DNA of 64,000 bases from Myxococcales bacterium. Lineage in GTDB: Bacteria; Myxococcota; Myxococcia; Myxococcales; 40CM-4-68-19. Below are positions 1 through 64,000 of the stretch, piece by piece; positions within the stretch are counted from its first letter, which is position 1, and the number at the start of each line of letters is the position of its first letter. Where the stretch lies: assembly GCA_036488495.1 (NCBI GenBank), contig DASXHM010000276.1, positions 176 through 64,175 on the forward strand, read 5' to 3'. The notes under the pieces were generated by a model. That model was not told where the DNA came from, did not search any database, and saw only the letters and a list, made by a program, of their open reading frames with translations. A program made the position numbers and the translations under genes.

Positions 1-1
1 G

Positions 2-2335
2 CGCGAGCAGGTCGAAGGCGGCGCCCACGCGCTCGACGTCTGCGTGGCCCTGACCGAGCGCGCCGACGAGCGCGATCAGATGACCCGCACGGTGCGGATG
101 CTCTCGGGGCAGATCGAGGCGCCGCTCTGCATCGACTCCACCGAGCCCGACGTCGTGGCCGAAGCGCTGGAATGGCTTCCGGGCGTCGGCATCGTCAACA
201 GCGTCCACCTGGAGCGCGGGTGGGAAAAGATCGACAAGACGTTTCCATTGCTCAAGCAATACGGCTCCTGCACGGTGGCGATGACCATCGACGAGAGCGG
301 CATGGCGCTCACCGCCGCGCGCAAGCTGGAGGTCGCGCGGCGCATCTATGACCGGGCATTGAAGGACGGGCTGCAACCCTGGCAGTTGCTCTTTGACGTC
401 CTGACTTTCACGCTCGCGACGGGGGATGCTCAGTACGCGCGGAGCGCAGTCGAAACCATCGACGGCATCGCGGCCATCAAGCGCGAGCTCCCCGGCGCCC
501 TCACGGTGCTGGGCGTCTCCAACGTCAGCTTCGGGCTGGGAAAGTCTACCCGGCCCATCTTGAACAGCGTCTTTCTCACCCATTGTTTGAAGGCGGGGCT
601 GGACGCGGCCATCATCAATCCACGCGACATCTTGCCGTGGAACGAGATCCCGCAGGCCGCGCGCGAGATCGCCGAAGACCTGGTGCTGGCGCGCAAGGAG
701 GATGCGCTGGCGCGGCTCATCCAGCACTTCGAGAACAAGACCGCAGGCCCGGCCAAGGCGGTGGTCGAAAAGACCTACGACACACCGGAAGCGCGGCTGC
801 ACCACCTGATCGTCGACCGGCAGCAGAAGGGGCTCGTCGAAACCATCGACGAATGCCTCAAGACCCGCAGCGCGGTGGGCGTCATCAACGACGTGCTGCT
901 CGGGGCGATGAAAGAAGTGGGCGACCGCTTCGGCGCGGGCGAATTGATCCTGCCGTTCGTCCTGCAGAGCGCGGAGGTGATGAAGAAGGCGGTCGCCTAT
1001 CTCGAGCAGTTCATGGAGAAGAACGATGCCTACTCGCGCGGCACGGTGGTCCTCGCGACCGTCTTCGGCGACGTGCACGACATCGGCAAGAACCTGGTCA
1101 AGACCATTCTCAGCAACAACGGCTACACCGTGCACGACCTCGGCAAGCAGGTGCCGGTGGACAAGATCGTCGACAAAGCCGCGGAGGTGAAGGCGGACGC
1201 CATCGGCCTCTCCGCGCTGCTCGTGTCCACCTCGCGGCAGATGCCGCTCATCATCCAAGAGCTGGACCGCCGCGGCATGAAGCAGCCGGTGATGATTGGC
1301 GGAGCGGCCATCAACCGGAAGTATGGCTGGCGCACGGCGTACGTCGAAGGAACCGACAAGCTGTACGAAGGCGGCGTCTTCTATTGCCGGGATGCCTTCG
1401 AAGGTCTGGATACCGTCAATGCGCTCCGCGAACCGGCCGAGCGCGCCAAGCTGCACGAGAAGCTCAAGCGCGAGGCGCACCTGCACCGCACCATGATGCT
1501 GGCCGGCGCCGAGCGCGCTGCCGGACAACAGCTCGCCGCGGTGACCGACGTGGTGCCGCGCAGCGTTGCCGAGCCACCGAAGGTCAGGCCTCCCTTCTGG
1601 GGGTCGCGCGTCGTGCCGCGCGAAGATTTGGATCTGCGCGACATCTTCGACCGGCTGGATCTGGTCGAGCTCTACAAGCTGCAATGGGGCGTGCGGGTGA
1701 AGTCGCGCGAGGACTACCAGAAGCTCATCGCCGACGAATTCGCCGCCAGGCGGCACGAGCTGCAGGAGGAGTGCATCCGCAACCAGTGGCTGTCGCCGAA
1801 GGTCGTCTACGGTTACTTCCGCTGCGCGGCGAAGGGCAACGACCTGACCGTCTTCGACGACGCTCACAAGCCGCTCTGGACCTTCAACTTCCCCCGCAAG
1901 ATCGAAACGCCGCGCCATTGCCTCGCCGATTACTTCTCCGAGGACGACGTGGTCGCTTTTCAGTGCGTGACGGTGGGAGACCGCGCGACGCAGCTCTGCG
2001 CGGAATGGGAAGCCGCCGGCGAATTCACCAAGTCATACTTCCTGCACGGGCTCGCGGTGGAGACCGCGGAGGCGCTGGCGGAGTATTGGCATCGCCGGGT
2101 GCGCGCGGAGATGGGGCTTCCGGAGGATCAAGGAAAACGCTACAGCGCGGGCTATCCGGCCTGGCCGGACCTCGCCGATCAGAGCGGCGTCTGGGCGATT
2201 TTGAAGCCGGAGCGCATCGGGGTGACGCTGACGGAAGCGCACCAGATGGTGCCGGAGCAGAGCACGAGCGCCATCATCACCTGGCATCCGGAGGCGAGCT
2301 ACTACGCCGTCCGCACCGTCGCGAGCATGCCGTGA
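2..2335 (+). CDS. metH: Cobalamin-dependent methionine synthase, C-terminal approx 777 aa (5' end outside window)
   Basis: The reading frame is open to the window edge. It contains a pterin-binding region, the B12-binding DxHxxG motif (GDVHDIGKNLV) and a C-terminal AdoMet reactivation domain (RYSAGYPAWPDL). Confidence 0.9.
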   Translation, partial: REQVEGGAHALDVCVALTERADERDQMTRTVRMLSGQIEAPLCIDSTEPDVVAEALEWLPGVGIVNSVHLERGWEKIDKTFPLLKQYGSCTVAMTIDESGMALTAARKLEVARRIYDRALKDGLQPWQLLFDVLTFTLATGDAQYARSAVETIDGIAAIKRELPGALTVLGVSNVSFGLGKSTRPILNSVFLTHCLKAGLDAAIINPRDILPWNEIPQAAREIAEDLVLARKEDALARLIQHFENKTAGPAKAVVEKTYDTPEARLHHLIVDRQQKGLVETIDECLKTRSAVGVINDVLLGAMKEVGDRFGAGELILPFVLQSAEVMKKAVAYLEQFMEKNDAYSRGTVVLATVFGDVHDIGKNLVKTILSNNGYTVHDLGKQVPVDKIVDKAAEVKADAIGLSALLVSTSRQMPLIIQELDRRGMKQPVMIGGAAINRKYGWRTAYVEGTDKLYEGGVFYCRDAFEGLDTVNALREPAERAKLHEKLKREAHLHRTMMLAGAERAAGQQLAAVTDVVPRSVAEPPKVRPPFWGSRVVPREDLDLRDIFDRLDLVELYKLQWGVRVKSREDYQKLIADEFAARRHELQEECIRNQWLSPKVVYGYFRCAAKGNDLTVFDDAHKPLWTFNFPRKIETPRHCLADYFSEDDVVAFQCVTVGDRATQLCAEWEAAGEFTKSYFLHGLAVETAEALAEYWHRRVRAEMGLPEDQGKRYSAGYPAWPDLADQSGVWAILKPERIGVTLTEAHQMVPEQSTSAIITWHPEASYYAVRTVASMP

Positions 2336-4107
2336 TCCGGTTCAACCGGCTTCCCGACGAGCGGCTGACCGGCGAGCTGAATGCGCTCGGGAGACAGATC
2401 GATCGCAACCACAGGGATTTGACGAGCGAGGAGGTGTCACGCGGCCTCGTCGCCGTGACTCAAAGTCCCTTCAACTACGGGCTCGTCGACCTGAGCGACG
2501 AGCAGCACCTCGGCCTCCTCTACTACTGGATCGTCCAGGTCCGCACGGTTACGTCCGACAAGTACGGCAGGGCCGCGCGCATCTATCGGAGCGACGCCGA
2601 GCTCGAAACGCTCCAGCGACGGCTCGACGTGGACCTCTATGACCACGGCTTCTACAAGCTGGCAATCATCGGCCGCGGCAGCGCGGCGGCTTATTACGTC
2701 AATGCGCTCGGGGAGGGCTACACCCACAATCACACGCTCTTGATCGGCGAACCGGATCCGTGGGTTTCGTCGGCGCACCCCCGCTCGCGCGGCGACGGGT
2801 ACATCAACCACGAGGAGCACCTGATCGGGCAGTGGGGACCGACCGTTCCCGCCTTCAGCACCGACTACATGCGGCGAAGTGACTTTGCCCGCAGCAACGA
2901 GGCCATCCTCGACCGCATCGGCAATCAGCGACGGGACTCGGTGCTGAAGATCGAGCCGGGCGCTGTGCCCTGGATTCGGATCGACCTCGTGAGCGGAGAG
3001 CGAGTCTGGGCGAAGAAGGTCATCATCGCCACCGGCGCCGGACCGCACGCGAAGCGCGGGTTCGAGGTCTCGGGCGGCGCGAAATCGAAGGCCGTCGATC
3101 TCGACACGTTCATGCGCGCCCACCCGCAACGCTCGACCCTCGGCCGCCGCAGGTCGGTGGTCGTCCACGGGCCGAATGCCGGGATCGACGCGGTGGAGCG
3201 CGCGGGCGAGGTCGAATACGAGCGGATCTTGTGGTTCATGTCGGAGAGCAGCTCCCCCGTGTTCCTCTCGGGCAACCGGCTGCAGCACGCGACGCACGTG
3301 CCGCCGACGAAATTGATCGAGCGCGACGCATTCGGCGGCCTCAGTCCCAAACCGCAGAAGTCGATCGTCATGATCGACAACGCGCCGCGCGGCGACCGGA
3401 TCGTGGTGTCGTACGTCATCCCCAGCGGCGCGGTGCGGACCGCGGAAGTGGACCTCTACGTCTATGCGCTCGGGCAGGACGCCAATGAGCGGGGCGCGGT
3501 CCTCGGCATGCTCGACGACAGCATCAAGACCCGTTTGATTCCCATCCATGACCTCCAGCGCCGCTTTGGCGACAACGAACAGGCCGCAATCGTCGGCTTC
3601 CAATGGAATCAAACGACGTTGCGCTACGGGGTGGAGATCATCGGCGCGGCGGCCTTGCAAGTGGCGGTCGGCGGGCAGCGGGACTTGGTGACCCGGGTGG
3701 CGAAGATGCAGCCGGGCACGGTGCTGACCGGCGATCAACTGGGGACCATCAAGAGCGCCATCGGGGCGCGCGGCGCGGTCATGCCTCGCTACGTGTCCCG
3801 CGAAGTGAACCTGAGCACCGACGATCGAACCGTGCTCCGCACGCACATCGCGGTGAAGTATCCCAACATCGACGAGGCGCAGGCGCAGCGGATCATCGAG
3901 GCCGTCCTCTCCTGGCGCCGCACCACCTCCGACGACATGTCACGCGGCTTCCACCCGCTCGGTTACGACGAGTGGTGGCAGCGCCACTTCCGCCAGATGC
4001 TGGAATACTGGAACGCGCGTCCCCAGGACCGAAGCGAGCTGGTGGTGAGGCACCGATTGGAGAACCAACAGGGTTTCCGCGGACGGCCCGGGTTCCAGAC
4101 GCGTTGA
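2332..4107 (+). CDS. Hypothetical two-dinucleotide-binding-domain flavoprotein-like oxidoreductase (591 aa), function unknown
   Basis: GTG at 2332 overlaps the metH TGA (GTGA). It has Rossmann fingerprints IIGRGSAAAYYV and VVVHGPNAGIDAVERAG plus an ATG motif (KVIIATGAGP). The upstream part of track ORF 583..4107 is an Arg/Gly-rich out-of-frame artefact over metH. Confidence 0.6.
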   Translation: MIRFNRLPDERLTGELNALGRQIDRNHRDLTSEEVSRGLVAVTQSPFNYGLVDLSDEQHLGLLYYWIVQVRTVTSDKYGRAARIYRSDAELETLQRRLDVDLYDHGFYKLAIIGRGSAAAYYVNALGEGYTHNHTLLIGEPDPWVSSAHPRSRGDGYINHEEHLIGQWGPTVPAFSTDYMRRSDFARSNEAILDRIGNQRRDSVLKIEPGAVPWIRIDLVSGERVWAKKVIIATGAGPHAKRGFEVSGGAKSKAVDLDTFMRAHPQRSTLGRRRSVVVHGPNAGIDAVERAGEVEYERILWFMSESSSPVFLSGNRLQHATHVPPTKLIERDAFGGLSPKPQKSIVMIDNAPRGDRIVVSYVIPSGAVRTAEVDLYVYALGQDANERGAVLGMLDDSIKTRLIPIHDLQRRFGDNEQAAIVGFQWNQTTLRYGVEIIGAAALQVAVGGQRDLVTRVAKMQPGTVLTGDQLGTIKSAIGARGAVMPRYVSREVNLSTDDRTVLRTHIAVKYPNIDEAQAQRIIEAVLSWRRTTSDDMSRGFHPLGYDEWWQRHFRQMLEYWNARPQDRSELVVRHRLENQQGFRGRPGFQTR

Positions 4108-4116
4108 TTCCGCTGC

Positions 4117-4473
4117 TCAGAGCGCGCGCGGCACGGCCGTCAGCGGGCCACCTGCGTCGCCCGTGTTGACGACTCCCTGCGGCTCGACCAGCAGCATCTC
4201 GCACTCTTCTGCCGCGAATGGCTTGTGCTCTACGCCGCGCGGGACCACGTACAATTCGCCCGGTCCGAGCTCGACGGCGCCGTCGCGCAGGTCGATGCGC
4301 AGCTTGCCGCGGAGGACGAGAAACAGTTCGTCCGTTTCGGCGTGCGAATGCCAGACGAAATCGCCCTGCACTTTGACGACCTTCACTTCGTAATCGTTGA
4401 GCTGCGCTACGGAGCGCGGCGCCCAGTAGTCCGAAAAGAACGACAGCTTCTCGGCGAGATTCACTTTGGGCAT
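4117..4473 (-). CDS. Cupin-domain protein (118 aa)
   Basis: Cupin motifs are present: [16 protein letters not shown] and [14 protein letters not shown]. Confidence 0.75.
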
Positions 4474-4530
4474 GGGCGGATTCTTATCGCCGTCGCGGGC
4501 CGGTCACAATGACGCCGTGAGCTTGCCCTC

Positions 4531-5385
4531 TCACTGTGCGTCCCAGGCGGCGATGACGAGTCGGGCGACCTCGTCGGGCGCGTCGAGATGCACATGGTGG
4601 CCGGTGCTGGGGATGGTGTGCAGGTCGTAGCGGAGCATCGGCAGGCGCGACCGCAGCTCGCCCTCGTCGGGCAGGATTCCCTTCTCGGCTCGAAGCAGCA
4701 GCAGTTTCGTGGTCACCTGCGCTGCGAGGAGGCCGACGATGTCTTGGGTCACGGGCAACGGCGAGCGCGCCCGCAAGAGCGGGTCCCACTTCCAAGCGAA
4801 GCCGTTCGATGACGCCGCACTTTCGACGTGCGCGACGTTGCCTTGCGCGAGAACGAGCGCGGCTTCGCGCTTGAGCGAGGCGTTGTTGCGCATCAGGCGC
4901 TCGGCCGCGTCTTCGACGGAAGCCACCTTGCGCCGCTCGCGCTTCGCGGGAGTTGCGCGCAGATCTTCCAAATGCTTCGTCACCCGCGGCGGCACGTCCT
5001 TCGGCTCCTGCGTGATCGGCAGCGCGTCGATCATCGTCAGGTGGCTGATGCGCCCCGGCTGCGCGCCGCAGTAGAGCAGCGCCGAGGCCGCGCCCATCGA
5101 GTGGCCGACGATGCGGACCGGTTCGCCAGCGCCGAAGTGTTCGACCGCGCCGTCGATGTCCGCGAGATAGTCGATGAAGTGGTAGAAGCCGCCCGGCCCG
5201 AGCCACGCCGAGTCGCCGTGGCCGCGAAAGTCGATCGCCACCGTGCGCCCCGGCAAGAGCGGCGCGAGCAGATCGAAGGAGCCGGCGTGGTCGAGCCAGC
5301 CGTGGAGCAAGAGCGTCAGCGGGCCATCGCCGCGGACCTTCGCGTGCAGCCGCAGCCCGCGCACTTCGAAGAACGAATCGAGCAC
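4531..5385 (-). CDS. Alpha/beta-fold hydrolase
   Basis: LLLHGWLDH oxyanion region, nucleophile elbow GHSMGA, and a C-terminal HHVHLD histidine region. Confidence 0.8.
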   Translation of the reverse strand: MLDSFFEVRGLRLHAKVRGDGPLTLLLHGWLDHAGSFDLLAPLLPGRTVAIDFRGHGDSAWLGPGGFYHFIDYLADIDGAVEHFGAGEPVRIVGHSMGAASALLYCGAQPGRISHLTMIDALPITQEPKDVPPRVTKHLEDLRATPAKRERRKVASVEDAAERLMRNNASLKREAALVLAQGNVAHVESAASSNGFAWKWDPLLRARSPLPVTQDIVGLLAAQVTTKLLLLRAEKGILPDEGELRSRLPMLRYDLHTIPSTGHHVHLDAPDEVARLVIAAWDAQ

Positions 5386-5438
5386 GTTCGCGAAACTAGC
5401 ACCTTGACCGATCGCCAGCCGGACGCTACACGCGCGCC

Positions 5439-5936
5439 ATGGCCAATCCGCTCGTCGGCATCATCATGGGCAGCAAGACGGACCTCGAAGTGCTCAAGGG
5501 CGCAACCGAGGTCTTGACCGAATTCGGCGTCGAGCACGAGGTTCGCGTGCTCTCGGCGCACCGCACGCCGGAGCAGGTCCTGGAGTGGTCGTCGACCGCC
5601 GAGCAGCGCGGCTTCGAAGTGCTGATCGCGGCGGCCGGCGGCGCCGCGCATTTGCCGGGAGTGGTCGCCGCCAAGACGGTGCTGCCTGTCCTGGGCGTGC
5701 CGGTGCCCTCGACGACGCTGGGTGGCGCAGACGCGCTCTTGTCGATCGTCCAGATGCCGAAGGGCATCCCGGTCGGAACGCTCGCCATCGGCAAGCCGGG
5801 CGCGGCCAACGCGGCGCTTCTGGCCATCGCCATCATGGGCGCGAAGCGGCCCGAGCTGCGCGAGAAGCTCAAGGCCTGGCGCAAGAAGCGCTCCGAGGAA
5901 GTGCAAAAGGCCGACGCCGAAGTCCGCGGCGCCTGA
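5439..5936 (+). CDS. purE: N5-carboxyaminoimidazole ribonucleotide mutase
   Basis: Typical PurE sequence: [36 protein letters not shown]. Confidence 0.9.
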
Positions 5937-5997
5937 GGTCGCAGCACCGGCACGTCAGGTCGTTGCAGGGACGAGCAACCGTGCGCACCCTTGCGGT

Positions 5998-7185
5998 ATG
6001 CGCAACTTGGCCACCGCCGTTCTTCTCGCCTGCGGGTGCGCGGCTGCACGCCAGCCGGCTGAGCCCGCAGCGCCGGATGCATCCTTCGTGCGGGACGCGG
6101 ATGCCGGGACTCCGGAGGACGCCGGCGTTGTCGATGTCGGCACGGACGCCGGGAGCACACCCGCAGCCGGACAGGACGCGGGACCAAGCGATGTGGGGCG
6201 GGTCTATTCGCCACTCGTCGGGGCGGACGGCGGCGAGATGAGGCTGGTCGTGGACGTCGAGCCTGGTTCGTCCTGTGCGTCGTTGATGCCGGAACCGGTC
6301 GACGCCGTCGTCACCGACATCGATATCTCGCCGAACCGGCTGTTCTGGTTCGGCGGGACGACGAATGGTCGCGGCGACCTCTTGATCACCGCCGGCACCG
6401 ACTGCTGCAATTTCTTCGCGACAGCGTCGGATGGCGGGGTGCAGAGAATCGCAGAAGCCGGCCCGATCGTGCCCCAGGCCGACAACTTCCTGTTCGATTC
6501 AATCGAGCAAGGGGCGTGCCTCATCTGCAACGCGACCCTGATGACCTACCCGGGGGCCGGGATCGTCCCCCTCGGCACCGGCCTCGCCGATTCGAAGAAT
6601 TGCAGCTTCGCGGCGCGAACCGAGCGCGACGGCGCCTACGTGAGCTGCACCGGTCCGTTCCTGCCCGAAGTGAAACCGCCGACCTTCTCTCGCTACGACG
6701 CCTCCTTGGGCCTGGTCTGGACCAAGACGGGCAATGGCAACTGGCTGGTCGGTGTCGACGCGCAGGACAAGCTGCTCGAGGCGAATTTGAACGACCAATG
6801 GCGTTGGGTCGACGAGTCGCTGACACCACTCAGCGAATGGTTCTCGGCGGGCGGATTCCCTTCGCCGCTCATCGGCGGTGGCTTCCTGGACGGCACGACG
6901 CGCGTCATCCCGTCCGGCAGCGCCGCCGTCATGCCGGTGCCCGATTGGCTGGCCGCTCGATCGGGCGTCAACATCGTCCGCGGCGGCCGCGCCTACGCGC
7001 TGTCGGCGGGCGATTGCGCTCTCGAAATTCGCGATCCCGCGGGGACCCTGTGCGGGGCCGTGACGATCGTGAACTGCCGCCGGCCGCCTTCGGCGAGCTT
7101 GGATGGCAGCATCACCATGGACACAAACCAGATTGGCGCTTCGTCGCAAACGCGCTACGTCACCTGGCCGCGGCTGTTGCGCTGA
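5998..7185 (+). CDS. Hypothetical Cys-rich lipoprotein (395 aa)
   Basis: ATG at 5998 followed by the lipobox LLACGC. An Asp/Ala/Gly-rich linker precedes a Cys-containing globular part. I recognise no family. Confidence 0.55.
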   Translation: MRNLATAVLLACGCAAARQPAEPAAPDASFVRDADAGTPEDAGVVDVGTDAGSTPAAGQDAGPSDVGRVYSPLVGADGGEMRLVVDVEPGSSCASLMPEPVDAVVTDIDISPNRLFWFGGTTNGRGDLLITAGTDCCNFFATASDGGVQRIAEAGPIVPQADNFLFDSIEQGACLICNATLMTYPGAGIVPLGTGLADSKNCSFAARTERDGAYVSCTGPFLPEVKPPTFSRYDASLGLVWTKTGNGNWLVGVDAQDKLLEANLNDQWRWVDESLTPLSEWFSAGGFPSPLIGGGFLDGTTRVIPSGSAAVMPVPDWLAARSGVNIVRGGRAYALSAGDCALEIRDPAGTLCGAVTIVNCRRPPSASLDGSITMDTNQIGASSQTRYVTWPRLLR

Positions 7186-7226
7186 GCCGACGGTTGCGCT
7201 GAGCGGCTCTTGCGCTCAGGCGGCCG

Positions 7227-7814
7227 CTACGACGAGCTCGGGACGATCGCGTTCAAGAACGCCTGATCGTCGAACACTTGGTGAATGCCGGCCTCGAGCG
7301 CCCGGTCGAGCGCGAGCTCGGCATTGGCTCCGCTCGCGAGCTGGATGCCGCGCTCGTCACCCGAGACGCTGTAGTTGCGGACGAACAGCACCGCTCCTGC
7401 GGGCCTTCGTACCTGGACGTTGAGTTGGAAGTCCGCGACGGCGTCGCCGCTGAACATGCCCATCTTGAAGTCGTTCCAGAAGCGAGTGACCTCGACCGCC
7501 ACCACAATGTTGCCGGCGTTGTTCAGCTTCACGCCGCGGTTGCGGAGCTCGGTCTCCACCGCCGACAGGACCACGCGCTCGACCGGCGCGTCGGAGCGGA
7601 TCGCGGCCATCTCGATGCCGTAGCCGTTCTTCTTCACGCTGACGCGCGTCCGGTCGCTGCGGGCGTCGCGGATGTCGACCGTCGCGACCACGCTTTCAGC
7701 ACCCGACAGGTGGCCCGGCCGATCCATCGGCATGTACGTCAAATGGACGCGGTCTTCGGTGAAAGCGCACGCGCTCGAGAGCGCGACGATGGCGATCAAA
7801 AGGGTTCTCTGCAT
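7227..7814 (-). CDS. Putative lipoprotein (195 aa)
   Basis: Signal peptide with lipobox ALSSAC. Size and pattern are reminiscent of YajG-like lipoproteins, but that assignment is weak. Confidence 0.6.
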   Translation of the reverse strand: MQRTLLIAIVALSSACAFTEDRVHLTYMPMDRPGHLSGAESVVATVDIRDARSDRTRVSVKKNGYGIEMAAIRSDAPVERVVLSAVETELRNRGVKLNNAGNIVVAVEVTRFWNDFKMGMFSGDAVADFQLNVQVRRPAGAVLFVRNYSVSGDERGIQLASGANAELALDRALEAGIHQVFDDQAFLNAIVPSSS

Positions 7815-7852
7815 GGCGAGGATTGAACCCGAACCCTCGCGCGCAGGTCAAG

Positions 7853-8515
7853 TCAGCGCACTTTGACGCCCATGGCCAGCCCTTCCGCCGTCGGCAGCAT
7901 GGTCGCGCGGAAGCGGCCGGATTGCGCCAGGTTTTCGTTGAATTTGCGAATCGCTTGGACGCCTGCGTCGCCGCTCTCTAGATGCACTTCGCCGAAGGCG
8001 AAGGCGTTGTCGGCGAGGACGATGCCGCCCATTCGCAGGTGCTCCGCGGACCACTGCAGATAGCCGGGATAGGAGATCTTGTCGGCGTCGATGAAGACGA
8101 GGTCGACTTCGCCTTTGACCTCGTCGAGCTTTTGCAAAGCGGGGCCGACGTGGACGTGCGCGCGCCCTTCGAAGCCGGCTTTCTTGAACGACTCCCGCGC
8201 GACCTGTGCGTGATGCTCCGACAGCTCGAAGGTGTGGAGGACGCCTGACGAACCCATGCCGCGCAACAGGCACACGCCGCTGTAGCCGCCGAGGGTACCG
8301 ATCTCCACCGCCGTGCGTGCGCCGATCGCCCGCGCCAGCACTTCCAGGTGAAGGCCGTCCATCTGGCCGACGGCGATGGTGGGCAGCCCTTCGCGCTGCG
8401 CGCGCTCGCGGATTTCGCGAAGCACGTCGTCTTCCGGCTGGAACGTGCGAAGCGCCCACTGCGCGAGCTCAAGAGCGCCCTGGCCGAAACCTTTCTGAGG
8501 AGGGGAGGATGGCAT
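7853..8515 (-). CDS. Class I SAM-dependent O-methyltransferase (caffeoyl-CoA OMT-like family 3)
   Basis: VEIGTLGGYSG motif I, VFIDADK, and GGIVLADNAF. Confidence 0.8.
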   Translation of the reverse strand: MPSSPPQKGFGQGALELAQWALRTFQPEDDVLREIRERAQREGLPTIAVGQMDGLHLEVLARAIGARTAVEIGTLGGYSGVCLLRGMGSSGVLHTFELSEHHAQVARESFKKAGFEGRAHVHVGPALQKLDEVKGEVDLVFIDADKISYPGYLQWSAEHLRMGGIVLADNAFAFGEVHLESGDAGVQAIRKFNENLAQSGRFRATMLPTAEGLAMGVKVR

Positions 8516-8525
8516 GCGGCGGACT

Positions 8526-9380
8526 CTACTCCGGGCCGGTGCGAAACGTCTCGAGGAGCATGCCGACGAGATCCGCGCGATAGACCGCGACGAAGCCCAG
8601 GCCCGCGAGGCAAACGAGGCCGAGACACGCGTGCAAGAAGCGGTTGCGCCGGGCCGCTGCCAGCCGGGCGCCGCTCAAGACGGACAGGGCCGCGCCGCCG
8701 AGAACGAGCGTGAGCACGGCCGTGCGCGGAGCCGGATCGATGCGCGTCGACAACACCGCCAACACCGCCAGGACGGGCAGGACGATGCGCGTCTCGGCGG
8801 GAAGCGGCCACAGCCGCCGAAAGCCTTGGACGAAGAACACGACCGCGATCAGGAGCGACAGCGCGCCACCAAGCCAGGCCAACCGCTGCCGCCGCTGCAG
8901 CACGCGCGCCTGTTTGACGTCGATCTGCGAAAGCTCGCGCACGGCTGCGTCGCGAGAGCGCGCGGCATGCCCGTACCACTGGAGCGCCGCGCCGTAATCG
9001 CGCTCGAACGCTGCGGCATCGCCCATGCCCAACCAACTGCGCTCGGTCCAGACGGAGTCGGGATGGTCGCGCCAGAGCCGCGCAAACCACGCCCGCGCGC
9101 CCGCGCGATCGCCCGACACGAGACGAGCGTTGCCAATCCAGTACTCCGCGCGGTCGTGCTCCTCGAAGGGCCCTTCGTCGACCAGCGCGGCGACTTCGCG
9201 GAAGGTCTGCGCAGGCGGCCGGTCCGGATAGGTGCGCAGCAGCTCGACGAACCGCTCCTGCCGCGAAGCAGCCGCGCCGTCCTGCGTCGAGACCGCTGCT
9301 CCGGGCCGCGACGCTGCTGCGACGGCGTCGTGCGGCGAGACCTGCGCCGGCACCAGCGTCAAGAAGAGCGCGAGGATCAA
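8526..9380 (-). CDS. TPR-like membrane protein (start uncertain)
   Basis: The only in-frame start downstream of arfB is TTG at 9380, which overlaps the arfB TGA. There is an N-terminal hydrophobic segment, TPR-like helices (AEYWIGNARL, AALQWYGHAA) and 3-4 C-terminal TM helices. The upstream part of track ORF 8526..9671 overlaps arfB. Confidence 0.5.
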   Translation of the reverse strand: MILALFLTLVPAQVSPHDAVAAASRPGAAVSTQDGAAASRQERFVELLRTYPDRPPAQTFREVAALVDEGPFEEHDRAEYWIGNARLVSGDRAGARAWFARLWRDHPDSVWTERSWLGMGDAAAFERDYGAALQWYGHAARSRDAAVRELSQIDVKQARVLQRRQRLAWLGGALSLLIAVVFFVQGFRRLWPLPAETRIVLPVLAVLAVLSTRIDPAPRTAVLTLVLGGAALSVLSGARLAAARRNRFLHACLGLVCLAGLGFVAVYRADLVGMLLETFRTGPE

Positions 9381-9718
9381 ACATCCCGCCGCAGCGCCTT
9401 CTTGCGCGACACCAGTTTCTTCGCCTCGAGGCGCCGCTCCTTCGCCCCGCGCGACGGCTTCGTCTTCTTCCGCGGCGGCGGCCGGTACGCTCTTCGCGCG
9501 AGCTTTTCCCGCAGCCGCCCGACCGCGGCGCGGATGTTGGAGAGCTGCGAGCGCTGGTCCTTGCCTTCGGCGACGACGCCGGTCGGCAGGTGCGTGAGCC
9601 GCACGGCGGTGTCGGTCTTGTTCCGGTGCTGTCCGCCGGGGCCGCTCCCCCGGTGCGTCTGCATCTCGCACTGGGCAAGGAGCGCCTCGTCGGACAGCTC
9701 GTGATAGGCCGGCTCCAC
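9377..9718 (-). CDS. arfB: Peptidyl-tRNA hydrolase ArfB-like (class I release-factor GGQ domain protein)
   Basis: GPGGQHRNKTDTAVRL GGQ motif and a basic C-terminal tail (KKTKPSRGAKERRLEAKK). I prefer the GTG at 9718 because the ATG at 9787 would overlap the 3' end of the upstream gene by 55 nt. Confidence 0.7.
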   Translation of the reverse strand: MEPAYHELSDEALLAQCEMQTHRGSGPGGQHRNKTDTAVRLTHLPTGVVAEGKDQRSQLSNIRAAVGRLREKLARRAYRPPPRKKTKPSRGAKERRLEAKKLVSRKKALRRDV

Positions 9719-9731
9719 GGCCGCGCTTATA

Positions 9732-10034
9732 TCAAGCGAGCTGGTCCTTGGCCGCTGCCTCGATCTGCCGCGCCAGCCGCACGTCACGGTCGGTGATGCC
9801 GCCCGCGTCGTGGCTGGCGAGGGTCAGCGTGACCTTGTGCATCTGGATGAGGATGTCCGGGTGGTGGTCGGCGCGGGTGGCGATTTCGCCGACGGTGCTG
9901 GCGAACGCCATCGCGGCCTTGAACCCCTTCAGATCGAACTCCTTGCGCAGCGCGTTCTGGTCCTGCTTCCACCCCGGCAGCTCGGCGAGCGCGGTGCGCA
10001 CCTCCGCGTCGCTGGCGAGCTTCTTGTCGGCCAT
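9732..10034 (-). CDS. phhB: Pterin-4-alpha-carbinolamine dehydratase
   Basis: 100 aa with the DHHPD motif (ADHHPDILIQMHKVTLTLASHD). AAGGAG lies 7 nt upstream of the ATG. The rest of track ORF 9732..11240 is antisense to pepP. Confidence 0.85.
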   Translation of the reverse strand: MADKKLASDAEVRTALAELPGWKQDQNALRKEFDLKGFKAAMAFASTVGEIATRADHHPDILIQMHKVTLTLASHDAGGITDRDVRLARQIEAAAKDQLA

Positions 10035-10136
10035 GGAGAGCTCCTTTCTGAGCGATTGTCCGCCACAAGGTACGCAGGACGACGGACCTTCGCAGCGCCC
10101 CCTTCGCGCAAAAGTCTTGTTAGAACGTCTTTTCGT

Positions 10137-11477
10137 ATGGCCCTGACACCCGCGTTCGAGCCCGAGGTCTACAAGAAGCGCCGCGCCGAAGTGCTCCGCC
10201 GCATGCGCGAGGCAGCCCCCGGCGGCGCGACCGCCGTCTTCCCCGGCATGCCGACCGCCACCCGCAACAGCGATGTCGAGCACGCCTACCGGGCAGACAG
10301 CGACGTGGCGTTCCTCTCCGGTTTCGAGGAGCCGGAGACGGTGCTCGTGCTCAGCACGGCCTCCGACAAGCCGTTCACGCTCTTCGTCCGGCCGCGCGAC
10401 AAGGAGCGGGAGACCTGGCTTGGCAAGAGGTCGGGGAGCGAAGGGGCGGTGAAGAACTTCGGCGCCGACCAGGCCTTCGAGATCGAGAAGCTCGACGCCG
10501 AGCTGCCCAAGCTGGTCGGCTCCGCGCGCACCCTCTTCTATCGTTTGGGCGGCGACGACCCGAAGTTCGACGCGCTGATCGGCCAGATCATCCGGACGCT
10601 GCGGCAGAGGGCGCGCGCCGGCATGACCGCACCGTCGTACATCGTGGACCCTTCGGCCATCGTCCACGAGCTGCGGCTGCACAAGGATGCGCGCGAGCTC
10701 GTCGCCATGCGCAAGGCCATCGAGCTGACCGGCAATGGCCATCTCGCGGCGATGAAAGCCGGCAGGGCCGGAACGCACGAATACGATCTGCACGCGCTGC
10801 TCGAGCACGAATTCAGGAAGCAAGGCGGGCGCGGCTGGGGCTACTACCCGATCGTCGCTGCCGGCGCGAACGCGACCGTGCTCCATTACACCGAGAACAA
10901 CGTCAAGATAGCCGAAGGCGATCTGGTGCTGATCGACGCCGGCGCGGAAGTGGATCTGTATACGGCGGACGTGACCCGCGTCTTCCCCGCCTCGGGGAAG
11001 TTTTCGCCGCCGCAGCGCGCGATCTACGAGCTGGTGTTGGCCGCGGCGGACCTTTGCATCGGGCTGACCAAGCCCGGCGAGAGCATCGACGAATTGCACG
11101 ACAAAGCGGTGCGGGTCTTGACCGAAGGAATGGTGAGGCTCGGGCTGCTCAAAGGCGACGTCGAGACGTTGATCAAAGAGAATTCCTATCGCCGCTATTA
11201 CATGCACCGCACCAGCCACTATCTCGGCATGGACGTGCACGACGTCGGCCCGTACCGCACCAGCGAGGGAAAGCCGCGGCCGCTTGCGCCGGGGATGATC
11301 TTCACCATCGAGCCGGGACTTTACGTGGCGGCGGACGACGAAGAAGCGCCGCCGGAGTTTCGCGGCATCGGCGTCCGCATCGAGGACGACATCCTGGTCA
11401 CCGAGAACGGCTGCGAGAACCTGACCATCGCCATTCCGCGGACGGTGGCGGCGGTCGAGGCGGCTTGCGCTGCCTGA
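10137..11477 (+). CDS. pepP: Xaa-Pro aminopeptidase (M24B)
   Basis: Creatinase-like N-domain, metal ligands in DLVLIDAGAEVDLYTADVTR, HRTSHYLGMDVHDVG, and FTIEPGLY. Confidence 0.85.
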   Translation: MALTPAFEPEVYKKRRAEVLRRMREAAPGGATAVFPGMPTATRNSDVEHAYRADSDVAFLSGFEEPETVLVLSTASDKPFTLFVRPRDKERETWLGKRSGSEGAVKNFGADQAFEIEKLDAELPKLVGSARTLFYRLGGDDPKFDALIGQIIRTLRQRARAGMTAPSYIVDPSAIVHELRLHKDARELVAMRKAIELTGNGHLAAMKAGRAGTHEYDLHALLEHEFRKQGGRGWGYYPIVAAGANATVLHYTENNVKIAEGDLVLIDAGAEVDLYTADVTRVFPASGKFSPPQRAIYELVLAAADLCIGLTKPGESIDELHDKAVRVLTEGMVRLGLLKGDVETLIKENSYRRYYMHRTSHYLGMDVHDVGPYRTSEGKPRPLAPGMIFTIEPGLYVAADDEEAPPEFRGIGVRIEDDILVTENGCENLTIAIPRTVAAVEAACAA

Positions 11478-11483
11478 CCGCGC

Positions 11484-11780
11484 TCAAGCGTTGGGGGCCT
11501 GGTTGGGCTTCGGCGCCGGCACCGGCTTGTCCGGCTTCACCTTCTGCGTCTTCTTGCCGGCCGGCTCGTATGGATCGATGAGCTCGCCGTACTTGACCAG
11601 ATCACCCGTGGCCTTGAATTCGGCGATGGAGATCAAGACCTCGGTGTCCTCGCCCGCGAAGCCGACGCCGAGCAAGCCTTCCTCGGGGCGGTCGGCGCGG
11701 TACATCTCGAGGCCCTTCTGGATGAGCGGGCCGATCTCCTGGACGTACTGCTCGACGCTGTGCACGCGAATGCGCTTCAT
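11484..11780 (-). CDS. Hypothetical protein (98 aa) with Lys/Pro-rich tail
   Basis: Clean ORF with non-artefactual composition. Its start lies only 8 nt from the divergent mutY start. Confidence 0.5.
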   Translation of the reverse strand: MKRIRVHSVEQYVQEIGPLIQKGLEMYRADRPEEGLLGVGFAGEDTEVLISIAEFKATGDLVKYGELIDPYEPAGKKTQKVKPDKPVPAPKPNQAPNA

Positions 11781-11788
11781 GGCGGCGC

Positions 11789-12817
11789 ATGAATAGCATG
11801 GCGAAGCCGCTGTTGGCGTGGTTCAGGAAGTCGCGGCGGGCGCTGCCCTGGCGAGAGGAGCCGCGCGATCCGTACCGGACCTGGGTGAGCGAAGTGATGC
11901 TGCAGCAGACCCGCGTCGACGTCGTGCTCCCCTACTACGCCCGGTTTCTCAGACGCTTTCCGACGCTCTCCGCTCTGGCGGGGGCGCCGCTCGAGGACGT
12001 GCTTGCGCTCTGGAGCGGACTTGGCTACTACGCCCGGGCACGCAACCTGCATCGCGCAGCGCAGGCCGCGGGCGAGCGGCTTCCCTCGACGAGCGCCGAG
12101 TTGCGCGGGCTGCCCGGTTTCGGACCGTACACCGCCGCGGCGGTGGCTTCGCTGGCGTTCGGCGAGCCGGTGCCGCTCGTGGACGGCAACGTCGCCCGCG
12201 TCTTCGCCCGGCTCTACCGGCTGGAGGGCGATGCGCGCGAGCAATCGTGGGCGCTCGCAGCGCGGCACCTGCCGAAGGACCGCGCGGGAGAGTTCAACGA
12301 GGCGTTGATGGAGCTGGGCGCGCTCGTCTGCACGCCGCGGAATCCGCGCTGCGGCGAGTGCCCGCTCGCTGCGCAGTGCGCCGGCAAGGATGCGCCGCAT
12401 GACTTTCCGCGCAACAAGGAACGGCCCGCGCGGCCGCTCTTGGAATGGGAAGCTCTCGCACTCTTTCGCGAAGACGGCGCGGTGCTGCTCGAACAGCGCG
12501 CGGGTGAAAAGCTCTTTGGCGGGCTGTGGGAATTGCCCCGCGCGGCGCCGTCCGGGGTGAAGCTGCGTTCGCCTGCGGGCCCGGGCGTGGTCGTCGAGCA
12601 GACGCTCACCCATCGCGAAGTGCGCGTCACCGTGCGGACGGCGCGGGCGAGCGGCGTGGCCGGGCTTCCCTTTCGCTGGGTCACGCCGGACGGTCTCGCA
12701 TCGCTCGGGCTGTCGTCGCTGACGAGGAAGACCTTGCGGGCGGCCGAGTCGCCGCCAGGCGCGCTGCGTGAGCGGCGCGGACTTGCCGAGCCCGCCCGGC
12801 AGCGGAGGACGAAGTGA
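11789..12817 (+). CDS. mutY: A/G-specific adenine DNA glycosylase
   Basis: HhH-GPD region (WVSEVMLQQTRV, LGYYARARNL), a 4Fe-4S loop (CTPRNPRCGECPLAAQC) and a C-terminal NUDIX-like domain. Confidence 0.85.
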   Translation: MNSMAKPLLAWFRKSRRALPWREEPRDPYRTWVSEVMLQQTRVDVVLPYYARFLRRFPTLSALAGAPLEDVLALWSGLGYYARARNLHRAAQAAGERLPSTSAELRGLPGFGPYTAAAVASLAFGEPVPLVDGNVARVFARLYRLEGDAREQSWALAARHLPKDRAGEFNEALMELGALVCTPRNPRCGECPLAAQCAGKDAPHDFPRNKERPARPLLEWEALALFREDGAVLLEQRAGEKLFGGLWELPRAAPSGVKLRSPAGPGVVVEQTLTHREVRVTVRTARASGVAGLPFRWVTPDGLASLGLSSLTRKTLRAAESPPGALRERRGLAEPARQRRTK

Positions 12818-13446
12818 TCGCCCAGAAGCTCCTCGCCTTCACGCTCCTCGGCGCCAACTGGGTGCTGTGGCTCCTGCTCGCGCTCTCGGTGTTGTCGGTG
12901 GCGGTCATGATCGAGCGCGCCGTCTACTTCGGGCGCCGCCGCATGTCCGGGCGCTTCCCCACGCTGCTCGACCTGATCCAGCGCGGCGACTTGAAAGGCG
13001 CAGCCGCGCTCGCGACCGGCGATGCGATGGAAGCCGATGTGGTCCGCGCCGCCGCGCGCGCCGCACCGGGCGGAAGCGAGGCGGTCGAGAAGGCGGTGCA
13101 GTCGACCATCGACCGCCGCCGCATCGAGTATGAGCAGTGGCTGTTCGTGCTCGGCACCCTCGGAAACAACGCACCGTTCATCGGTCTCTTCGGCACCGTC
13201 CTCGGCATCATCCGCGCCTTCGCCGACCTGGCTGCAGCCAACCGTGGCGGCGGCTCGTCCACCGCGGGCTTCGTCATGGCCGGCATCTCCGAGGCGTTGG
13301 TGGCAACCGCGGTGGGTCTCTTGGTCGCCATTCCGGCGGTGATGGCGTTCAACATTTTCCAGCGCCTCTTGAAGCGCGTGGTCGGGCGCTCGAACGCGCT
13401 CGGCAACGCCATCTCCGCAAGCCTTCACCTCGCGCGCGGAGCCTGA
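12814..13446 (+). CDS. exbB: MotA/TolQ/ExbB-family proton channel
   Basis: GTG overlaps the mutY TGA. Three TM helices and the typical LGTLGNNAPFIGLFGTVLGII and EALVATAVGLLVAIPA segments. Confidence 0.8.
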   Translation: MIAQKLLAFTLLGANWVLWLLLALSVLSVAVMIERAVYFGRRRMSGRFPTLLDLIQRGDLKGAAALATGDAMEADVVRAAARAAPGGSEAVEKAVQSTIDRRRIEYEQWLFVLGTLGNNAPFIGLFGTVLGIIRAFADLAAANRGGGSSTAGFVMAGISEALVATAVGLLVAIPAVMAFNIFQRLLKRVVGRSNALGNAISASLHLARGA

Positions 13447-13448
13447 CG

Positions 13449-13859
13449 GTGGCCGGAGGCGCTCGAGACGACGAGGACGACTCGATCAGCGGCATCAACG
13501 TGACGCCGCTCGTCGACATCACCCTCGTGCTCCTCATCATCTTCATGGTGACGGCCACGTACATCGTGAAGGAAACCATCGAGGTGGAGCTGCCGCGGGC
13601 GGCGCACGGCGGCGAGACGGTGCAGAAGACGTTCGCGCTGGTGGTCACGCGCGAAGGCAAGACGTACCTGAACGGCGTGCCGGTGGACGACGCGCAGCTC
13701 GTCACCGCTGCGCGAGACGCGCGGGCGCACGGCGAGGACGTGCAGGCCATCGTCGGCGCCGACAAGAACGCGACCCACGGGATGGTCACGCACCTGCTCG
13801 ACGTGTTGAAGGGGGCGGGGGTGACGAAGTTTGCCATCCAGATCGAGAAGGCGGAGTGA
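13449..13859 (+). CDS. exbD: ExbD/TolR-family biopolymer transport protein
   Basis: INVTPLVDITLVLLIIFMV TM signature. GTG lies 2 nt after the exbB stop. Confidence 0.8.
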   Translation: MAGGARDDEDDSISGINVTPLVDITLVLLIIFMVTATYIVKETIEVELPRAAHGGETVQKTFALVVTREGKTYLNGVPVDDAQLVTAARDARAHGEDVQAIVGADKNATHGMVTHLLDVLKGAGVTKFAIQIEKAE

Positions 13860-14626
13860 CAGCGGTTGCACTGCGCCGGACCGCGCAGGTGGCCGGACCT
13901 CTCGGCGGCGCGCTCGCGCTGCACCTTCTCGCCGCGCTGCTGCTTTTGCGGCTGTCGGTCGCGCCGCCGGCCGCGCCGCCCAAGACCGTGGTGCAGTTCG
14001 ACGTGGTGACGAAGCCCGCGGAGCCGGTCCCGGCGCCGCCTGCTCCTGCGCCGAAGCCTCTGCCATTGAAAGTCACGCGCGCACCGCGCGTGGTGAGGCG
14101 AACGCTGCTGCCACCCGTGCAAGCGCCTCGTACTGCCGCACCACCCCCGCCGACGCACGAAGCGCCCCAGCCGACAGCCGCGCCGACCATCATCGCCGGG
14201 GTGACGATGGAGAGTACGTCCCAAGGCGGCACCATGGCGGTGGGCGTCGGTAACACTCTGCGCGAGGAGCCCGCCGAACGCGCGGCCCAACCCGCGCAGG
14301 TCAAGCCTTACAAAGCCGAGCAATACGCTTCCGCGGCGCAAGTGACTGAACTGCCCAAGGTCGCAAACCGCGAAGCGGTGAACCTGCGCAAGTATTACCC
14401 GGAGGGCGCCCTCCGTTCAGGCTTCGAAGGCGACGTGGTGCTGCGGCTTTTGATCGACTCCGACGGCTCCATCGCCAAAGTCGAAGTCATCAGCGACCCG
14501 GGCGAAGGCCTGGGCGCTGCGGCAATGAAAGCCATCCGCGAATACCGCTTCAGCCCGGCAAAGGTGAACGGCACGCCGGTCGCAACCACCGTGCCCTTTA
14601 CTTTGCATTTCACCATCCCAGACTGA
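13856..14626 (+). CDS. tonB: TonB-like energy transducer
   Basis: GTG overlaps the exbD TGA. N-terminal TM segment, a Pro-rich spacer (PVPAPPAPAPKPLP) and a TonB C-terminal domain (YPEGALRSGFEGDVVLRLLIDSDG, FSPAKVNGTPV). Confidence 0.7.
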   Translation: MTAVALRRTAQVAGPLGGALALHLLAALLLLRLSVAPPAAPPKTVVQFDVVTKPAEPVPAPPAPAPKPLPLKVTRAPRVVRRTLLPPVQAPRTAAPPPPTHEAPQPTAAPTIIAGVTMESTSQGGTMAVGVGNTLREEPAERAAQPAQVKPYKAEQYASAAQVTELPKVANREAVNLRKYYPEGALRSGFEGDVVLRLLIDSDGSIAKVEVISDPGEGLGAAAMKAIREYRFSPAKVNGTPVATTVPFTLHFTIPD

Positions 14627-14683
14627 AACGTAAGGCGCTGCGGATCCTCGATCAGCTCCTCGTGTCTGAGATTTGGAACCTCG

Positions 14684-15703
14684 TCAACGGCCTGCCTGAC
14701 TTGCGGCGCTCGATCGTGCGAGCAGCGCCGCGCCGAGGACGCCGGCGTTGTCGCCCAGCGCCGGCTCGCCGATCCGCAGAGCCGCGCGTGCAGCCCGCGC
14801 GGTGTGCGCGTCGAGGCCCGCCAGCGCCGCGGCCTTCATCCGAGGCGACCCGTTCAAGACTCCTCCGCCGAGCAAGAGGAGCGCCGGATTCAACAGCGTG
14901 ACCAGGTTCGCGAGCGCGACTCCGAGGAGCTGGCCAGCCTCTTCCAAGAGCCGTCGAGACAGCTCGTCGCCCTCGTGCGCTGCCTTTTCCAAAAGTGCCG
15001 CCGTCACCTTCTCGGGCTCTCCCGCGACCTCGAGCAGCTTTCGCCCGACTGCTGGCGCGGAATGTCCCGCGGTCCGCGCCTGAGCGAGCGCGATGCGCAG
15101 GTCGTCGCGGGCCCACGCCGCGAGGTTGTGCCCACCCGCATAGGCCTCGAGACAGCCGCGCTGGCCGCAGCCGCAGTGACGGCCGCCAGGGTGCACGACC
15201 ACGTGCCCGAACTCGCCGCCAACTCCGGTCGCACCCTCTTGCAGCTTGCCGCCCAGGATGATTCCGGACCCGATCCCGCTTCCCGCCAGCACCACCACGA
15301 GGTCGTCCACCCCCCGTCCGGCGCCGGCGGCGTATTCGCCCCAAGCAGCGACGGAGAGGTCGTTCGCGATGACCACCTTGGTCTTGCCGGCCCTCGCCTC
15401 GACCAATTTCAGGAAGGGTACGTCGCGCCAGCCGAGGTTCGGCGCATTCAGGACCATCCCGGTGCCGCGCTCGATCATGGCGGCGACGCCGATGCCCAGG
15501 GCGCGGATCTCGCTGAACGGCAACCCGGCCGCGGCGCACGCCGTCTTCGCCGCGCGTACCACCGCCTCCGCCACCTGTGGCGGCTCGCGCGACAAGAGGC
15601 GATGCTTCTCCTGGCCGAGCGATTGTCCCTGCGCGTCGACCACCGCGGCGCGGACGTTGGTGCCGCCCAGATCGATTCCGACGTACAGCTCGTCGCGCTT
15701 CAT
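14684..15703 (-). CDS. ROK-family glucokinase/sugar kinase
   Basis: GIDLGGTNVR ATP site and the ROK zinc motif HCGCGQRGCLEAYAGG. Confidence 0.8.
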   Translation of the reverse strand: MKRDELYVGIDLGGTNVRAAVVDAQGQSLGQEKHRLLSREPPQVAEAVVRAAKTACAAAGLPFSEIRALGIGVAAMIERGTGMVLNAPNLGWRDVPFLKLVEARAGKTKVVIANDLSVAAWGEYAAGAGRGVDDLVVVLAGSGIGSGIILGGKLQEGATGVGGEFGHVVVHPGGRHCGCGQRGCLEAYAGGHNLAAWARDDLRIALAQARTAGHSAPAVGRKLLEVAGEPEKVTAALLEKAAHEGDELSRRLLEEAGQLLGVALANLVTLLNPALLLLGGGVLNGSPRMKAAALAGLDAHTARAARAALRIGEPALGDNAGVLGAALLARSSAASQAGR

Positions 15704-15718
15704 GCGCCTCGTTTCGAC

Positions 15719-17089
15719 TTACTTCAGCTCGCGCCGGATCTGCTGCACGGTACCTTCGATGAGCTTCTGGATCTCCTGCAGCTTCTCCTTGCTCTGCGCC
15801 TCCCAGCGCAAGACCAGGAGCGGCTGCGTATTTGACGCACGCACGAGGCCCCAAGCGCCGTCGATCATGACCCGCACGCCGTCCACCTCGATGGTCTTGC
15901 CCCGCTTGCGCAGCCGCTCCTTGGCGAGCTCGACCGCGCGAAACTTCTTCTCCTCGGGAAAGTCGAACCGGATCTCCGGCGAGGCGTACGTCTTCGGCAC
16001 ATCCTCCAGCAGTTGCGACAATGGCCGCGTGCTGCGCGCGAGCAATTCCATCAAGCGCGCGGCGGAATAGATGCCATCGTCGAAGCCGTAATAGCGGTGG
16101 CGGAAGAACATATGGCCGCTCATCTCTCCGGCCAAAAGAGCGTGTTCTTCCTTCATCTTCGACTTGATCAGGGAATGGCCGGCCTTCCACATGATGGCGC
16201 GGCCGCCGCGCTTCTCGATGTCGTCGTACAGCGTCTGAGAACACTTCACTTCGCTGACGAAGGTCGCGCCGGGGTGTTCTTCGAGGATGTCGCGGGCGAA
16301 CACCAGCATGAGCTGGTCGCCCCACAAAATCGTCCCCTTTTCGTCCACCGCGCCGATGCGGTCGGCATCGCCGTCCCAGGCGATTCCGACGTCGGCGTTG
16401 CACTCGGCGACCTTCTTCTGCAGGTCGTGCAGGTTCTCTTCGACGGTGGGGTCGGGGTGGTGGTTGGGAAAGCTGCCGTCGAGCTCGCAGAAGAGCTCGG
16501 TGACGTGGTGTCCGAGCGACCGCAAGACTTGCGGTCCGACGATGCCGCCGGTGCCGTTGCCGGCGTCGCAGACCACCCGCAGCGGCCGCGCGGCGAGCCC
16601 GAGCGATTCGACGATGAAATGCAGGTACGGAGTGATGATGTCGTAATCGCTCTCGCGCCCGCTGCGACCGTGGTCCTTGGCCTTGAGCACGCGGTCCTTC
16701 AACTCCTGCACTTCCGGCCCCGCGAGCGTGCTCTTGCCGATGCCGAGCTTGAAGCCATTGTATTCGGGCGGATTGTGCGAGCCGGTGATCTGGCAGAGGC
16801 CGTCCACCGGCAGGACGTTGGCCGCGAAATAGACGAGCGGTGTCGGCACCACGCCGACCGAGACGACCTCGATGCCTTGGCTGCGCACTCCCTTGGAGAA
16901 GGCCTTTCCCAAGCCCTCGCTCGAATGCCGATGGTCCCGTCCGAGCACGATGCTCTGCGCGCCCGGGTTCTTTTCCAGGAGGTACGCGCCGAAGCCGCGG
17001 CCGAGCTGTTCGGCGAAGGCCGGGGTGAGCTCGTTCGCGACCAGCCCGCGAACGTCGTACTCGCGGAACACGTGCAGCGGAATCGCCAT
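15719..17089 (-). CDS. Phosphomannomutase/phosphoglucomutase
   Basis: Active-site TGSHNPPEYNGFK, metal loop AWDGDADR, and sugar loop GEMSGH. Confidence 0.85.
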   Translation of the reverse strand: MAIPLHVFREYDVRGLVANELTPAFAEQLGRGFGAYLLEKNPGAQSIVLGRDHRHSSEGLGKAFSKGVRSQGIEVVSVGVVPTPLVYFAANVLPVDGLCQITGSHNPPEYNGFKLGIGKSTLAGPEVQELKDRVLKAKDHGRSGRESDYDIITPYLHFIVESLGLAARPLRVVCDAGNGTGGIVGPQVLRSLGHHVTELFCELDGSFPNHHPDPTVEENLHDLQKKVAECNADVGIAWDGDADRIGAVDEKGTILWGDQLMLVFARDILEEHPGATFVSEVKCSQTLYDDIEKRGGRAIMWKAGHSLIKSKMKEEHALLAGEMSGHMFFRHRYYGFDDGIYSAARLMELLARSTRPLSQLLEDVPKTYASPEIRFDFPEEKKFRAVELAKERLRKRGKTIEVDGVRVMIDGAWGLVRASNTQPLLVLRWEAQSKEKLQEIQKLIEGTVQQIRRELK

Positions 17090-17200
17090 CGGACGCCTCC
17101 AGAGCGCCGGAATCTACGTTCCGCGCGGAGCGTCCACAAGCCTGGGGCGCGGCTGTCGACGTGGACAACCGTTGGAGTACAGTGGGTTCGAGGGGGTTCC

Positions 17201-17599
17201 ATGCTCAAGTCCATCGGCGTCGTCGCGGGTAGCTACCTGCTGTCGATCGTGCTCGTAGTCGCAAGCGACCCGTTGCTCTCGCTGGTCTTCCCCGGTGATT
17301 TCGTGCGCGGCCATGTGCCGTCGAACGTTGCGCTTGCCGCCAGCACCGGCTGTTTCGTCGCCGTCTCCATCTTTTGCGCGTGGGTGTGCGGGCGCTTCGC
17401 GCCTTCGATGCCTTCGCGCCACGTGCTTTGGTTTTTCATCCTCGGCGAAACGATGGGCGTCGCAGCGACCATCGCGAATTGGAAGAACGGCTGGCCCCAT
17501 TGGTATGCGCTGGCCTGGCTTCTGTCGTGGCCGGTGAGCTGCTGGGCCGGCGCACACCTCGCGACCCGGCGGGCCGCGGCGGCGCCGGCCGGAACGTAG
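17201..17599 (+). CDS. Hypothetical 4-TM membrane protein (132 aa)
   Basis: ATG at 17201 and four hydrophobic helices. The upstream part of track ORF 16013..17599 is antisense to the phosphomannomutase gene. Confidence 0.45.
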   Translation: MLKSIGVVAGSYLLSIVLVVASDPLLSLVFPGDFVRGHVPSNVALAASTGCFVAVSIFCAWVCGRFAPSMPSRHVLWFFILGETMGVAATIANWKNGWPHWYALAWLLSWPVSCWAGAHLATRRAAAAPAGT

Positions 17600-18497
17600 A
17601 TCATTTTCCGTCGCCCTGCGGAAGCCGCGGAAGCCGGCGCCCATCACCACCTCGCGCAACCGCTTCTCGCCCGCCTGTGCGCCGAGCGCGGCGCCCTGGG
17701 AAGCGAGCGAGTTCGGCACGCAGAGCATCGTCGAGGCCCCGTAGAAGACGCGGCCGACGGGGGTGAGGTTGTCCTCGATCTTGTCCCCCGCGAATGGTTC
17801 GACGATGAGCCAGACGCCGCTCGGCGAAAGCACCTCTTTGACCCGGCGCGCGGCTCCCAGCGGATCGCCCATGTCATGCAAGCTGTCGAAGTGCGCGACC
17901 AGATCGTAGTTCGAACCGGGAAAGTCGCTCGCCTTCGCCACTTCGAACGAGACCCGATCCCCGAGCCCCGCGTCCTTGGCGCGCTTTCGCGCGAGCTCGA
18001 TGGACTTCCAATGCCGGCAGCCACGACGAAACGAGGTTTACCGCATACCCCGGCCGGAAAAACCGCTCGGTGCCCTCGAACAGGCAAGCGTGGTGGTCGC
18101 CCCAGGAAAGGCCTTCTCCGGTCCGGAAGCGGTCGGCGATCTTGTCGCTCGCGTCAAAGGCCGCCGCGATGATCTGGAACGCGCCCGGCAAGAAGGCCGG
18201 GCTGCCCTCCTGCGCCAAGGCCATCGCCTGCTCTTCGAGCAGGGCAAACTTGCCCGTCGGCGGGTCGTAGGTGACGTAGCCGCCCGCCGCTTGATTGCAC
18301 AACCATTCGCGGACGTAGCGTTCGTGGGTACCGGTCTTCTTCGCCAGGTCCGAAGGGCTGCTCGGGCCCGCCGCCGCCAGCGCCTTGTAGAGCCCGAGCT
18401 TGTCGCCGATGACGACCAGCGCGGCTGACAGCCCGGCGCCGATGTCGCCCACTGCCCTGCCCATGAATTCATTCAACCTGGTCTCGTCAATGGCCAT
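17600..18497 (-). pseudogene. Decayed SAM-dependent methyltransferase (internal deletion with frameshift, 3' end missing)
   Basis: The N-terminal 164 codons (18497 to 18006, ending FFRPGYAVNLVSSWLPALE) are in one frame. Homology resumes immediately in another frame (SIELARKRAKDAGLGDRVSFEVAKASDFPG...LHDMGDP...GAQAGEKRL...FRRATE). No frame encodes the GxGxG SAM motif I that should lie between them. After RRATE the frame runs without a stop, antisense into 17201..17599. Confidence 0.6.
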
Positions 18498-18584
18498 CGC
18501 CGTGTTCCTGTTCTCCGGCGCGAAGCCGGAAGGCGGACACAGCGCAGGCCGGCGTGGCACCAGGCGTGTGAACCGGCGTGGAAT

Positions 18585-19331
18585 TCAGTGCGTGTACGTA
18601 CGGCTCGTCCTGACGGCCTCCGTCTCGGCGCCGGGCACCGCGCCGAGCAAGGCGTGGAGGACCTGCCGGCAGGCCTCGTACTGCAGGAGCGCGTCCTTCG
18701 GCCGGCCCAGTGCCTGCAGGAGCTGCATCGCGCTGCGGTGGGCGGCTTCGTCAGCCGGATCGAACTCCAGCAAGCGGCGCACGACCGGCAAGGATTCCTC
18801 GGGCTCGAGCTTCGCCGCGAGCCGCCGCAGGATCCGCCGGTGCAGGCCGCGCGCTTCTTCACGCCTCGCGACGCACCACGCCTGGAAGCGAAATGCACCC
18901 GGCAGCTCCAGTCCTTCGAGCAACTCGCCGCGGAACAGCTTCGCCGCGAGCGCAAGCGCTGCCGTGCCCGCGGCCGCGCCCGAAGCGTCGAGCAAACGCA
19001 CGCTGCGCAGATCGACCGCCGCGTCTCGCGGGTCGATTCGCACCCGGTCGCGATCGGCGATCAACCGCGGCCTGCGCGGCTCGTCGAGCAATGGCCGCAG
19101 CCGCGACAGGCTCCAGCGCAGAGCGCCTCGCGGGTCGTCGGGAAGCTCCCAGAACAGCGAGCACAGCTCGTCGCGGGTGTGTTCGCGGTCCTCGACCAGG
19201 AGGTACCCGAGCAGCGCGCGCGTCTTCTTCGAAGGCGGCAGCGCGAGGCGCTCGCCCTCTCTCTCGATACGAATGTCGCCGAGCACGAGCAGCGACACGG
19301 GCGTGCCGCAGGCGTTCCGCTTTTCGGGCAT
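18585..19331 (-). CDS. SARP/AfsR-DnrI-type transcriptional regulator (winged-helix plus BTAD, 248 aa)
   Basis: OmpR-like DNA-binding region (LLVLGDIRIEREGERLALPPSKKTRALLGYLLV...RDELCSLFW) followed by a BTAD-like helical domain (FRGELLEGL...FRFQAW...AAHRSAMQLLQALGRPKDALLQYEACRQVL). Confidence 0.75.
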   Translation of the reverse strand: MPEKRNACGTPVSLLVLGDIRIEREGERLALPPSKKTRALLGYLLVEDREHTRDELCSLFWELPDDPRGALRWSLSRLRPLLDEPRRPRLIADRDRVRIDPRDAAVDLRSVRLLDASGAAAGTAALALAAKLFRGELLEGLELPGAFRFQAWCVARREEARGLHRRILRRLAAKLEPEESLPVVRRLLEFDPADEAAHRSAMQLLQALGRPKDALLQYEACRQVLHALLGAVPGAETEAVRTSRTYTH

Positions 19332-19495
19332 GCCGCCCCCGCGGTTGATTCTGGTGTAGCACGAGCAAGGACATGATGCCGGTCGCGGACCGACAGGGCG
19401 CCCGCACGGTCCCTTCCTACTGCGCTAGTCGACCCCTCGACGGTTGTCGTTCGCGTCGGCAATGGCCACCCACGGCGTTGACCAGGAGATTGCGG

Positions 19496-21460
19496 ATGGC
19501 GGAGCGCAAAGGGAGCACCTTCATCGAAAACGTCCAGCCGCGGCTCGACTGCGGCCGCTTCCCGGTCAAGCGCGCGGCAGGAGAGCCGGTCCGGATCACG
19601 GCGGACATCTTCAAGGAGGGCCACGACGATCTCGCGGCCGTCGTTCGCTACTGGCAGATCACGCCGCGGAAGGGTGAAGCGCGCGAGCAGCCGATGAAGT
19701 TCAAAGGCAACGACGCCTGGGAGGCGGAGATCGTCCTCCCGGAAAACGGCGTCTACGCGTTCACCGTCGAGGCCTGGCCGGATTCGTTCCGCACCTGGGT
19801 CCATGAGCTCGGCCGCAAGCTGGAAGTGGGGCGCGACGTGTCGTCCGAGCTGCTCGAGGGCGCGGCCCTCCTCGACCAGGCAGCCGCCCGCGCGGAAAAG
19901 GCGGGCGCGCGAGCGGACGCGGAACGCCTGCGGGAGGGCCAGCGAAGCCTTGTCGACAAGCGCACCACCGTCGATCCGGGACTCGTGCAGTTGGCTGCCC
20001 GCCACCCCGACCGGTCGGTCGCCACCCAGCTCGACCGCGAGCTGCGCATCTACGCTGAGCGCTCGCGGGCGATGTTCAGCGCCTGGTACGAATTCTTTCC
20101 GCGCTCGGCGGGTCCGGCCGGGCGGCACGGCACCTTCCGCGATGCCGAGCGCCTCGTGCCCTACGTGAAGTCGCTCGGTTTCGACGTGGTTTATTTTCCG
20201 CCCATTCATCCCATTGGCCGCACCGCGCGAAAGGGCAAGAACAACTCGCTCTCGGCCGCGCCCGACGACGTGGGCAGCCCGTGGGCCATCGGCGGCCCCG
20301 AGGGCGGCCACAAAGCCATCCACCCGCAGCTCGGGACGCTGGAAGACTTCCGTCACTTCGTCATGGTCGCGGGGCTCGCGGGAATCGAAATCGCGCTCGA
20401 CATCGCCTTTCAGTGCTCTCCGGATCACCCCTACGTCAAGGAGCATCCGGAGTGGTTCCAAAGGCGCCCGGACGGGACCATCAAGACCGCCGAGAACCCG
20501 CCCAAGCGTTACGAAGACATCGTCAACTTCGATTGGATGGGACCCGCGCGGGAAGCGCTCTGGACCGAGCTGCGGTCGGTCTTCTTCCATTGGATCGACG
20601 AAGGAGTGCGCATCTTCCGCGTCGACAACCCGCACACGAAGCCGCTGCCCTTCTGGGAGTGGGTCATCGCAGAAGTGCACCGGGCGCACCCGGACGTGAT
20701 CTTCCTCGCCGAGGCCTTTACCCGCCCCAAGGTGATGAAGGCGCTCGCCAAGGTCGGGTTCAATCAATCGTACAGCTATTTCACCTGGCGCAATTTCAAG
20801 CCCGAGCTCGAGGACTATCTCACCGAGCTGACCCAACGCGCTCCGGCCGACTACATGATCGCGAACCTCTGGCCGAACACGCCCGACATCCTCCCCGAGC
20901 ACCTTCAGCACGGCGGGCGTCCGGCCTTTCTGCTGCGCTCCGCGCTGGCAGCGACGCTGAGCTCGTCCTGGGGCATCTATTCGGGTTTCGAGCTGTGCGA
21001 GAACCGCGCCCTCCCCGGCAAGGAAGAATACGCCGACTCGGAAAAGTACCAGCTCGTGAATCGCGACTTCGAGCGCGAAGGCAACATCCGCGATTGGATC
21101 ACGCGGCTCAATCGCGCCCGCCGCGAGCACCCGGCGCTTTGGTATTACAAGAACCTCCGCTTCCACCGCGCCGACAACGACCGTGTCATCTTCTATTCCA
21201 AGATGCACGAGACGAGCGCCGTGCTCGTCGCCGTCAGCCTCGACCCGTATGCGCCCCAGGACGCGATCGTCCACCTGCCGCTCGAGACGCTCGGGATTCC
21301 GCCCGAGGAAACCTACCAGGTGCACGAGCTCCTCTCGGACACGCGGGCGCTCTGGCAGGGTCCGACGGCGCTGGTGCAGCTCACGCCGGAGAAGCCGGCG
21401 GCCATCTACGCGCTGCACCGATTCCAGCGCTCCGAACAAGGCTTCGACTACTACTTCTAG
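19496..21460 (+). CDS. glgE: Alpha-1,4-glucan:maltose-1-phosphate maltosyltransferase
   Basis: Characteristic N-terminus (IENVQPRLDCGRFPVKR), GH13 core (FRVDNPHTKP, FLAEAFTRPKVM) and the WPNTPDIL motif. Confidence 0.85.
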   Translation: MAERKGSTFIENVQPRLDCGRFPVKRAAGEPVRITADIFKEGHDDLAAVVRYWQITPRKGEAREQPMKFKGNDAWEAEIVLPENGVYAFTVEAWPDSFRTWVHELGRKLEVGRDVSSELLEGAALLDQAAARAEKAGARADAERLREGQRSLVDKRTTVDPGLVQLAARHPDRSVATQLDRELRIYAERSRAMFSAWYEFFPRSAGPAGRHGTFRDAERLVPYVKSLGFDVVYFPPIHPIGRTARKGKNNSLSAAPDDVGSPWAIGGPEGGHKAIHPQLGTLEDFRHFVMVAGLAGIEIALDIAFQCSPDHPYVKEHPEWFQRRPDGTIKTAENPPKRYEDIVNFDWMGPAREALWTELRSVFFHWIDEGVRIFRVDNPHTKPLPFWEWVIAEVHRAHPDVIFLAEAFTRPKVMKALAKVGFNQSYSYFTWRNFKPELEDYLTELTQRAPADYMIANLWPNTPDILPEHLQHGGRPAFLLRSALAATLSSSWGIYSGFELCENRALPGKEEYADSEKYQLVNRDFEREGNIRDWITRLNRARREHPALWYYKNLRFHRADNDRVIFYSKMHETSAVLVAVSLDPYAPQDAIVHLPLETLGIPPEETYQVHELLSDTRALWQGPTALVQLTPEKPAAIYALHRFQRSEQGFDYYF

Positions 21461-21469
21461 AGGCTCGCG

Positions 21470-22735
21470 ATGGATTTCGAAGCGCTGCCGGCGTGGCTTG
21501 TGACCCGGCGCTGGTTCGGGGGAAAAGATGCGGCCATCGCCGGGGTGACCGCGGCGGACGAGGCGCTGGTGGGCGACCTGCGGGTGTTGACGCTCGAAGT
21601 CACCTATCGCGACCGGCCGAAGGAGCGATATCTCTTGCCCATGCGCGGCGAGAGCCTGGACGAGGCGCTCGACGAAGAGGCCTGCCGCGCGCTCTTCGAG
21701 GTGGTCCGCGGCAGCCGTGAGATCAAGACCCGCAGGGGCCGGCTGCGCGGCGAGAACTTCGACGCGGCCTTGGATGCGGTGGGAAGGCCGCCGCGGGTGC
21801 GCCGCCTGACCGCGGAGCAGAGCAACACCTCCATCGTCTTCGACGACGCGGTGATCCTGAAGCTCATCCGCAAGCTCGAGCCCGGCCGCAATCCGGAGCT
21901 GGAGGTGGGCGCGAAGCTCAAACAGCGCGGGTTCCGGGCGACGCCCACCCTGCTCGGCGCGCTCACCCTGGAGACGGACGGCGAGGCGACGGTTGGCGTC
22001 GCGCACCGCTTCGTCCACGTCGACGGCGACGGCTGGTCGTACGTGCTCTCGGCATTGAAGGGCGATGCGCAAAAGCTTCTCGGCGAAGTCCGCGAGCTGG
22101 GAGCGCGAGTGGGCGAATTGCACGTGGCCCTGGCGGACCCGAGCGACCCGGCGTTCGCTCCCGAGCCGATCGGCGAAGCCGATCTGCGGCGCTGGACCGC
22201 TACCCTCGCACGCGAATTGGAGAGGACGCTGCGGGTAGCGTCCGCGGCCGTCCCGGAGCTGTCGCGCCGCCGCGAAGGGCTGGAGTCGCACATCGCTCGG
22301 CTCGCCAGGACGCCGCCCGCGGGAGTGCGGCTACGGCAGCACGGCGATCTCCATCTCGGCCAGGTGCTGCGCAGCGACGGAGCGTGGCTGATCTTCGACT
22401 TCGAGGGCGAGCCGGCGCGACCGCTCGCAGAGCGGCGGGAAAAGTATCCGCCGCTGAAAGATGTGGCGGGAATGCTCCGATCGTTCGCCTATGCCATCGC
22501 CACCGTCGAGCGGAGCGGCAGCACGGTCTCGGCGTCGCGAAAGGCCATCCGCGAAGCATTTCTCGATGGATACCGTTCGCGCGCGGCGGCGCTCTTGCCC
22601 GCGGACCAACGCGGCACAGCGCTCTTGCTTGAGCTCTTCGAGCTGGAAAAGCTCCTGTACGAGCTGCGCTACGAAGTGGGCCACCGCCCCGATTGGATTG
22701 GAATTCCCGCCCGAGACCTTCTCCAGGAGGCCTGA
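21470..22735 (+). CDS. mak: Maltokinase (Mak/Pep2-type, stand-alone)
   Basis: TAEQSNTSIVFDDAVILKLIRKLEPGRNPELEVG and the kinase catalytic region HGDLHLGQVL...IFDFEGEP. It starts 9 nt after the glgE stop. Confidence 0.8.
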   Translation: MDFEALPAWLVTRRWFGGKDAAIAGVTAADEALVGDLRVLTLEVTYRDRPKERYLLPMRGESLDEALDEEACRALFEVVRGSREIKTRRGRLRGENFDAALDAVGRPPRVRRLTAEQSNTSIVFDDAVILKLIRKLEPGRNPELEVGAKLKQRGFRATPTLLGALTLETDGEATVGVAHRFVHVDGDGWSYVLSALKGDAQKLLGEVRELGARVGELHVALADPSDPAFAPEPIGEADLRRWTATLARELERTLRVASAAVPELSRRREGLESHIARLARTPPAGVRLRQHGDLHLGQVLRSDGAWLIFDFEGEPARPLAERREKYPPLKDVAGMLRSFAYAIATVERSGSTVSASRKAIREAFLDGYRSRAAALLPADQRGTALLLELFELEKLLYELRYEVGHRPDWIGIPARDLLQEA

Positions 22736-24940
22736 GTGAGACGGCCAGCCGAAGTCGCAGCCAGCGAAGCAGAGATCCGCCGCATCGTCGAGCTGTCCCA
22801 CGCGGATCCGCATTCGGTGCTCGGCATCCATCCCGACCCGACGGGCGTGGTGATCCGCACCTATCGCCCGGACGCCACCTCGGTGACGGTCCTGCCCTCG
22901 TTCGGCGGCGAAGTGCCGGCCCGGCACCGTTTCGGAGGAGTGTGGGAGGCGCGGCTCAACGCCAAGCCGGAGGCCTTCGAATACCTGCTGCGGGTCGAAT
23001 ATCCGGGCGGAGCGCGCTTCACCTTCCGCGATCCGTACGCCTTCTTGCCCACCTTCGGCGATCTGGATCTGCACCTCGTCTCCGAGGGGCGCCACGAGCG
23101 CATCTGGGAGCGGATGGGCGCGCACCCGCGGCATCACCAGGGACACTTCGGCACCTCTTTCGCGGTCTGGGCCCCTTCGGCGAAATCAGTGTCGGTGGTG
23201 GGCGACTTCAACTCCTGGGACGGGCGGCTGCACCAGATGCGCAGCATCGGCTCGACCGGGGTGTGGGAGCTGTTCGTCCCCGAGGTCTCGGCGGGCGCGC
23301 GCTACAAGTACGAAGTGCGTCCGCAGACCGGGCCGCATCTGTTGAAAGCCGATCCGTACGCCTTCCGCACCGAGACGCCGCCGGCCACCGCATCGGTCGT
23401 GCACGACCTCGACCGTTACCTCTGGAAAGACGGCGCCTGGATGGCAGCCCGGCGGGACAAGGATCCAATCCGCCAGCCGGTTTCGATCTACGAGGTGCAC
23501 CTCAGCTCCTGGCGGCGGGTCATCGAGGAAGGAAATCGCCCGCTCTCCTGGAGGGAGGCGGGGGCGCAGCTCGCGGCGTACGTGAAGCAGATGGGCTTCA
23601 CCCACGTCGAGCTGCTGCCGGTCGCCGAGCACCCCTTCGGCGGATCGTGGGGCTATCAGGTGACGGGATATTTTTCGCCCACCGCGCGCCACGGCCACCC
23701 CGACGATTTCAAGGCCTTGGTGGACGAGCTCCACCAGAACGGCATCGGGGTGATCGTCGACTGGGTGCCGGCCCATTTCCCCAAGGACGCGCACGCCCTC
23801 GCCCGCTTCGACGGCACCGCGCTGTACGAGCACGAGGATCCGCGGATGGGAGCGCATCCCGACTGGGGCACGCTGGTCTTCAATTACGGCCGCAACGAAG
23901 TGCGCAACTTCCTGCTCGCCTCGGCGCTGTTCTGGTTCGACCAGTATCACGTCGACGGGCTGCGGGTGGACGCGGTCGCGAGCATGCTTTACCGCGATTA
24001 CTCGCGCAAACCCGGCGAATGGATTCCCAACAAGTACGGTGGAAGGGAAAACGAAGAAGCGATCGCCTTTCTCAAGGAGGTCAACGAGCGCGTCCGCGAT
24101 CTGCACCCGGGCGCGCTGATGATCGCCGAGGAATCGACCGCCTTTCCCAAGGTCACCCACCGCGCCCGCGACGGAGGGCTCTCCTTCCATTACAAGTGGA
24201 GCCTGGGCTGGATGCACGACACGCTGGAGTACTTCTCGGCGAATCCGGTGTATCGGAAGTGGCACCACCACAAATTGACCTTCACCATGGTCTACGTCTT
24301 CAGCGAGAACTTCCTTCTCCCGCTCTCGCACGACGAGGTGGTGCACGGCAAAGGCTCGCTCCTCGGCAAGATGCCCGGCGACGACTGGCAGCAGTTCGCA
24401 AACCTGCGCGCGCTGTACGGCTTCATGTGGGCGCACCCGGGAAAGAAGCTGCTCTTCATGGGCGGCGAATTCGCGCAGCGCAAAGAATGGAATCACGACG
24501 TCAGCCTGGACTGGCACCTGCTCGACGCCGGACGGCACGCGGGGGTCAATACGCTCGTGAAAGACCTCAACCGGCACCTCGTCAGCGAGCCGGCGCTGTT
24601 CGAGCTGGATGGCGAAGGCAGCGGATTCGAATGGCTGCAGCCCGATTCCGCGGACGTGAACGTCTATGCCTTCGTCCGCTGGTCGCAGGACCGCAAACAG
24701 CACCTGGTCTGCGTCGCGAACCTGTCGCCCGCGCCGCGGAGCGGCTATCGCATCGGCATGCCCAAGGCGGGACGTTACCTGGAGCTGCTCAATTCGGATG
24801 CCGACGTGTACGGCGGATCGGGAACCGGCAACGGCGGCGCGGTGATGGCGGAGGCCGTGCCGGCGGACCGGCAGCCCAACTCGGCGGTGATGACCCTGCC
24901 GCCGCTCGCGGTCCTCTGGTTCAAGCCCGAAGGTGACTGA
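22736..24940 (+). CDS. glgB: 1,4-alpha-glucan branching enzyme
   Basis: GH13 branching-enzyme motifs: DWVPAHFP, GLRVDAVASMLY, IAEESTAFP, PLSHDEVVHGK. The GTG directly abuts the mak stop. Confidence 0.9.
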   Translation: MRRPAEVAASEAEIRRIVELSHADPHSVLGIHPDPTGVVIRTYRPDATSVTVLPSFGGEVPARHRFGGVWEARLNAKPEAFEYLLRVEYPGGARFTFRDPYAFLPTFGDLDLHLVSEGRHERIWERMGAHPRHHQGHFGTSFAVWAPSAKSVSVVGDFNSWDGRLHQMRSIGSTGVWELFVPEVSAGARYKYEVRPQTGPHLLKADPYAFRTETPPATASVVHDLDRYLWKDGAWMAARRDKDPIRQPVSIYEVHLSSWRRVIEEGNRPLSWREAGAQLAAYVKQMGFTHVELLPVAEHPFGGSWGYQVTGYFSPTARHGHPDDFKALVDELHQNGIGVIVDWVPAHFPKDAHALARFDGTALYEHEDPRMGAHPDWGTLVFNYGRNEVRNFLLASALFWFDQYHVDGLRVDAVASMLYRDYSRKPGEWIPNKYGGRENEEAIAFLKEVNERVRDLHPGALMIAEESTAFPKVTHRARDGGLSFHYKWSLGWMHDTLEYFSANPVYRKWHHHKLTFTMVYVFSENFLLPLSHDEVVHGKGSLLGKMPGDDWQQFANLRALYGFMWAHPGKKLLFMGGEFAQRKEWNHDVSLDWHLLDAGRHAGVNTLVKDLNRHLVSEPALFELDGEGSGFEWLQPDSADVNVYAFVRWSQDRKQHLVCVANLSPAPRSGYRIGMPKAGRYLELLNSDADVYGGSGTGNGGAVMAEAVPADRQPNSAVMTLPPLAVLWFKPEGD

Positions 24941-26528
24941 CGCGGTCCGCGAGGCGCTGTCGGCGCTGGGCATCCGCCGGTTGCTCCTGGCGGTGCACGA
25001 CGCCTCGCTGCCCGCCGGCCCCGACGACTGCGGCCACGGCGCCCCGCTGTCCGACGGCGGGCGCGCGTTCTTGCGCTTTGCCGCGCGGCTCGGATTCCAC
25101 GGGATTCAATTCGGGCCGCAAGGCGAGACGACTGCCTACGATCCGTCTCCCTATGATTCGACGCTGTTCTCGCGCAACCCGCTTTCGATCGGCCTGTTGC
25201 GCATGGTGGAGGACGGCCTCCTCCCGGCGGCGGCGTTCGCGGACATCTGCAGCGGAGCGCCGGGGCCAGAGCGCGCGGATCATGGGTTCGCCGAAAAGGC
25301 GGTCGCGCGCGCGATGCAGGCTGCCTTTCGGGAATTGCCCGAGCTGGGCGAGTTCGTCGCCCGCAACGGCGACTGGATCGGGCGCTATCGCTTGTCGCGC
25401 GAGCAGCAGTTCGCGCAATGGGTGGCGCACGATCAGCACCGGCGTTTCGCCGAGCTTGCGCATGAGCTCGGGCTGGTCCTCGCAGGGGATCTGCAGATCG
25501 GCGTCTCCGTCCGCGACGCGGCCGCGTTTTCCGAGCTGCTCCACCCGAGCCTTTTGCTCGGTGCTCCGCCGAGCAGGACGAACCCGGAGGGCCAGCCGTG
25601 GGGCTATCGCATCCTCGATCCGGATTCGCCTTTGGCCGGCGTCGCCTTCCAGCGGGCGCGCGCCGAAAAGCTCCTCTCCGAGTTCGACCTGCTCCGCGTC
25701 GACCATCCGCACGGCCTGATCGACCCCTGGGTGTACACGGGCGACGTCCGGGAGGGATCGCGGCTGTCGTCGTCACCCGACGTGTTTCCACAGTGGGCAA
25801 TTGCGCGCGAGGATCAGATCGATCGGACGCAGCCGCGGCACGCCGACGGTTGGGTGCGCGCGCTCGAGCCTGCGCAAGTCGATCGATATGCGCTGACCTT
25901 CGATGCCGTGGTCGCCGCCGCGGGGTCTGCTGATCGACTCATCGTCGAGATCCTCAGCACCCAACCCTACCCGGTCCGGCGCGTGCTCGAGCGCCACGGC
26001 CTCGGCCAGTTTCGCGTCACGCAGAAGGCCGATCCGCGCAACCATGGCGACGTCTACCGCTCGGCGACGGCGCGCCCGCAGGATTGGATCGCGGTGGGCA
26101 CGCACGATACGGAGCCCATCTGGCGGGTCACCCGGCGCTGGGTCGAAACAGGCGGCGGTGCGGCACACGCAGAATATCTCGGCGAGCGGCTGCGCATCGA
26201 CCCCCGGCCGCTGGCGCAGGATGCCTACGCCCTTGCGCGCGCGCAGCTCGCCGACCTCTTCGTCGGGCCCGCGCAGCAGGTGTTGATCTTCTTTCCCGAT
26301 CTCTTGGGAATGGCCGACGTCTACAACCGGCCGGGGGTAGTGAGCCCGGAGAATTGGACGCTGCGCGTGCCGGCGCGCTTCGAAAGCGAGTACCGGCAGG
26401 CGGTGGCCGAAGGGCGCGCGCTGCACCTGCCCTCAGCGCTCGCGTCGGCCATCCGCGCGCGCGGCCCTTCGTTCGCGGCGGCGCACACGGCGCTCCTGGC
26501 ACGGCTGGAAGCGGCAGCGCTACCGTAG
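24933..26528 (+). CDS. GH77-like 4-alpha-glucanotransferase (amylomaltase-like)
   Basis: The GTG overlaps the glgB 3' end by 8 nt. GH77-like segments are present: DPSPYDSTLFSRNPLSI, LLRVDHPHGLIDPW, VGTHDTEP, FFPDLLGM...PGVVSPENWTLRVP. The protein is divergent, so this is a family-level call only. Confidence 0.65.
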   Translation: MTDAVREALSALGIRRLLLAVHDASLPAGPDDCGHGAPLSDGGRAFLRFAARLGFHGIQFGPQGETTAYDPSPYDSTLFSRNPLSIGLLRMVEDGLLPAAAFADICSGAPGPERADHGFAEKAVARAMQAAFRELPELGEFVARNGDWIGRYRLSREQQFAQWVAHDQHRRFAELAHELGLVLAGDLQIGVSVRDAAAFSELLHPSLLLGAPPSRTNPEGQPWGYRILDPDSPLAGVAFQRARAEKLLSEFDLLRVDHPHGLIDPWVYTGDVREGSRLSSSPDVFPQWAIAREDQIDRTQPRHADGWVRALEPAQVDRYALTFDAVVAAAGSADRLIVEILSTQPYPVRRVLERHGLGQFRVTQKADPRNHGDVYRSATARPQDWIAVGTHDTEPIWRVTRRWVETGGGAAHAEYLGERLRIDPRPLAQDAYALARAQLADLFVGPAQQVLIFFPDLLGMADVYNRPGVVSPENWTLRVPARFESEYRQAVAEGRALHLPSALASAIRARGPSFAAAHTALLARLEAAALP

Positions 26529-26645
26529 CGGCCCCGCCGATTCGGACGTGAGTCCGACGGGAGCGCTCGCACGCTCGTTGCAGGCGCGCAAAGGCGTGCC
26601 AATGCTTTCAAAGATTTGAACGAACAGCCAAAACAAGGGGATCAC

Positions 26646-26903
26646 ATGCGTCGTTTCATCGGAACACTCGCTGCAGCATCGCTCCTGGTCGGGTCCGCCT
26701 CCTTCGCCGCCGAAGATCAGGCCGCGACCACCCAGCAGACGGATCAGAAGCCCGCCAAGCACCACAGCGTGATGAAGGGCGCGGCCGCGGGCGCGGTCGG
26801 CGGCCACTTCGTCGGCAAGGGCCACGCCAAGTCCGGCGCAGCCGCGGGCGCGCTGTATCAGCACCACAAGAACAAGAAGGAAGAGAAGGCCGCCAAGGAG
26901 TAG
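26646..26903 (+). CDS. Small secreted Gly/Ala/His/Lys-rich protein (85 aa)
   Basis: AAGGGG lies upstream of the ATG at 26646. Signal peptide MRRFIGTLAAASLLVGSASFAAE, then a low-complexity mature part. Confidence 0.5.
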   Translation: MRRFIGTLAAASLLVGSASFAAEDQAATTQQTDQKPAKHHSVMKGAAAGAVGGHFVGKGHAKSGAAAGALYQHHKNKKEEKAAKE

Positions 26904-27001
26904 TTGGCGCCGCCCGGGGCGCGCAGCCTGAGGCTGCCGCAGGCTCCGGCTCAAACCGCAAGCTGTGCGTCGCGAACCGCTGCAAGCTCAGCGGTTCGCG
27001 T

Positions 27002-27751
27002 TCACATCCCAAGTCCGACGGAGACGTGCTTCTTCGACAGCTCCACGACCGGGTGAAGACCGTACTTTCCCGGCGGGTGCACGGCACTCATGAACACGCC
27101 GGTCAGAATCCAAGCCACAATCAACGCGACAGCGGGCCACCTCCAGGAGACGCGGTGCATCGCAGCCAGCGCCAGCACCAGCACGACCGCGAAAAAGATG
27201 GAGGGGCCCAGGATCGCGACCGAGATGAGCGGAACGCCAAACCGCGCCTGGCTGACGGCTGAGAGCGGTTTGCGATAACTCAACTGGATGAGGGCGAGCA
27301 TCGCCGTGGCCAGCACCTGCGCGACGCCCGCGCCATACAGCGCTGCGGCAACCGAATCGAGCGCCGATCTGCGCGAGCCGCGCACGCGCAACACGGCGTG
27401 GACGAGGAGCGCAAGCACGGTCGCATGCAGGTAAGGACCTGCGGCATCGAGAAGGTCGCCAGCCAGCGAGGGATCGGACTTGCCCGGCTCCGGCCAGAAC
27501 CGATCCAACTGACCCAGCGCGCCGACGACGGCCAGCGAAGTGGCAAAGAACCCAAGCGGGTTCATCGCGCCGCCGCCGTTCACCCAATCCGCACCGAACC
27601 GGCCCGGGTGGCAGGCGACGTCGAAGGCCGTGGCGCAGAAGGAGCGCGCCTCGGTCCACGCTGAATCAATCGCCTCGCGCACCCAATTCCGCTGCGGCAT
27701 CCCCTCGGTCAATGCTCCTTTTGAATCCACCGTAGGTCGTATCACCGGCAT
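27002..27751 (-). CDS. Polytopic membrane protein (249 aa; alternative start 27700)
   Basis: C-terminal section of track ORF 27002..28690, with 5-6 hydrophobic helices. The remainder of that ORF is antisense to the SDR gene. Confidence 0.5.
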   Translation of the reverse strand: MPVIRPTVDSKGALTEGMPQRNWVREAIDSAWTEARSFCATAFDVACHPGRFGADWVNGGGAMNPLGFFATSLAVVGALGQLDRFWPEPGKSDPSLAGDLLDAAGPYLHATVLALLVHAVLRVRGSRRSALDSVAAALYGAGVAQVLATAMLALIQLSYRKPLSAVSQARFGVPLISVAILGPSIFFAVVLVLALAAMHRVSWRWPAVALIVAWILTGVFMSAVHPPGKYGLHPVVELSKKHVSVGLGM

Positions 27752-27766
27752 TCTCGGGATGGTAGG

Positions 27767-28552
27767 GTGCGTCGTTCGCGCAAGGAGCCGAGCATAGAAC
27801 CCGCGCCGGTCGTCGATCTCTCGGGAAAGGTTGCCATCGTCACCGGCGCCGCGCGCGGCATCGGCCGGGCGACCTGCCTGCGCATGGCTGCGCTCGGTGC
27901 ATCGGTCGCCGTCAACGTGCGCGATGGCGAACGGGCTCGCGAGCTGGCGGATACATTGGGCGAGCGCGCGCTGGCGGTCCCCGGCGACGTCGCCGCCGGC
28001 GGAGTTCCGGCGCGGGTGGTGCGAGAGACCTTCGACCGGTTCGGCCGGGTGGACATCGTCGTCAACAACGCGGCCCTCGCCCGATCCACCCGCTTTCCCG
28101 ACCTGAGCGCGGAGGAGTTTCGCCTGGCGCTGGAAGTGAACGTGATGGCGCCGTTCCTCTTCACCCAGGCCGCGCTGCCGATCATGAAGGCGCAGGGCTT
28201 CGGCCGGATCGTCAACATCTCGTCGTCGGCGGGACGCACCGTGAGCACGCTCGGCGGCGCGCACTACACCGCGTCGAAAGCGGGGCTGCTCGGGCTCACC
28301 CGCGCCAGCGCCAAGGAATTGGGAAAGTATGGCATCACCGTCAATGCCATCTGCCCCGGGATGATCGACACCGAGCTGACTCGCGAGAATGCCTCGGACG
28401 ATTTGCTGCAGCGGCTCGCGGCGAGCTATCCGGTGCCGCGGCTCGGAACGGCCGAGGAGGTGGCCGACCTGATCTGCTTCGTCGCCTCCGACTCCGCGGG
28501 CTATCTCACCGGGACGTCGCTCGACATCAACGGCGGCGACCTGATGATCTGA
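27767..28552 (+). CDS. Short-chain dehydrogenase/reductase (FabG-like)
   Basis: VAIVTGAARGIGRA cofactor motif, NNAA, and catalytic YTASKAG. Confidence 0.85.
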   Translation: MRRSRKEPSIEPAPVVDLSGKVAIVTGAARGIGRATCLRMAALGASVAVNVRDGERARELADTLGERALAVPGDVAAGGVPARVVRETFDRFGRVDIVVNNAALARSTRFPDLSAEEFRLALEVNVMAPFLFTQAALPIMKAQGFGRIVNISSSAGRTVSTLGGAHYTASKAGLLGLTRASAKELGKYGITVNAICPGMIDTELTRENASDDLLQRLAASYPVPRLGTAEEVADLICFVASDSAGYLTGTSLDINGGDLMI

Positions 28553-29766
28553 TGACGGAAAACAAGCGCGTTCTATTGGCGCTGGCATTGGCCGTCGCCA
28601 TCGGCATCTCGATCGCCTTGAGCGGCAATCCGGTTGCGCTGCGCGCGGCGGACCTGGTCGCGCCCATCGGCACCCTTTGGGTGAATGCAATCCGGATGAC
28701 GGTCATTCCCTTGATCGTCGCGCTGCTCGTCACCGGAGTCTCGTCGACCGCCGCGACCGCTCTCGGCCGCATCGGCGCCCGCACCATCGCAGCGTTCGTG
28801 TTGCTCGGGAGCTTCATGGCCGCGGTGATGATGCCGCTCCTCGCGGCGGCGTTCAGCTTGCTCCCCGCGAGCGGTGCTCGACCAGTCTTGCCGCCGGGAG
28901 CGGCCGAGGCGGCGGAACAACTCGCCGGCGCGCAGGAGCATGGCTTCGTCTCCTGGCTGACCGGGCTCATTCCCGTCAATCCCATTTCGGCGGCGGCGAG
29001 CGGGTCGATGCTGCAGCTCGTGCTCTTCACGCTGCTGTTCGCGGCGGCATTGTCGCAGGTGCCGGCTCCGCGGCGGGAGCCGGTCTTGGGCTTCTTCAGC
29101 GGACTTGCGGAGGCAATGCTGGTGCTGGTTCGCTGGATCATCGCCCTCGCGCCCGCGGGCGTCTTCGCGCTCGTGCTTCCACTCGCGGCGCGGACCGGTC
29201 AAGACCTGGTCGGCGCGATCGGCTTCTACATCGTGGCGTACTCGGTCGCGTGCGTCGTCGCCATGCTCGTGCTTTCTCCAATCGTTGCTTTGATTGCGCG
29301 ACTGCCGGTCGGACGGTATGCGCGGGCGCTGTTGCCGTCGCAGCTCATCGCCTTCAGCTCCAGCTCGTCGATCGCGACCCTGCCGTCGGTGGTGGAAAGC
29401 GCGGAGGAGCTCGAGCTGCCGGCGCCGGTGATTGGATTCGTCGTTCCGCTCGCCGCGTCCATCTTCAAGATCGCGGCGCCCGTCTCCTGGGCGGCCGGCG
29501 CGCTGTTCGTCGGACGATTGTATGGAGTTCCAATCGGTTTCGGCGGCCTTTGTGCAATCGCCTTCGCCGCGGTCTTCCTCAGCTTCGGGGTGCCCGGCAT
29601 CCCGCGCGGCGCGTTCATCCTCTTGACGCCGCTCTTCGTGGCGCTCGGTCTTCCCGTCGAAGGGATTGGGATCCTCATCGCTGTCGACGCCATTCCCGAC
29701 ACCTTCGCGACCGCGCTGAACGTCAGCGGCCACCTGGCGGCCACCGCGCTGGTGGCCCGTTCCTGA
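28552..29766 (+). CDS. Dicarboxylate/amino acid:cation symporter (DAACS family)
   Basis: About 8 TM segments plus re-entrant loop patterns (SSSSIATLP, GVPGIPRGAF, DAIPDTFATALNVSGH). The ATG overlaps the SDR stop by 1 nt. Confidence 0.8.
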   Translation: MTENKRVLLALALAVAIGISIALSGNPVALRAADLVAPIGTLWVNAIRMTVIPLIVALLVTGVSSTAATALGRIGARTIAAFVLLGSFMAAVMMPLLAAAFSLLPASGARPVLPPGAAEAAEQLAGAQEHGFVSWLTGLIPVNPISAAASGSMLQLVLFTLLFAAALSQVPAPRREPVLGFFSGLAEAMLVLVRWIIALAPAGVFALVLPLAARTGQDLVGAIGFYIVAYSVACVVAMLVLSPIVALIARLPVGRYARALLPSQLIAFSSSSSIATLPSVVESAEELELPAPVIGFVVPLAASIFKIAAPVSWAAGALFVGRLYGVPIGFGGLCAIAFAAVFLSFGVPGIPRGAFILLTPLFVALGLPVEGIGILIAVDAIPDTFATALNVSGHLAATALVARS

Positions 29767-29814
29767 CGTGCACCTGGCCACCCGTCGAGCACCGAGGACG
29801 GTCCTACTGCAAGC

Positions 29815-29850
29815 CGAAAAGCCACGCCTTGCCAAAGGGCGTGGCTTCTC
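29815..29850 (-). terminator. GC-rich hairpin between convergent genes, with a T-run on the minus-strand side
   Basis: AAGCCACGCC(TT)...(AA)GGGCGTGGCTT stem of at least 10 bp, preceded on the plus strand by AAAA. On the minus strand this becomes hairpin plus TTTTCGG. Confidence 0.5.
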
Positions 29851-29899
29851 GGTGACAGCTCATGGGACAGGTCGTCGTGGGGTCGACCGCCCATGAACG

Positions 29900-30301
29900 T
29901 CACTTCGGGATCGCGCCCTGTCGCAAGAAATCGCGGGCGTCGATCGTTTCGAGCGCCCTCCGCGATTTGAAGACGCGCTGCTCGCTCGCCGCCGGCGAAA
30001 CGGCTTCCGAGTCCGCAGGCACGCCCGGCTCCGAGAGAACCGTCTCGACGAGCTCAGGACCGTCCGGAACGGGGTGCGCCGCAGGTCCGCGCGGAGCCTC
30101 CTGCACCGCCTCGCCCGGATTCGGCGGGATTTGTTCATCCACCGCCTGCCCGATTGGTCCGGCCAAGGGCGCCATGACCGGAGCCAACGCGGGATCCACA
30201 CCGAGCAGCAAGAAAGCGATCACCGCGACGCTGATGGTAGCCGTGGCGACGATCCTGCGGTTCCGCAACTTCTCCGGATCGAGCTTCGTCAACGCGTACA
30301 T
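29900..30301 (-). CDS. Hypothetical single-pass membrane protein with Pro-rich exposed region (133 aa)
   Basis: One TM helix (IVATATISVAVIAFLLLGV). It starts 54 nt downstream of the peroxidase stop on the same strand. Confidence 0.45.
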   Translation of the reverse strand: MYALTKLDPEKLRNRRIVATATISVAVIAFLLLGVDPALAPVMAPLAGPIGQAVDEQIPPNPGEAVQEAPRGPAAHPVPDGPELVETVLSEPGVPADSEAVSPAASEQRVFKSRRALETIDARDFLRQGAIPK

Positions 30302-30355
30302 TCGTTGCTCCTCGCGCGACCACCGCCTCGAAGTTCCTTCGCCAAGGTCATCACC

Positions 30356-33300
30356 TCACTGCACCGTGACCGTCACCGGCGCCGAGTCGGTGACGTTCCC
30401 CGCTGCGTCGCGAACGCGGGCGAGGAGCGTGTGGGCGCCGATCCCGCCGGTCGTGCTCGTGTTCCAGCGGACGCTGTACGGCACGCTCTTGTCCTCGGCG
30501 CCGAGCGGAGCGCCGTCGAGGAGGAATTGCACGCCGACCACCCCGACGTTGTCGGCGGCATTCGCCGAGACGGTGATGATCTTCGTGACGATGTCGCCAG
30601 TGACCGGCGCCGCGATCGAAACCGTGGGCGGAATCGGGTCGTTCACCACCTGCACCGGGACACCCGCGGCCGTGACCGTATTCCCCGCCGCGTCGCGCCC
30701 TCGCGCGGACAAAACATGCGTACCGTCGAGGACCGTCGTCGTGTTCCACGACACGCTGTACGGGTCAGTCGTGTCTTCGGCTTTGAGCGCGCTGCCGTTG
30801 AGCAGGAATTGCACGCCGGCGAGCAGGTTCGGCGAGGATGCGGCGACGCTGACGGTTCCGCTCAGGGAGACCCCCACTGCAGGCGACGTGACCGACAGCG
30901 CGAGGGGGCCGGGGGCGCCGCTCGAGACCACCAGGTTCACCGGAAACGCGAGGAATTCGAAGGTCCCCGCGGCCGGATCCGGACCGATCACCTTGCCTGG
31001 CGCCACCGTCGTGCTGGGACTGAAGTTGACGGCGCCGACCGTCAAACCGGCCGCGGTGATCCGATTGGCGGCCACCGTCTGCGTCACGCCGGCCAGGTTG
31101 CTGGGAATGGCCGCGACCTTGGCTCCGGGCGCCGCGATGGACCCGTCCGCGAACTGCAGCACCTCGATGTTCAAGAGGGTGTCGGTGCCGTCGTTGAGGA
31201 GTGCTTTCTTGGGCGGCCTCGCGTGGACCACCGTGACCGATCCATTCGGGTTCAAGGTGATGTCGTACTGAGCGCGATTGTTCGAGAACACCGCGGTGTC
31301 CACGGCGGGCGGCCCCAGGCGAATGGTCCGTTGGATGCGGATGTTTCCCGGGTTGAGGCGCTGCGGGTCGGCAAATACGTCGTCGGTGAGCCCGCGCGGG
31401 TCCCAGACCGCCTTGACGGTTCCGTCGTTGAGGGTGGCGATCAGTTGGACGTCCAACCAGCGATCGCCGTCGATCAGGTCGTTGCCGGCCTTGCCTTCGA
31501 TGACGTCGCGCCCGCCGCCGCCGAGCAGGATGTTGCCGGCCTTCCAGGGCAGCGTGATGTTGAACCCTGAAGGCCCGACCAGCTCGGTCAAGCCGGCGAT
31601 CTTCGCGGCGCCCGCGACGGTCAGCTCCATGCCGGGCAGGTTCTGGCGTTCGGGCGGAGCGGTGGGGTCGTCCACGCGGTCGTCGCCGCGGATGTGGTCA
31701 TCGAGGTCCCAGCCGGACGCGCCGTCCACGAGGCGGTACTTGTTGCGAAGGTCGTTGAAGTTCAAGAGGACGCCGGGGACGGCGAGGAGGTTCAGCTCGA
31801 TGTCGGCCGGGACCGGCCAACCGCGCTGGGTGATCCAATCGAAGCCGTAATCGCCGAAGAATTTGTTCGTCCCTTCGGACTGCAGGAAAATGTCGTCGCC
31901 GCCCTCGCCGAAGTGGTTGTCCTGGCCGGGGCCGCCGCCGAGGACGTCGTCGCCGCCTTCCTTGTCGAGCCCGGCGAGCAGGTCGAAGACGTTGCCGTTG
32001 TCGCCGAAGATGCCGCCGTCGTGGCCATCGCCGTCGTAGATCCAGTCGTCGCCCGTGCCGCCGAAAATGCCCTCGCTGCGCATGGCGCCGTCGATGATGA
32101 CGTCGTTGCCGGGACCGCCGAAGTACTCGACGCCGTCGTCACCGCCGACCATGAAGTCGTTGCCCTCGCCGCCGATGAGGATGTCTCCGCCGAAGCCCGG
32201 TCCGCTGGAGAGAGCGTCGTTGCCGGGGCCGCCCTTGAGGATGTCGTCGCCGTTGCCTCCGAAGAGGATGTCGTCGCCCTCGCCGCCGATGAGGATGTCG
32301 TTGCCTTCGGCGCCGTCCATCCGATCGTTGCCCTCGTTGCCCCACATGGTGTCGTCGCCGACGTCGCCACGGAAACGATCGCCGCCAGGGCCGCCGTTGA
32401 AGAGGACGTTCTTGCCGGAGTGCAGCGGATCGAAGAACTGCAGCGTGCCGTCGGAGAGCGCGAGCAGCGAGATGCCGGTTGCCGGATCGAGCACGCCGGG
32501 CGTGCTGGTCGAATCGAACACGTAATCGGCCGTCTCGAAGATGTTGCCCATGGTCGCTCCGACCGTGGTGTTGCGCCGGGCCAGCTCTGCGAGCGAGTTC
32601 CCTTCCAGCGAGAAGCGCAGGTTCAGGCCGTCGGTGCGCTGCAGGTAATAGAAGCGATCGCCGTTCTGCAGGTCTTCCAGTTGGTGCTCGAAGACGAAGT
32701 TGAAGGTGGTGCCGAGCAAGCCGCCGAACACGGACGGCTTCTCGGCCATGCCGCCGACCCAGAAGTCGACGGTGTCGAGGCCGCTCGTGGCCGACGGCGC
32801 CGACAGGTTCGCGTCATTCGCGGCAATCAACGCCGCCGCGGCGGCGCGCTTGCCCACGACGGTGGTCGCCGAGGTCACGTTCGGATGCGTCGAGTACGCC
32901 GCGACGAAATTGACGAACGATTCCGGATGCCGGAGGCCGAGCTTGAATTCCGACCAATTGGCGTACGGCCGCAGACCCGAATCCTGCGTCTTGGCGAAGA
33001 ACTGCTGCCTCGCCACGTTCAGGGGGGGAATTCCTTCGCTGCGGCCGCGCGCGATGTTGATGGCGGGAAGATCGAGCGGCAGGCCGACGAGCGAGTTTCG
33101 GACCGAGGAGGTGACGAACTCGTCGAGCTCGTTTCCCACCTGTCCGACGGAACCGCGGATCATCGAGCCGGCAGCGGCTGCGGCGGTGAGCGGCGTCGCG
33201 GTCCCGCCTTCGTTGTACGCGGCAGGATTGAGGAACGCATTGAGGAGGCGCAGGTCGTTGGGCGAGCCGTCGGTGTTGATCCGTGCCAGCATCTCCGGAA

Positions 33301-35044
33301 GCATGGAATGACCGAGCCGATAGACGGTGTGCGCGAACTCGGCCGAAATCGCCGCGTCGATGGAGGTGATGCCTCCCAGGAATGGGTTGATGAGCGGTTG
33401 CACCTTGCGCGCGAACTCTTCGAAGACCAGGTGCTGGTACTCCATCTCGGTCACGAACCGCGCCGCCTGGAAGAGTCGCTCGCCGTAGGCCCAGCCGGAG
33501 CCGGAGTCGACCGCGTTCCATTTCGCGATTTCGGCGGGCGTCAAGAGCTGGTTCACGAGCTTGTCGATCTGGTGGACCAGCCGGTTGTGCTCGGCGTGGA
33601 AGAGATTGTGCACCGTCGTCAACGCGATGTTCTCGTTGCCGCGGCCGTCACCGGTGACGAAGTGCGCATCGAGCACGTCGCCGTCATACGTGCCGGCGGG
33701 AGTTTTGCAGGTGGTGCTGCGGAAGTCGCAATAGACGCCGTCGCGGATTCCGGTCAGGCCCGGGTTCGGGATCGCATTGTGCGCAATGTCGTTGAGAAAC
33801 GCATGGCCGGTCCGGAACGCGTCGGCGGGAATGATGACGCCGGTGCCACCGTTCGCGGCAGGATTCCCTTCCACCAGCACGTTGCCCGGACGGATGAGCT
33901 GCGGGAAGCCGCGCGGGCCCGGCTTGAAATGGCCGTAGGGGTCGGTGAGGATCAGCGGGACGTCGAAGACGTCCTGGTCGGTGAGCCGGATGCCGAGCTT
34001 CGCCTGGGCCTGCGCCTTGACCTCCGCCCAGTTGCCGATGTTGCAGATGTCGTCGCCCGCAATCCCGGTGCCGCGCGGCGAGCAGTGCCCACCGTCCAAG
34101 ACCTTGCCGTCGGGAACCGGCCTGCCGGTCGCGAGGCTGTACTGGCGCAGGAAGACCTGGTGCGAGGGGTGCGAGGTATAGGTCTGGTTCTGATCCACCC
34201 AGGGCGTGGTCGTGTTCATGGTGTCCTGGATGTCGTCCGCGGTCCCGAGAATACCGTCCGGGCCGGGCTGGTTCTGCCCGCGCGCCATCACCATGAAGTT
34301 CGTCGGGCTGCCGGGGACGAACAGCGGGTCATCCGGTTGCAAGGGCATGACCACCGTTCCGCTCCCACCCTTGGTCACGAGGTCGAGACCGTGGTCGAAG
34401 AACTGGCCGAAGAAGACGAACATCAAATTGAAGGGCGCGGAGAGGCCGAAGTCGGGCGTGATGTTGGGGATGAAGAGCGCGCCGGAGAAAGGATCGGGCG
34501 GCGACGGATCCGCGCAGACGAAATTGCCCGCGCCGCACGGATGAGCGGCGACTGCCACGGCTGCGGGGTTGGTCGCGGACTGGTCGACGATCAGGTTGCT
34601 GATGGTGCGCGGGCGCGAGTCGATCACATTGGTGTCGGTCTTGGTCGCGTAGGAAGTGCCTGCTTCTGCCGGACGGAACGACGGCGACGTCAGCCGGGGA
34701 AAGAGGCGATCGGCCGCGCCGAACAGGTGCTGATCGGGAATCTGCACCAGGTTGTTGAACGTCCCGTCGACGGTGCGCAGGCCGACTGGAAACTGCGGGT
34801 CGGGGACGCCATTCAGGTTGACCTGGTTCGGGCCCGGTCCGAGCAGCGCGCCGCCCGCCGCGTGGAACTGCGCGACTTCGATTTGGTGGAAGATGAACCG
34901 CAGATCGCCGGCGTCGATGGAAAAGCCATTTCCGACCGGCGCGGTCTGCGCGTGGGCCGAGCTCGCCGGGTAGAAGACGAAGAGCAGCACCCGGCCGACC
35001 ACGAGCGCACTGCGCCACCGGCCATTCATTCGCATTCGATTCAT
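30356..35044 (-). CDS. Secreted multidomain haem peroxidase (1562 aa): peroxidase-cyclooxygenase fold, RTX Ca-binding repeats, PASTA-like module and two Ig-like domains
   Basis: ATG at 35044 with GGGGG upstream and signal peptide MNRMRMNGRWRSALVVGRVLLFVFYPASSAHA. Catalytic motifs are FGQFFDHGLD (distal Gln/Asp/His), GDGRGNE (Arg, Glu), LFHAEHNRL and YRLGHS (proximal His). GGxGxD nonapeptides span aa 883-1055. The C-terminal 186 aa form two similar repeats (GVQFLL(N/D)G...DPYSVSWNT / VPYSVRWNT...AAGN). Confidence 0.85.
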   Translation of the reverse strand: MNRMRMNGRWRSALVVGRVLLFVFYPASSAHAQTAPVGNGFSIDAGDLRFIFHQIEVAQFHAAGGALLGPGPNQVNLNGVPDPQFPVGLRTVDGTFNNLVQIPDQHLFGAADRLFPRLTSPSFRPAEAGTSYATKTDTNVIDSRPRTISNLIVDQSATNPAAVAVAAHPCGAGNFVCADPSPPDPFSGALFIPNITPDFGLSAPFNLMFVFFGQFFDHGLDLVTKGGSGTVVMPLQPDDPLFVPGSPTNFMVMARGQNQPGPDGILGTADDIQDTMNTTTPWVDQNQTYTSHPSHQVFLRQYSLATGRPVPDGKVLDGGHCSPRGTGIAGDDICNIGNWAEVKAQAQAKLGIRLTDQDVFDVPLILTDPYGHFKPGPRGFPQLIRPGNVLVEGNPAANGGTGVIIPADAFRTGHAFLNDIAHNAIPNPGLTGIRDGVYCDFRSTTCKTPAGTYDGDVLDAHFVTGDGRGNENIALTTVHNLFHAEHNRLVHQIDKLVNQLLTPAEIAKWNAVDSGSGWAYGERLFQAARFVTEMEYQHLVFEEFARKVQPLINPFLGGITSIDAAISAEFAHTVYRLGHSMLPEMLARINTDGSPNDLRLLNAFLNPAAYNEGGTATPLTAAAAAGSMIRGSVGQVGNELDEFVTSSVRNSLVGLPLDLPAINIARGRSEGIPPLNVARQQFFAKTQDSGLRPYANWSEFKLGLRHPESFVNFVAAYSTHPNVTSATTVVGKRAAAAALIAANDANLSAPSATSGLDTVDFWVGGMAEKPSVFGGLLGTTFNFVFEHQLEDLQNGDRFYYLQRTDGLNLRFSLEGNSLAELARRNTTVGATMGNIFETADYVFDSTSTPGVLDPATGISLLALSDGTLQFFDPLHSGKNVLFNGGPGGDRFRGDVGDDTMWGNEGNDRMDGAEGNDILIGGEGDDILFGGNGDDILKGGPGNDALSSGPGFGGDILIGGEGNDFMVGGDDGVEYFGGPGNDVIIDGAMRSEGIFGGTGDDWIYDGDGHDGGIFGDNGNVFDLLAGLDKEGGDDVLGGGPGQDNHFGEGGDDIFLQSEGTNKFFGDYGFDWITQRGWPVPADIELNLLAVPGVLLNFNDLRNKYRLVDGASGWDLDDHIRGDDRVDDPTAPPERQNLPGMELTVAGAAKIAGLTELVGPSGFNITLPWKAGNILLGGGGRDVIEGKAGNDLIDGDRWLDVQLIATLNDGTVKAVWDPRGLTDDVFADPQRLNPGNIRIQRTIRLGPPAVDTAVFSNNRAQYDITLNPNGSVTVVHARPPKKALLNDGTDTLLNIEVLQFADGSIAAPGAKVAAIPSNLAGVTQTVAANRITAAGLTVGAVNFSPSTTVAPGKVIGPDPAAGTFEFLAFPVNLVVSSGAPGPLALSVTSPAVGVSLSGTVSVAASSPNLLAGVQFLLNGSALKAEDTTDPYSVSWNTTTVLDGTHVLSARGRDAAGNTVTAAGVPVQVVNDPIPPTVSIAAPVTGDIVTKIITVSANAADNVGVVGVQFLLDGAPLGAEDKSVPYSVRWNTSTTGGIGAHTLLARVRDAAGNVTDSAPVTVTVQ

Positions 35045-35150
35045 TTGAAACCCCCATTGCGTCGAGACCCCGCTTCCCGTTTGGAGCAAGGGTCTCCATC
35101 GGCGACGCGCTCAGGTTGGGAGCGCCGCCCGTCACCACGGAGGCTGGTTC

Positions 35151-35166
35151 TGCATCGCCGATGCCA
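35151..35166 (-). promoter_or_regulatory. Candidate sigma-54 (-24/-12) promoter for the peroxidase gene
   Basis: The minus strand reads TGGCAT-CGGCG-ATGCA against the consensus TGGCAC-N5-TTGCA, with exact GG-N10-GC spacing. It lies about 105 nt upstream of the ATG at 35044 and directly downstream of a sigma-54 activator gene. Confidence 0.55.
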
Positions 35167-35333
35167 AGGCGGACGGCGTTGATATTGATAGGCTTTTGTT
35201 TCGTGCAGAGTTCGTTAGATGAACGCATTGCGCGGCGAGAAGCCCGGACTTCGCTCTTCAAGCCAGCGCATTTACAACGATAATCCGCTGGTCCGAAAAA
35301 ACGTCCTAGGAAGTTCATCTTATGCTGTTCTCG

Positions 35334-37112
35334 TTAGTGCGTGCCCGTGGCTGCGGGCCGGGCCGGGCCAGGCTCCGTCTTCTCGTGCGCGAGGCCATAG
35401 CGCCGGATCTTGCTGTACAGAGTGCCTTTGACGATGCCGAGAATCTGCGCGGCGGCGGCGACGTTGCCTTGCGCCTTCTCCAGCGCGCGGGCACAGGCGC
35501 GGCGCTCGGCGCTCTCCAAGGAGAACCCGCCCGACGGCGTGAGCAAGCGCAGGGCGCGCTCGATCGGATCGGGGATGGTGTCGAGCTCCGACTTCCCTGG
35601 CGGCAAGAGCGCGATGTTCCCTTCGAGCGTGTTGACGAGCTCGCGGACGTTCCCGGGCCAAGGGTAGCGCTCGAAAGCGGCCAGGACCTCCGGCGCAATC
35701 CGAATGGTCCGCCACGACCTCTTGCGCTCCGCCGCGAGCTGCGCCTCGACCAACAGACGGATATCGCCGGCCCGCTCGCGCAGAGGTGGCAACTGGATGT
35801 CCACCACCCGCAGCCGGTGGAGCAGATCGAGCCGGAACCGCCCGGCGGCCACTTCGATCTCGAGATCGCGGTTGGTGCTGGCGATGACGCGAGCGTTGAA
35901 CGCCTTGGCGGCGGACCCGCCGAGCCGGTGCACCACCTTCTCCTGCAGCACGCGCAAGAGCTTCGTCTGCATGTCGAGCGGCAACTCGCCGATCTCGTCC
36001 AAGAGGAGCGTGCCGTTCCGCGCCAGCTCGAACTTTCCGGCGCGGCCCTGCGCCGATGCGCCGGTGAACGCGCCCTCCTCGTAGCCGAAGAGCTCGCTCT
36101 CGAGAAGCTCCCCGGGAATGGCGGAGACGTTCACGCCGACGAATGGTTCGGCGGCGCGCCCAGACGCATTGTGGATGGCCTGCGCGAGGATCTCCTTCCC
36201 GGTGCCGGTCTCGCCGGTGATCAGGACGGGAAGGTTCAGGTCGGCGACGCGGTGCGCGGTCTCGCGAACCGCACGGATCAGCGGCGACTCGCCGATCAGA
36301 TCGTGGATGTGGTAGCGGGCGCGCGGATGCCCTGCAGCGCGCCCGTGGCGGGACGTGGCGGGCGTCAGCAGGACCGCCGGAGGCGTCTCCGTCGCGTCCT
36401 TCGCGCGGTGCGCGATCACGGCTCCCGCGGCAGGGCTGAGCGCGCGAATGATTCCCTCGAGCGCGAGCACCGCATCCGCGACTGCGCCGGCGAGCGCCGC
36501 TTCGGCAGCCTGCGTCTCGCCGTTCAGCTCCGCCCGCGCAAATGCGACCGCGGACATGAACGCGAACACCTCGAGCTCGCCCAGCTCACGGCGGGTAAAG
36601 GTCCGGCCCGCAGCCTGCTCCAGGACGATGAAGAGACGGAGCGGTGCCCGGCGAGCAATCGAAACGACCGCAACCGCACCGTCGCCGAAGGGCCCGAGCC
36701 GCGCTGCCGGATCGTCCTCGCCGCAGGAAGGCGCGCGAGGCTGGACGAGCGTACGTAGATACGCTTCCACGACGGGATGGACCTGACCTTCGGCGCAAGG
36801 ATGCGCGCTCTCGCCGGAGGTGCTTTCGCGGTCCTGCCGGGCGAGCACGAATGCTCCACGGTCGGAAGACGCGTCTACCAATCGGGCGGTGTCGGCGCTG
36901 CAAATGCCGAGGCTGAGGCGGACGACGGCAGCCGAGACGGATTCTTTGTCGGTCGCGTCGGCCAATTCCCGGCACGCAATGGCGAGCCCCTCGCTGCGGC
37001 GTGCTTCCGCGGCCTCGGACGCGTCGAACGATTGCGGGAACCTCCCGCCCTGCGACGTTCCCTGCATGGCCCGCCTCCGGCCTCCGGACAAGCAATGCAA
37101 ATCATTGAACAA
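35334..37112 (-). CDS. Sigma-54-dependent transcriptional activator (GAF-like sensor, AAA+ domain, Fis-type HTH); TTG at 37112 or ATG at 37067
   Basis: Walker A GETGTGKE, the sigma-54 contact loop ESELFGYEEGAFTGA, Walker B LLLDEIGELP, RFRLDLLHRL, and a C-terminal HTH AAAQILGIVKGTLYSKIRRYGL. There is no receiver domain. Confidence 0.85.
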   Translation of the reverse strand: MFNDLHCLSGGRRRAMQGTSQGGRFPQSFDASEAAEARRSEGLAIACRELADATDKESVSAAVVRLSLGICSADTARLVDASSDRGAFVLARQDRESTSGESAHPCAEGQVHPVVEAYLRTLVQPRAPSCGEDDPAARLGPFGDGAVAVVSIARRAPLRLFIVLEQAAGRTFTRRELGELEVFAFMSAVAFARAELNGETQAAEAALAGAVADAVLALEGIIRALSPAAGAVIAHRAKDATETPPAVLLTPATSRHGRAAGHPRARYHIHDLIGESPLIRAVRETAHRVADLNLPVLITGETGTGKEILAQAIHNASGRAAEPFVGVNVSAIPGELLESELFGYEEGAFTGASAQGRAGKFELARNGTLLLDEIGELPLDMQTKLLRVLQEKVVHRLGGSAAKAFNARVIASTNRDLEIEVAAGRFRLDLLHRLRVVDIQLPPLRERAGDIRLLVEAQLAAERKRSWRTIRIAPEVLAAFERYPWPGNVRELVNTLEGNIALLPPGKSELDTIPDPIERALRLLTPSGGFSLESAERRACARALEKAQGNVAAAAQILGIVKGTLYSKIRRYGLAHEKTEPGPARPAATGTH

Positions 37113-37151
37113 ATATGAGGCGGATCACAAGTGGGCAGCGAAAAATATAAT

Positions 37152-37180
37152 TTTCTACAATGATAGCAATCTTACGGCAA
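37152..37180 (-). promoter_or_regulatory. Candidate sigma-70-type promoter within an AT-rich 80-nt gap upstream of the activator gene
   Basis: The minus strand reads TTGCCG-N17-TAGAAA. The surrounding 37113..37192 is conspicuously AT-rich for this sequence. Confidence 0.35.
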
Positions 37181-37192
37181 CAAACGATTTGA

Positions 37193-37873
37193 TCACCGCG
37201 GGGTCAGCCCCCGCGTCACCGCCGGCCTCGCCAGGAACGCCTGCAGCGCGCGCCCCACGTGCGCGTACTCGTCGAAGTGCACGAGCTCGCGCGCGCCGTA
37301 GAAACCGACCAGGTTGTTGACCCACGGGAAGATGGCGATGTCGGCGATGGAGTAATCGTCCACCATCCATTCGTGCTGGGAAAGGTGGCCGTCCAGGACC
37401 TTCAAGAGCCGCCGCGACTCGGCGACGTACCGGTCGCGCGGGCGCTTGTCCTCGAAATCCTTTCCCGCGAACTTATGAAAGAAGCCGAGCTGCCCGAACA
37501 TGGGCCCGACTCCGCCCATCTGGAACATCAGCCATTGAATCGTCTCGTACCGGCGCGGCAAGAACCGGCCGCTCTTTTCCGCGAGATACAGGAGGATCGC
37601 CCCCGACTCGAAGAGCGCGAGCGGCCTGCCCTCCGGACCGTTGGGGTCGATGATGGCCGGAATCTTGTTGTTCGGATTGAGCGAAAGGAATTCGGGCGAG
37701 AACTGGTCGTTGGTGTCGAACGAGACCCGGTGCGATTCATAAGGCAGCCCAATCTCCTCCAACATGATCGACACCTTCACCCCGTTGGGCGTCGGCAGCG
37801 AATAGAGCTGCAACCGGTCGGGATGTTTGGGCGGCCACTTTTCGGTCACGCGGAACGAGGCGAGGGCATGCAT
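37193..37873 (-). CDS. Glutathione S-transferase, YghU/YfcG-like (Nu class)
   Basis: LQLYSLPTPNGVKVSIMLEE, NPNNKIPAIIDP, ESGAILLYLAEK, WLMFQMGGVGPMFGQ. ATG at 37873; the upstream part of track ORF 37193..38089 is unsupported. Confidence 0.8.
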   Translation of the reverse strand: MHALASFRVTEKWPPKHPDRLQLYSLPTPNGVKVSIMLEEIGLPYESHRVSFDTNDQFSPEFLSLNPNNKIPAIIDPNGPEGRPLALFESGAILLYLAEKSGRFLPRRYETIQWLMFQMGGVGPMFGQLGFFHKFAGKDFEDKRPRDRYVAESRRLLKVLDGHLSQHEWMVDDYSIADIAIFPWVNNLVGFYGARELVHFDEYAHVGRALQAFLARPAVTRGLTPR

Positions 37874-37976
37874 TCGGCCATCATCGAACGCCGGATCGCG
37901 GTACGCAACGTTGCCGGCCGCGGCAGCTTGGCTTTGCGACGATGGACGTGGCACGCTCGGCCGCAACGGAGGCCCA

Positions 37977-38633
37977 ATGAACCGGCTTGTCTTTGCTGTG
38001 GCGTTCGCCGTCGCTTGCGCAACCGCGCCGACCCCCGTCGCAAAGGACGGCGCCCACAATGCCGTGCGCGCACCTTCCGTGCGCTTCATCCCGCTCGACC
38101 ACGGCTACAGCCTTTCGCCGCATGGCGAGCCCGCCAAGGTGCTGGTCGACGACAAGGAGATCGCCGCCGAGCCGCCCTTCAAGGTAGTCGGCGTGGTCGA
38201 GATCGAAGGCAAGGAGACCGAGCAACTCGCGGCCTTCGTCGCCCGCGCCGAGGACGGAGGCGCGTCGGCGGGCTGCGACGTGCTGGTCGAGCGCGACGCC
38301 TTCGAGCTCGGCACGCGGGTGCAACGACCGAGCACCCCCGTCTTCAACAGCCAGATCACCCGCGGCATGCTCGGCCGGGATTGGCAGCGCAACGATCAGG
38401 TGGTCTGGCAATTCCTCTGCGGCGTGAACGGCGCGAGCGATTCCGAGCAGGCGCAGACGCTGAAGCGGGCCACCTCTCTTGCGGTCGACCTTCGCCGCAA
38501 GGAGTTGGGAAACTACGAGCCCTGCGAACCGTACACGCCGACCGGATCGCGCATCCGCAGGACGCGCGTCTGCGCCGACGATCCCGCCCATCATTCCGAG
38601 GCCGACGCGAGGAGCAGCGGTCCTTCGTACTGA
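37977..38633 (+). CDS. Hypothetical lipoprotein (218 aa)
   Basis: Signal peptide with lipobox MNRLVFAVAFAVAC. I recognise no family. Confidence 0.55.
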   Translation: MNRLVFAVAFAVACATAPTPVAKDGAHNAVRAPSVRFIPLDHGYSLSPHGEPAKVLVDDKEIAAEPPFKVVGVVEIEGKETEQLAAFVARAEDGGASAGCDVLVERDAFELGTRVQRPSTPVFNSQITRGMLGRDWQRNDQVVWQFLCGVNGASDSEQAQTLKRATSLAVDLRRKELGNYEPCEPYTPTGSRIRRTRVCADDPAHHSEADARSSGPSY

Positions 38634-38713
38634 GCGAACCGGTGCTGCAGATGAAACGAGCCGGGAAGGTGTTCTTCAACCAGCCGCCCAACGCGCCGGC
38701 GCTGCATTCGGAG

Positions 38714-39400
38714 ATGCTCATGCGTCACACCGCGCTCTTTCTCGGCATCGCGTTGACCTGCTGCGGCCGCGCCGGAAGCGTACAGCCTGCCGAGACGGGC
38801 ACCAGCGCGAGCGTCACGGTCGTCATCGGGCGGGGGGCGATGAATCTGGGCGCGGCGGCGTTTGGAACCAATCCGCTCAGCATCGCTGCGGGGACGCGCG
38901 TCACCTGGGTCAACCAGGATGACATGCCGCATACGGCGACCGCCGACGACGAGCTTTGGGATTCGGGCTTGTTGCAGCCTGGCGAGAGCTTCAGCTTCAC
39001 CTTCACGGGCGGCGGGACGTTTGGCTACCATTGCGCGATCCACGGCAAAGGCTTCATGTCCGGCGCCGTCGCCGTCGCAGGCGCAGCCAACCAAGGTTCG
39101 ATTCCGAGCCCGCAGGCGCTGACGCCGACGTTCAAGACGGTCCGCGACAAGATCCTCAATCCGCACTGCATGGCCTGCCATGTGCCGCCGGCGCCTTCGG
39201 GCGGGCTCGACTTCACCACCTGGGACAGCCTCGTGCACAATCCGGTCCTGCCGAACCTGATCGTGCCGGGGAGCCCAGGCCAGAGCCGGCTCTTCCTCCA
39301 CATGGTCGCGGCGGCGACGAGCGGCGGGCAGGAAGCGACCACTACCGAAGAACGGAAGACCGTCTCCGATTGGATCCAGGCGGGCGCTCCGAACGACTGA
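38714..39400 (+). CDS. Cupredoxin (type-1 copper) fused to a c-type haem domain, probable lipoprotein
   Basis: Signal/lipobox MLMRHTALFLGIALTCC. Copper ligand pattern MPHTA...YHCAIHGKGFM (His, Cys-x2-His-x4-Met). C-terminal haem motif CMACH within a planctomycete-cytochrome-like segment (GGLDFTTW...VPGSPGQSRL). Confidence 0.7.
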   Translation: MLMRHTALFLGIALTCCGRAGSVQPAETGTSASVTVVIGRGAMNLGAAAFGTNPLSIAAGTRVTWVNQDDMPHTATADDELWDSGLLQPGESFSFTFTGGGTFGYHCAIHGKGFMSGAVAVAGAANQGSIPSPQALTPTFKTVRDKILNPHCMACHVPPAPSGGLDFTTWDSLVHNPVLPNLIVPGSPGQSRLFLHMVAAATSGGQEATTTEERKTVSDWIQAGAPND

Positions 39401-39444
39401 CGGCCCGACCGGCGCACGCGCCGAGGCCGGACATCCGGCGCACG

Positions 39445-39480
39445 AAAAAAAGCGGCGGAAGCCTTTTGGGCTCCCGCCGC
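39445..39480 (-). terminator. Rho-independent terminator for the S53 peptidase gene
   Basis: Hairpin GCGGCGGAAGCC-TTTT-GGGCTCCCGCCGC with an A7 run on the plus-strand 5' side, which is a T7 run after the hairpin on the minus strand. Confidence 0.55.
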
Positions 39481-39506
39481 CTGGTCAGACAAAGACAGAT
39501 CGTGCG

Positions 39507-41012
39507 TTAGTTCGGGTGCGCCTCGCCGTGTCCCGGCTTGCCCTGGCTGTGGCCCGACTGCGCGGTCGCGGCGACGCCCTGGCCGCGGGCCCAGGTGGTG
39601 ATGAGGCCGTTGATCACGCCGCCCGCCTTGGGCGAGCCGATGCCGGTGAAGGCATCCCAGCCGGCGCCGGCGCTGAAGCCCGTCACGGTAACGGCGTTGC
39701 CGTTGTCGTCGAGCTCGATGGCCGAGTTGGTGCCGCTGGTCACGTCATTGAACGCGCTGGCCGCGTTGCTCTGGCCGACCTTGTAGAGCGCGCTGTTGAC
39801 GAAGCCGAAGCTGTGGCCGGCCGCCTGGGCAGCGATGACCGTGAGGGCCGCCCACTGCGGCGAGCCGGCGCTGGTGCCACCGAACCGGAAGAAGCCCGTC
39901 GGAACGCCCGGGAAGTCCAGGTAGGTCAGGACGCCGTGAAGGATGGCCGCGTTGAAGGAGACGTCAGCCACGCCGCGCGCCTTGGCGCCGTGGAGCGTGC
40001 CCTGCTGGTACGACGGCGCATCCCAAACCGCGCTGAAGCCGCCGCCGCCCGCCTCGGTGGTGCCGAAGTTGTTCTGGAAGTCGCCGAACTGCGGGCCTTC
40101 GTTCCAGCCGATTTCGCCCTGGTACGTGCCGGCCGCCGCATGCGTGGCCGGGTTGCAGCCGAGCGAGGGGAGGCAGTAGTCAGCCGCGTGCAGCTCGGTG
40201 CCGCCGACCGAGAGGACGAGCGGGTCCGAGGCCGGCGAGGAAGTCGACTTGATCCACGAGCTGCCGTCGCACGAAGGCTGCGAGGCGCCCTGGTCGCCTG
40301 CCGAGGCGATCAGCGTGATGCCCTTCGCGGTCGCATTGGCGAACGCTTGGTGCCAAGCGGCGGTGAGATCCGGTCCGAGGCAAACGTCGGCCTCGCCGAA
40401 GCTCATCGAGATGACGTTGCCGCGGTTGTTGTTGATGGCGTCGTTGACCGCGTTGATGAGAGCGGTGTCCGAGTTGTTGGCGGCCGACTCGAGGACGATG
40501 TCCGCTCCCGGCGCAATCGCGTGCGCCCACTCGACGTCGAGCGAAATCTCCTCGGCCCAGCCGACCTGGTTCGAGTTCCCGCCGTCGAACGGCGTCAGGC
40601 CGTCCGGCGCGACGACCGTCAGGGTCGGGCCGTTGCCGGTGTTGAAGAGCGGAATCCCGTAGAAGTTGTTGAAGAAGTTCGCCTGGTTGACGATGTTCGG
40701 GTTCTGGAACGCGTCGACGATGACGATGGTCTTGCCGGTGCCGTCGAAGCCGGCCTTGATGACCTGGTCGACGCCGTAGGCGGTGCGCATCTGGAACGGA
40801 TCGTAGCACTGCCCGGTGCTGCGGCCGACCTGGCAGGAGAAGAGGCCGAAGTCGCTGCCGGTGGTCTCGAGCGTCATCGCGTTCGGGTCGTGGGCCGACC
40901 AGGGATGCACCGTATTATGAGAAACCGGTGCGGTGACATTGTTTGCGTGAGCCGGAGAACCGACGAGAGCGACCGACAGGGCGACCGCAACCGCTGCGAA
41001 AAACTTGAGCAT
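39507..41012 (-). CDS. Secreted S53 (sedolisin/kumamolisin-type) serine-carboxyl peptidase
   Basis: Signal peptide, E-x3-D motif (EEISLDVEWAHAIAPGA), GGGGFSAVWDAPSYQ, and catalytic Ser in GGTSAGSPQWAAL. Confidence 0.8.
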   Translation of the reverse strand: MLKFFAAVAVALSVALVGSPAHANNVTAPVSHNTVHPWSAHDPNAMTLETTGSDFGLFSCQVGRSTGQCYDPFQMRTAYGVDQVIKAGFDGTGKTIVIVDAFQNPNIVNQANFFNNFYGIPLFNTGNGPTLTVVAPDGLTPFDGGNSNQVGWAEEISLDVEWAHAIAPGADIVLESAANNSDTALINAVNDAINNNRGNVISMSFGEADVCLGPDLTAAWHQAFANATAKGITLIASAGDQGASQPSCDGSSWIKSTSSPASDPLVLSVGGTELHAADYCLPSLGCNPATHAAAGTYQGEIGWNEGPQFGDFQNNFGTTEAGGGGFSAVWDAPSYQQGTLHGAKARGVADVSFNAAILHGVLTYLDFPGVPTGFFRFGGTSAGSPQWAALTVIAAQAAGHSFGFVNSALYKVGQSNAASAFNDVTSGTNSAIELDDNGNAVTVTGFSAGAGWDAFTGIGSPKAGGVINGLITTWARGQGVAATAQSGHSQGKPGHGEAHPN

Positions 41013-41398
41013 TTATGAGTCCTTTTGCTTCCGCGGGGGTGGAAACTTCCGTTGTGTGGGCAACAACGGCGCGCACCCTACCCCTATTCCCCATCAATGA
41101 TCAAGATAGGTACAAATAAATCAATCTCGCTCGCCCAGCATATTGCCGGCCGAGCGGCGGACATCCTCGTCTCATCGTGCGGCGCCTGAGCGCACGTCCG
41201 CCCGAAGCACGACCAACCCGGCGGATGACGCCCATCCCGCGTCTGGTCGCCTGCGACTGCGGCGCAAGAAGCCGCCGCAGCGCCGCCGGCCGCTCACCTG
41301 CATGTCCGATTTTTGTCCTAGCGTCCGAACGCCAGGTGTCCAGACCTTTCGCAGCTGAACAGCAGCGACTGACTCATCCAGCGAAAGAAAAGGACGAC

Positions 41399-42490
41399 AT
41401 GCGATTGAGCTTCCCCCTCTACGCGATCTTGTTCACCTTTGGCGCCGTTGCAGCGAACGCGCAGACTGTTCCTTTGTACCGGGCCACGGTCGTCGGATCG
41501 GCTCCGTTCTCCCCCTCCTGCTTCGTCTCCAACCTCAGCGACACCGGCATCGTCGCCGGCACCTGCGACCCGTTCGGCAGCTACAAGGGCGGCATCGTCG
41601 AATGGCGCAACGGAATCGCCACTTCGTTCGGGAAGCTGCCGAAAGGCACGTCTGCACAGAACCGCGCCATCAACGCAGCCGGGGTGGTGGTCGGCGACGG
41701 CGACACCGGCGACGGCCGGCCGCACGCGCTGGTCAGCTTCAACGGCGCGCTTCTGCAGATGAAGGACGGCGGCGTCAATGACCGCGCCGTCGGCGTCACC
41801 GACAGCGGCGTCATCTTCGGCAACCTGATCAAGAGCTTCAGCGGCCAGTGGTCGCCGGTCTACTGGGCGGAGGATCCGGCGAAGCCGTCGAACTACCGCG
41901 TCACCCTGCTTCCTCTCTATGACGACGGCGGCGATCCGACCGTGCGCGGCGGCAGCCTCCAAGCCTCGAACAAGACTGGCCAGGCCGTCGGATGGCTCAA
42001 CGGGTCCGTCATCGGCCAACTGGGCGGCTTCTGGAACAACGACGCCGCGCATACCCCCGTTCCGCTCTCGGCGCTCCCGGGCGGTTGGAACGCGGTGGCC
42101 TACGGCTTGAACGACGTGGGCCAGGCGGTCGGCGCCGGCAACTCGCCGCTTTCGGTCTACATGCGCGCTGTCCTCTGGCAGAACGATGCGGAGCACACCG
42201 CGATCGATCTCGGGACGCTTCCGGGCGACACCGACAGCAAGGCGGCCTTCATCAACACCGCGGGCCTCATCGCCGGCTACAGCAGCAACAACATCACGAA
42301 CAGCGACAACCATGTGTTCGTCTACCAGAACGGGACGATGGCGGCCCTCAACTCGCTCATCGCCGACCCTGCGAACGGCACCTGGAACTTCACGGGAGTC
42401 AATGCGCTGAACAACGCCGGCCAGTTGCTCGTCATCGGCACCTACAACGGGCAGCTCTTCCACGACGTTCTGCTCACGCCGATTCAGTAA
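41399..42490 (+). CDS. Secreted HAF-family extracellular repeat protein
   Basis: Signal peptide MRLSFPLYAILFTFGAVAANA and reiterated units of the type A(I/L)N(x)AG(x)(V/I)(V/A)G ... H(A/V)(L/F)(V/L). Confidence 0.7.
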   Translation: MRLSFPLYAILFTFGAVAANAQTVPLYRATVVGSAPFSPSCFVSNLSDTGIVAGTCDPFGSYKGGIVEWRNGIATSFGKLPKGTSAQNRAINAAGVVVGDGDTGDGRPHALVSFNGALLQMKDGGVNDRAVGVTDSGVIFGNLIKSFSGQWSPVYWAEDPAKPSNYRVTLLPLYDDGGDPTVRGGSLQASNKTGQAVGWLNGSVIGQLGGFWNNDAAHTPVPLSALPGGWNAVAYGLNDVGQAVGAGNSPLSVYMRAVLWQNDAEHTAIDLGTLPGDTDSKAAFINTAGLIAGYSSNNITNSDNHVFVYQNGTMAALNSLIADPANGTWNFTGVNALNNAGQLLVIGTYNGQLFHDVLLTPIQ

Positions 42491-42532
42491 ACCGGCTCTC
42501 CGGCAGAAAACAATCCAGCAGAGCTTTCAATC

Positions 42533-42574
42533 GCGAGCATCGCGGGCAGCTTGCCGCGGTGCTCGCGCCTTTTC
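42533..42574 (+). terminator. Hairpin plus short T-run after the HAF-repeat gene
   Basis: GCGAGCATCGCGG / CCGCGGTGCTCGC 13-bp stem (one G-U pair), loop GCAGCTTG, followed by GCCTTTTC. Confidence 0.5.
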
Positions 42575-42611
42575 GGGGCTCGCCCCTCAGGCGCGGCGCA
42601 GCTTGCGACGG

Positions 42612-43316
42612 TCAGACGCCGAGGTGGCGGTGCAGCGCTTCAGGCTGCGCGCGGAGTGCCTCGCCGCCCAGCTCTTCGATGATGTGGCCGGTCCGGAGCA
42701 CATAGACGCGGTCGGCGAGCGTCAGCGCCGCGGTGATGTTCTGCTCGACGACCACGATCGTCTGACCTTCTTGGGCGAGCGTCCGGCAGGTGGTGAGCAA
42801 GTCGCGGACGATGATCGGCGCGAGGCCTTCGAACGGCTCGTCGAGCAGGATGATCTTCGGATCGCGGACCAGCGCACGCGCAATCGCGAGCATCTGCTGC
42901 TCGCCTCCGGAGAGGTCGGTGCCGCGGCTGCGCCTGCGCTCCTTGAGCCGGGGAAAGGTCTGCCAGACGCGGTCGAGCGGCCAGCGCTTCGATTTCGCGG
43001 TCAGCCCCGCCAGGACCAGGTTCTCCTCGACGTTGAGGCTGCCGAAGATACGCCGGTCCTCGGGCACGAGCTGCAAGCCCAGGCAGGCAATGGCGTGCGA
43101 CGGCAGCCCCTGGGTGGGCGTCCCGTCGAGCAGGATGGTGCCCGAGCGAGGCCGAACCAGGCCAATCAGGCTCTTCAAGGTGGTGCTCTTGCCCGCGCCG
43201 TTGCGCCCGAGCAGCGCCACCACTTCGTTCTTCTCCACCCGCATCGAGACGTCGAACAGAATGTGGCTGTCGCCGTAATAGCTGTTCAGCTTGTCGACCT
43301 CGAGGAGCGCGCTCAT
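42612..43316 (-). CDS. livF: Branched-chain amino acid ABC transporter ATP-binding protein
   Basis: Walker A GRNGAGKST, signature LSGGEQQ, Walker B ILLDEP. The rest of track ORF 42612..45095 is out of frame over the upstream gene. Confidence 0.85.
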   Translation of the reverse strand: MSALLEVDKLNSYYGDSHILFDVSMRVEKNEVVALLGRNGAGKSTTLKSLIGLVRPRSGTILLDGTPTQGLPSHAIACLGLQLVPEDRRIFGSLNVEENLVLAGLTAKSKRWPLDRVWQTFPRLKERRRSRGTDLSGGEQQMLAIARALVRDPKIILLDEPFEGLAPIIVRDLLTTCRTLAQEGQTIVVVEQNITAALTLADRVYVLRTGHIIEELGGEALRAQPEALHRHLGV

Positions 43317-45154
43317 TTGGCGGCCACTCCCCCGAGATACGCTTCCTGCACCCGGCCGCTCCCCTGGATTTCGCTGGGGGTGCCCTCGGCGAGGATGGCG
43401 CCTTCGTGCAGAACGGTGATGCGCTCGGCCAGCTCGAACACCGCATCCATGTCGTGATCGACCACCACCATGGTGCGGCCACGGCGGATCTTCTTCAGCA
43501 GTTGCACCGTCTCGGCGCGCTCCTGCGGGCTCATGCCGGCGAGCGGCTCGTCGAGCAGCAAGAGCGAGGGCGAAGTGGCAAGCGCAAGCGCGATCTCGAG
43601 CCTGCGCTTCTCGCCGTAGGCGAGCTCGGAAACCTGCGCGTCGGCGCGCGGCGAGAGGCCCACCAGCGAAATGGCGCTCTCCACCTGTGCGGAGAGGCCG
43701 GGCACGCGATTCACCCGGCGCAAGAGGTCGAGCGAGAAGCGGCCGCGCCGCTCGGCCAGCGCCGCCACCACCACGTTCTCGCGCACCGTCATCCGGGGGA
43801 AGAGCTGGTTGACCTGGTAGGTCTTGGTCAGGCCGCGCTGGCAGACGGCGTCCACGCTCATGCCGGTGATGTCCTGGCCCTCGAAGAAGATCTGTCCCGA
43901 GGTGGGCGGCAATTCGCAGGTGAGCATCTTGAAAAAGGTGCTCTTGCCGGCGCCGTTCGGGCCGATGACGGCGCGCAATTCGCCGCGCTCGACGCGGAAG
44001 TTGACGTCGCGATTCGCGACCAGGCCGCCGAACGACTTGGTCAGGCCGCGCGCTTCCAGAACCGGGCCGGTAGCGGCGGTTTGCTGGCGGCGCCCGGGGC
44101 CGACGCTGGCGACCGGCCCCGGCGCTGCCTGCGCGGGCGCCTCCTCGGGGGCGGCTCCCTGGCGGCGGCGCCGGAACAACCGGTCCTTCACGTCTTGGAT
44201 CCCGCCGATGAGACCGCGCCGCAGAAAGCACACCAAGAGCACGAACACGGTGCCCAGGATCAACATCCACGCGCTGCCCAGGTGGAGGTGCTGCTGCAAG
44301 AAATCGCGCAGATAGAGCCAGACCGCGGCGCCGAGCAATGGTCCGAACAAGGTCCCGACGCCGCCGATCGCAGTCTGGATGACGAGCTGGCCGGAGGTGT
44401 CGAAGGTGAACGCGTCGGGCGGCATGAACCCCTGCAAGACGCCGAGAAGCCCGCCCGCGAAGCCAGCGTAGATGGCGGCGATGACGAAGGCGGTCAGCTT
44501 GTACCCGCCGACGTGGTGCCCGACGGCGCGCGCACGGATGGGGTTGTCGCGAATGGCGCTCAGGATGGCGCCCACCGGCGAGCGCACGATGCGCAGCGCG
44601 AGGACGATGCCGATGAAGTAGCAAGCAGCGAGAAAGCTGTACATCGCCCAGCCGTTGTCGGCATTCCAAGAGAAATGGCCGATGTGCAGGCGCGGCGTGG
44701 GTACGCCGGGGATGCCGTTCTCGCCGCCCGTATAGGCCGCGAGCGGCGAAAACTCGATGAAGAAGAACATTTCGGCAATCGCAACGGTAATCATTGCGAA
44801 GTAAATGCCGGTTCGCCGGAGCGCGACGACACCGACGACCACTCCCGCGATGGCGGCGCCGATGGTGCCGATGACCAGCGCGACCACCACGCTCGACAGG
44901 ATGTTGTTGGTCAACAGGTACGCGGCAATGAAGCCGCCGGTGCCGAAGAATGCCGCCTGACCGAACGAGAGAAGGCCGGTGTAGCCGAAGAGGATGTCGA
45001 AGCCGATGCCGAAGATGCCCCAGACGATCACCTCGTTGACGGTGCCGGGGGCAAAGTCGAGATGCGGCAAGATGAACGGCGCCGCGATCAGGCAAAGCGC
45101 GGTCAGCCCTTCGACGAGGAGCGGGTAACGGGGTGTGAAACGGTCTGCGCTCAT
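43313..45154 (-). CDS. Fused LivM-type permease and LivG-type ATPase (613 aa)
   Basis: The N-terminal approx 330 aa are polytopic (LSFGQAAFFGTGGFIAAYLL). An Ala/Pro/Gln-rich linker follows, then GPNGAGKSTFFKM, LAYGEKRRLEIA and LLLLDEP. ATGA overlaps occur at both gene junctions. Confidence 0.8.
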   Translation of the reverse strand: MSADRFTPRYPLLVEGLTALCLIAAPFILPHLDFAPGTVNEVIVWGIFGIGFDILFGYTGLLSFGQAAFFGTGGFIAAYLLTNNILSSVVVALVIGTIGAAIAGVVVGVVALRRTGIYFAMITVAIAEMFFFIEFSPLAAYTGGENGIPGVPTPRLHIGHFSWNADNGWAMYSFLAACYFIGIVLALRIVRSPVGAILSAIRDNPIRARAVGHHVGGYKLTAFVIAAIYAGFAGGLLGVLQGFMPPDAFTFDTSGQLVIQTAIGGVGTLFGPLLGAAVWLYLRDFLQQHLHLGSAWMLILGTVFVLLVCFLRRGLIGGIQDVKDRLFRRRRQGAAPEEAPAQAAPGPVASVGPGRRQQTAATGPVLEARGLTKSFGGLVANRDVNFRVERGELRAVIGPNGAGKSTFFKMLTCELPPTSGQIFFEGQDITGMSVDAVCQRGLTKTYQVNQLFPRMTVRENVVVAALAERRGRFSLDLLRRVNRVPGLSAQVESAISLVGLSPRADAQVSELAYGEKRRLEIALALATSPSLLLLDEPLAGMSPQERAETVQLLKKIRRGRTMVVVDHDMDAVFELAERITVLHEGAILAEGTPSEIQGSGRVQEAYLGGVAAK

Positions 45155-46026
45155 TCGCGGCTCACGGCTCCCATCAGGCCTTGCGGCCGGAGCATCAGGA
45201 CGAGCGTCATCACCGCGAACAGCATCACCTGAGAATAGGCCGGGTCGACCATCGAGGTCAGGCTCAAGATCTCCCCGGAGATGATGCCGCCCAAAATGGC
45301 GCCCGGAAACGATCCCACCCCGCCGATGACCACGACGACGAACGTCTCCACCAGGATCGCCTCGCCCATGTTCGGCGTCAGCGAGACGACCGGAGCGTCG
45401 ATGATGCCGGCGAACCCGGCTGCCATCGCGCCGATGCCGAACACCACCATGAAGACGCGATAGACGTTGATGCCGAGCATGTCGACCATGGCGGCATCCT
45501 CGATGCCGGCGCGGACGATCATCCCGAGGCGGGTGCGGTAGAGGATGATGTACAGGATGAGCAGCGCCACGGTGGCGATGCCCATCACCACCAGGCGATA
45601 GGTCGGATAGACGATGAACCCCATCGGCGTGACGCCCGCGGCGGCGGCCGGAGCGGGGACCGTGCGCGACAGGCTGCCGTACCCGAAGCGCACCAGCTCG
45701 ATGATGACGATGCCGATGCCGAAGGTGACGAGGAGCTGATCTTCGGCGGGCCGGCTGTAGAAGTGCCGGATGATCACCACCTCGAGGAGGATGCCCACCA
45801 CGACGAGCGCAACCGCGCCGGCGATCACGGCGAGCAGGAACGATCCGGTCGCCTCGAAGGCTGCGTACCCGGCGTAGCCGCCCAGCATGAACATCGCGCC
45901 GTGTGCAAGGTTCAGCACGCCGAGGGTGCCATAAATGATGGTGAGGCCCGACGCGATGAGCGCGAGAAGCGCTCCCGACGCGAGGCCATTGAAGAGCTGC
46001 GCGAAGAAGTTCGGCCAGGTGATCAT
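45151..46026 (-). CDS. livH: Branched-chain amino acid ABC transporter permease
   Basis: Typical LivH N-terminus: FAQLFNGLASGALLALIASGLTIIYGTLGVLNLAHGA. Confidence 0.85.
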   Translation of the reverse strand: MITWPNFFAQLFNGLASGALLALIASGLTIIYGTLGVLNLAHGAMFMLGGYAGYAAFEATGSFLLAVIAGAVALVVVGILLEVVIIRHFYSRPAEDQLLVTFGIGIVIIELVRFGYGSLSRTVPAPAAAAGVTPMGFIVYPTYRLVVMGIATVALLILYIILYRTRLGMIVRAGIEDAAMVDMLGINVYRVFMVVFGIGAMAAGFAGIIDAPVVSLTPNMGEAILVETFVVVVIGGVGSFPGAILGGIISGEILSLTSMVDPAYSQVMLFAVMTLVLMLRPQGLMGAVSRE

Positions 46027-46078
46027 CTAGATGAAAGCGTCGGCCGTCGTCGTGACGGCCGGCGCTGCTGCAAAAGGT

Positions 46079-47419
46079 TCAGGTGTAGTCGCCGAGGTTG
46101 CAGCCGAACGCGTCCGGCTTCTGCATCAGCGGAAGTCCGGGGACGACCTCGGTGACTTCCCAGAAGTCCTCCGGGTTCTTCATCGCCTTGGGCGCCTTGC
46201 CCTTGACGATGATGACCGGCCGGACCAACTGGTGATCCTCGGGACGCCAATAGACCTCGCCGACGATGGAATTGACCTTGCGGCCCGCCTCGTACGACTT
46301 GATCACGTCCGGCGGATAGAAGGAGCCGGCGTTCTCGACGGCCTCCGCCCAGAGCGCGAGCTGCATGTACGAGTTCTCGGCGCCCCACTCGGGCTTCGAG
46401 CCGTACTTCTTCTGGAAGGAGTCGACGAACATCTTCGCCAGGGGGTACTTGTCCTCGAGCGTCCACCAGAAATCGGTGGCGGCCCACACGCCCTGGGTGA
46501 TTTCCGCGCCGACTTCCTTGGCGAGGAATGGGATCTGGTAGGGGATGACCAGCTTCATCTTGTCGAGCAGGCCGAACTGCTTCGCCTGCTTCGTCGAGAG
46601 CACCGCGTCGTGGCCCCAGTTCACGTTGAGGAGGATCTCGGCGCCGGAGTTGGCGATGTTGGTGCAGTACGAGCTGTAGTCAGGCGCGCCGAGCGGCGAG
46701 ACCTGGTTCGTCACCATCTGCCAGCCGCCGTTCTGGGTCAGGTAGTCGCTGCACGACTTGGTGACGGTGTGGCCGTACGTGTAGTCGGGCGTCATGAACG
46801 CCATCTTCTTGTTCTTGCCGAATGCCTTGAGCAGCACCGGGCCGATGGCTGCCGCGGCGGTCTGGCCGTAGAAGTCCTGGCGGAAGCCGTAGCGGACGCA
46901 ATCCTTGCCGGTGGTGTCGTTCGAGCCGGAGATGCCGGCGACGTAGAGGACCTTCTCGCGCTGGGCGAGGTGGTTCAACGCCACGGCGACCGCGCTGGAA
47001 GTCGAGCCGGTCATCAGGATGGCCTTGTTCTCGCTGATGAAGCGCTGCTGCGCCTGCACCGCGATGTTGGGCTTCGCGGTGGAGTCGGCGACGCCGAACT
47101 TGACCTCCTTGCCGAGCACGCCCTTCTTCGTCTTGGGCGAGAACTTCTTGATCAGCGGGTGCCCTTCGTTGATGTGCTCGATGGCGAGCTTGTAGCCGTT
47201 GAGCTCGTCCTCGCCCTGCACGGCATAGGTGCCGGTGAGCGGCGGAGTGATGCCAATGAAGACGGAGTCGCCTTGCGCGCCTGCGGGCCAGGTCCCGACG
47301 GGGGGCTTGTTGTTGTCAGCGGCGCGGGCGATGCGCGGCAACGCCGTCGCAGCCAAAAGCCCGCCGCCTACCCTGAGAACATCCCTCCGCGTCAGCTTCC
47401 CCTTCCCGTTTGCGCTCAT
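46079..47419 (-). CDS. ABC transporter substrate-binding protein (LivK/Peripla_BP_6-like) with a Tat-type signal
   Basis: AAGGAG lies 7 nt before the ATG at 47419. Twin-arginine signal LTRRDVLRVGGGLLAATALPRIARA. Confidence 0.8.
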   Translation of the reverse strand: MSANGKGKLTRRDVLRVGGGLLAATALPRIARAADNNKPPVGTWPAGAQGDSVFIGITPPLTGTYAVQGEDELNGYKLAIEHINEGHPLIKKFSPKTKKGVLGKEVKFGVADSTAKPNIAVQAQQRFISENKAILMTGSTSSAVAVALNHLAQREKVLYVAGISGSNDTTGKDCVRYGFRQDFYGQTAAAAIGPVLLKAFGKNKKMAFMTPDYTYGHTVTKSCSDYLTQNGGWQMVTNQVSPLGAPDYSSYCTNIANSGAEILLNVNWGHDAVLSTKQAKQFGLLDKMKLVIPYQIPFLAKEVGAEITQGVWAATDFWWTLEDKYPLAKMFVDSFQKKYGSKPEWGAENSYMQLALWAEAVENAGSFYPPDVIKSYEAGRKVNSIVGEVYWRPEDHQLVRPVIIVKGKAPKAMKNPEDFWEVTEVVPGLPLMQKPDAFGCNLGDYT

Positions 47420-47654
47420 GCGGTGTCTCCTTTTTCTTTCGTAAGCCATGCGACGAATGTCCGTATCACGGTACAAAGTCAAGCCCCACGGAAGTCCGAG
47501 CGGCTGCCGGTGTCGCGCCGCCGACGCGCCGCGGTTTCTCGTGCGACCAGTCGTCGCAGAACACAGTCGAACTCATGGAGAACGATCGGCGCTCGTGCAT
47601 CGTCCGAAGAGGGTCGTAAGAAATACCTGCGGTCAATCGCCGTCGAGGAGCTCG

Positions 47655-48440
47655 ATGATTAGCGCGCAAGCTGCCACGCGCCGGCGGGGCGGAGCGGTTC
47701 GTGTTCTTTACGCCGCTGCGGTCGCGGGCGTGGGCGTGCTCTTACTTACGGGCCGGTTCGTCTACGTCTGGGCGCCGATTCAGAAAGGGGTGCCGGCACG
47801 GGATGCGTTGGCCGCAGGCGTCGGTGCCGTTCTGCTCTTGTGTGCCGCGGGGCTGCTCTGGCGAAAAAGCGCGGTCATCCCGGCCGGCGTCGTGGGCTTG
47901 ATCTTCCTCGCCTGGCTTTTGCTCCTGCAAGCGCCGCGGATCGTCGCTGCGCCATCGAAAGAGCTGTTGTGGTCCGGGGCCGCCCAACTTGCGGCCGTCG
48001 TCGCCGCAAGCGCGATTGTTTTTCAATCCGCTGGCAATGACCTGCGAAGCGCGCGCTGGCGAATTCGCGCGCCTCGCCTGCTCTACGCGATCTCGCTTCT
48101 GGTCTTCGGGCTCCACCACTTTCTCTCCATGCCGGGAGCGGTGGAAGCGGTCCCGGCATGGATCCCCGCTCCGGCGGGTTGGGTGTATCTCACCGGCATT
48201 GCGCACATCGCGGCGGGGATGGCGCTCCTGATCGGCATCGTCCCGGGTCTCGCCGCGACCCTCGAAGCGTCGATGATCAGCGCGTTCGTCCTCTTGGTGC
48301 ATGTCCCCGGAGTGGTTGCCGCCCCGCGGGACCGCTTGCAATGGACGATGTTGTCCGTCGCTTTCTTGATTGCCGCTGCGGCATGGGTGGTGGCGCAATC
48401 GTCGTCGGATTTCGAGAGGCATCCGGAGGCGCGCGCGTGA
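47655..48440 (+). CDS. Polytopic membrane protein (261 aa), possibly DoxX-like
   Basis: About 8 hydrophobic helices, ATG at 47655. The family assignment is weak. Confidence 0.5.
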   Translation: MISAQAATRRRGGAVRVLYAAAVAGVGVLLLTGRFVYVWAPIQKGVPARDALAAGVGAVLLLCAAGLLWRKSAVIPAGVVGLIFLAWLLLLQAPRIVAAPSKELLWSGAAQLAAVVAASAIVFQSAGNDLRSARWRIRAPRLLYAISLLVFGLHHFLSMPGAVEAVPAWIPAPAGWVYLTGIAHIAAGMALLIGIVPGLAATLEASMISAFVLLVHVPGVVAAPRDRLQWTMLSVAFLIAAAAWVVAQSSSDFERHPEARA

Positions 48441-48913
48441 ACGAGGCCCGGCAAACGACCGCGCTGACAGTGCGACCGGTGATGGCGGCCGACCATCCGG
48501 CGTGGCTCAGATTATGGGAGGGATACAATGCCTTCTACGGCCGCGCCGGGCCGACGGCGCTCGAGCCCGCCATCATCGAATCGACCTGGCGGCGCTTTCT
48601 CGATCCGCTCGAGCCGATGCACGCGCTCGTCGCCGAACGCGGCGGAGAATTAGTCGGGCTTGCCCATTTCATCTTCCATCGCAACACGATCCTGCTCGGC
48701 GACACCTGCTACCTCCAAGACCTGTTTACCGCAGAGGCAGCGCGCGGCGCCGGCATCGGCCGCGCGCTCATCGAGGAAACGGCCCTCCGCGCGCGAGCTG
48801 CAGGGTGCGCGCGGCTGTACTGGCACACGCACGAGACGAACGCCGCGGCAATGAAGCTGTACGACCAGGTCGCGCGCAAATCGGGCTTCGTCGTCTATCG
48901 CAAGGACCTCTGA
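48437..48913 (+). CDS. GNAT-family N-acetyltransferase
   Basis: The GTG overlaps the upstream TGA. Acetyl-CoA motif LQDLFTAEAARGAGIGRALIE and YWHTHETNAAAMKLYD. Confidence 0.75.
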   Translation: MNEARQTTALTVRPVMAADHPAWLRLWEGYNAFYGRAGPTALEPAIIESTWRRFLDPLEPMHALVAERGGELVGLAHFIFHRNTILLGDTCYLQDLFTAEAARGAGIGRALIEETALRARAAGCARLYWHTHETNAAAMKLYDQVARKSGFVVYRKDL

Positions 48914-48935
48914 CCCCTCGGCAAAGGAGCGGCAC

Positions 48936-49586
48936 ATGAAGCTCATCCTTTACGGCACGACCATGTGGGCGAGCCCCTACGTCTTCTCCTGCTACGTCGC
49001 GCTGCGCGAGAAGGAGCTGCCCTTCGAGATGCGGCTCCTCGCCCTCGACAAAGGTGAGCATCGCAGCGCCGAGTATGCGCGGCTGTCCTTGACCGGGCGG
49101 GTGCCTGCGCTCCTCGACGGCGACTTCGCGGTGTCCGAGTCCAGCGCCATCGTCGAATACCTCGACGAGCAGTTCCCGGAGGGTCCGCGCCTCTTGCCTG
49201 CGGAAACCGCGGCGCGCGCCCGGGCGCGGCAGGTGATGGCCTGGATGCGCAGCGACTTCGCGGCGCTGCGAAGCGAGCGATCGTCGCAGTACGTCTTCTT
49301 CCCGCTCGAATCGCTGCCTCCGCCGCCGCCGCTGTCGAAAGAAGGAATGGCGGCTGCGAAGAGGCTGGTGAACGGTGCGGCGGCGCTCGTTCCCCAAGGC
49401 GGCGGTTCGCTCTTCGGCGCATGGTCGGTGGCAGACTGCGATCTGGCGATGATGCTGCAACGGCTCCATCGAACGGGGTTCGAGCTGCCGGCGAACATCG
49501 CCCGCTACGTCGAGGCGCAATGGGCCCGTCCTACCGTCCAGGAATGGGTGGCACAGCCGCGGCCGGCGTATCGCGAGCCGGCTTGA
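48936..49586 (+). CDS. Glutathione S-transferase (YfcF-like)
   Basis: AAAGGAG upstream; SPYVFSCYVALREKELPFE, GRVPAL, VSESSAIVEYL. Confidence 0.8.
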   Translation: MKLILYGTTMWASPYVFSCYVALREKELPFEMRLLALDKGEHRSAEYARLSLTGRVPALLDGDFAVSESSAIVEYLDEQFPEGPRLLPAETAARARARQVMAWMRSDFAALRSERSSQYVFFPLESLPPPPPLSKEGMAAAKRLVNGAAALVPQGGGSLFGAWSVADCDLAMMLQRLHRTGFELPANIARYVEAQWARPTVQEWVAQPRPAYREPA

Positions 49587-49592
49587 CTCGGG

Positions 49593-49706
49593 CGGCCAGT
49601 CGCGCCGGTCGCGGGCGGCTAGTCCCCCCGTCTCGAGCGGCTAGTCCCGCCGGCCTCGCGCGGCCAGTCCCGCCGGTCTCGGGCGGCTAGTGCCGGTCGG
49701 GAGCGA
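49593..49706. repeat. Degenerate tandem repeat of 22-23 nt: four full copies plus one truncated/degenerate fifth copy
   Basis: Units are CGGCCAGTCGCGCCGGTCGCGGG / CGGCTAGTCCCCCCGTCTCGAG / CGGCTAGTCCCGCCGGCCTCGCG / CGGCCAGTCCCGCCGGTCTCGGG / CGGCTAGTGCCGGTCGGG... The array fills the gap between convergent genes, and the last unit supplies the stop codon of the minus-strand gene. Confidence 0.7.
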
Positions 49707-50265
49707 GCGCCGCGTGGACGAGGTACGAGCGCCGCGAAGATCCCCGTCGCGCGTGGAAGCGGTGCAGGAGTTGCCGGATCTCTTCGGCCAGCGCCGCGGC
49801 GTCCTTGTCGCTCAACCGGAGTCGAAGCCAGAGCTCGCTCGCGACCGGCCTGCGGCCCGCCTCGCGCACGAGTCGCATCCGCGGGCCCGACTCGTCCTGC
49901 GAATACATCGCGCCGCGGATGGAACCGGCGAGGCTCTGCTCCAGCCGCTCGCGCAAGACGGAAGTCAGCTCGACGCCGGGTTCCGCGCCCATCAACTCGG
50001 CGGGCACGAAGAACGACCGCGCGACGGCGCGATAATGCTTGATGGGCGCGCCCGCGCGCTTTTCCGTCCGCGCAATCTTCACCAGCCCGAGCCGGAGCAG
50101 CTTCTGCAGGTGGTGATGGAGCAGATTGAGCGGCGCGCCCGTCGCAGTCGCGAGCTCGCTCAGCGAACGCTCGCGGTCGATGAGCGCCAGGAGGATGCCT
50201 CGCTGCCGCGAGGAGCGGAAGACCGCGGCGGCGCCTGAATCGGCGATTCGGGCAACCTCGACCAT
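49687..50265 (-). CDS. ArsR-like winged-helix transcriptional regulator
   Basis: HTH segment SLSELATATGAPLNLLHHHLQKLLRLGLVKI. I prefer the ATG at 50265 over the GTG at 50346, which would leave no intergenic space. Confidence 0.65.
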   Translation of the reverse strand: MVEVARIADSGAAAVFRSSRQRGILLALIDRERSLSELATATGAPLNLLHHHLQKLLRLGLVKIARTEKRAGAPIKHYRAVARSFFVPAELMGAEPGVELTSVLRERLEQSLAGSIRGAMYSQDESGPRMRLVREAGRRPVASELWLRLRLSDKDAAALAEEIRQLLHRFHARRGSSRRSYLVHAALAPDRH

Positions 50266-50279
50266 GCCCCCGAGTGTCT

Positions 50280-50308
50280 CGTTCAATCCGTGATCTGTCA
50301 ATTGAACG
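50280..50308. promoter_or_regulatory. Candidate operator: perfect 8-bp inverted repeat CGTTCAAT-N13-ATTGAACG
   Basis: It lies in the divergent gap between the ArsR-like gene and the beta-lactamase-family gene. Confidence 0.35.
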
Positions 50309-50346
50309 TGACCGGGTGACCTGATGGCGGAGAGGAGGATCACCAC

Positions 50347-51477
50347 ATGGAAGTTTCGCTAATGGCATTGGCCGCAATCCTGGGGGTCACGGCGCCGCCG
50401 GATGTAGCGAGCTGCATCGACAGGCTCGCGAACACTCATCGCTTCTCGGGCGTCGTCTCCGTCCGCCACCCGAAGGCGACCACGGTGCGCGTAGAAGGCA
50501 TCCTTGGCGGCGAAGGAAGCGCGCCAATCGCTGCAGACACCCGCTTCAACCTCGGCTCGGCAAGCAAGATGTTCACCGCTGTCGCCGTCGCTCAGTTGAT
50601 CGACGCCGGAAAAATCCGCCTCGACGATCCGATCGGCCGCTCTGTCGGCGGACTCACGCCGGAGGCGGCTGCCGCCACCGTCCGGCAATTGCTCACGCAC
50701 ACTTCGGGACTCGGAAGCTTCTTCTCGCCAGAGAATTTGCCGGCCATCACACGCGCCCACAACGTCGCGGAGCTGCTGCCGCTCGTCGCGGGCGAACGCC
50801 CCGCGTTTCCGCCGGGCTCGCGCTTCCAATATTCGAACACCGGTTTCTTGCTCCTCGGCGCGCTGGTCGAGCGCGTCACCGGCTCGAGCTATGACGACTA
50901 TCTGCGCGAGCACGTCTTCAAGCCCGCAGGCATGACCACAACCGGCCTCGATCCGGGTCCGGCGGCGAATCAGGCGAGTGGAATGACCTCGATGACGCCG
51001 CACCTTCGGCCCTCCCCGAATGGCCCGCCGCAATCGCCGGCGCAGGGCCCGCTTCAGCCCTCGCCAGCAGCAGCCATGCGCGGCAACCCGGCTGGCGGCG
51101 CGTTCAGCACGGCGGCAGACGTCCAGCGGTTCTTTGCCGCCCTGGTCGCGCACAAGCTCACCAGCGCAGCCATGCTGGAGAAGCTCACCTCGCCCGCAAG
51201 CCCGGCCCAGCCGGTGAACGGCGCGAAACCAGGACCGCAGTACGGCATGGGATTCGGCGTCGGAACCTTCGAGGGGCATCGCTGGTTCGGACACAACGGC
51301 GGCGCTCCGGGCGTCAACGCCGAGGCGGTGGCCTTCCCTGACGACGGCGTGGTGGCGGTCGTGCTCGCGAACCGGGATCCGCCCCTGGCAAGTGCCCTCT
51401 TCCGCGAGCTTCGCCCGCTCCTGTTCGACCCGGCCGCGATGAAGGCCTGCGCAAGAGCCGGCGCGCAAACCAATTGA
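50347..51477 (+). CDS. Beta-lactamase-family serine hydrolase (class C/PBP-like)
   Basis: SxxK motif (GSASKMF) and YxN motif (YSNTGF). Alternative start at 50362. Confidence 0.8.
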   Translation: MEVSLMALAAILGVTAPPDVASCIDRLANTHRFSGVVSVRHPKATTVRVEGILGGEGSAPIAADTRFNLGSASKMFTAVAVAQLIDAGKIRLDDPIGRSVGGLTPEAAAATVRQLLTHTSGLGSFFSPENLPAITRAHNVAELLPLVAGERPAFPPGSRFQYSNTGFLLLGALVERVTGSSYDDYLREHVFKPAGMTTTGLDPGPAANQASGMTSMTPHLRPSPNGPPQSPAQGPLQPSPAAAMRGNPAGGAFSTAADVQRFFAALVAHKLTSAAMLEKLTSPASPAQPVNGAKPGPQYGMGFGVGTFEGHRWFGHNGGAPGVNAEAVAFPDDGVVAVVLANRDPPLASALFRELRPLLFDPAAMKACARAGAQTN

Positions 51478-51482
51478 ACCAC

Positions 51483-52910
51483 TTACGGCGCGGGCTGCGT
51501 CAGCGTTGCTTGTTGCAACACCACCTGCGTCTGCGAGAGCGCGCGGCCGTTCATGGTGGCGCCCGTCTGCAGCACGATGTCGGTCTTCGAAAGGACGATG
51601 CCCTCGAAGTGAGAGTTCGCGCCGAAGGTGGCCTTCCCGGCAACCTGCCAGAAGACGTTCTTCGCAAGCGCGCCCCCCGCGAGCGTGACGTGCTTCGCCG
51701 CGCTCATGGTCAAGTCGCCGGTGGTCTGGAAGATCCAGACGTCGTTCGCCCCGCCCGAGATCACCACGTCGTTCGGGATGGTGACCGCGCTCGTCCACTT
51801 GTAGAGTCCCGGTGCGAGAGTGAGGCCGCCGATGTTGCCCGTGCCGAGCTCGAGATGGTCGGGCGTCGGGCGCCCGGCTGCGTCGTTGTACGCGGCCTCC
51901 ATGTTGCTGACCGCGGTGGTGAGATTCGACGGCGTCGGCACGGCGTAATCGGCCGCAAACACCTTGCCCGAGACTTGGGGGCTCGAGGAGAACACGTTCG
52001 TCGAATCGGCCACGAGCGAAAAGCCGGTGATGAAAGTGGCTGCCGCAGGGCTGATGCCGATGTCACCCGTCACGGCCGACGCCGGGACGGTGGAAATGGC
52101 CGTTTTCGCGAGGACCGCGTAGCGCCCCGCGGTGCCCAGGCCGACCGCCGCGGGGCCGTGAGCGACGGCCGTGCCGGTGGTGAAAGTCCAGGAGAACGGG
52201 GCCGCAAGTGCATTGCCCGCAAGGTCGAGCGCTCCCGCCGAGATGGTAGCCGTGTACGCGCCGTTCGCGGCGAGGCTCGCCGCCGGCGTGAAGACGGCGG
52301 TGGTTCCGAACGATCCATAGGCGACCGAGCCTGCGACAGGCGCGCCGGCCTGGGTCAGGCTGAACGTCGCCGAAGTGAGCGAGGCGGGATCCATGGCCTC
52401 GCTGAAGGTGGCCGAGGCGGTCGCGTTGATGGGCACTGCCGTTGCGCTTTGCGCGGGGCTCGTGTTGCTCACGGCCGGCGCGGTCGTGTCGGCGGCGGCC
52501 CCGGTGGTGAAGCTCCAGACATGATTGGCCGCGAGCGCACGCCCCGTCGTCGAAGCCGCGCCGGAGGTGATGGTGGCGGTGTAGACCGCATTGGCAGCGA
52601 GAGGCGACGCGGGCGTGAAGGTGACCGACATGCCGCCCGGTACCGCCGCCACGCTGCCCGGCACGGCGATCGTCCCCTGCCGGACGAGGACGGTGACGCC
52701 GCTCAGCGAGCCTTCGTTCATCGCTTCGCTGAAGCTGGCAAAGATCTTGGTGTTGGTCGCGACGCCCACCGCGGCGTCGGCCGGGTTGGTGGAGCTGACG
52801 TTCGGATCGTTGCCGGCTGGCGCTGTCGCCGTGGAATTTCCGCCGCAAGCAAGAACGAAGACGAGGGCGAAGGATGCGACGGACGCAAGGGTATTGCGAA
52901 GGGCGGCCAT
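51483..52910 (-). CDS. Lipoprotein with two Ig-like (SbsA/Big_5-type) domains and a C-terminal DUF3494 ice-binding-fold domain
   Basis: Lipobox FVLACGG. Two approx 100-aa repeats (SFSEAM(N/D)..SL...TFTPA(S)(P)LAAN(A/G)(V/A)YTATI...W(S/T)FTTG). DUF3494-like segment: LGTAGRYAVLAKTAISTVPASAVTGDIGISP...LAPGLYKW...NDVWIFQ...AKNVFWQV. Confidence 0.7.
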   Translation of the reverse strand: MAALRNTLASVASFALVFVLACGGNSTATAPAGNDPNVSSTNPADAAVGVATNTKIFASFSEAMNEGSLSGVTVLVRQGTIAVPGSVAAVPGGMSVTFTPASPLAANAVYTATITSGAASTTGRALAANHVWSFTTGAAADTTAPAVSNTSPAQSATAVPINATASATFSEAMDPASLTSATFSLTQAGAPVAGSVAYGSFGTTAVFTPAASLAANGAYTATISAGALDLAGNALAAPFSWTFTTGTAVAHGPAAVGLGTAGRYAVLAKTAISTVPASAVTGDIGISPAAATFITGFSLVADSTNVFSSSPQVSGKVFAADYAVPTPSNLTTAVSNMEAAYNDAAGRPTPDHLELGTGNIGGLTLAPGLYKWTSAVTIPNDVVISGGANDVWIFQTTGDLTMSAAKHVTLAGGALAKNVFWQVAGKATFGANSHFEGIVLSKTDIVLQTGATMNGRALSQTQVVLQQATLTQPAP

Positions 52911-53255
52911 GATGGTGCTCCTGGGACGACACTGGTTGTTCGATAGACCGGATCGGCATGCACACCGGAGAACCCGGCGCGGCTTCGGAACATCGCCTGC
53001 CGGCCGTTCACCGCCGCAGGAGTACAGCAGCAACGTAAGTCGCAATACGTACTTGTCAAACTGGCCGGCGTCGATTGGAGTCAAGCCGCCGCCGTTTGCG
53101 GAACTTTATTGTTCGAGGCCGGCCGCCGATCGAGCCCTGCAATGATTCCAGCGCTGCTGGAAGCCGTTCGCCTCGCCGCGGTTTGGAAACACGCGTAGAC
53201 TGCCGTACTCCCCCGCCGCAACCGGCACGCCTTTCGCCGGATTCGGAAAACATCC

Positions 53256-54776
53256 ATGGCACTCGACGAGACGCGTTCACTCACGCCCGAAGAACAGGCG
53301 ATGGTCCATCTGCTCGAAGCTGTCTGGGACGTACCCGTCGGCCTTGGGCTGTGCGACGGGCAGGTCTCGTTCGTGCGCGTGAACCAGGCGCTCGCCAATC
53401 TCGACGGGCTGCCCATCCCCTCGCATTACCAGCACGACACGCTCCACCAGTTGCCTCGGCAGTTCGCCGATGGCCTGCGACGGGCGGCCTCGGGCGTCGT
53501 CGGCGACGTGGAGTTCGTGCGGCTCGGGCGCTCGGTGTTGGCCAAGCTGCACGCCGTGCTGGACCCGGACACCGCCAGCCCCATCGGCGTGGGTGTGGTC
53601 GCGCTGGACGTCACCGACGAGCGCGCCGCCTGCCGCAATTTCGAGGAAGCCAATCGCCTGGTCAGCGATCTCCTCGCCGATTCCACCGCCAAGGAGCTGG
53701 CGCTGGCCCGGTTGATCGACTCGGTGCAGGAGGGCGTGGTGCTCGTGGACCCGACGGGCAGGGTCAAGCAGATGAACAGCGCGGCCGCTCGAATCATGGG
53801 CCATCCTTCCGCGCAGCTGACCGGCGTCCGCTTCGACGAGGTGGGCTGGTCGAACCCGGACGGAACCGGTGGCCAAGACGCCGCAGCGCTCTTGGCGCGG
53901 GCCGTGGAGCACCCGGCGCTCTTCCACGGCGAGCTGCACGTGGGAACCGGCGCCGGCCGCACCGTCGTCGTCGCCGACGCGACCGCGCTGCGTGACACCC
54001 GGGGCCGGGTGGAGGATGTCGTGGTCTCGCTGCGCGACGTCACCAAGGAGCGCGGCGTGCTCGATGTGGCACGGTCGAACCTGGAATTCCAGCAGCAGAT
54101 CATCGGCATCGTCGGGCACGATCTGCGCAACCCGCTCGCCACCATCACCGGCTCGATCAGCCTCTTGCGGCGGCAAGCCGGGCTGACGCAATCGTCGGTG
54201 GCCTCGCTGGACCGGATCGCCCGGAGCGCAGCGCGGATGGCGCGGCTGATCAGCGATCTGCTCGATTACGCCCGAACCCGCGCGCCGGGCGGCCTGCCGG
54301 TGGTGTTGGCGCAAACCGATCTTCACGCCATCTGCAGGCAGTCGGTGGACGAATGCCTCGCGGCCCATCCCTCGACCCAGATCGTGCTGGAGACGGAAGG
54401 CGATGGGCGCGGCGGCTGGGACGCGGACCGAATCGAGCAAGCCCTGACGAATCTCATCGTCAATGCGGTTCAGCATGGCGGGGGCGGTGAGGTGCGCGTA
54501 CAGTCCATTGCATCCGCCGAGCAACAGGTTGAGGTCAGGGTCAAGAACGGAGGCGCGGTCATTCCGGCGGAGGTGTTGCCGGAGTTGTTCAAGGCCTATC
54601 GCCGTGGAGTCCGCGGCGGGCCGTCCAGCGACACCGGAGGCCTTGGGCTCGGCCTCTTCATCGTCGAACAGATCGTCGCTGCGCACGGTGGACAGGTACA
54701 CGCAGAGTCCTCCGCCGGCGAAGGCACGACGTTCATCCTCGAGCTGCCGAGGTCTTTTCCCCTGAAGGGGCCGTAG
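53256..54776 (+). CDS. Cytoplasmic PAS-domain sensor histidine kinase
   Basis: H-box GHDLRNPLATI, N-box LTNLIVNAVQHG, G-boxes DTGGLGLGL and GEGTTF. No TM segments. Confidence 0.85.
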   Translation: MALDETRSLTPEEQAMVHLLEAVWDVPVGLGLCDGQVSFVRVNQALANLDGLPIPSHYQHDTLHQLPRQFADGLRRAASGVVGDVEFVRLGRSVLAKLHAVLDPDTASPIGVGVVALDVTDERAACRNFEEANRLVSDLLADSTAKELALARLIDSVQEGVVLVDPTGRVKQMNSAAARIMGHPSAQLTGVRFDEVGWSNPDGTGGQDAAALLARAVEHPALFHGELHVGTGAGRTVVVADATALRDTRGRVEDVVVSLRDVTKERGVLDVARSNLEFQQQIIGIVGHDLRNPLATITGSISLLRRQAGLTQSSVASLDRIARSAARMARLISDLLDYARTRAPGGLPVVLAQTDLHAICRQSVDECLAAHPSTQIVLETEGDGRGGWDADRIEQALTNLIVNAVQHGGGGEVRVQSIASAEQQVEVRVKNGGAVIPAEVLPELFKAYRRGVRGGPSSDTGGLGLGLFIVEQIVAAHGGQVHAESSAGEGTTFILELPRSFPLKGP

Positions 54777-54800
54777 GACAACGCGACGCGGCCGCGCGAC

Positions 54801-55220
54801 GTGAGGCTGTCGATGAGCACCGGTGAGAATTGCGGAACGCGCGGCTTCGCCGTGGTGATGGAGCCCGACGCGGATCTGCGGGGCATGATCTGCAGCGCGC
54901 TCTTGCTCGAAGGGCATCGCGTCGAATGCGCGGTCGACTGCGCCAGCGTCCTCTCCTGGCGCGAGAGCGTTGGCCCCGCCCCGGGCGCGCTTTTACTCGC
55001 GTTGGGCGCGGCAGCTCCCGATCCGGACTGGGGCCGCCTGCAGATAGCCCTGGACCAGGACGAGCTGCTCTCGCAAGCGGCGCTGATCGTGCTCCTCACC
55101 ATCCGGAACGGTCTGACCTTTCCCAAGCGCGCGCGCATCGTCCAAAAGCCGTTCGTGCTGGAATCGCTGCTGGCGCTCGTCGCAGCCGACTTCGAGGCAG
55201 CGCGAGCGAAGCGCGACTGA
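54801..55220 (+). CDS. Receiver-like (pseudo-receiver) protein lacking the phospho-acceptor Asp
   Basis: CheY-like layout with conserved Thr (IVLLTIR) and Lys (IVQKPF). The acidic pocket reads MEPDAD and the acceptor position reads ALLLALG (Ala in place of Asp). GTG at 54801 or ATG at 54813. Confidence 0.55.
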   Translation: MRLSMSTGENCGTRGFAVVMEPDADLRGMICSALLLEGHRVECAVDCASVLSWRESVGPAPGALLLALGAAAPDPDWGRLQIALDQDELLSQAALIVLLTIRNGLTFPKRARIVQKPFVLESLLALVAADFEAARAKRD

Positions 55221-55317
55221 CTCGCAAGAGTAAGACGGCCCTCGCTTGTTGCAATCGGCTCCCGAGGCGCGCAGCGTGCCCCCGCGCTTGGGGACCGCGC
55301 ACTCTGGGGGTCTGTCC

Positions 55318-64000: not shown

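Follow-up and report, generated by a model that had tools for sequence, protein, structure and literature searches.

Long peroxicins, which form Family 5 of Zamocky et al., are the products of open reading frames of ~1600–3300 aa and carry an insertion-enlarged peroxidase domain with PERCAL motifs (PMC4420034). The consensus of this calcium-binding motif, G-x-D-G-x-x-[GN]-[TN]-x-D-D, was defined in PMC3396595. Reports on the studied members of the group describe haem binding, a need for Ca2+, peroxidase activity or Mn(II) oxidation (PMC6247904, PMC3396595). MopA oxidises Mn(II) in Erythrobacter, Aurantimonas and P. putida GB-1, and the Erythrobacter enzyme MopA-hp requires NAD+ and O2, not H2O2 (PMC6247904); the chemistry of MopA itself is unsettled. 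PepA behaves as an extracellular, Ca-binding peroxidase when reconstituted with haem (PMC3396595).

Here we analyse a relative of these enzymes encoded within a 64-kb window, meaning the whole stretch of DNA under analysis. On balance, its sequence leads us to favour a long-peroxicin-type haem peroxidase that is active, exported and Ca2+-dependent, which would carry out tethered Mn(II) or phenolic oxidation and be expressed in a sigma-54-dependent manner.

Results

The gene is intact and under purifying selection

30356..35044, reverse strand: complete coding sequence (1562 aa and stop) of the exported, MopA/PepA-type long-peroxicin haem peroxidase (open reading frame, translation, Pfam)

The gene for this very large exported peroxidase is real and intact. 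Its reading frame opens with an ATG, the protein begins MNRMRMNGRW, and its GC3 of 0.88 is like that of the other genes in the 64-kb window. Database searches returned 3743 homologues at E<=1e-10. When compared with the 88%-identical orthologue at locus L081, the gene has a dN/dS of 0.13 overall, with 0.11 in the peroxidase domain, 0.16 in the PASTA module, values of 0.10–0.21 across each of the mature modules and 0.32 in the signal peptide, showing that every module is under purifying selection. The first-pass annotation had described a giant secreted haem peroxidase with an unusual chain of domains; the open reading frame, signal peptide, Pfam domains and fold all agree with this description.

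Family placement

The query aligns at 40–48% identity over 817–1026 residues with A5PER4, Q1YMS2-A, Q88JT6-A/B, A6FV45 and B1Y442. A length of 1562 aa, an enlarged domain, one exact PERCAL motif and C-terminal RTX repeats are all present, and by its sequence the protein is a long peroxicin of the MopA/PepA type (Family 5, PMC4420034). In a crude neighbour-joining tree all experimentally studied enzymes fall in a proteobacterial sister clade, outside the clade of the query. The latter spans Myxococcota, Acidobacteriota, Actinomycetota and other phyla, and its members combine a Sec signal and a single catalytic unit with variable adhesive tails. It had been suggested that the biological roles of such proteins are essentially unknown. 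This view is outdated because the catalytic domain is 40–48% identical to PepA and to the Mn(II)-oxidising MopA, and roles have been reported for the MopA, AzwK-3b and PepA relatives in this identity range.

The peroxidase domain and haem pocket

34790..34948, reverse strand: conserved N-terminal extension, residues 33–85, with the helix DLRFIFHQIEVAQFHAAGG (model and homologues)
32465..34789, reverse strand: animal-type haem peroxidase domain, residues ~86–860, insertion-enlarged (PF03098, PDB matches, Foldseek)
34382..34408, reverse strand: distal motif GQFFDHGLD, starting at residue 213 (Q214, D217, H218), aligned with WGQFLDHDLDL of 8s6c
34232..34264, reverse strand: PERCAL calcium-binding motif GPDGILGTADD, residues 261–271, an exact match to G-x-D-G-x-x-[GN]-[TN]-x-D-D
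33632..33652, reverse strand: GDGRGNE, starting at residue 465 (catalytic R468, haem-ester E471), aligned with GDVRSNE of 8s6c
33305..33322, reverse strand: YRLGHS, starting at residue 575, with the proximal haem ligand H579 (motif and alignment)

The profile search that the first-pass annotation had proposed as a check was significant: An_peroxidase (PF03098) matched in four stretches over the enlarged domain with an E value of 5e-55 and a score of 187.5 bits (cutoff 25). The domain is ~775 aa long compared with 530 for the profile. Sequence matches of this domain in the PDB comprise 8s6c, 6erc, LPO, EPO and MPO. The catalytic residue numbers originally given were all exact, and the full set lines up residue by residue with the solved bacterial peroxidase 8s6c. 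Across the 53 homologues of alignment A1, Q214/D217/H218, R468/E471 and H579 are invariant, and N676 (within IPPLN), the hydrogen-bond partner of H579, is nearly so (at least 90%). In the query the distal His is followed by Gly, where MPO and LPO have the Ca-ligand Asp. Met243 of MPO has no Met equivalent, its position being occupied by N472. The six cysteines form three close pairs. These pairs, and the PERCAL motif at 261–271, had been overlooked in the first reading; the motif ends six residues ahead of the N277-TTTPWVDQNQ loop, the counterpart of the distal Ca loop.

Haem is covalently bound in families 1–3 and 6 of the peroxidase-cyclooxygenase superfamily. Given the retention of the Asp and Glu that form the ester links in mammalian enzymes, it is plausible that haem is covalently bound here as well.

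The AlphaFold model of the peroxidase (pLDDT 76.5, pTM 0.78) was matched by Foldseek to DdPoxA (6erc), the cyanobacterial peroxidase 8s6c, LPO and MPO with target-normalised TM scores of 0.64–0.70 and a probability of 1.00. The helix of the N-terminal extension corresponds to model residues 13–30, where 10-residue blocks average pLDDT 88–93, and it is also kept at the N-terminus of T1SS-type relatives. Structure prediction, another check proposed at the outset, thus recovered the characteristic, mostly helical peroxidase fold but left the surroundings of the haem pocket at low confidence: pLDDT falls below 50 at protein residues 219–223 and 552–576, adjoining both haem-pocket motifs, and the model therefore gives no confirmation of the pocket geometry.

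Calcium-binding regions

31883..32407, reverse strand: RTX beta-roll region, residues ~880–1054 (PF00353, motif positions, PDB matches)
31130..31882, reverse strand: family-specific conserved module, residues 1055–1305, ending ...LLNIEVLQFADGS (conservation and model)

HemolysinCabind (PF00353) matched at 5e-17, and approximately ten GGxGxD-type nonapeptides lie at 884–1046 with one more at 1175, bearing out the ~170 aa of such repeats noted in the first pass. PDB matches to this region include the CyaA RTX blocks and the beta-rolls of lipase and serralysin. The following 250 aa had been described as free of recognisable motifs. No Pfam family matches residues 1055–1305, in line with that description, except for one RTX pair at ~1171–1195, which contradicts it. 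The module is predicted to continue the beta-roll and then form a beta-sandwich, with pLDDT mostly above 90, and in structure and sequence comparisons it resembles RTX blocks and serralysin C-domains only weakly. Its conservation equals that of the catalytic domain: in 40-residue blocks, 114 aligned homologues share on average 54–84% identity with the query. The module was found in 505 cluster representatives at E<=1e-10, and of the 148 top matches examined, 72 also contain the peroxidase within one chain. Twenty-five matches of 700 aa or more have no peroxidase, and most of these appear to be truncated at the N-terminus. In two-unit relatives the module belongs to the repeated unit.

Homologues need Ca2+ experimentally (PMC6247904, PMC3396595). 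With some ten RTX nonapeptides and an exact PERCAL motif of its own, the query sequence supports the earlier claim that the peroxidase is Ca-dependent by design.

Export and surface sorting

34949..35044, reverse strand: Sec-type signal peptide, residues 1–32 (read from sequence, conserved in homologues)

The assignment of this signal peptide is based on its n, h and c regions, the AHA|Q cleavage site and conservation in homologues. It comprises an Arg-rich n-region, a VLLFVFYP core and the cleavage site ASSAHA|QTAP, and a twin-arginine motif is absent. In 13 one-unit homologues the signal is laid out alike, with A-x-A|Q(T/A)APVG at its end, so the Sec-type call of the first-pass annotation holds. 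Two-unit proteobacterial relatives have no such signal and begin directly at the next conserved helix.

RTX proteins secreted by the type I route have no N-terminal signal, their uncleaved secretion signal lying at the C-terminus after the repeats. The query departs from this layout in its cleavable Sec-type signal, in the internal position of the repeats and in the ~500 aa of folded PASTA/Ig sequence that follow them. Among 40 ORFs scanned across the 64-kb window we found no type I exporter genes (ABC, membrane-fusion protein, TolC), the sole ABC system there being Liv-type.

A Sec signal by itself brings a diderm protein only to the periplasm, and passage of the peroxidase over the outer membrane is assumed. 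The C-terminus of the query (...APVTVTVQ) has no membrane anchor or sorting tail, nor does it match an NCBIfam sorting-signal model. MYXO-CTERM tails consist of a C-terminal Gly-Cys, a transmembrane helix and an Arg-rich end; paralogues from the same MAGs (L050 and L006) end in a tail of this kind, that of L050 scoring 14.0 bits, short of the 15.85 cutoff of TIGR03382. The Sec signal kept in homologues and the MYXO-CTERM-like tails of the paralogues support the reading of the query as an exported protein, and its tail of binding-type modules is under purifying selection.

The PASTA and Ig-like tail

30917..31123, reverse strand: PASTA module, residues ~1308–1376 (sub-cutoff Pfam score, orthologous tails, model superposition)
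30650..30892, reverse strand: Ig-like domain 1 (Big_7), residues ~1385–1465 (PF17957)
30359..30628, reverse strand: Ig-like domain 2 (Big_7/Big_13), residues 1473–1562 (Pfam, PDB 9kvu)

PASTA domains are built from an alpha-helix and a three-stranded sheet of ~65–70 aa and bind peptidoglycan fragments or beta-lactams. The PASTA-like module proposed in the first pass scores 19.7 bits with PF03793, under the gathering cutoff of 23.2, yet orthologous tails exceed this cutoff (25.9, 54 and 86 bits) and the family is present in 81 of the best 120 of the 3743 homologues. Moreover, the modelled module (pLDDT 87) superposes on PASTA-3 of PknB (3ouv) with a TM score of 0.92 and an rmsd of 1.0 A over 67 aa at 31% identity; TM scores were 0.80 with 2mgv and 0.73 with 5nod. 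Because the orthologous tails pass the cutoff and the model superposes on 3ouv, we take the predicted PASTA fold as real in the query despite its sub-cutoff score.

The two Ig-like repeats were recovered as two copies of Big_7 (PF17957, 1.5e-22), as first described; PDB entry 3pdd aligns to residues 1398–1557, and 9kvu also matches this part of the tail. Tails vary across the clade of the query, with Ig, cadherin, fn3 and FG-GAP modules all seen, and actinobacterial members have fn3, Big_5 and FG-GAP tails without PASTA.

Genomic context and regulation

35334..37112, reverse strand: sigma-54 enhancer-binding activator, 592 aa, immediately upstream of the peroxidase gene (Sigma54_activat 5e-64, AAA_lid_14, HTH_8)
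35151..35166, reverse strand: candidate sigma-54-type promoter TGGCATCGGCGATGCA, ~107 nt ahead of the start codon (GG and GC spaced as in the consensus)
29900..30301, reverse strand: gene for a 133-aa single-pass membrane protein, 54 nt downstream of the peroxidase gene (homology to an L081 gene)

A gene for a Tat-signal multicopper oxidase (MCO) of the bilirubin-oxidase/CotA type lies within ~0–4 kb of the peroxidase gene in 23 of 82 related loci, covering four phyla. In Arthrobacter and Cryobacterium it follows 1–110 nt downstream on the same strand, and on contigs P0005 and P0031 the gene order is peroxidase, three genes of no assigned function, MCO. CotA-class MCOs have been tied to Mn(II) oxidation (PMC3618234), as has the boxA MCO of Arthrobacter (bioRxiv 10.1101/2025.05.09.653071). 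This linkage is the strongest contextual signal in the relatives and leads us to favour metal or phenol oxidation over halogenation.

At the query locus, the MCO, the ~205-aa lipoprotein and the ~505-aa protein of relatives were not found adjoining the peroxidase, so its role may differ, or the partners may be encoded elsewhere. The 133-aa gene is the sole remnant of the relatives' accessory cassette. Its product is 50% identical to that of a 137-aa gene at L081, homologues follow the peroxidase in eight loci, and a Pfam search with it returned no match. Glutathione S-transferase genes also occur near the peroxidase gene.

The upstream activator, in which no sensory domain was recognised, corresponds in position to an L081 orthologue that is 60% identical over 610 aa, and is likely, to judge from gene order, to regulate the peroxidase gene. 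The candidate promoter motif alone is not above chance, with 14 matches in the window against 23.5 expected. At L081 its aligned counterpart in the orthologous intergenic region is TGGCATTGCCGATGCA, the rest of that region being 69% identical, and the motif is missing from the other relatives checked with the exception of L027. Synteny of activator and candidate promoter is thus shared with one orthologous locus, L081.

Discussion

The function we consider most likely for this protein, by analogy with its relatives, is the oxidation of Mn(II) or phenolics outside the cell by a tethered enzyme. We propose that the unfolded chain would pass through the inner membrane via Sec, the signal peptide being cut after AHA32. 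Outside the cytoplasm, Ca2+ binding at the RTX beta-roll, the 1055–1305 module and the PERCAL site would drive folding, to judge from the motifs and homologues, which likewise suggest that three short-range disulfides form there. Haem b would be taken up after export and held by H579, possibly with ester links via D217 and E471, while the distal Q214/H218/R468 set would support the oxidation of small extracellular reductants. By comparison with the characterised enzymes of the sister clade, the likeliest substrates would be Mn(II), which would be converted to Mn(III), or phenolic or humic compounds, or both. The PASTA and two Ig domains would tether the enzyme to a glycan surface, for example peptidoglycan or matrix, so that oxidation would be kept local, and transcription is probably sigma-54-dependent under the adjoining activator.

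It is conceivable, though we consider it somewhat unlikely, that the protein instead manages extracellular reactive oxygen, alternating superoxide production from a reductant and O2 with H2O2 removal for redox signalling or protection, with Mn oxidation as a mere side effect. Its 45% identity to A6FV45 of AzwK-3b, for which superoxide-mediated Mn oxidation has been proposed (PMC6247904, PMC6414704), fits this model, as would a stand-alone gene without an MCO in a metal-independent role and, weakly, the nearby glutathione S-transferase genes. However, no source of extracellular reductant is evident, the model accounts neither for the tethering modules nor for the MCO linkage across the family, and the superoxide route for Mn oxidation is itself disputed.

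An unlikely alternative in our estimation is a myeloperoxidase analogue for predation or defence, targeted to peptidoglycan by its PASTA fold and converting H2O2 into hypohalous acids or hypothiocyanite that act on other bacteria. The query retains the haem-ester Asp and Glu, which give halogenating enzymes a higher redox potential, but MopA and PepA keep the same residues and are not known halogenases. Enzymes that oxidise halides and thiocyanate are also among the closest solved structures. Against this reading, the counterpart of MPO Met243 is N472 and not Met. The genes linked to the relatives encode an MCO as opposed to an H2O2 source, toxin or immunity functions, and the actinobacterial members with fn3, Big_5 and FG-GAP in place of PASTA argue against a PASTA-targeted weapon. 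Although the host belongs to the Myxococcota, the family also extends to Acidobacteriota, Actinomycetota, Chloroflexota and Chromatiaceae that are neither predatory nor sporulating; nothing points to the roles in predation or in the spore coat and sporulation that had been raised in the first-pass annotation.

The PASTA fold, together with a Sec signal and the lack of a recognisable outer-membrane export or sorting tag, would also suit a periplasmic peroxidase that is anchored to its own sacculus and protects or modifies the envelope, where periplasmic Ca2+ would, we infer, let the RTX region fold. We regard this as doubtful: in the same MAGs, paralogues have a MYXO-CTERM-like tail for surface sorting at their C-terminus, relatives from monoderms can only be extracellular, tails of Ig, cadherin, fn3 and FG-GAP modules typify proteins that are secreted or surface-located, and characterised relatives occur in the secretome. 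Finally, loss of the neighbouring ~205-aa, ~505-aa and MCO genes might indicate a decaying or non-catalytic paralogue (a pseudogene in the making, or an adhesin only), a very improbable reading given the intact 4.7-kb frame with all catalytic residues, the low dN/dS against the orthologue (0.11 in the peroxidase domain, 0.13 overall), the genome-typical GC3 and the conserved dedicated regulator and promoter.

A bolder and improbable reading is that the PASTA-Ig tail docks the peroxidase on the peptidoglycan of Gram-positive neighbours or on its own envelope, with Mn(III) or hypohalite made at the wall. If true, the protein would be a cell-wall-targeted oxidative weapon or wall-modifying enzyme, would put PASTA to use outside penicillin-binding proteins and Ser/Thr kinases, and would combine Sec export with RTX-driven folding in a system where type I secretion is not involved.

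Comparison with known systems

The MopA proteins of Erythrobacter sp. SD-21 (A5PER4), Aurantimonas manganoxydans SI85-9A1 (Q1YMS2) and P. putida GB-1 (B0KJL7) share the catalytic residues and PERCAL insertions of the query, and both have hemolysin-type Ca repeats after an enlarged peroxidase domain. Over 800–1000 aa the query is 40% identical to Erythrobacter MopA, which also has a single catalytic unit, and 46% identical to the Aurantimonas N-domain. Both MopA and the query would be exported unfolded, and haem would therefore be acquired outside the cytoplasm. MopA nevertheless sits in a separate clade of the neighbour-joining tree, and the C-terminal tail of PASTA and two Big_7 domains distinguishes the query from it. 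The query has an N-terminal Sec signal, whereas the two-unit proteobacterial relatives retrieved lack one, fitting their presumed type I secretion. PERCAL counts differ too, with one in the query, three in Erythrobacter MopA and five in each PepA domain.

PepA of Pseudomonas putida KT2440 (PP_2561, Q88JT6) has the PERCAL motif and RTX repeats in common with the query, as well as the conserved module that follows the repeats, and both of its peroxidase domains are 45–46% identical to the query. It is, however, 3619 aa long and has 10 PERCAL sites and two catalytic units, compared with one unit in the query, and its published description gives no PASTA/Ig tail and a role in root/rhizosphere colonisation. 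The secreted haem peroxidases of Roseobacter sp. AzwK-3b (A6FV45, A6FKA5) are 45% identical and have an identical PERCAL motif, GPDGILGTADD, but are alphaproteobacterial members of the sister clade with a proposed superoxide action, and no PASTA/Ig tail has been described for them. Within the clade of the query, the single-domain Arthrobacter peroxidases (B8HDW8, A0JUB7), included in the 2012 PERCAL paper, show 47% identity and the same one-unit core, RTX repeats and conserved module. Their tails are fn3, Big_5 and FG-GAP rather than PASTA and Big_7, and a bilirubin-oxidase-type MCO gene that is absent at the query locus directly follows theirs.

More distantly, the cyanobacterial peroxidase 8s6c, DdPoxA (6erc) and mammalian LPO and MPO have the same fold, catalytic residues and haem-ester Asp/Glu, but at just 15–20% identity. 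They are ~500–600 aa long, have no RTX, PERCAL, PASTA or Ig modules, and place a Ca-ligand Asp beside the distal His where the query has Gly. Peroxidasin, a multidomain secreted peroxidase that cross-links the matrix in animals and has LRR, Ig-C2 and vWF-C accessory domains, provides a functional analogy for tethered local oxidation, since Ig-type modules flank its catalytic domain; homology to the query is confined to that domain, and nothing in our analysis points to cross-linking by the query. The query thus belongs to a known family, of which its export route and cell-wall-binding-type tail make it an unstudied variant.

Results

The peroxidase gene and its catalytic domain

The peroxidase and its upstream neighbor are arranged as follows.

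Peroxidase gene and upstream regulator in the window
30356..35044, minus strand: haem peroxidase gene, a single ORF of 1562 aa from ATG
35334-37112, minus strand: sigma-54 activator gene, directly upstream of the peroxidase gene

In this window of 67% G+C, the codon bias of the peroxidase gene (GC3 0.88) resembles that of the other genes, and no peroxidase paralogue was found elsewhere in the window. The first-pass annotation had read an animal-type haem peroxidase followed by RTX and Ig-like repeats from the sequence, and Pfam searches bear this out, with matches to An_peroxidase (5e-55), HemolysinCabind (5e-17) and two copies of Big_7 (1.5e-22). The catalytic residues it had numbered, Q214/D217/H218, R468/E471 and H579, proved exact, and form a set that is complete and invariant in the homologue alignment. 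In a PDB sequence search the catalytic part matches the cyanobacterial peroxidase 8s6c, DdPoxA, LPO, EPO and MPO, with the three catalytic motifs aligning residue for residue with those of 8s6c, while the repeat part matches the beta-rolls of CyaA, lipase and serralysin. The calcium motif PERCAL, as defined in PMC3396595, occurs exactly (GPDGILGTADD, residues 261-271) and ends six residues upstream of the loop corresponding to the distal Ca site. The six cysteines are arranged as three closely spaced pairs (170/177, 321/334, 439/446), a pattern expected of an exported protein. Compared with its 88%-identical orthologue at locus L081, the gene has an overall dN/dS of 0.13, with values of 0.10-0.21 across all mature modules, PASTA and Ig included; the short signal peptide, at 0.32, is the sole segment above this range.

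A homologue search returned 3743 proteins at E<=1e-10, and at least 525 loci of this family occur among GTDB species representatives. The closest relatives come from uncultured Anaeromyxobacteraceae-like MAGs (78-88% identity), followed by Acidobacteriota/Vicinamibacterales (60-68%) and Sorangium (51%). Relatives at 43-49% include many Actinomycetota (Arthrobacter, Nocardioides, Knoellia, Cellulomonas and Cryobacterium), Chloroflexota, Rokubacteria and a Chromatiaceae MAG.

Structure, export and C-terminal tails

Structure prediction supports the fold, although not the detail of the active site. The model of residues 33-880 (pLDDT 76.5, pTM 0.78) matches haem peroxidases only, with target-normalized TM scores of 0.64-0.70 against 6erc, 8s6c, LPO and MPO. 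Because confidence falls below 50 at residues 219-223 and 552-576, beside the distal and proximal histidines, the haem-pocket geometry is taken from the sequence alignment rather than from the model.

The region described in the first-pass annotation as 250 aa lacking a recognized motif (residues 1055-1305) indeed has no named family in Pfam, NCBIfam, PDB sequence or Foldseek searches, but it does contain one extra RTX pair at ~1171-1195. A second model, of residues 1000-1385 (pLDDT 87), confidently places it as a continuation of the beta-roll and then a beta-sandwich; by Foldseek and PDB sequence search it resembles RTX blocks and the C-domains of serralysins only weakly. Its conservation equals that of the catalytic domain. 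The module recovers 505 cluster representatives at E<=1e-10, and 72 of the 148 top matches examined carry a peroxidase domain in the same chain; most of the 25 peroxidase-less matches of at least 700 aa appear N-terminally truncated, and an unrelated RTX metalloprotease accounts for at least one of them. We treat the module as a portion of the enzyme that is specific to this family. Large relatives from Alpha- and Betaproteobacteria (P0109-P0120, 2300-2570 aa) have a first unit of peroxidase, RTX repeats and this module, followed by a second peroxidase-plus-RTX copy, a layout indicating that the module travels with the catalytic domain inside a duplicated unit.

These two-unit proteins start straight at the next conserved helix, whereas the window protein carries a signal peptide before it, as do all one-unit relatives in our sequence comparison (30-40 aa, ending A-x-A|Q(T/A)APVG). 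Given this Sec signal and the lack of type I secretion genes in the 64-kb window, the RTX region is best understood as an internal, Ca-dependent folding unit of a Sec substrate. The same Sec-type architecture with RTX is also present in monoderm Actinomycetota.

The conserved core of the family ends at about residue 1305, where one Chromatiaceae protein stops. The PASTA-like module proposed beyond it scored below threshold in Pfam (19.7 bits against a cutoff of 23.2), but 67 residues of the model superpose on PknB PASTA-3 with a TM of 0.92 and an rmsd of 1.0 Å, so that the predicted model of residues 1000-1385 settles its identity. PASTA tails are found in 81 of the best 120 homologues, among Anaeromyxobacteraceae, Sorangium and Acidobacteriota, and the window protein additionally has a Big_7 tail. 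Elsewhere the tails comprise fn3, Big_5 and FG-GAP domains (Arthrobacter, Cryobacterium, Cellulomonas), cadherin-like and Big_9 domains (Rokubacteria) and ASH/HYDIN-type Ig domains (Chloroflexota). Paralogues from the same MAGs as the close relatives carry a MYXO-CTERM-like tail slightly under the model cutoff. All of these tail types are surface- or matrix-binding kinds. The MYXO-CTERM-resembling C-termini, seen at loci L050 and L006, read GCAS-GG...LALL/V...RRR, with that of L050 scoring 14.0 bits against TIGR03382 (cutoff 15.85); L001 and L050 are both present in the DASTGH01 MAG. It follows from such paralogues that one genome encodes differently targeted versions of the enzyme. Our literature search found no paper in which PASTA, haem peroxidase and RTX appear together.

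Regulation and genomic neighbors

The orthologue at L081 has the same activator-peroxidase arrangement, the two activators being 60% identical. No sensory domain was found in the window activator; its L081 counterpart has a weak PAS domain. The aligned intergenic regions keep TGGCAT-N5-ATGCA, in which the -24 GG and -12 GC are spaced as in the consensus, and several blocks upstream of it. These blocks (window 35167-35333, minus strand, against L081 7660-7823) are ATAAGATGAAC-TCCTAGGACGTTTTT, CGTAAATGCGCTGGCTT, GCGCAAT-CGTTCAT and CCATCAATATCAAC, and could be activator or IHF binding sites. The motif was rejected as an independent statistical signal, since the window contains 14 matches to the consensus (<=2 mismatches) where 23.5 would be expected; when 13 and later 19 related loci were searched, L081 and L027 were the only ones to have it. 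The sigma-54 promoter is thus a candidate drawn from synteny with L081, and the window copy is probably regulated by sigma-54. Other relatives have a two-component system in place of the activator, and a scan of the locus for sigma-70 promoters and terminators gave nothing exceeding shuffled controls.

The remaining window genes are housekeeping in character, including MetH, MutY, aminopeptidase P, a GlgE-maltokinase-GlgB-MalQ cluster, a Liv-type ABC transporter and histidine kinases. When nine neighbors were compared with 80 related loci by tblastn, only a generic AAA+ match (L001) and a distant GlgB match (26% identity, L041) were recovered, and GlgE/GlgB, SDF, SDR, GST and S8 neighbors were rejected as family-linked genes. 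The alpha-glucan cluster (19349-26528, plus strand) encodes a GlgE maltosyltransferase, a Pep2-like maltokinase, branching enzyme GlgB and 4-alpha-glucanotransferase MalQ, and lies near a ROK kinase and a phosphoglucomutase (14684-17113, minus strand). Two glutathione S-transferase genes (37193-38089, minus strand; 48855-49586, plus strand) and an S8 subtilase-like gene (39507-41012, minus strand) lie near the peroxidase, and in relatives neither kind proved to be linked to it. Another probable secreted or surface protein, 540 aa long (51483-53105, minus strand), has two Big_5 Ig-like domains and, after them, an ice-binding-like domain (PF11999, 4e-74). Two ORFs with gene-like codon bias have no Pfam family (55234-56772, plus strand, 512 aa; 41177-42490, plus strand, 437 aa).

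An accessory cassette and a multicopper oxidase in relatives

Three genes on the same strand come after the peroxidase in Anaeromyxobacteraceae-like and Acidobacteriota loci. Their products are a predicted lipoprotein of ~205 aa (11 loci), a single-pass membrane protein of ~140 aa (8 loci) and a protein of ~505 aa (5 loci).

Accessory cassette genes downstream of the peroxidase
L081 (orthologue locus), 12821-13444 and 13497-13910: accessory cassette
L001 (related locus), 11946-13463: accessory cassette
L082 (related locus), 9858-13240: accessory cassette
Window, 29900-30301, minus strand: 133-aa membrane-protein gene, 54 nt downstream of the peroxidase; the only cassette member left

The lipoprotein (~205-207 aa), the 137/133-aa proteins and the ~505-aa protein have no Pfam match, and a PDB sequence search with the lipoprotein of relatives returned nothing. 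On two independent contigs the three genes are followed by a multicopper oxidase (MCO). Of the 82 fetched loci, 23 have an MCO homologue at a distance of ~0-4 kb from the peroxidase, and these span Actinomycetota, Acidobacteriota, Myxococcota and Chromatiaceae. MCO-linked loci include L058 and L077 (Arthrobacter), L067 and L073 (Cryobacterium), L004, L017, L024 and L047, among others; in Arthrobacter and Cryobacterium the MCO starts 1-110 nt past the peroxidase stop on the same strand. The linked MCOs are nearest to bilirubin oxidase and CotA, and have twin-arginine signal motifs and the motif HCHN[LT]xHED[HN]xM[ML]. MCOs of this class have been implicated in Mn(II) oxidation, examples being CotA (PMC3618234) and the Arthrobacter boxA MCO (bioRxiv 10.1101/2025.05.09.653071), with which a peroxidase is reported to be co-induced. 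The peroxidase-linked MCO may correspond to the boxA-type Mn oxidase known from Arthrobacter. No lipoprotein or MCO homologue occurs in the whole 64-kb window, and no ~505-aa homologue beside its peroxidase gene.

Discussion

Few enzymes have been implicated in environmental Mn(II) oxidation and extracellular superoxide production; the animal-type haem peroxidases of bacteria belong to this small group. The window gene is intact and constrained. Its product has a complete invariant catalytic set and the fold of a peroxidase, carries Ca-binding motifs, a Sec-type signal and binding modules in its tail, and can be placed in a family; it is very probably an active exported haem peroxidase. We propose a model in which the unfolded chain would be exported by Sec, after which Ca2+ would fold the RTX region, the conserved module and the PERCAL site as disulfides form. 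Once exported, the protein would take up haem, liganded by H579 and possibly ester-linked via D217 and E471. The enzyme would then oxidize small extracellular reductants while its PASTA and Ig modules retain it on a glycan surface. The first-pass picture of an exported, Ca-dependent, tethered and catalytically competent enzyme survives; its suggestion of cross-linking found no support, and predation and spore-coat chemistry were set aside on the taxonomic distribution of the family.

The chemistry with the best support is oxidation of Mn(II) or phenolics, since the protein is homologous to MopA and its relatives are linked, across phyla, to a CotA/BoxA-type MCO. Mn(II) itself is a tentative choice of physiological substrate. 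Weighing the confident assignment of activity and export with this tentative substrate, we consider the whole explanation, a tethered exported peroxidase oxidizing Mn(II) or phenolics, reasonably probable. Management of reactive oxygen species, as in Roseobacter, is unlikely; kinship with the Roseobacter peroxidase speaks for it, but it leaves the MCO linkage unexplained. The halogenating antibacterial weapon imagined in the first-pass annotation, for an enzyme whose catalytic part does match LPO, EPO and MPO, is decidedly improbable given the same linkage. Slightly less credible still is a periplasmic enzyme anchored to peptidoglycan, a reading for which the PASTA tail speaks and against which the monoderm relatives count. 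A decaying paralogue or pseudogene is contradicted by the dN/dS of 0.13 against L081, and we reject it as extremely improbable.

The Sec-type clade to which the protein belongs is common among Acidobacteriota, Myxococcota and Actinomycetota of soils. Should it oxidize Mn(II) or phenolics, more soil organisms would count as likely Mn oxidizers, and the peroxidase-MCO pair of culturable Arthrobacter would offer a tractable system for the cooperation of two enzyme classes. The window copy, well preserved, separately regulated and partner-less, is of more modest value; the more interesting lead is the cassette of peroxidase, MCO and unknown genes, located in relatives rather than in the window.

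The view in the first-pass annotation that the roles of such proteins are essentially unknown is outdated. MopA proteins oxidize Mn(II) and need Ca2+ and haem (PMC6247904), the peroxidases of Roseobacter AzwK-3b are tied to superoxide-mediated Mn oxidation, and PepA of P. putida KT2440 is a Ca-binding extracellular peroxidase (PMC3396595). The catalytic domain of the window protein was compared with reference domain sequences from the supplement of PMC3396595. Identity is highest to a Leptothrix protein (48%) and an Arthrobacter protein (47%), followed by the Aurantimonas MopA N-domain (46%), the two PepA domains (46% and 45%), the peroxidase of Roseobacter AzwK-3b (45%) and MopA of Erythrobacter SD-21 (40%). 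At 40-48% identity to named members it qualifies by sequence as a "long peroxicin" (PMC4420034). In a crude NJ tree it groups with Sec-type proteins, and every experimentally studied enzyme lies in a proteobacterial sister clade. To our knowledge, experimental work to date has concerned proteobacterial, signal-less proteins in every case. The window protein is thus a long-peroxicin/MopA-PepA member with a PASTA-Ig tail, representing a large, unstudied sister clade marked by a Sec signal, an internal RTX folding unit, swappable binding tails and, in many genomes, an MCO neighbor.

Follow-up and report, generated by a model that had tools for sequence, protein, structure and literature searches.

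Does the gap in front of a gene for a bacterial animal-type haem peroxidase hold a working sigma-54 promoter, and is that promoter fired by the activator encoded next to it? The question is raised by a locus in the window (the whole 64,000-nt stretch of DNA that was analysed), where an activator gene, a 289-nt gap (35045..35333) and the peroxidase gene follow one another on the minus strand. The preliminary description of this DNA had placed a -24/-12 promoter ahead of the peroxidase and proposed that its sigma-54 activator is encoded in cis. The features on which the answer depends are collected in Table 1.

Table 1 Positions in the window, strand and basis of assignment of the features of the activator-peroxidase locus.
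Feature	Position	Strand	Basis
Enhancer-binding protein gene, 577 aa from ATG 37067	35334..37067	-	Pfam domains, motifs, start shared with P0004 and P0003
N-terminal sensor, putative divergent GAF-like fold, about residues 16-181	36525..37022	-	AlphaFold, PDB structure matches, phmmer
Putative PAS domain remnant, ~40 residues fewer than paralogs	36384..36515	-	Alignment, paralog Pfam
AAA+ sigma-54 interaction domain with GAFTGA loop	35793..36299	-	PF00158, motifs
C-terminal Fis-type helix-turn-helix DNA-binding domain	35397..35519	-	PF02954 HTH_8, E 5.9e-8
Weak candidate distal half-site, AACAGCATAAGATGAACTT, centre about -180	35311..35329	-	5 mismatches to dyad consensus
Candidate activator-binding dyad (UAS), GCGTTCATCTAACGAACTC, GCGTTCA-TCTAA-CGAACTC, centre about -77	35208..35226	-	Family consensus
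Invariant AT-rich block between dyad and -24, CCTATCAATATCAACGCCGTCC	35171..35192	-	Identity with L027
Putative sigma-54 promoter, TTGGCATCGGCGATGCA	35151..35167	-	Exact GG-N10-GC spacing, PWM, conservation in nine loci
Predicted transcription start, about 35140	35138..35142	-	Usual 12-nt distance after the -12 C
5' leader, about 95 nt	35045..35137	-	Partly common to ECF-type ortholog loci
Secreted haem peroxidase gene, 1562 aa, An_peroxidase, RTX repeats and Big_7	30356..35044	-	Pfam
Small ORF, 54 nt past the peroxidase stop	29900..30301	-	Coding by GC3-based gene caller

The activator and the peroxidase

Judged by its domains and motifs, the product of the upstream gene is a bacterial enhancer-binding protein, that is, a sigma-54 activator of the AAA+ type. 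Sigma54_activat (PF00158) is matched with an E value of 4.9e-64 over profile positions 1-168 of 168, AAA_lid_14 is also found, and the protein contains a Walker A motif (GETGTGKE), GAFTGA, a Walker B motif (LLLDE) and the sensor II motif GNVREL. Its recognition helix is VKGTLYSKIRRYG, and the paralog encoded on contig C154 has an almost identical one. The N-terminal receiver domain by which two-component response regulators of the NtrC type are recognised was not found in the sequence: Pfam gave no Response_reg match, and the NCBIfam matches begin at residue ~265 or later. Domains, motifs and the Pfam negative agree in this respect with the preliminary description, which had a GAFTGA enhancer-binding protein without a receiver encoded upstream on the same strand. 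As there is no receiver domain, a signal is presumably sensed directly. The activator ORF opens at a TTG (37112); MQGTSQGG is the N-terminus of the orthologous protein P0004 as well as of the database cluster P0003 (577 aa), and the ATG is therefore taken as the start. The genome that the window comes from, a metagenome-assembled one, encodes about 28 sigma-54 activators and has an rpoN gene, which is split over two contig ends, with Sigma54_CBD on C313 and Sigma54_DBD on C369; the latter part carries the RpoN box ARRTVAKYR.

For the sensor region, no Pfam match was obtained in residues 1-265, or in a query of residues 16-280, even at E ≤ 10, a sequence search of the PDB with the N-terminal domain gave no match at E ≤ 10, and of 267 pattern matches in a scan of metagenome contigs for this domain none was confirmed. 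The domain has only six representatives among 1.84 billion proteins, one being the multi-GAF histidine kinase that is matched weakly by phmmer (E 9e-6). The AlphaFold model of the sensor, of moderate confidence (pLDDT 61), has four strands, and its best 30 PDB matches (E ≤ 0.001) are all to GAF-containing structures; at this confidence, the TM-scores normalised to the stand-alone GAFs 3cit, 3ci6 and 6xhh are 0.58-0.60. PAS or PAS_4 is matched at the aligned position in paralog P0006 and in the C154 activator, where the window protein has a deletion. The model and the alignment would fit a GAF-like fold that has diverged strongly and, after it, what is left of a truncated PAS domain, and the region is no recognisable member of the GAF family. 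The earlier designation of the sensor as "GAF-like" may hold at the level of the fold (AlphaFold and PDB comparisons) but does not hold at that of the family.

By its match to PF03098 (E 5e-55), the product of the downstream gene is a member of the animal haem peroxidase (peroxidase-cyclooxygenase) superfamily; HemolysinCabind and Big_7 are also matched, and the sequence contains FFDHGLD, GDGRGNEN and HNLFHAEHNR, which we take to represent the distal His, the Arg and the proximal His region, respectively. The small ORF that follows is probably part of the same transcription unit. Rfam gave no match at E ≤ 1 in 34900..35450, so no known riboswitch or leader RNA is indicated there.

The probable promoter, the candidate dyad and their conservation

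Sigma-54 promoters usually have boxes resembling TGGCAC-N5-TTGCW, with the GG and the GC exactly 10 nt apart. The minus-strand element TGGCAT-CGGCG-ATGCA, which had been put forward as such a promoter with correct GG-N10-GC spacing, lies at 35166..35151 and has that spacing exactly, with the GG (35165/35164) at -25/-24 and the GC (35153/35152) at -13/-12; from its -12 C (35152) down to the peroxidase ATG (35044) the distance is 108 nt. Scoring of the gap with a position weight matrix (PWM), a check suggested at the time, gave this site 12.6 bits on a matrix of our own that approximates a published promoter compilation and yields rough scores; the departures from consensus are at -21 (T) and -15 (A). 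Its -12 element is ATGCA in place of the usual TTGCW, and the site is only mid-ranking on the approximate matrix. Among about 9.4 million positions in the genome, 162 reach 12 bits or more; 24 of the sites at or above this score are intergenic and co-oriented, and the score of the window site falls within their range. A sense-versus-antisense control on the matrix matches was uninformative because divergent intergenic regions confound it.

The pattern TGGCAY-N5-RTGCA is matched once in the window, against 0.10 expected per 64 kb. It occurs six times in the genome, each time in non-coding DNA, which makes up 18% of the genome by our own gene calls. No sigma-70-like promoter was found on the minus strand of the gap.

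The rare activator family was identified at nine loci, which fall into about four paralogous groups with N-domain identities of 30-40%. In 9/9 of these loci, TGGCAY-N5-RTGCA follows the activator gene on its own strand, with TGGCA and TGCA invariant, and a dyad, GAGTTCA-N5-TGAACTC, lies at a fixed distance from the promoter, again in 9/9, although the nine are not nine independent observations. Around the promoter and the dyad, the regions otherwise hardly align. This co-conservation across the family speaks for a functional sigma-54 promoter. None of the other 100-odd loci compared has the pattern, and L113, a more distantly related member of the family, lacks it downstream of the activator.

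The sole orthologous locus (L027), a metagenome contig found via a protein-cluster search and contig look-up, encodes an activator 76% identical to that of the window and, downstream of it, a peroxidase 91% identical. Its promoter keeps TTGGCAT and TGCA, both changes being in the spacer, and its dyad has the same GCGTTCA variant of the left arm as the window, distinct from the arm of the C154 paralog.

Only one strong dyad is present in the gap, centred about 52 nt upstream of the promoter GG. With ≤ 2 mismatches, the dyad consensus is matched three times in the genome, in all cases in non-coding DNA. Most characterised activator sites lie farther from the promoter than this. Two earlier readings of the activator site, the palindrome GTTCAT-N3-ATGAAC and, in L108-L110, AGTTC-CT-GAACT, were replaced by the family-wide 7-N5-7 dyad after alignment of the nine loci. 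The preliminary description had instead pointed to two segments containing AATGCG(C/T)T as possible binding sites. Both exist, one at about 35272 and the other, in overlap with the left dyad arm, at about 35228, but this direct repeat was rejected as an activator site because it is not conserved in L027, which has AATACG and GACGCG instead; the conserved element is the dyad at 35226..35208.

The stretch upstream of the promoter is AT-rich, as had been noticed earlier, with 50% G+C in 35170..35333 against 67% in the window. Within it, 22/22 bases of the block CCTATCAATATCAACGCCGTCC are identical in L027 whereas the neighbouring DNA differs. The block contains two WATCAA cores without the TTR part of the IHF consensus, WATCAANNNNTTR, and genes of the HU/IHF family were found in the genome; it is possibly a bending or IHF-like site. 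Farther upstream, CATAAGATGAAC, at the distal half-site, is also kept in L027, and a role of the half-site in activator binding would be speculative. A terminator scan of the gap detected none behind the activator gene, and part of the peroxidase transcription could therefore come from read-through.

Proposed mechanism, lineage and alternatives

Taken together, the sequence evidence makes it probable (roughly 0.8) that the gap holds a working sigma-54 promoter which drives the peroxidase and is fired by the adjacent activator at the -77 dyad. The original proposal of a cis-encoded activator and a promoter in the gap is supported by the co-occurrence of activator and promoter in the nine loci, the presence of rpoN and the lack of a sigma-70-like rival in the gap. 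In the mechanism that we infer, sigma-54 holoenzyme would sit on the promoter as a closed complex, while the Fis-type helix-turn-helix of the activator would bind the dyad GCGTTCA-N5-CGAACTC at about -77. The activator would form an AAA+ ring, its GAFTGA loops would touch sigma-54 and the use of ATP would open the promoter, so that transcription starting near 35140 would cover the secreted peroxidase and probably the small ORF too. The invariant AT-rich block may assist by bending the DNA between dyad and promoter, and gating of the ATPase upon a signal would fall to the N-terminal domain with its putative divergent GAF-like fold. The signal had been suggested to be a small-molecule or redox ligand, without which expression would be tightly off. 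The sequence itself shows which domains and motifs are there, that the motifs are co-conserved with the activator family and that rpoN exists; that the activator binds, that transcription starts where predicted, that it requires sigma-54 and this activator, and that there is a ligand are inferences.

The pairing of activator and peroxidase was found only in the window genome and one metagenome contig. At the 80 other peroxidase ortholog loci, no GAFTGA protein is encoded within 4 kb (0/80), and other members of the activator family precede a gene for an 841-aa secreted protein, for which no similarity to the peroxidase was found. The activator, which had been called "dedicated" to the peroxidase, can be so described in this lineage only. 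At the loci of the closest peroxidase orthologs (80-83% identity), the upstream neighbour is an ECF-type sigma gene that is transcribed divergently. In these ECF-linked loci, G024 (VBKL01000046.1) and G010 (CAWBVQ010000010.1), the same peroxidase is preceded by a Sigma70_r2 (ECF-type) gene and a 600-800-nt intergenic region instead of the activator, the dyad and the -24/-12 promoter, and from adjacency only the ECF sigma factor would be assigned control of the peroxidase there. The window leader resembles that of G010 from about +20 to the ATG (the last ~75 nt), and the DNA further upstream is unrelated. The activator/promoter module thus appears to have been placed ahead of the peroxidase only in this lineage. 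A fuller scenario, which we regard as rather unlikely, is that the whole cassette (activator, -77 dyad, AT-rich bend and -24/-12 core, elsewhere controlling the unrelated 841-aa secreted protein) was copied ahead of the peroxidase leader within one genus, replacing ECF-sigma control with a junction near +20, and that the core palindrome GCATC-N3-GATGC, which has paired changes among paralogs, is also a second protein-binding site overlapping the sigma-54 site.

The promoter could be real and yet be fired by another activator, the C154 paralog or one of about 26 others, with the adjacent gene mainly regulating something else. The large number of activators in the genome would allow this, as would the C154 paralog, whose recognition helix is almost the same and whose dyad is similar, so that cross-activation could occur; moreover, a third promoter of the same type in the genome (C197) has a dyad-like element and no adjacent activator. 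Such an arrangement is nevertheless improbable, given that in nine loci a family member is directly followed by the promoter and dyad and that the dyads of the window and L027 have the GCGTTCA left arm, unlike that of the paralog. We think it more doubtful still that the conserved 16-mer is mainly a palindromic operator (GCATC-N3-GATGC) for a dimeric protein, with peroxidase transcripts arising at a different promoter or through read-through of the activator gene. The 5-bp inverted arms are kept in 44/45 cells over the nine loci, there are changes on both sides at -21/-15 and -20/-16, and the lack of a detected terminator would permit read-through. However, three of the five arm pairs are invariant sigma-54 consensus bases and the invariant TGG reaches past the palindrome, while the covariation is weak, its observed score being reached in 54/500 shuffles. 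The element is, in addition, always linked to a sigma-54 activator gene, and the minus strand of the gap offers no sigma-70-like promoter.

Least probable of all is a motif match that is non-functional or a relic, the adjacency of the genes having no regulatory meaning. The moderate matrix score, the presence of about 110 similar-scoring sites inside regions called coding and the lack of both activator and motif at the nearest peroxidase orthologs would fit such a match. They are outweighed by the co-conservation of promoter and dyad over paralogous activator loci, by the non-coding location of 6/6 genomic copies of the pattern and by L027, which keeps both boxes while the spacer differs.

Comparison with known systems

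A working promoter fired by the adjacent activator would be an on/off switch of an ordinary bacterial type, but its sensor domain is rare and its target gene unusual. The analysis gives a bacterial haem peroxidase of the animal type a regulatory assignment that is well supported and can be tested, and it defines a rare activator subfamily with a likely DNA site (GAGTTCA-N5-TGAACTC) and a promoter variant (TGGCAY-N5-RTGCA), both usable for finding the subfamily regulon in related soil genomes. The contrast with the ECF-sigma-linked orthologs may represent a natural replacement of a promoter module. As the architecture is textbook, the value lies in the annotation and the experimental handle and not in a new principle.

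Like the window activator, the GAF-type activators NorR, NifA and FhlA have an N-terminal sensor, a GAFTGA-containing AAA+ domain, a Fis-type helix-turn-helix and no receiver; their genes likewise adjoin their sigma-54 promoters, with a dyad-symmetric site upstream. For the close-in position of the activator site, the comparison is PspF. Unlike NorR, NifA and FhlA, the window activator has a rare sensor without a Pfam GAF match and a truncated PAS between the sensor and the AAA+ domain. NCBIfam gave only sub-threshold matches to NorR, NifA, PrdR and PrpR, via the common AAA+ core and with scores far under the equivalog cut-offs. The family also differs from the GAF-type activators in having its own dyad and an RTGCA -12 box, and the target in the window is a secreted haem peroxidase.

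No report of control of bacterial animal-type haem peroxidases by sigma-54 or an activator was found in the literature searched. MnxR is a two-component response regulator. In Pseudomonas putida GB-1, it is associated with IHF-sigma-54 promoters (predicted sites) of the Mn(II) oxidase genes mnxG and mcoA and appears with two proposed sensor kinases, MnxS1/S2 (PMC11930936). GB-1 also has an animal-haem peroxidase, MopA, with no wild-type activity, for which sigma-54 dependence is unreported there (PMC11930936). MnxR is a sigma-54 activator that controls secreted or outer oxidative metalloenzymes, as the window activator would; the window activator differs in having no receiver domain, and the targets of MnxR are multicopper oxidases, whereas that of the window activator would be a haem peroxidase.

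The activator protein and its sensor domain

The activator and peroxidase genes lie on the same strand, with a 289-nt gap between their ORFs. In the activator, the sigma-54 interaction domain is matched over its full length (E 4.9e-64) and is accompanied by an AAA+ lid and a Fis-type HTH; GAFTGA and GNVREL were found together with the Walker motifs A (GETGTGKE) and B (LLLDE). No receiver domain was detected in Pfam and NCBIfam searches; domain and motif searches thus agree with the preliminary description of an upstream enhancer-binding protein with GAFTGA and no receiver. Every NCBIfam equivalog score was far under its cut-off, and the activator therefore falls outside the named families. ATG 37067 is most likely its true start (577 amino acids), because the database cluster (P0003) and the sole ortholog both start at MQGTSQGG. 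The peroxidase contains an animal-haem-peroxidase domain, RTX repeats and Ig-like domains.

Features of the activator–peroxidase region and the rpoN gene of the same genome
Feature	Position	Strand	Description
Activator ORF	37112..35334	minus	open reading frame
Peroxidase ORF	35044..30356	minus	open reading frame, 1562 aa
Sigma-54 promoter motif TTGGCATCGGCGATGCA	35167..35151	minus	GG-N10-GC spacing
Candidate activator dyad GCGTTCATCTAACGAACTC	35226..35208	minus	family consensus GAGTTCA-N5-TGAACTC
rpoN	C313:16114-17568 and C369:13382-13610		gene divided by the assembly over two contig ends

The N-terminal domain of the activator is very rare, with one relative in a word-indexed search of 5.8 billion proteins and six when 1.84 billion representatives were searched exhaustively with HMMER. 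The sole close ortholog (P0004, 76% identity) is encoded on a 4.8-kb JGI metagenome contig, L027; remoter members of the family, which occur both on contig C154 of the window's genome and in related genomes, share 30-40% N-domain identity. Residues 1-265 had no Pfam match even at E <= 10, and a PDB sequence search with the domain gave none. With phmmer, residues 115-217 show a weak link to one GAF repeat in a histidine kinase that has several of them (E 9e-6). The AlphaFold model, from a 7-sequence alignment, is of moderate confidence (pLDDT 61) with the order H-H-E-E-H-E-E-H; all 30 of its best PDB matches (E <= 0.001) contain GAF domains, with TM 0.58-0.60 normalised to the stand-alone GAF domains 3cit, 3ci6 and 6xhh. 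Because of these matches and the phmmer link, the earlier term "GAF-like" would be a reasonable label at the level of the fold; it does not extend to family membership. The paralogs carry a PAS domain between the N-terminal domain and the AAA+ core; in the window activator this domain is truncated (36384-36515, minus strand), with about 40 residues missing, and in the L027 activator a Pro/Ala-rich repeat insert takes its place. Judged from these sequences, the sensor module is decaying or being remodelled in the window/L027 lineage.

The predicted promoter region and its conservation

The preliminary description of the gap, with TGGCAT-CGGCG-ATGCA at GG-N10-GC spacing in AT-rich surroundings, was accurate: the -12 C is 108 nt ahead of the peroxidase ATG, and the G+C content of 35170..35333 is 50% vs 67% in the window. 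Scored on our own approximation of a sigma-54 matrix, the site reaches 12.6 bits, while 162 of about 9.4 million positions in the genome (a metagenome-assembled genome of 4.7 Mb, 68% G+C, 405 contigs) reach at least 12 bits, 24 of them in non-coding DNA 15-300 nt ahead of a co-oriented gene start. By matrix score alone the site is plausible, not outstanding. The pattern TGGCAY-N5-RTGCA, with a chance expectation of 0.10 per 64 kb, has six copies in this genome, all six in DNA called non-coding (18% of the genome). The genome encodes about 28 sigma-54 activators, and rpoN, with its N-terminal and core-binding parts on C313 and the DNA-binding domain (ARRTVAKYR) on C369, is as far as can be seen not a pseudogene. 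No sigma-70-like promoter was found on the minus strand of the gap. No terminator was found there behind the activator gene, and some read-through into the peroxidase is therefore possible.

L027 has the same layout (activator, 301-nt gap, 91% identical peroxidase) and retains TTGGCAT and TGCA; its motif reads TTGGCATCcGCGgTGCA, both changes being in the spacer. TGGCAY-N5-RTGCA follows the activator on the same strand in nine loci (window, L027, C154, L015 and L108-L112), about 110-300 nt past the activator stop as read directly in five loci; distances for L015, L111 and L112 were estimated from ORF lengths. The pattern was missing from all other loci compared, among them about 750 kb of DNA surrounding 80 peroxidase orthologs. 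The nine loci represent about four orthologous groups and are therefore not nine independent samples. Their aligned promoter regions keep almost nothing but TGGCA/TGCA, the AT-rich stretch and the dyad, and a footprint so confined across divergent paralogs argues strongly for function.

In four loci where the distance was measured, the dyad is centred at -76 or -77, and with at most two mismatches it occurs three times in the genome, each time in non-coding DNA. The HTH recognition helices of the window and C154 activators are nearly identical, which fits a predicted shared DNA site. The AATGCG(C/T)T segments, earlier proposed as activator sites, were rejected as a conserved element, as L027 has AATACG and GACGCG; the second repeat overlaps the left arm of the dyad, which is the conserved element. 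A 22-nt block, CCTATCAATATCAACGCCGTCC (35192..35171), is invariant in L027 and may help to bend the DNA; it has two WATCAA cores but not the complete IHF consensus.

Related arrangements occur elsewhere in the genome. At C154:33661-36553 (L012) the paralogous activator is followed by a dyad GAGTTCAAATTCTAAACTC, a promoter TGGCACTCGCGGTGCA and a signal-peptide protein, incomplete at the contig end and homologous to the secreted targets in L108-L110. A third family-type promoter, TGGCATTGCAGGTGCA (C197:10908-10923, minus), precedes the gene for a small multi-pass membrane protein and has no adjoining activator; the distance to its dyad-like element, GAGTTCAATTTTCAGACTG, is about 8 nt shorter than usual. 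One of the two paralogous activators may act on this promoter as well. At C158:3647-3662 (minus), another activator gene, ending in MKRYGLNAADYR, stops 3 nt before TGGCACGTGCGGTGCA, and this genome seems to repeat the placement of a promoter directly behind an activator gene. Between the GST and activator genes, the AT-rich gap carries two overlapping sigma-70-like matches at 37124-37161 (plus), ATCACA-16-TATAAT and TGGGCA-18-TACAAT; both are directed away from the activator, for whose own promoter no match was found.

Association of the activator with the peroxidase

The nearest peroxidase orthologs (80-83% identity) are in two related genomes, CAWBVQ010000010.1 (G010) and VBKL01000046.1, and neither has an activator upstream; in its place are an ECF-type (Sigma70_r2) gene, transcribed divergently, and 600-800 nt of intergenic DNA. 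The window promoter region does not align with theirs, and leader similarity to G010 runs from near +20 up to the start codon. Across 80 peroxidase ortholog loci, drawn from many phyla, none encodes a GAFTGA motif within 4 kb. Other activators of the family, at least four in number (C154, L108, L109 and L110), precede secreted proteins that are homologous to one another (841 aa in L108), lack a Pfam match and do not resemble the peroxidase; in L108 and L109 an SRPBCC protein comes next. The proposed dedication of the activator to the peroxidase is thus restricted to the window/L027 lineage. Most simply, an ancestor shared by the window organism and L027 would have recruited one copy of the activator cassette to its peroxidase gene.

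The ECF-type genes by the closest orthologs are at L024:7114-7812 (minus) and L025:8140-8850 (plus), and the long intergenic regions contain short ORFs with a ribosome-binding site (L024:8417, MTRSKACHG...; L025:7665, MTSSKACRG...); in these genomes the enzyme may be under another kind of control. In a Candidatus Rokuibacteriota MAG (JANOHV010000020.1), a peroxidase ortholog of 51% identity has a sigma-54 motif close to consensus, TTGGCATATCACTTGCAT (L051:2576-2591, plus), about 250 nt upstream on the same strand. Behind the motif comes a 44-aa ORF whose ribosome-binding site is strong, and no activator is present within 2.8 kb. The estimated chance of such a match over 80 upstream regions is about 0.07, so the match is only suggestive.

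Proposed mechanism and comparison with known systems

Sigma-54 holoenzyme would occupy the promoter motif as a closed complex, and the activator would bind the -77 dyad, perhaps also a weak half-site near -180, oligomerise and reach sigma-54 across the AT-rich block. ATP-driven opening would then give a transcription start near 35140, with the ATPase presumably controlled by the GAF-like domain. A minor alternative is that the promoter core is an overlapping operator for another protein, as the -24 to -12 core (35152-35164, minus) is a palindrome with 5-bp arms, GCATC-N3-GATGC, present at the aligned columns of eight other loci with a few paired changes among paralogs (T-A to C-G at -21/-15, C-G to T-A at -20/-16). 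This covariation, however, is statistically weak (54 of 500 shuffles as high), and three of the five pairs are the sigma-54 consensus bases themselves. The cis-encoded activator with a predicted -24/-12 promoter before the peroxidase, co-conserved in nine activator loci, is real, and the earlier interpretation appears largely correct.

The pair resembles NorR, NifA and FhlA of the GAF-type class in being a standard cis-linked activator and sigma-54 promoter. No sigma-54 dependence is reported for the haem peroxidase MopA of Pseudomonas putida GB-1 in PMC11930936; the nearest functional parallel found is Mn oxidase control in the same strain, where IHF and sigma-54 sites are predicted for mnxG and mcoA, which probably depend on the regulator MnxR (PMC11930936).
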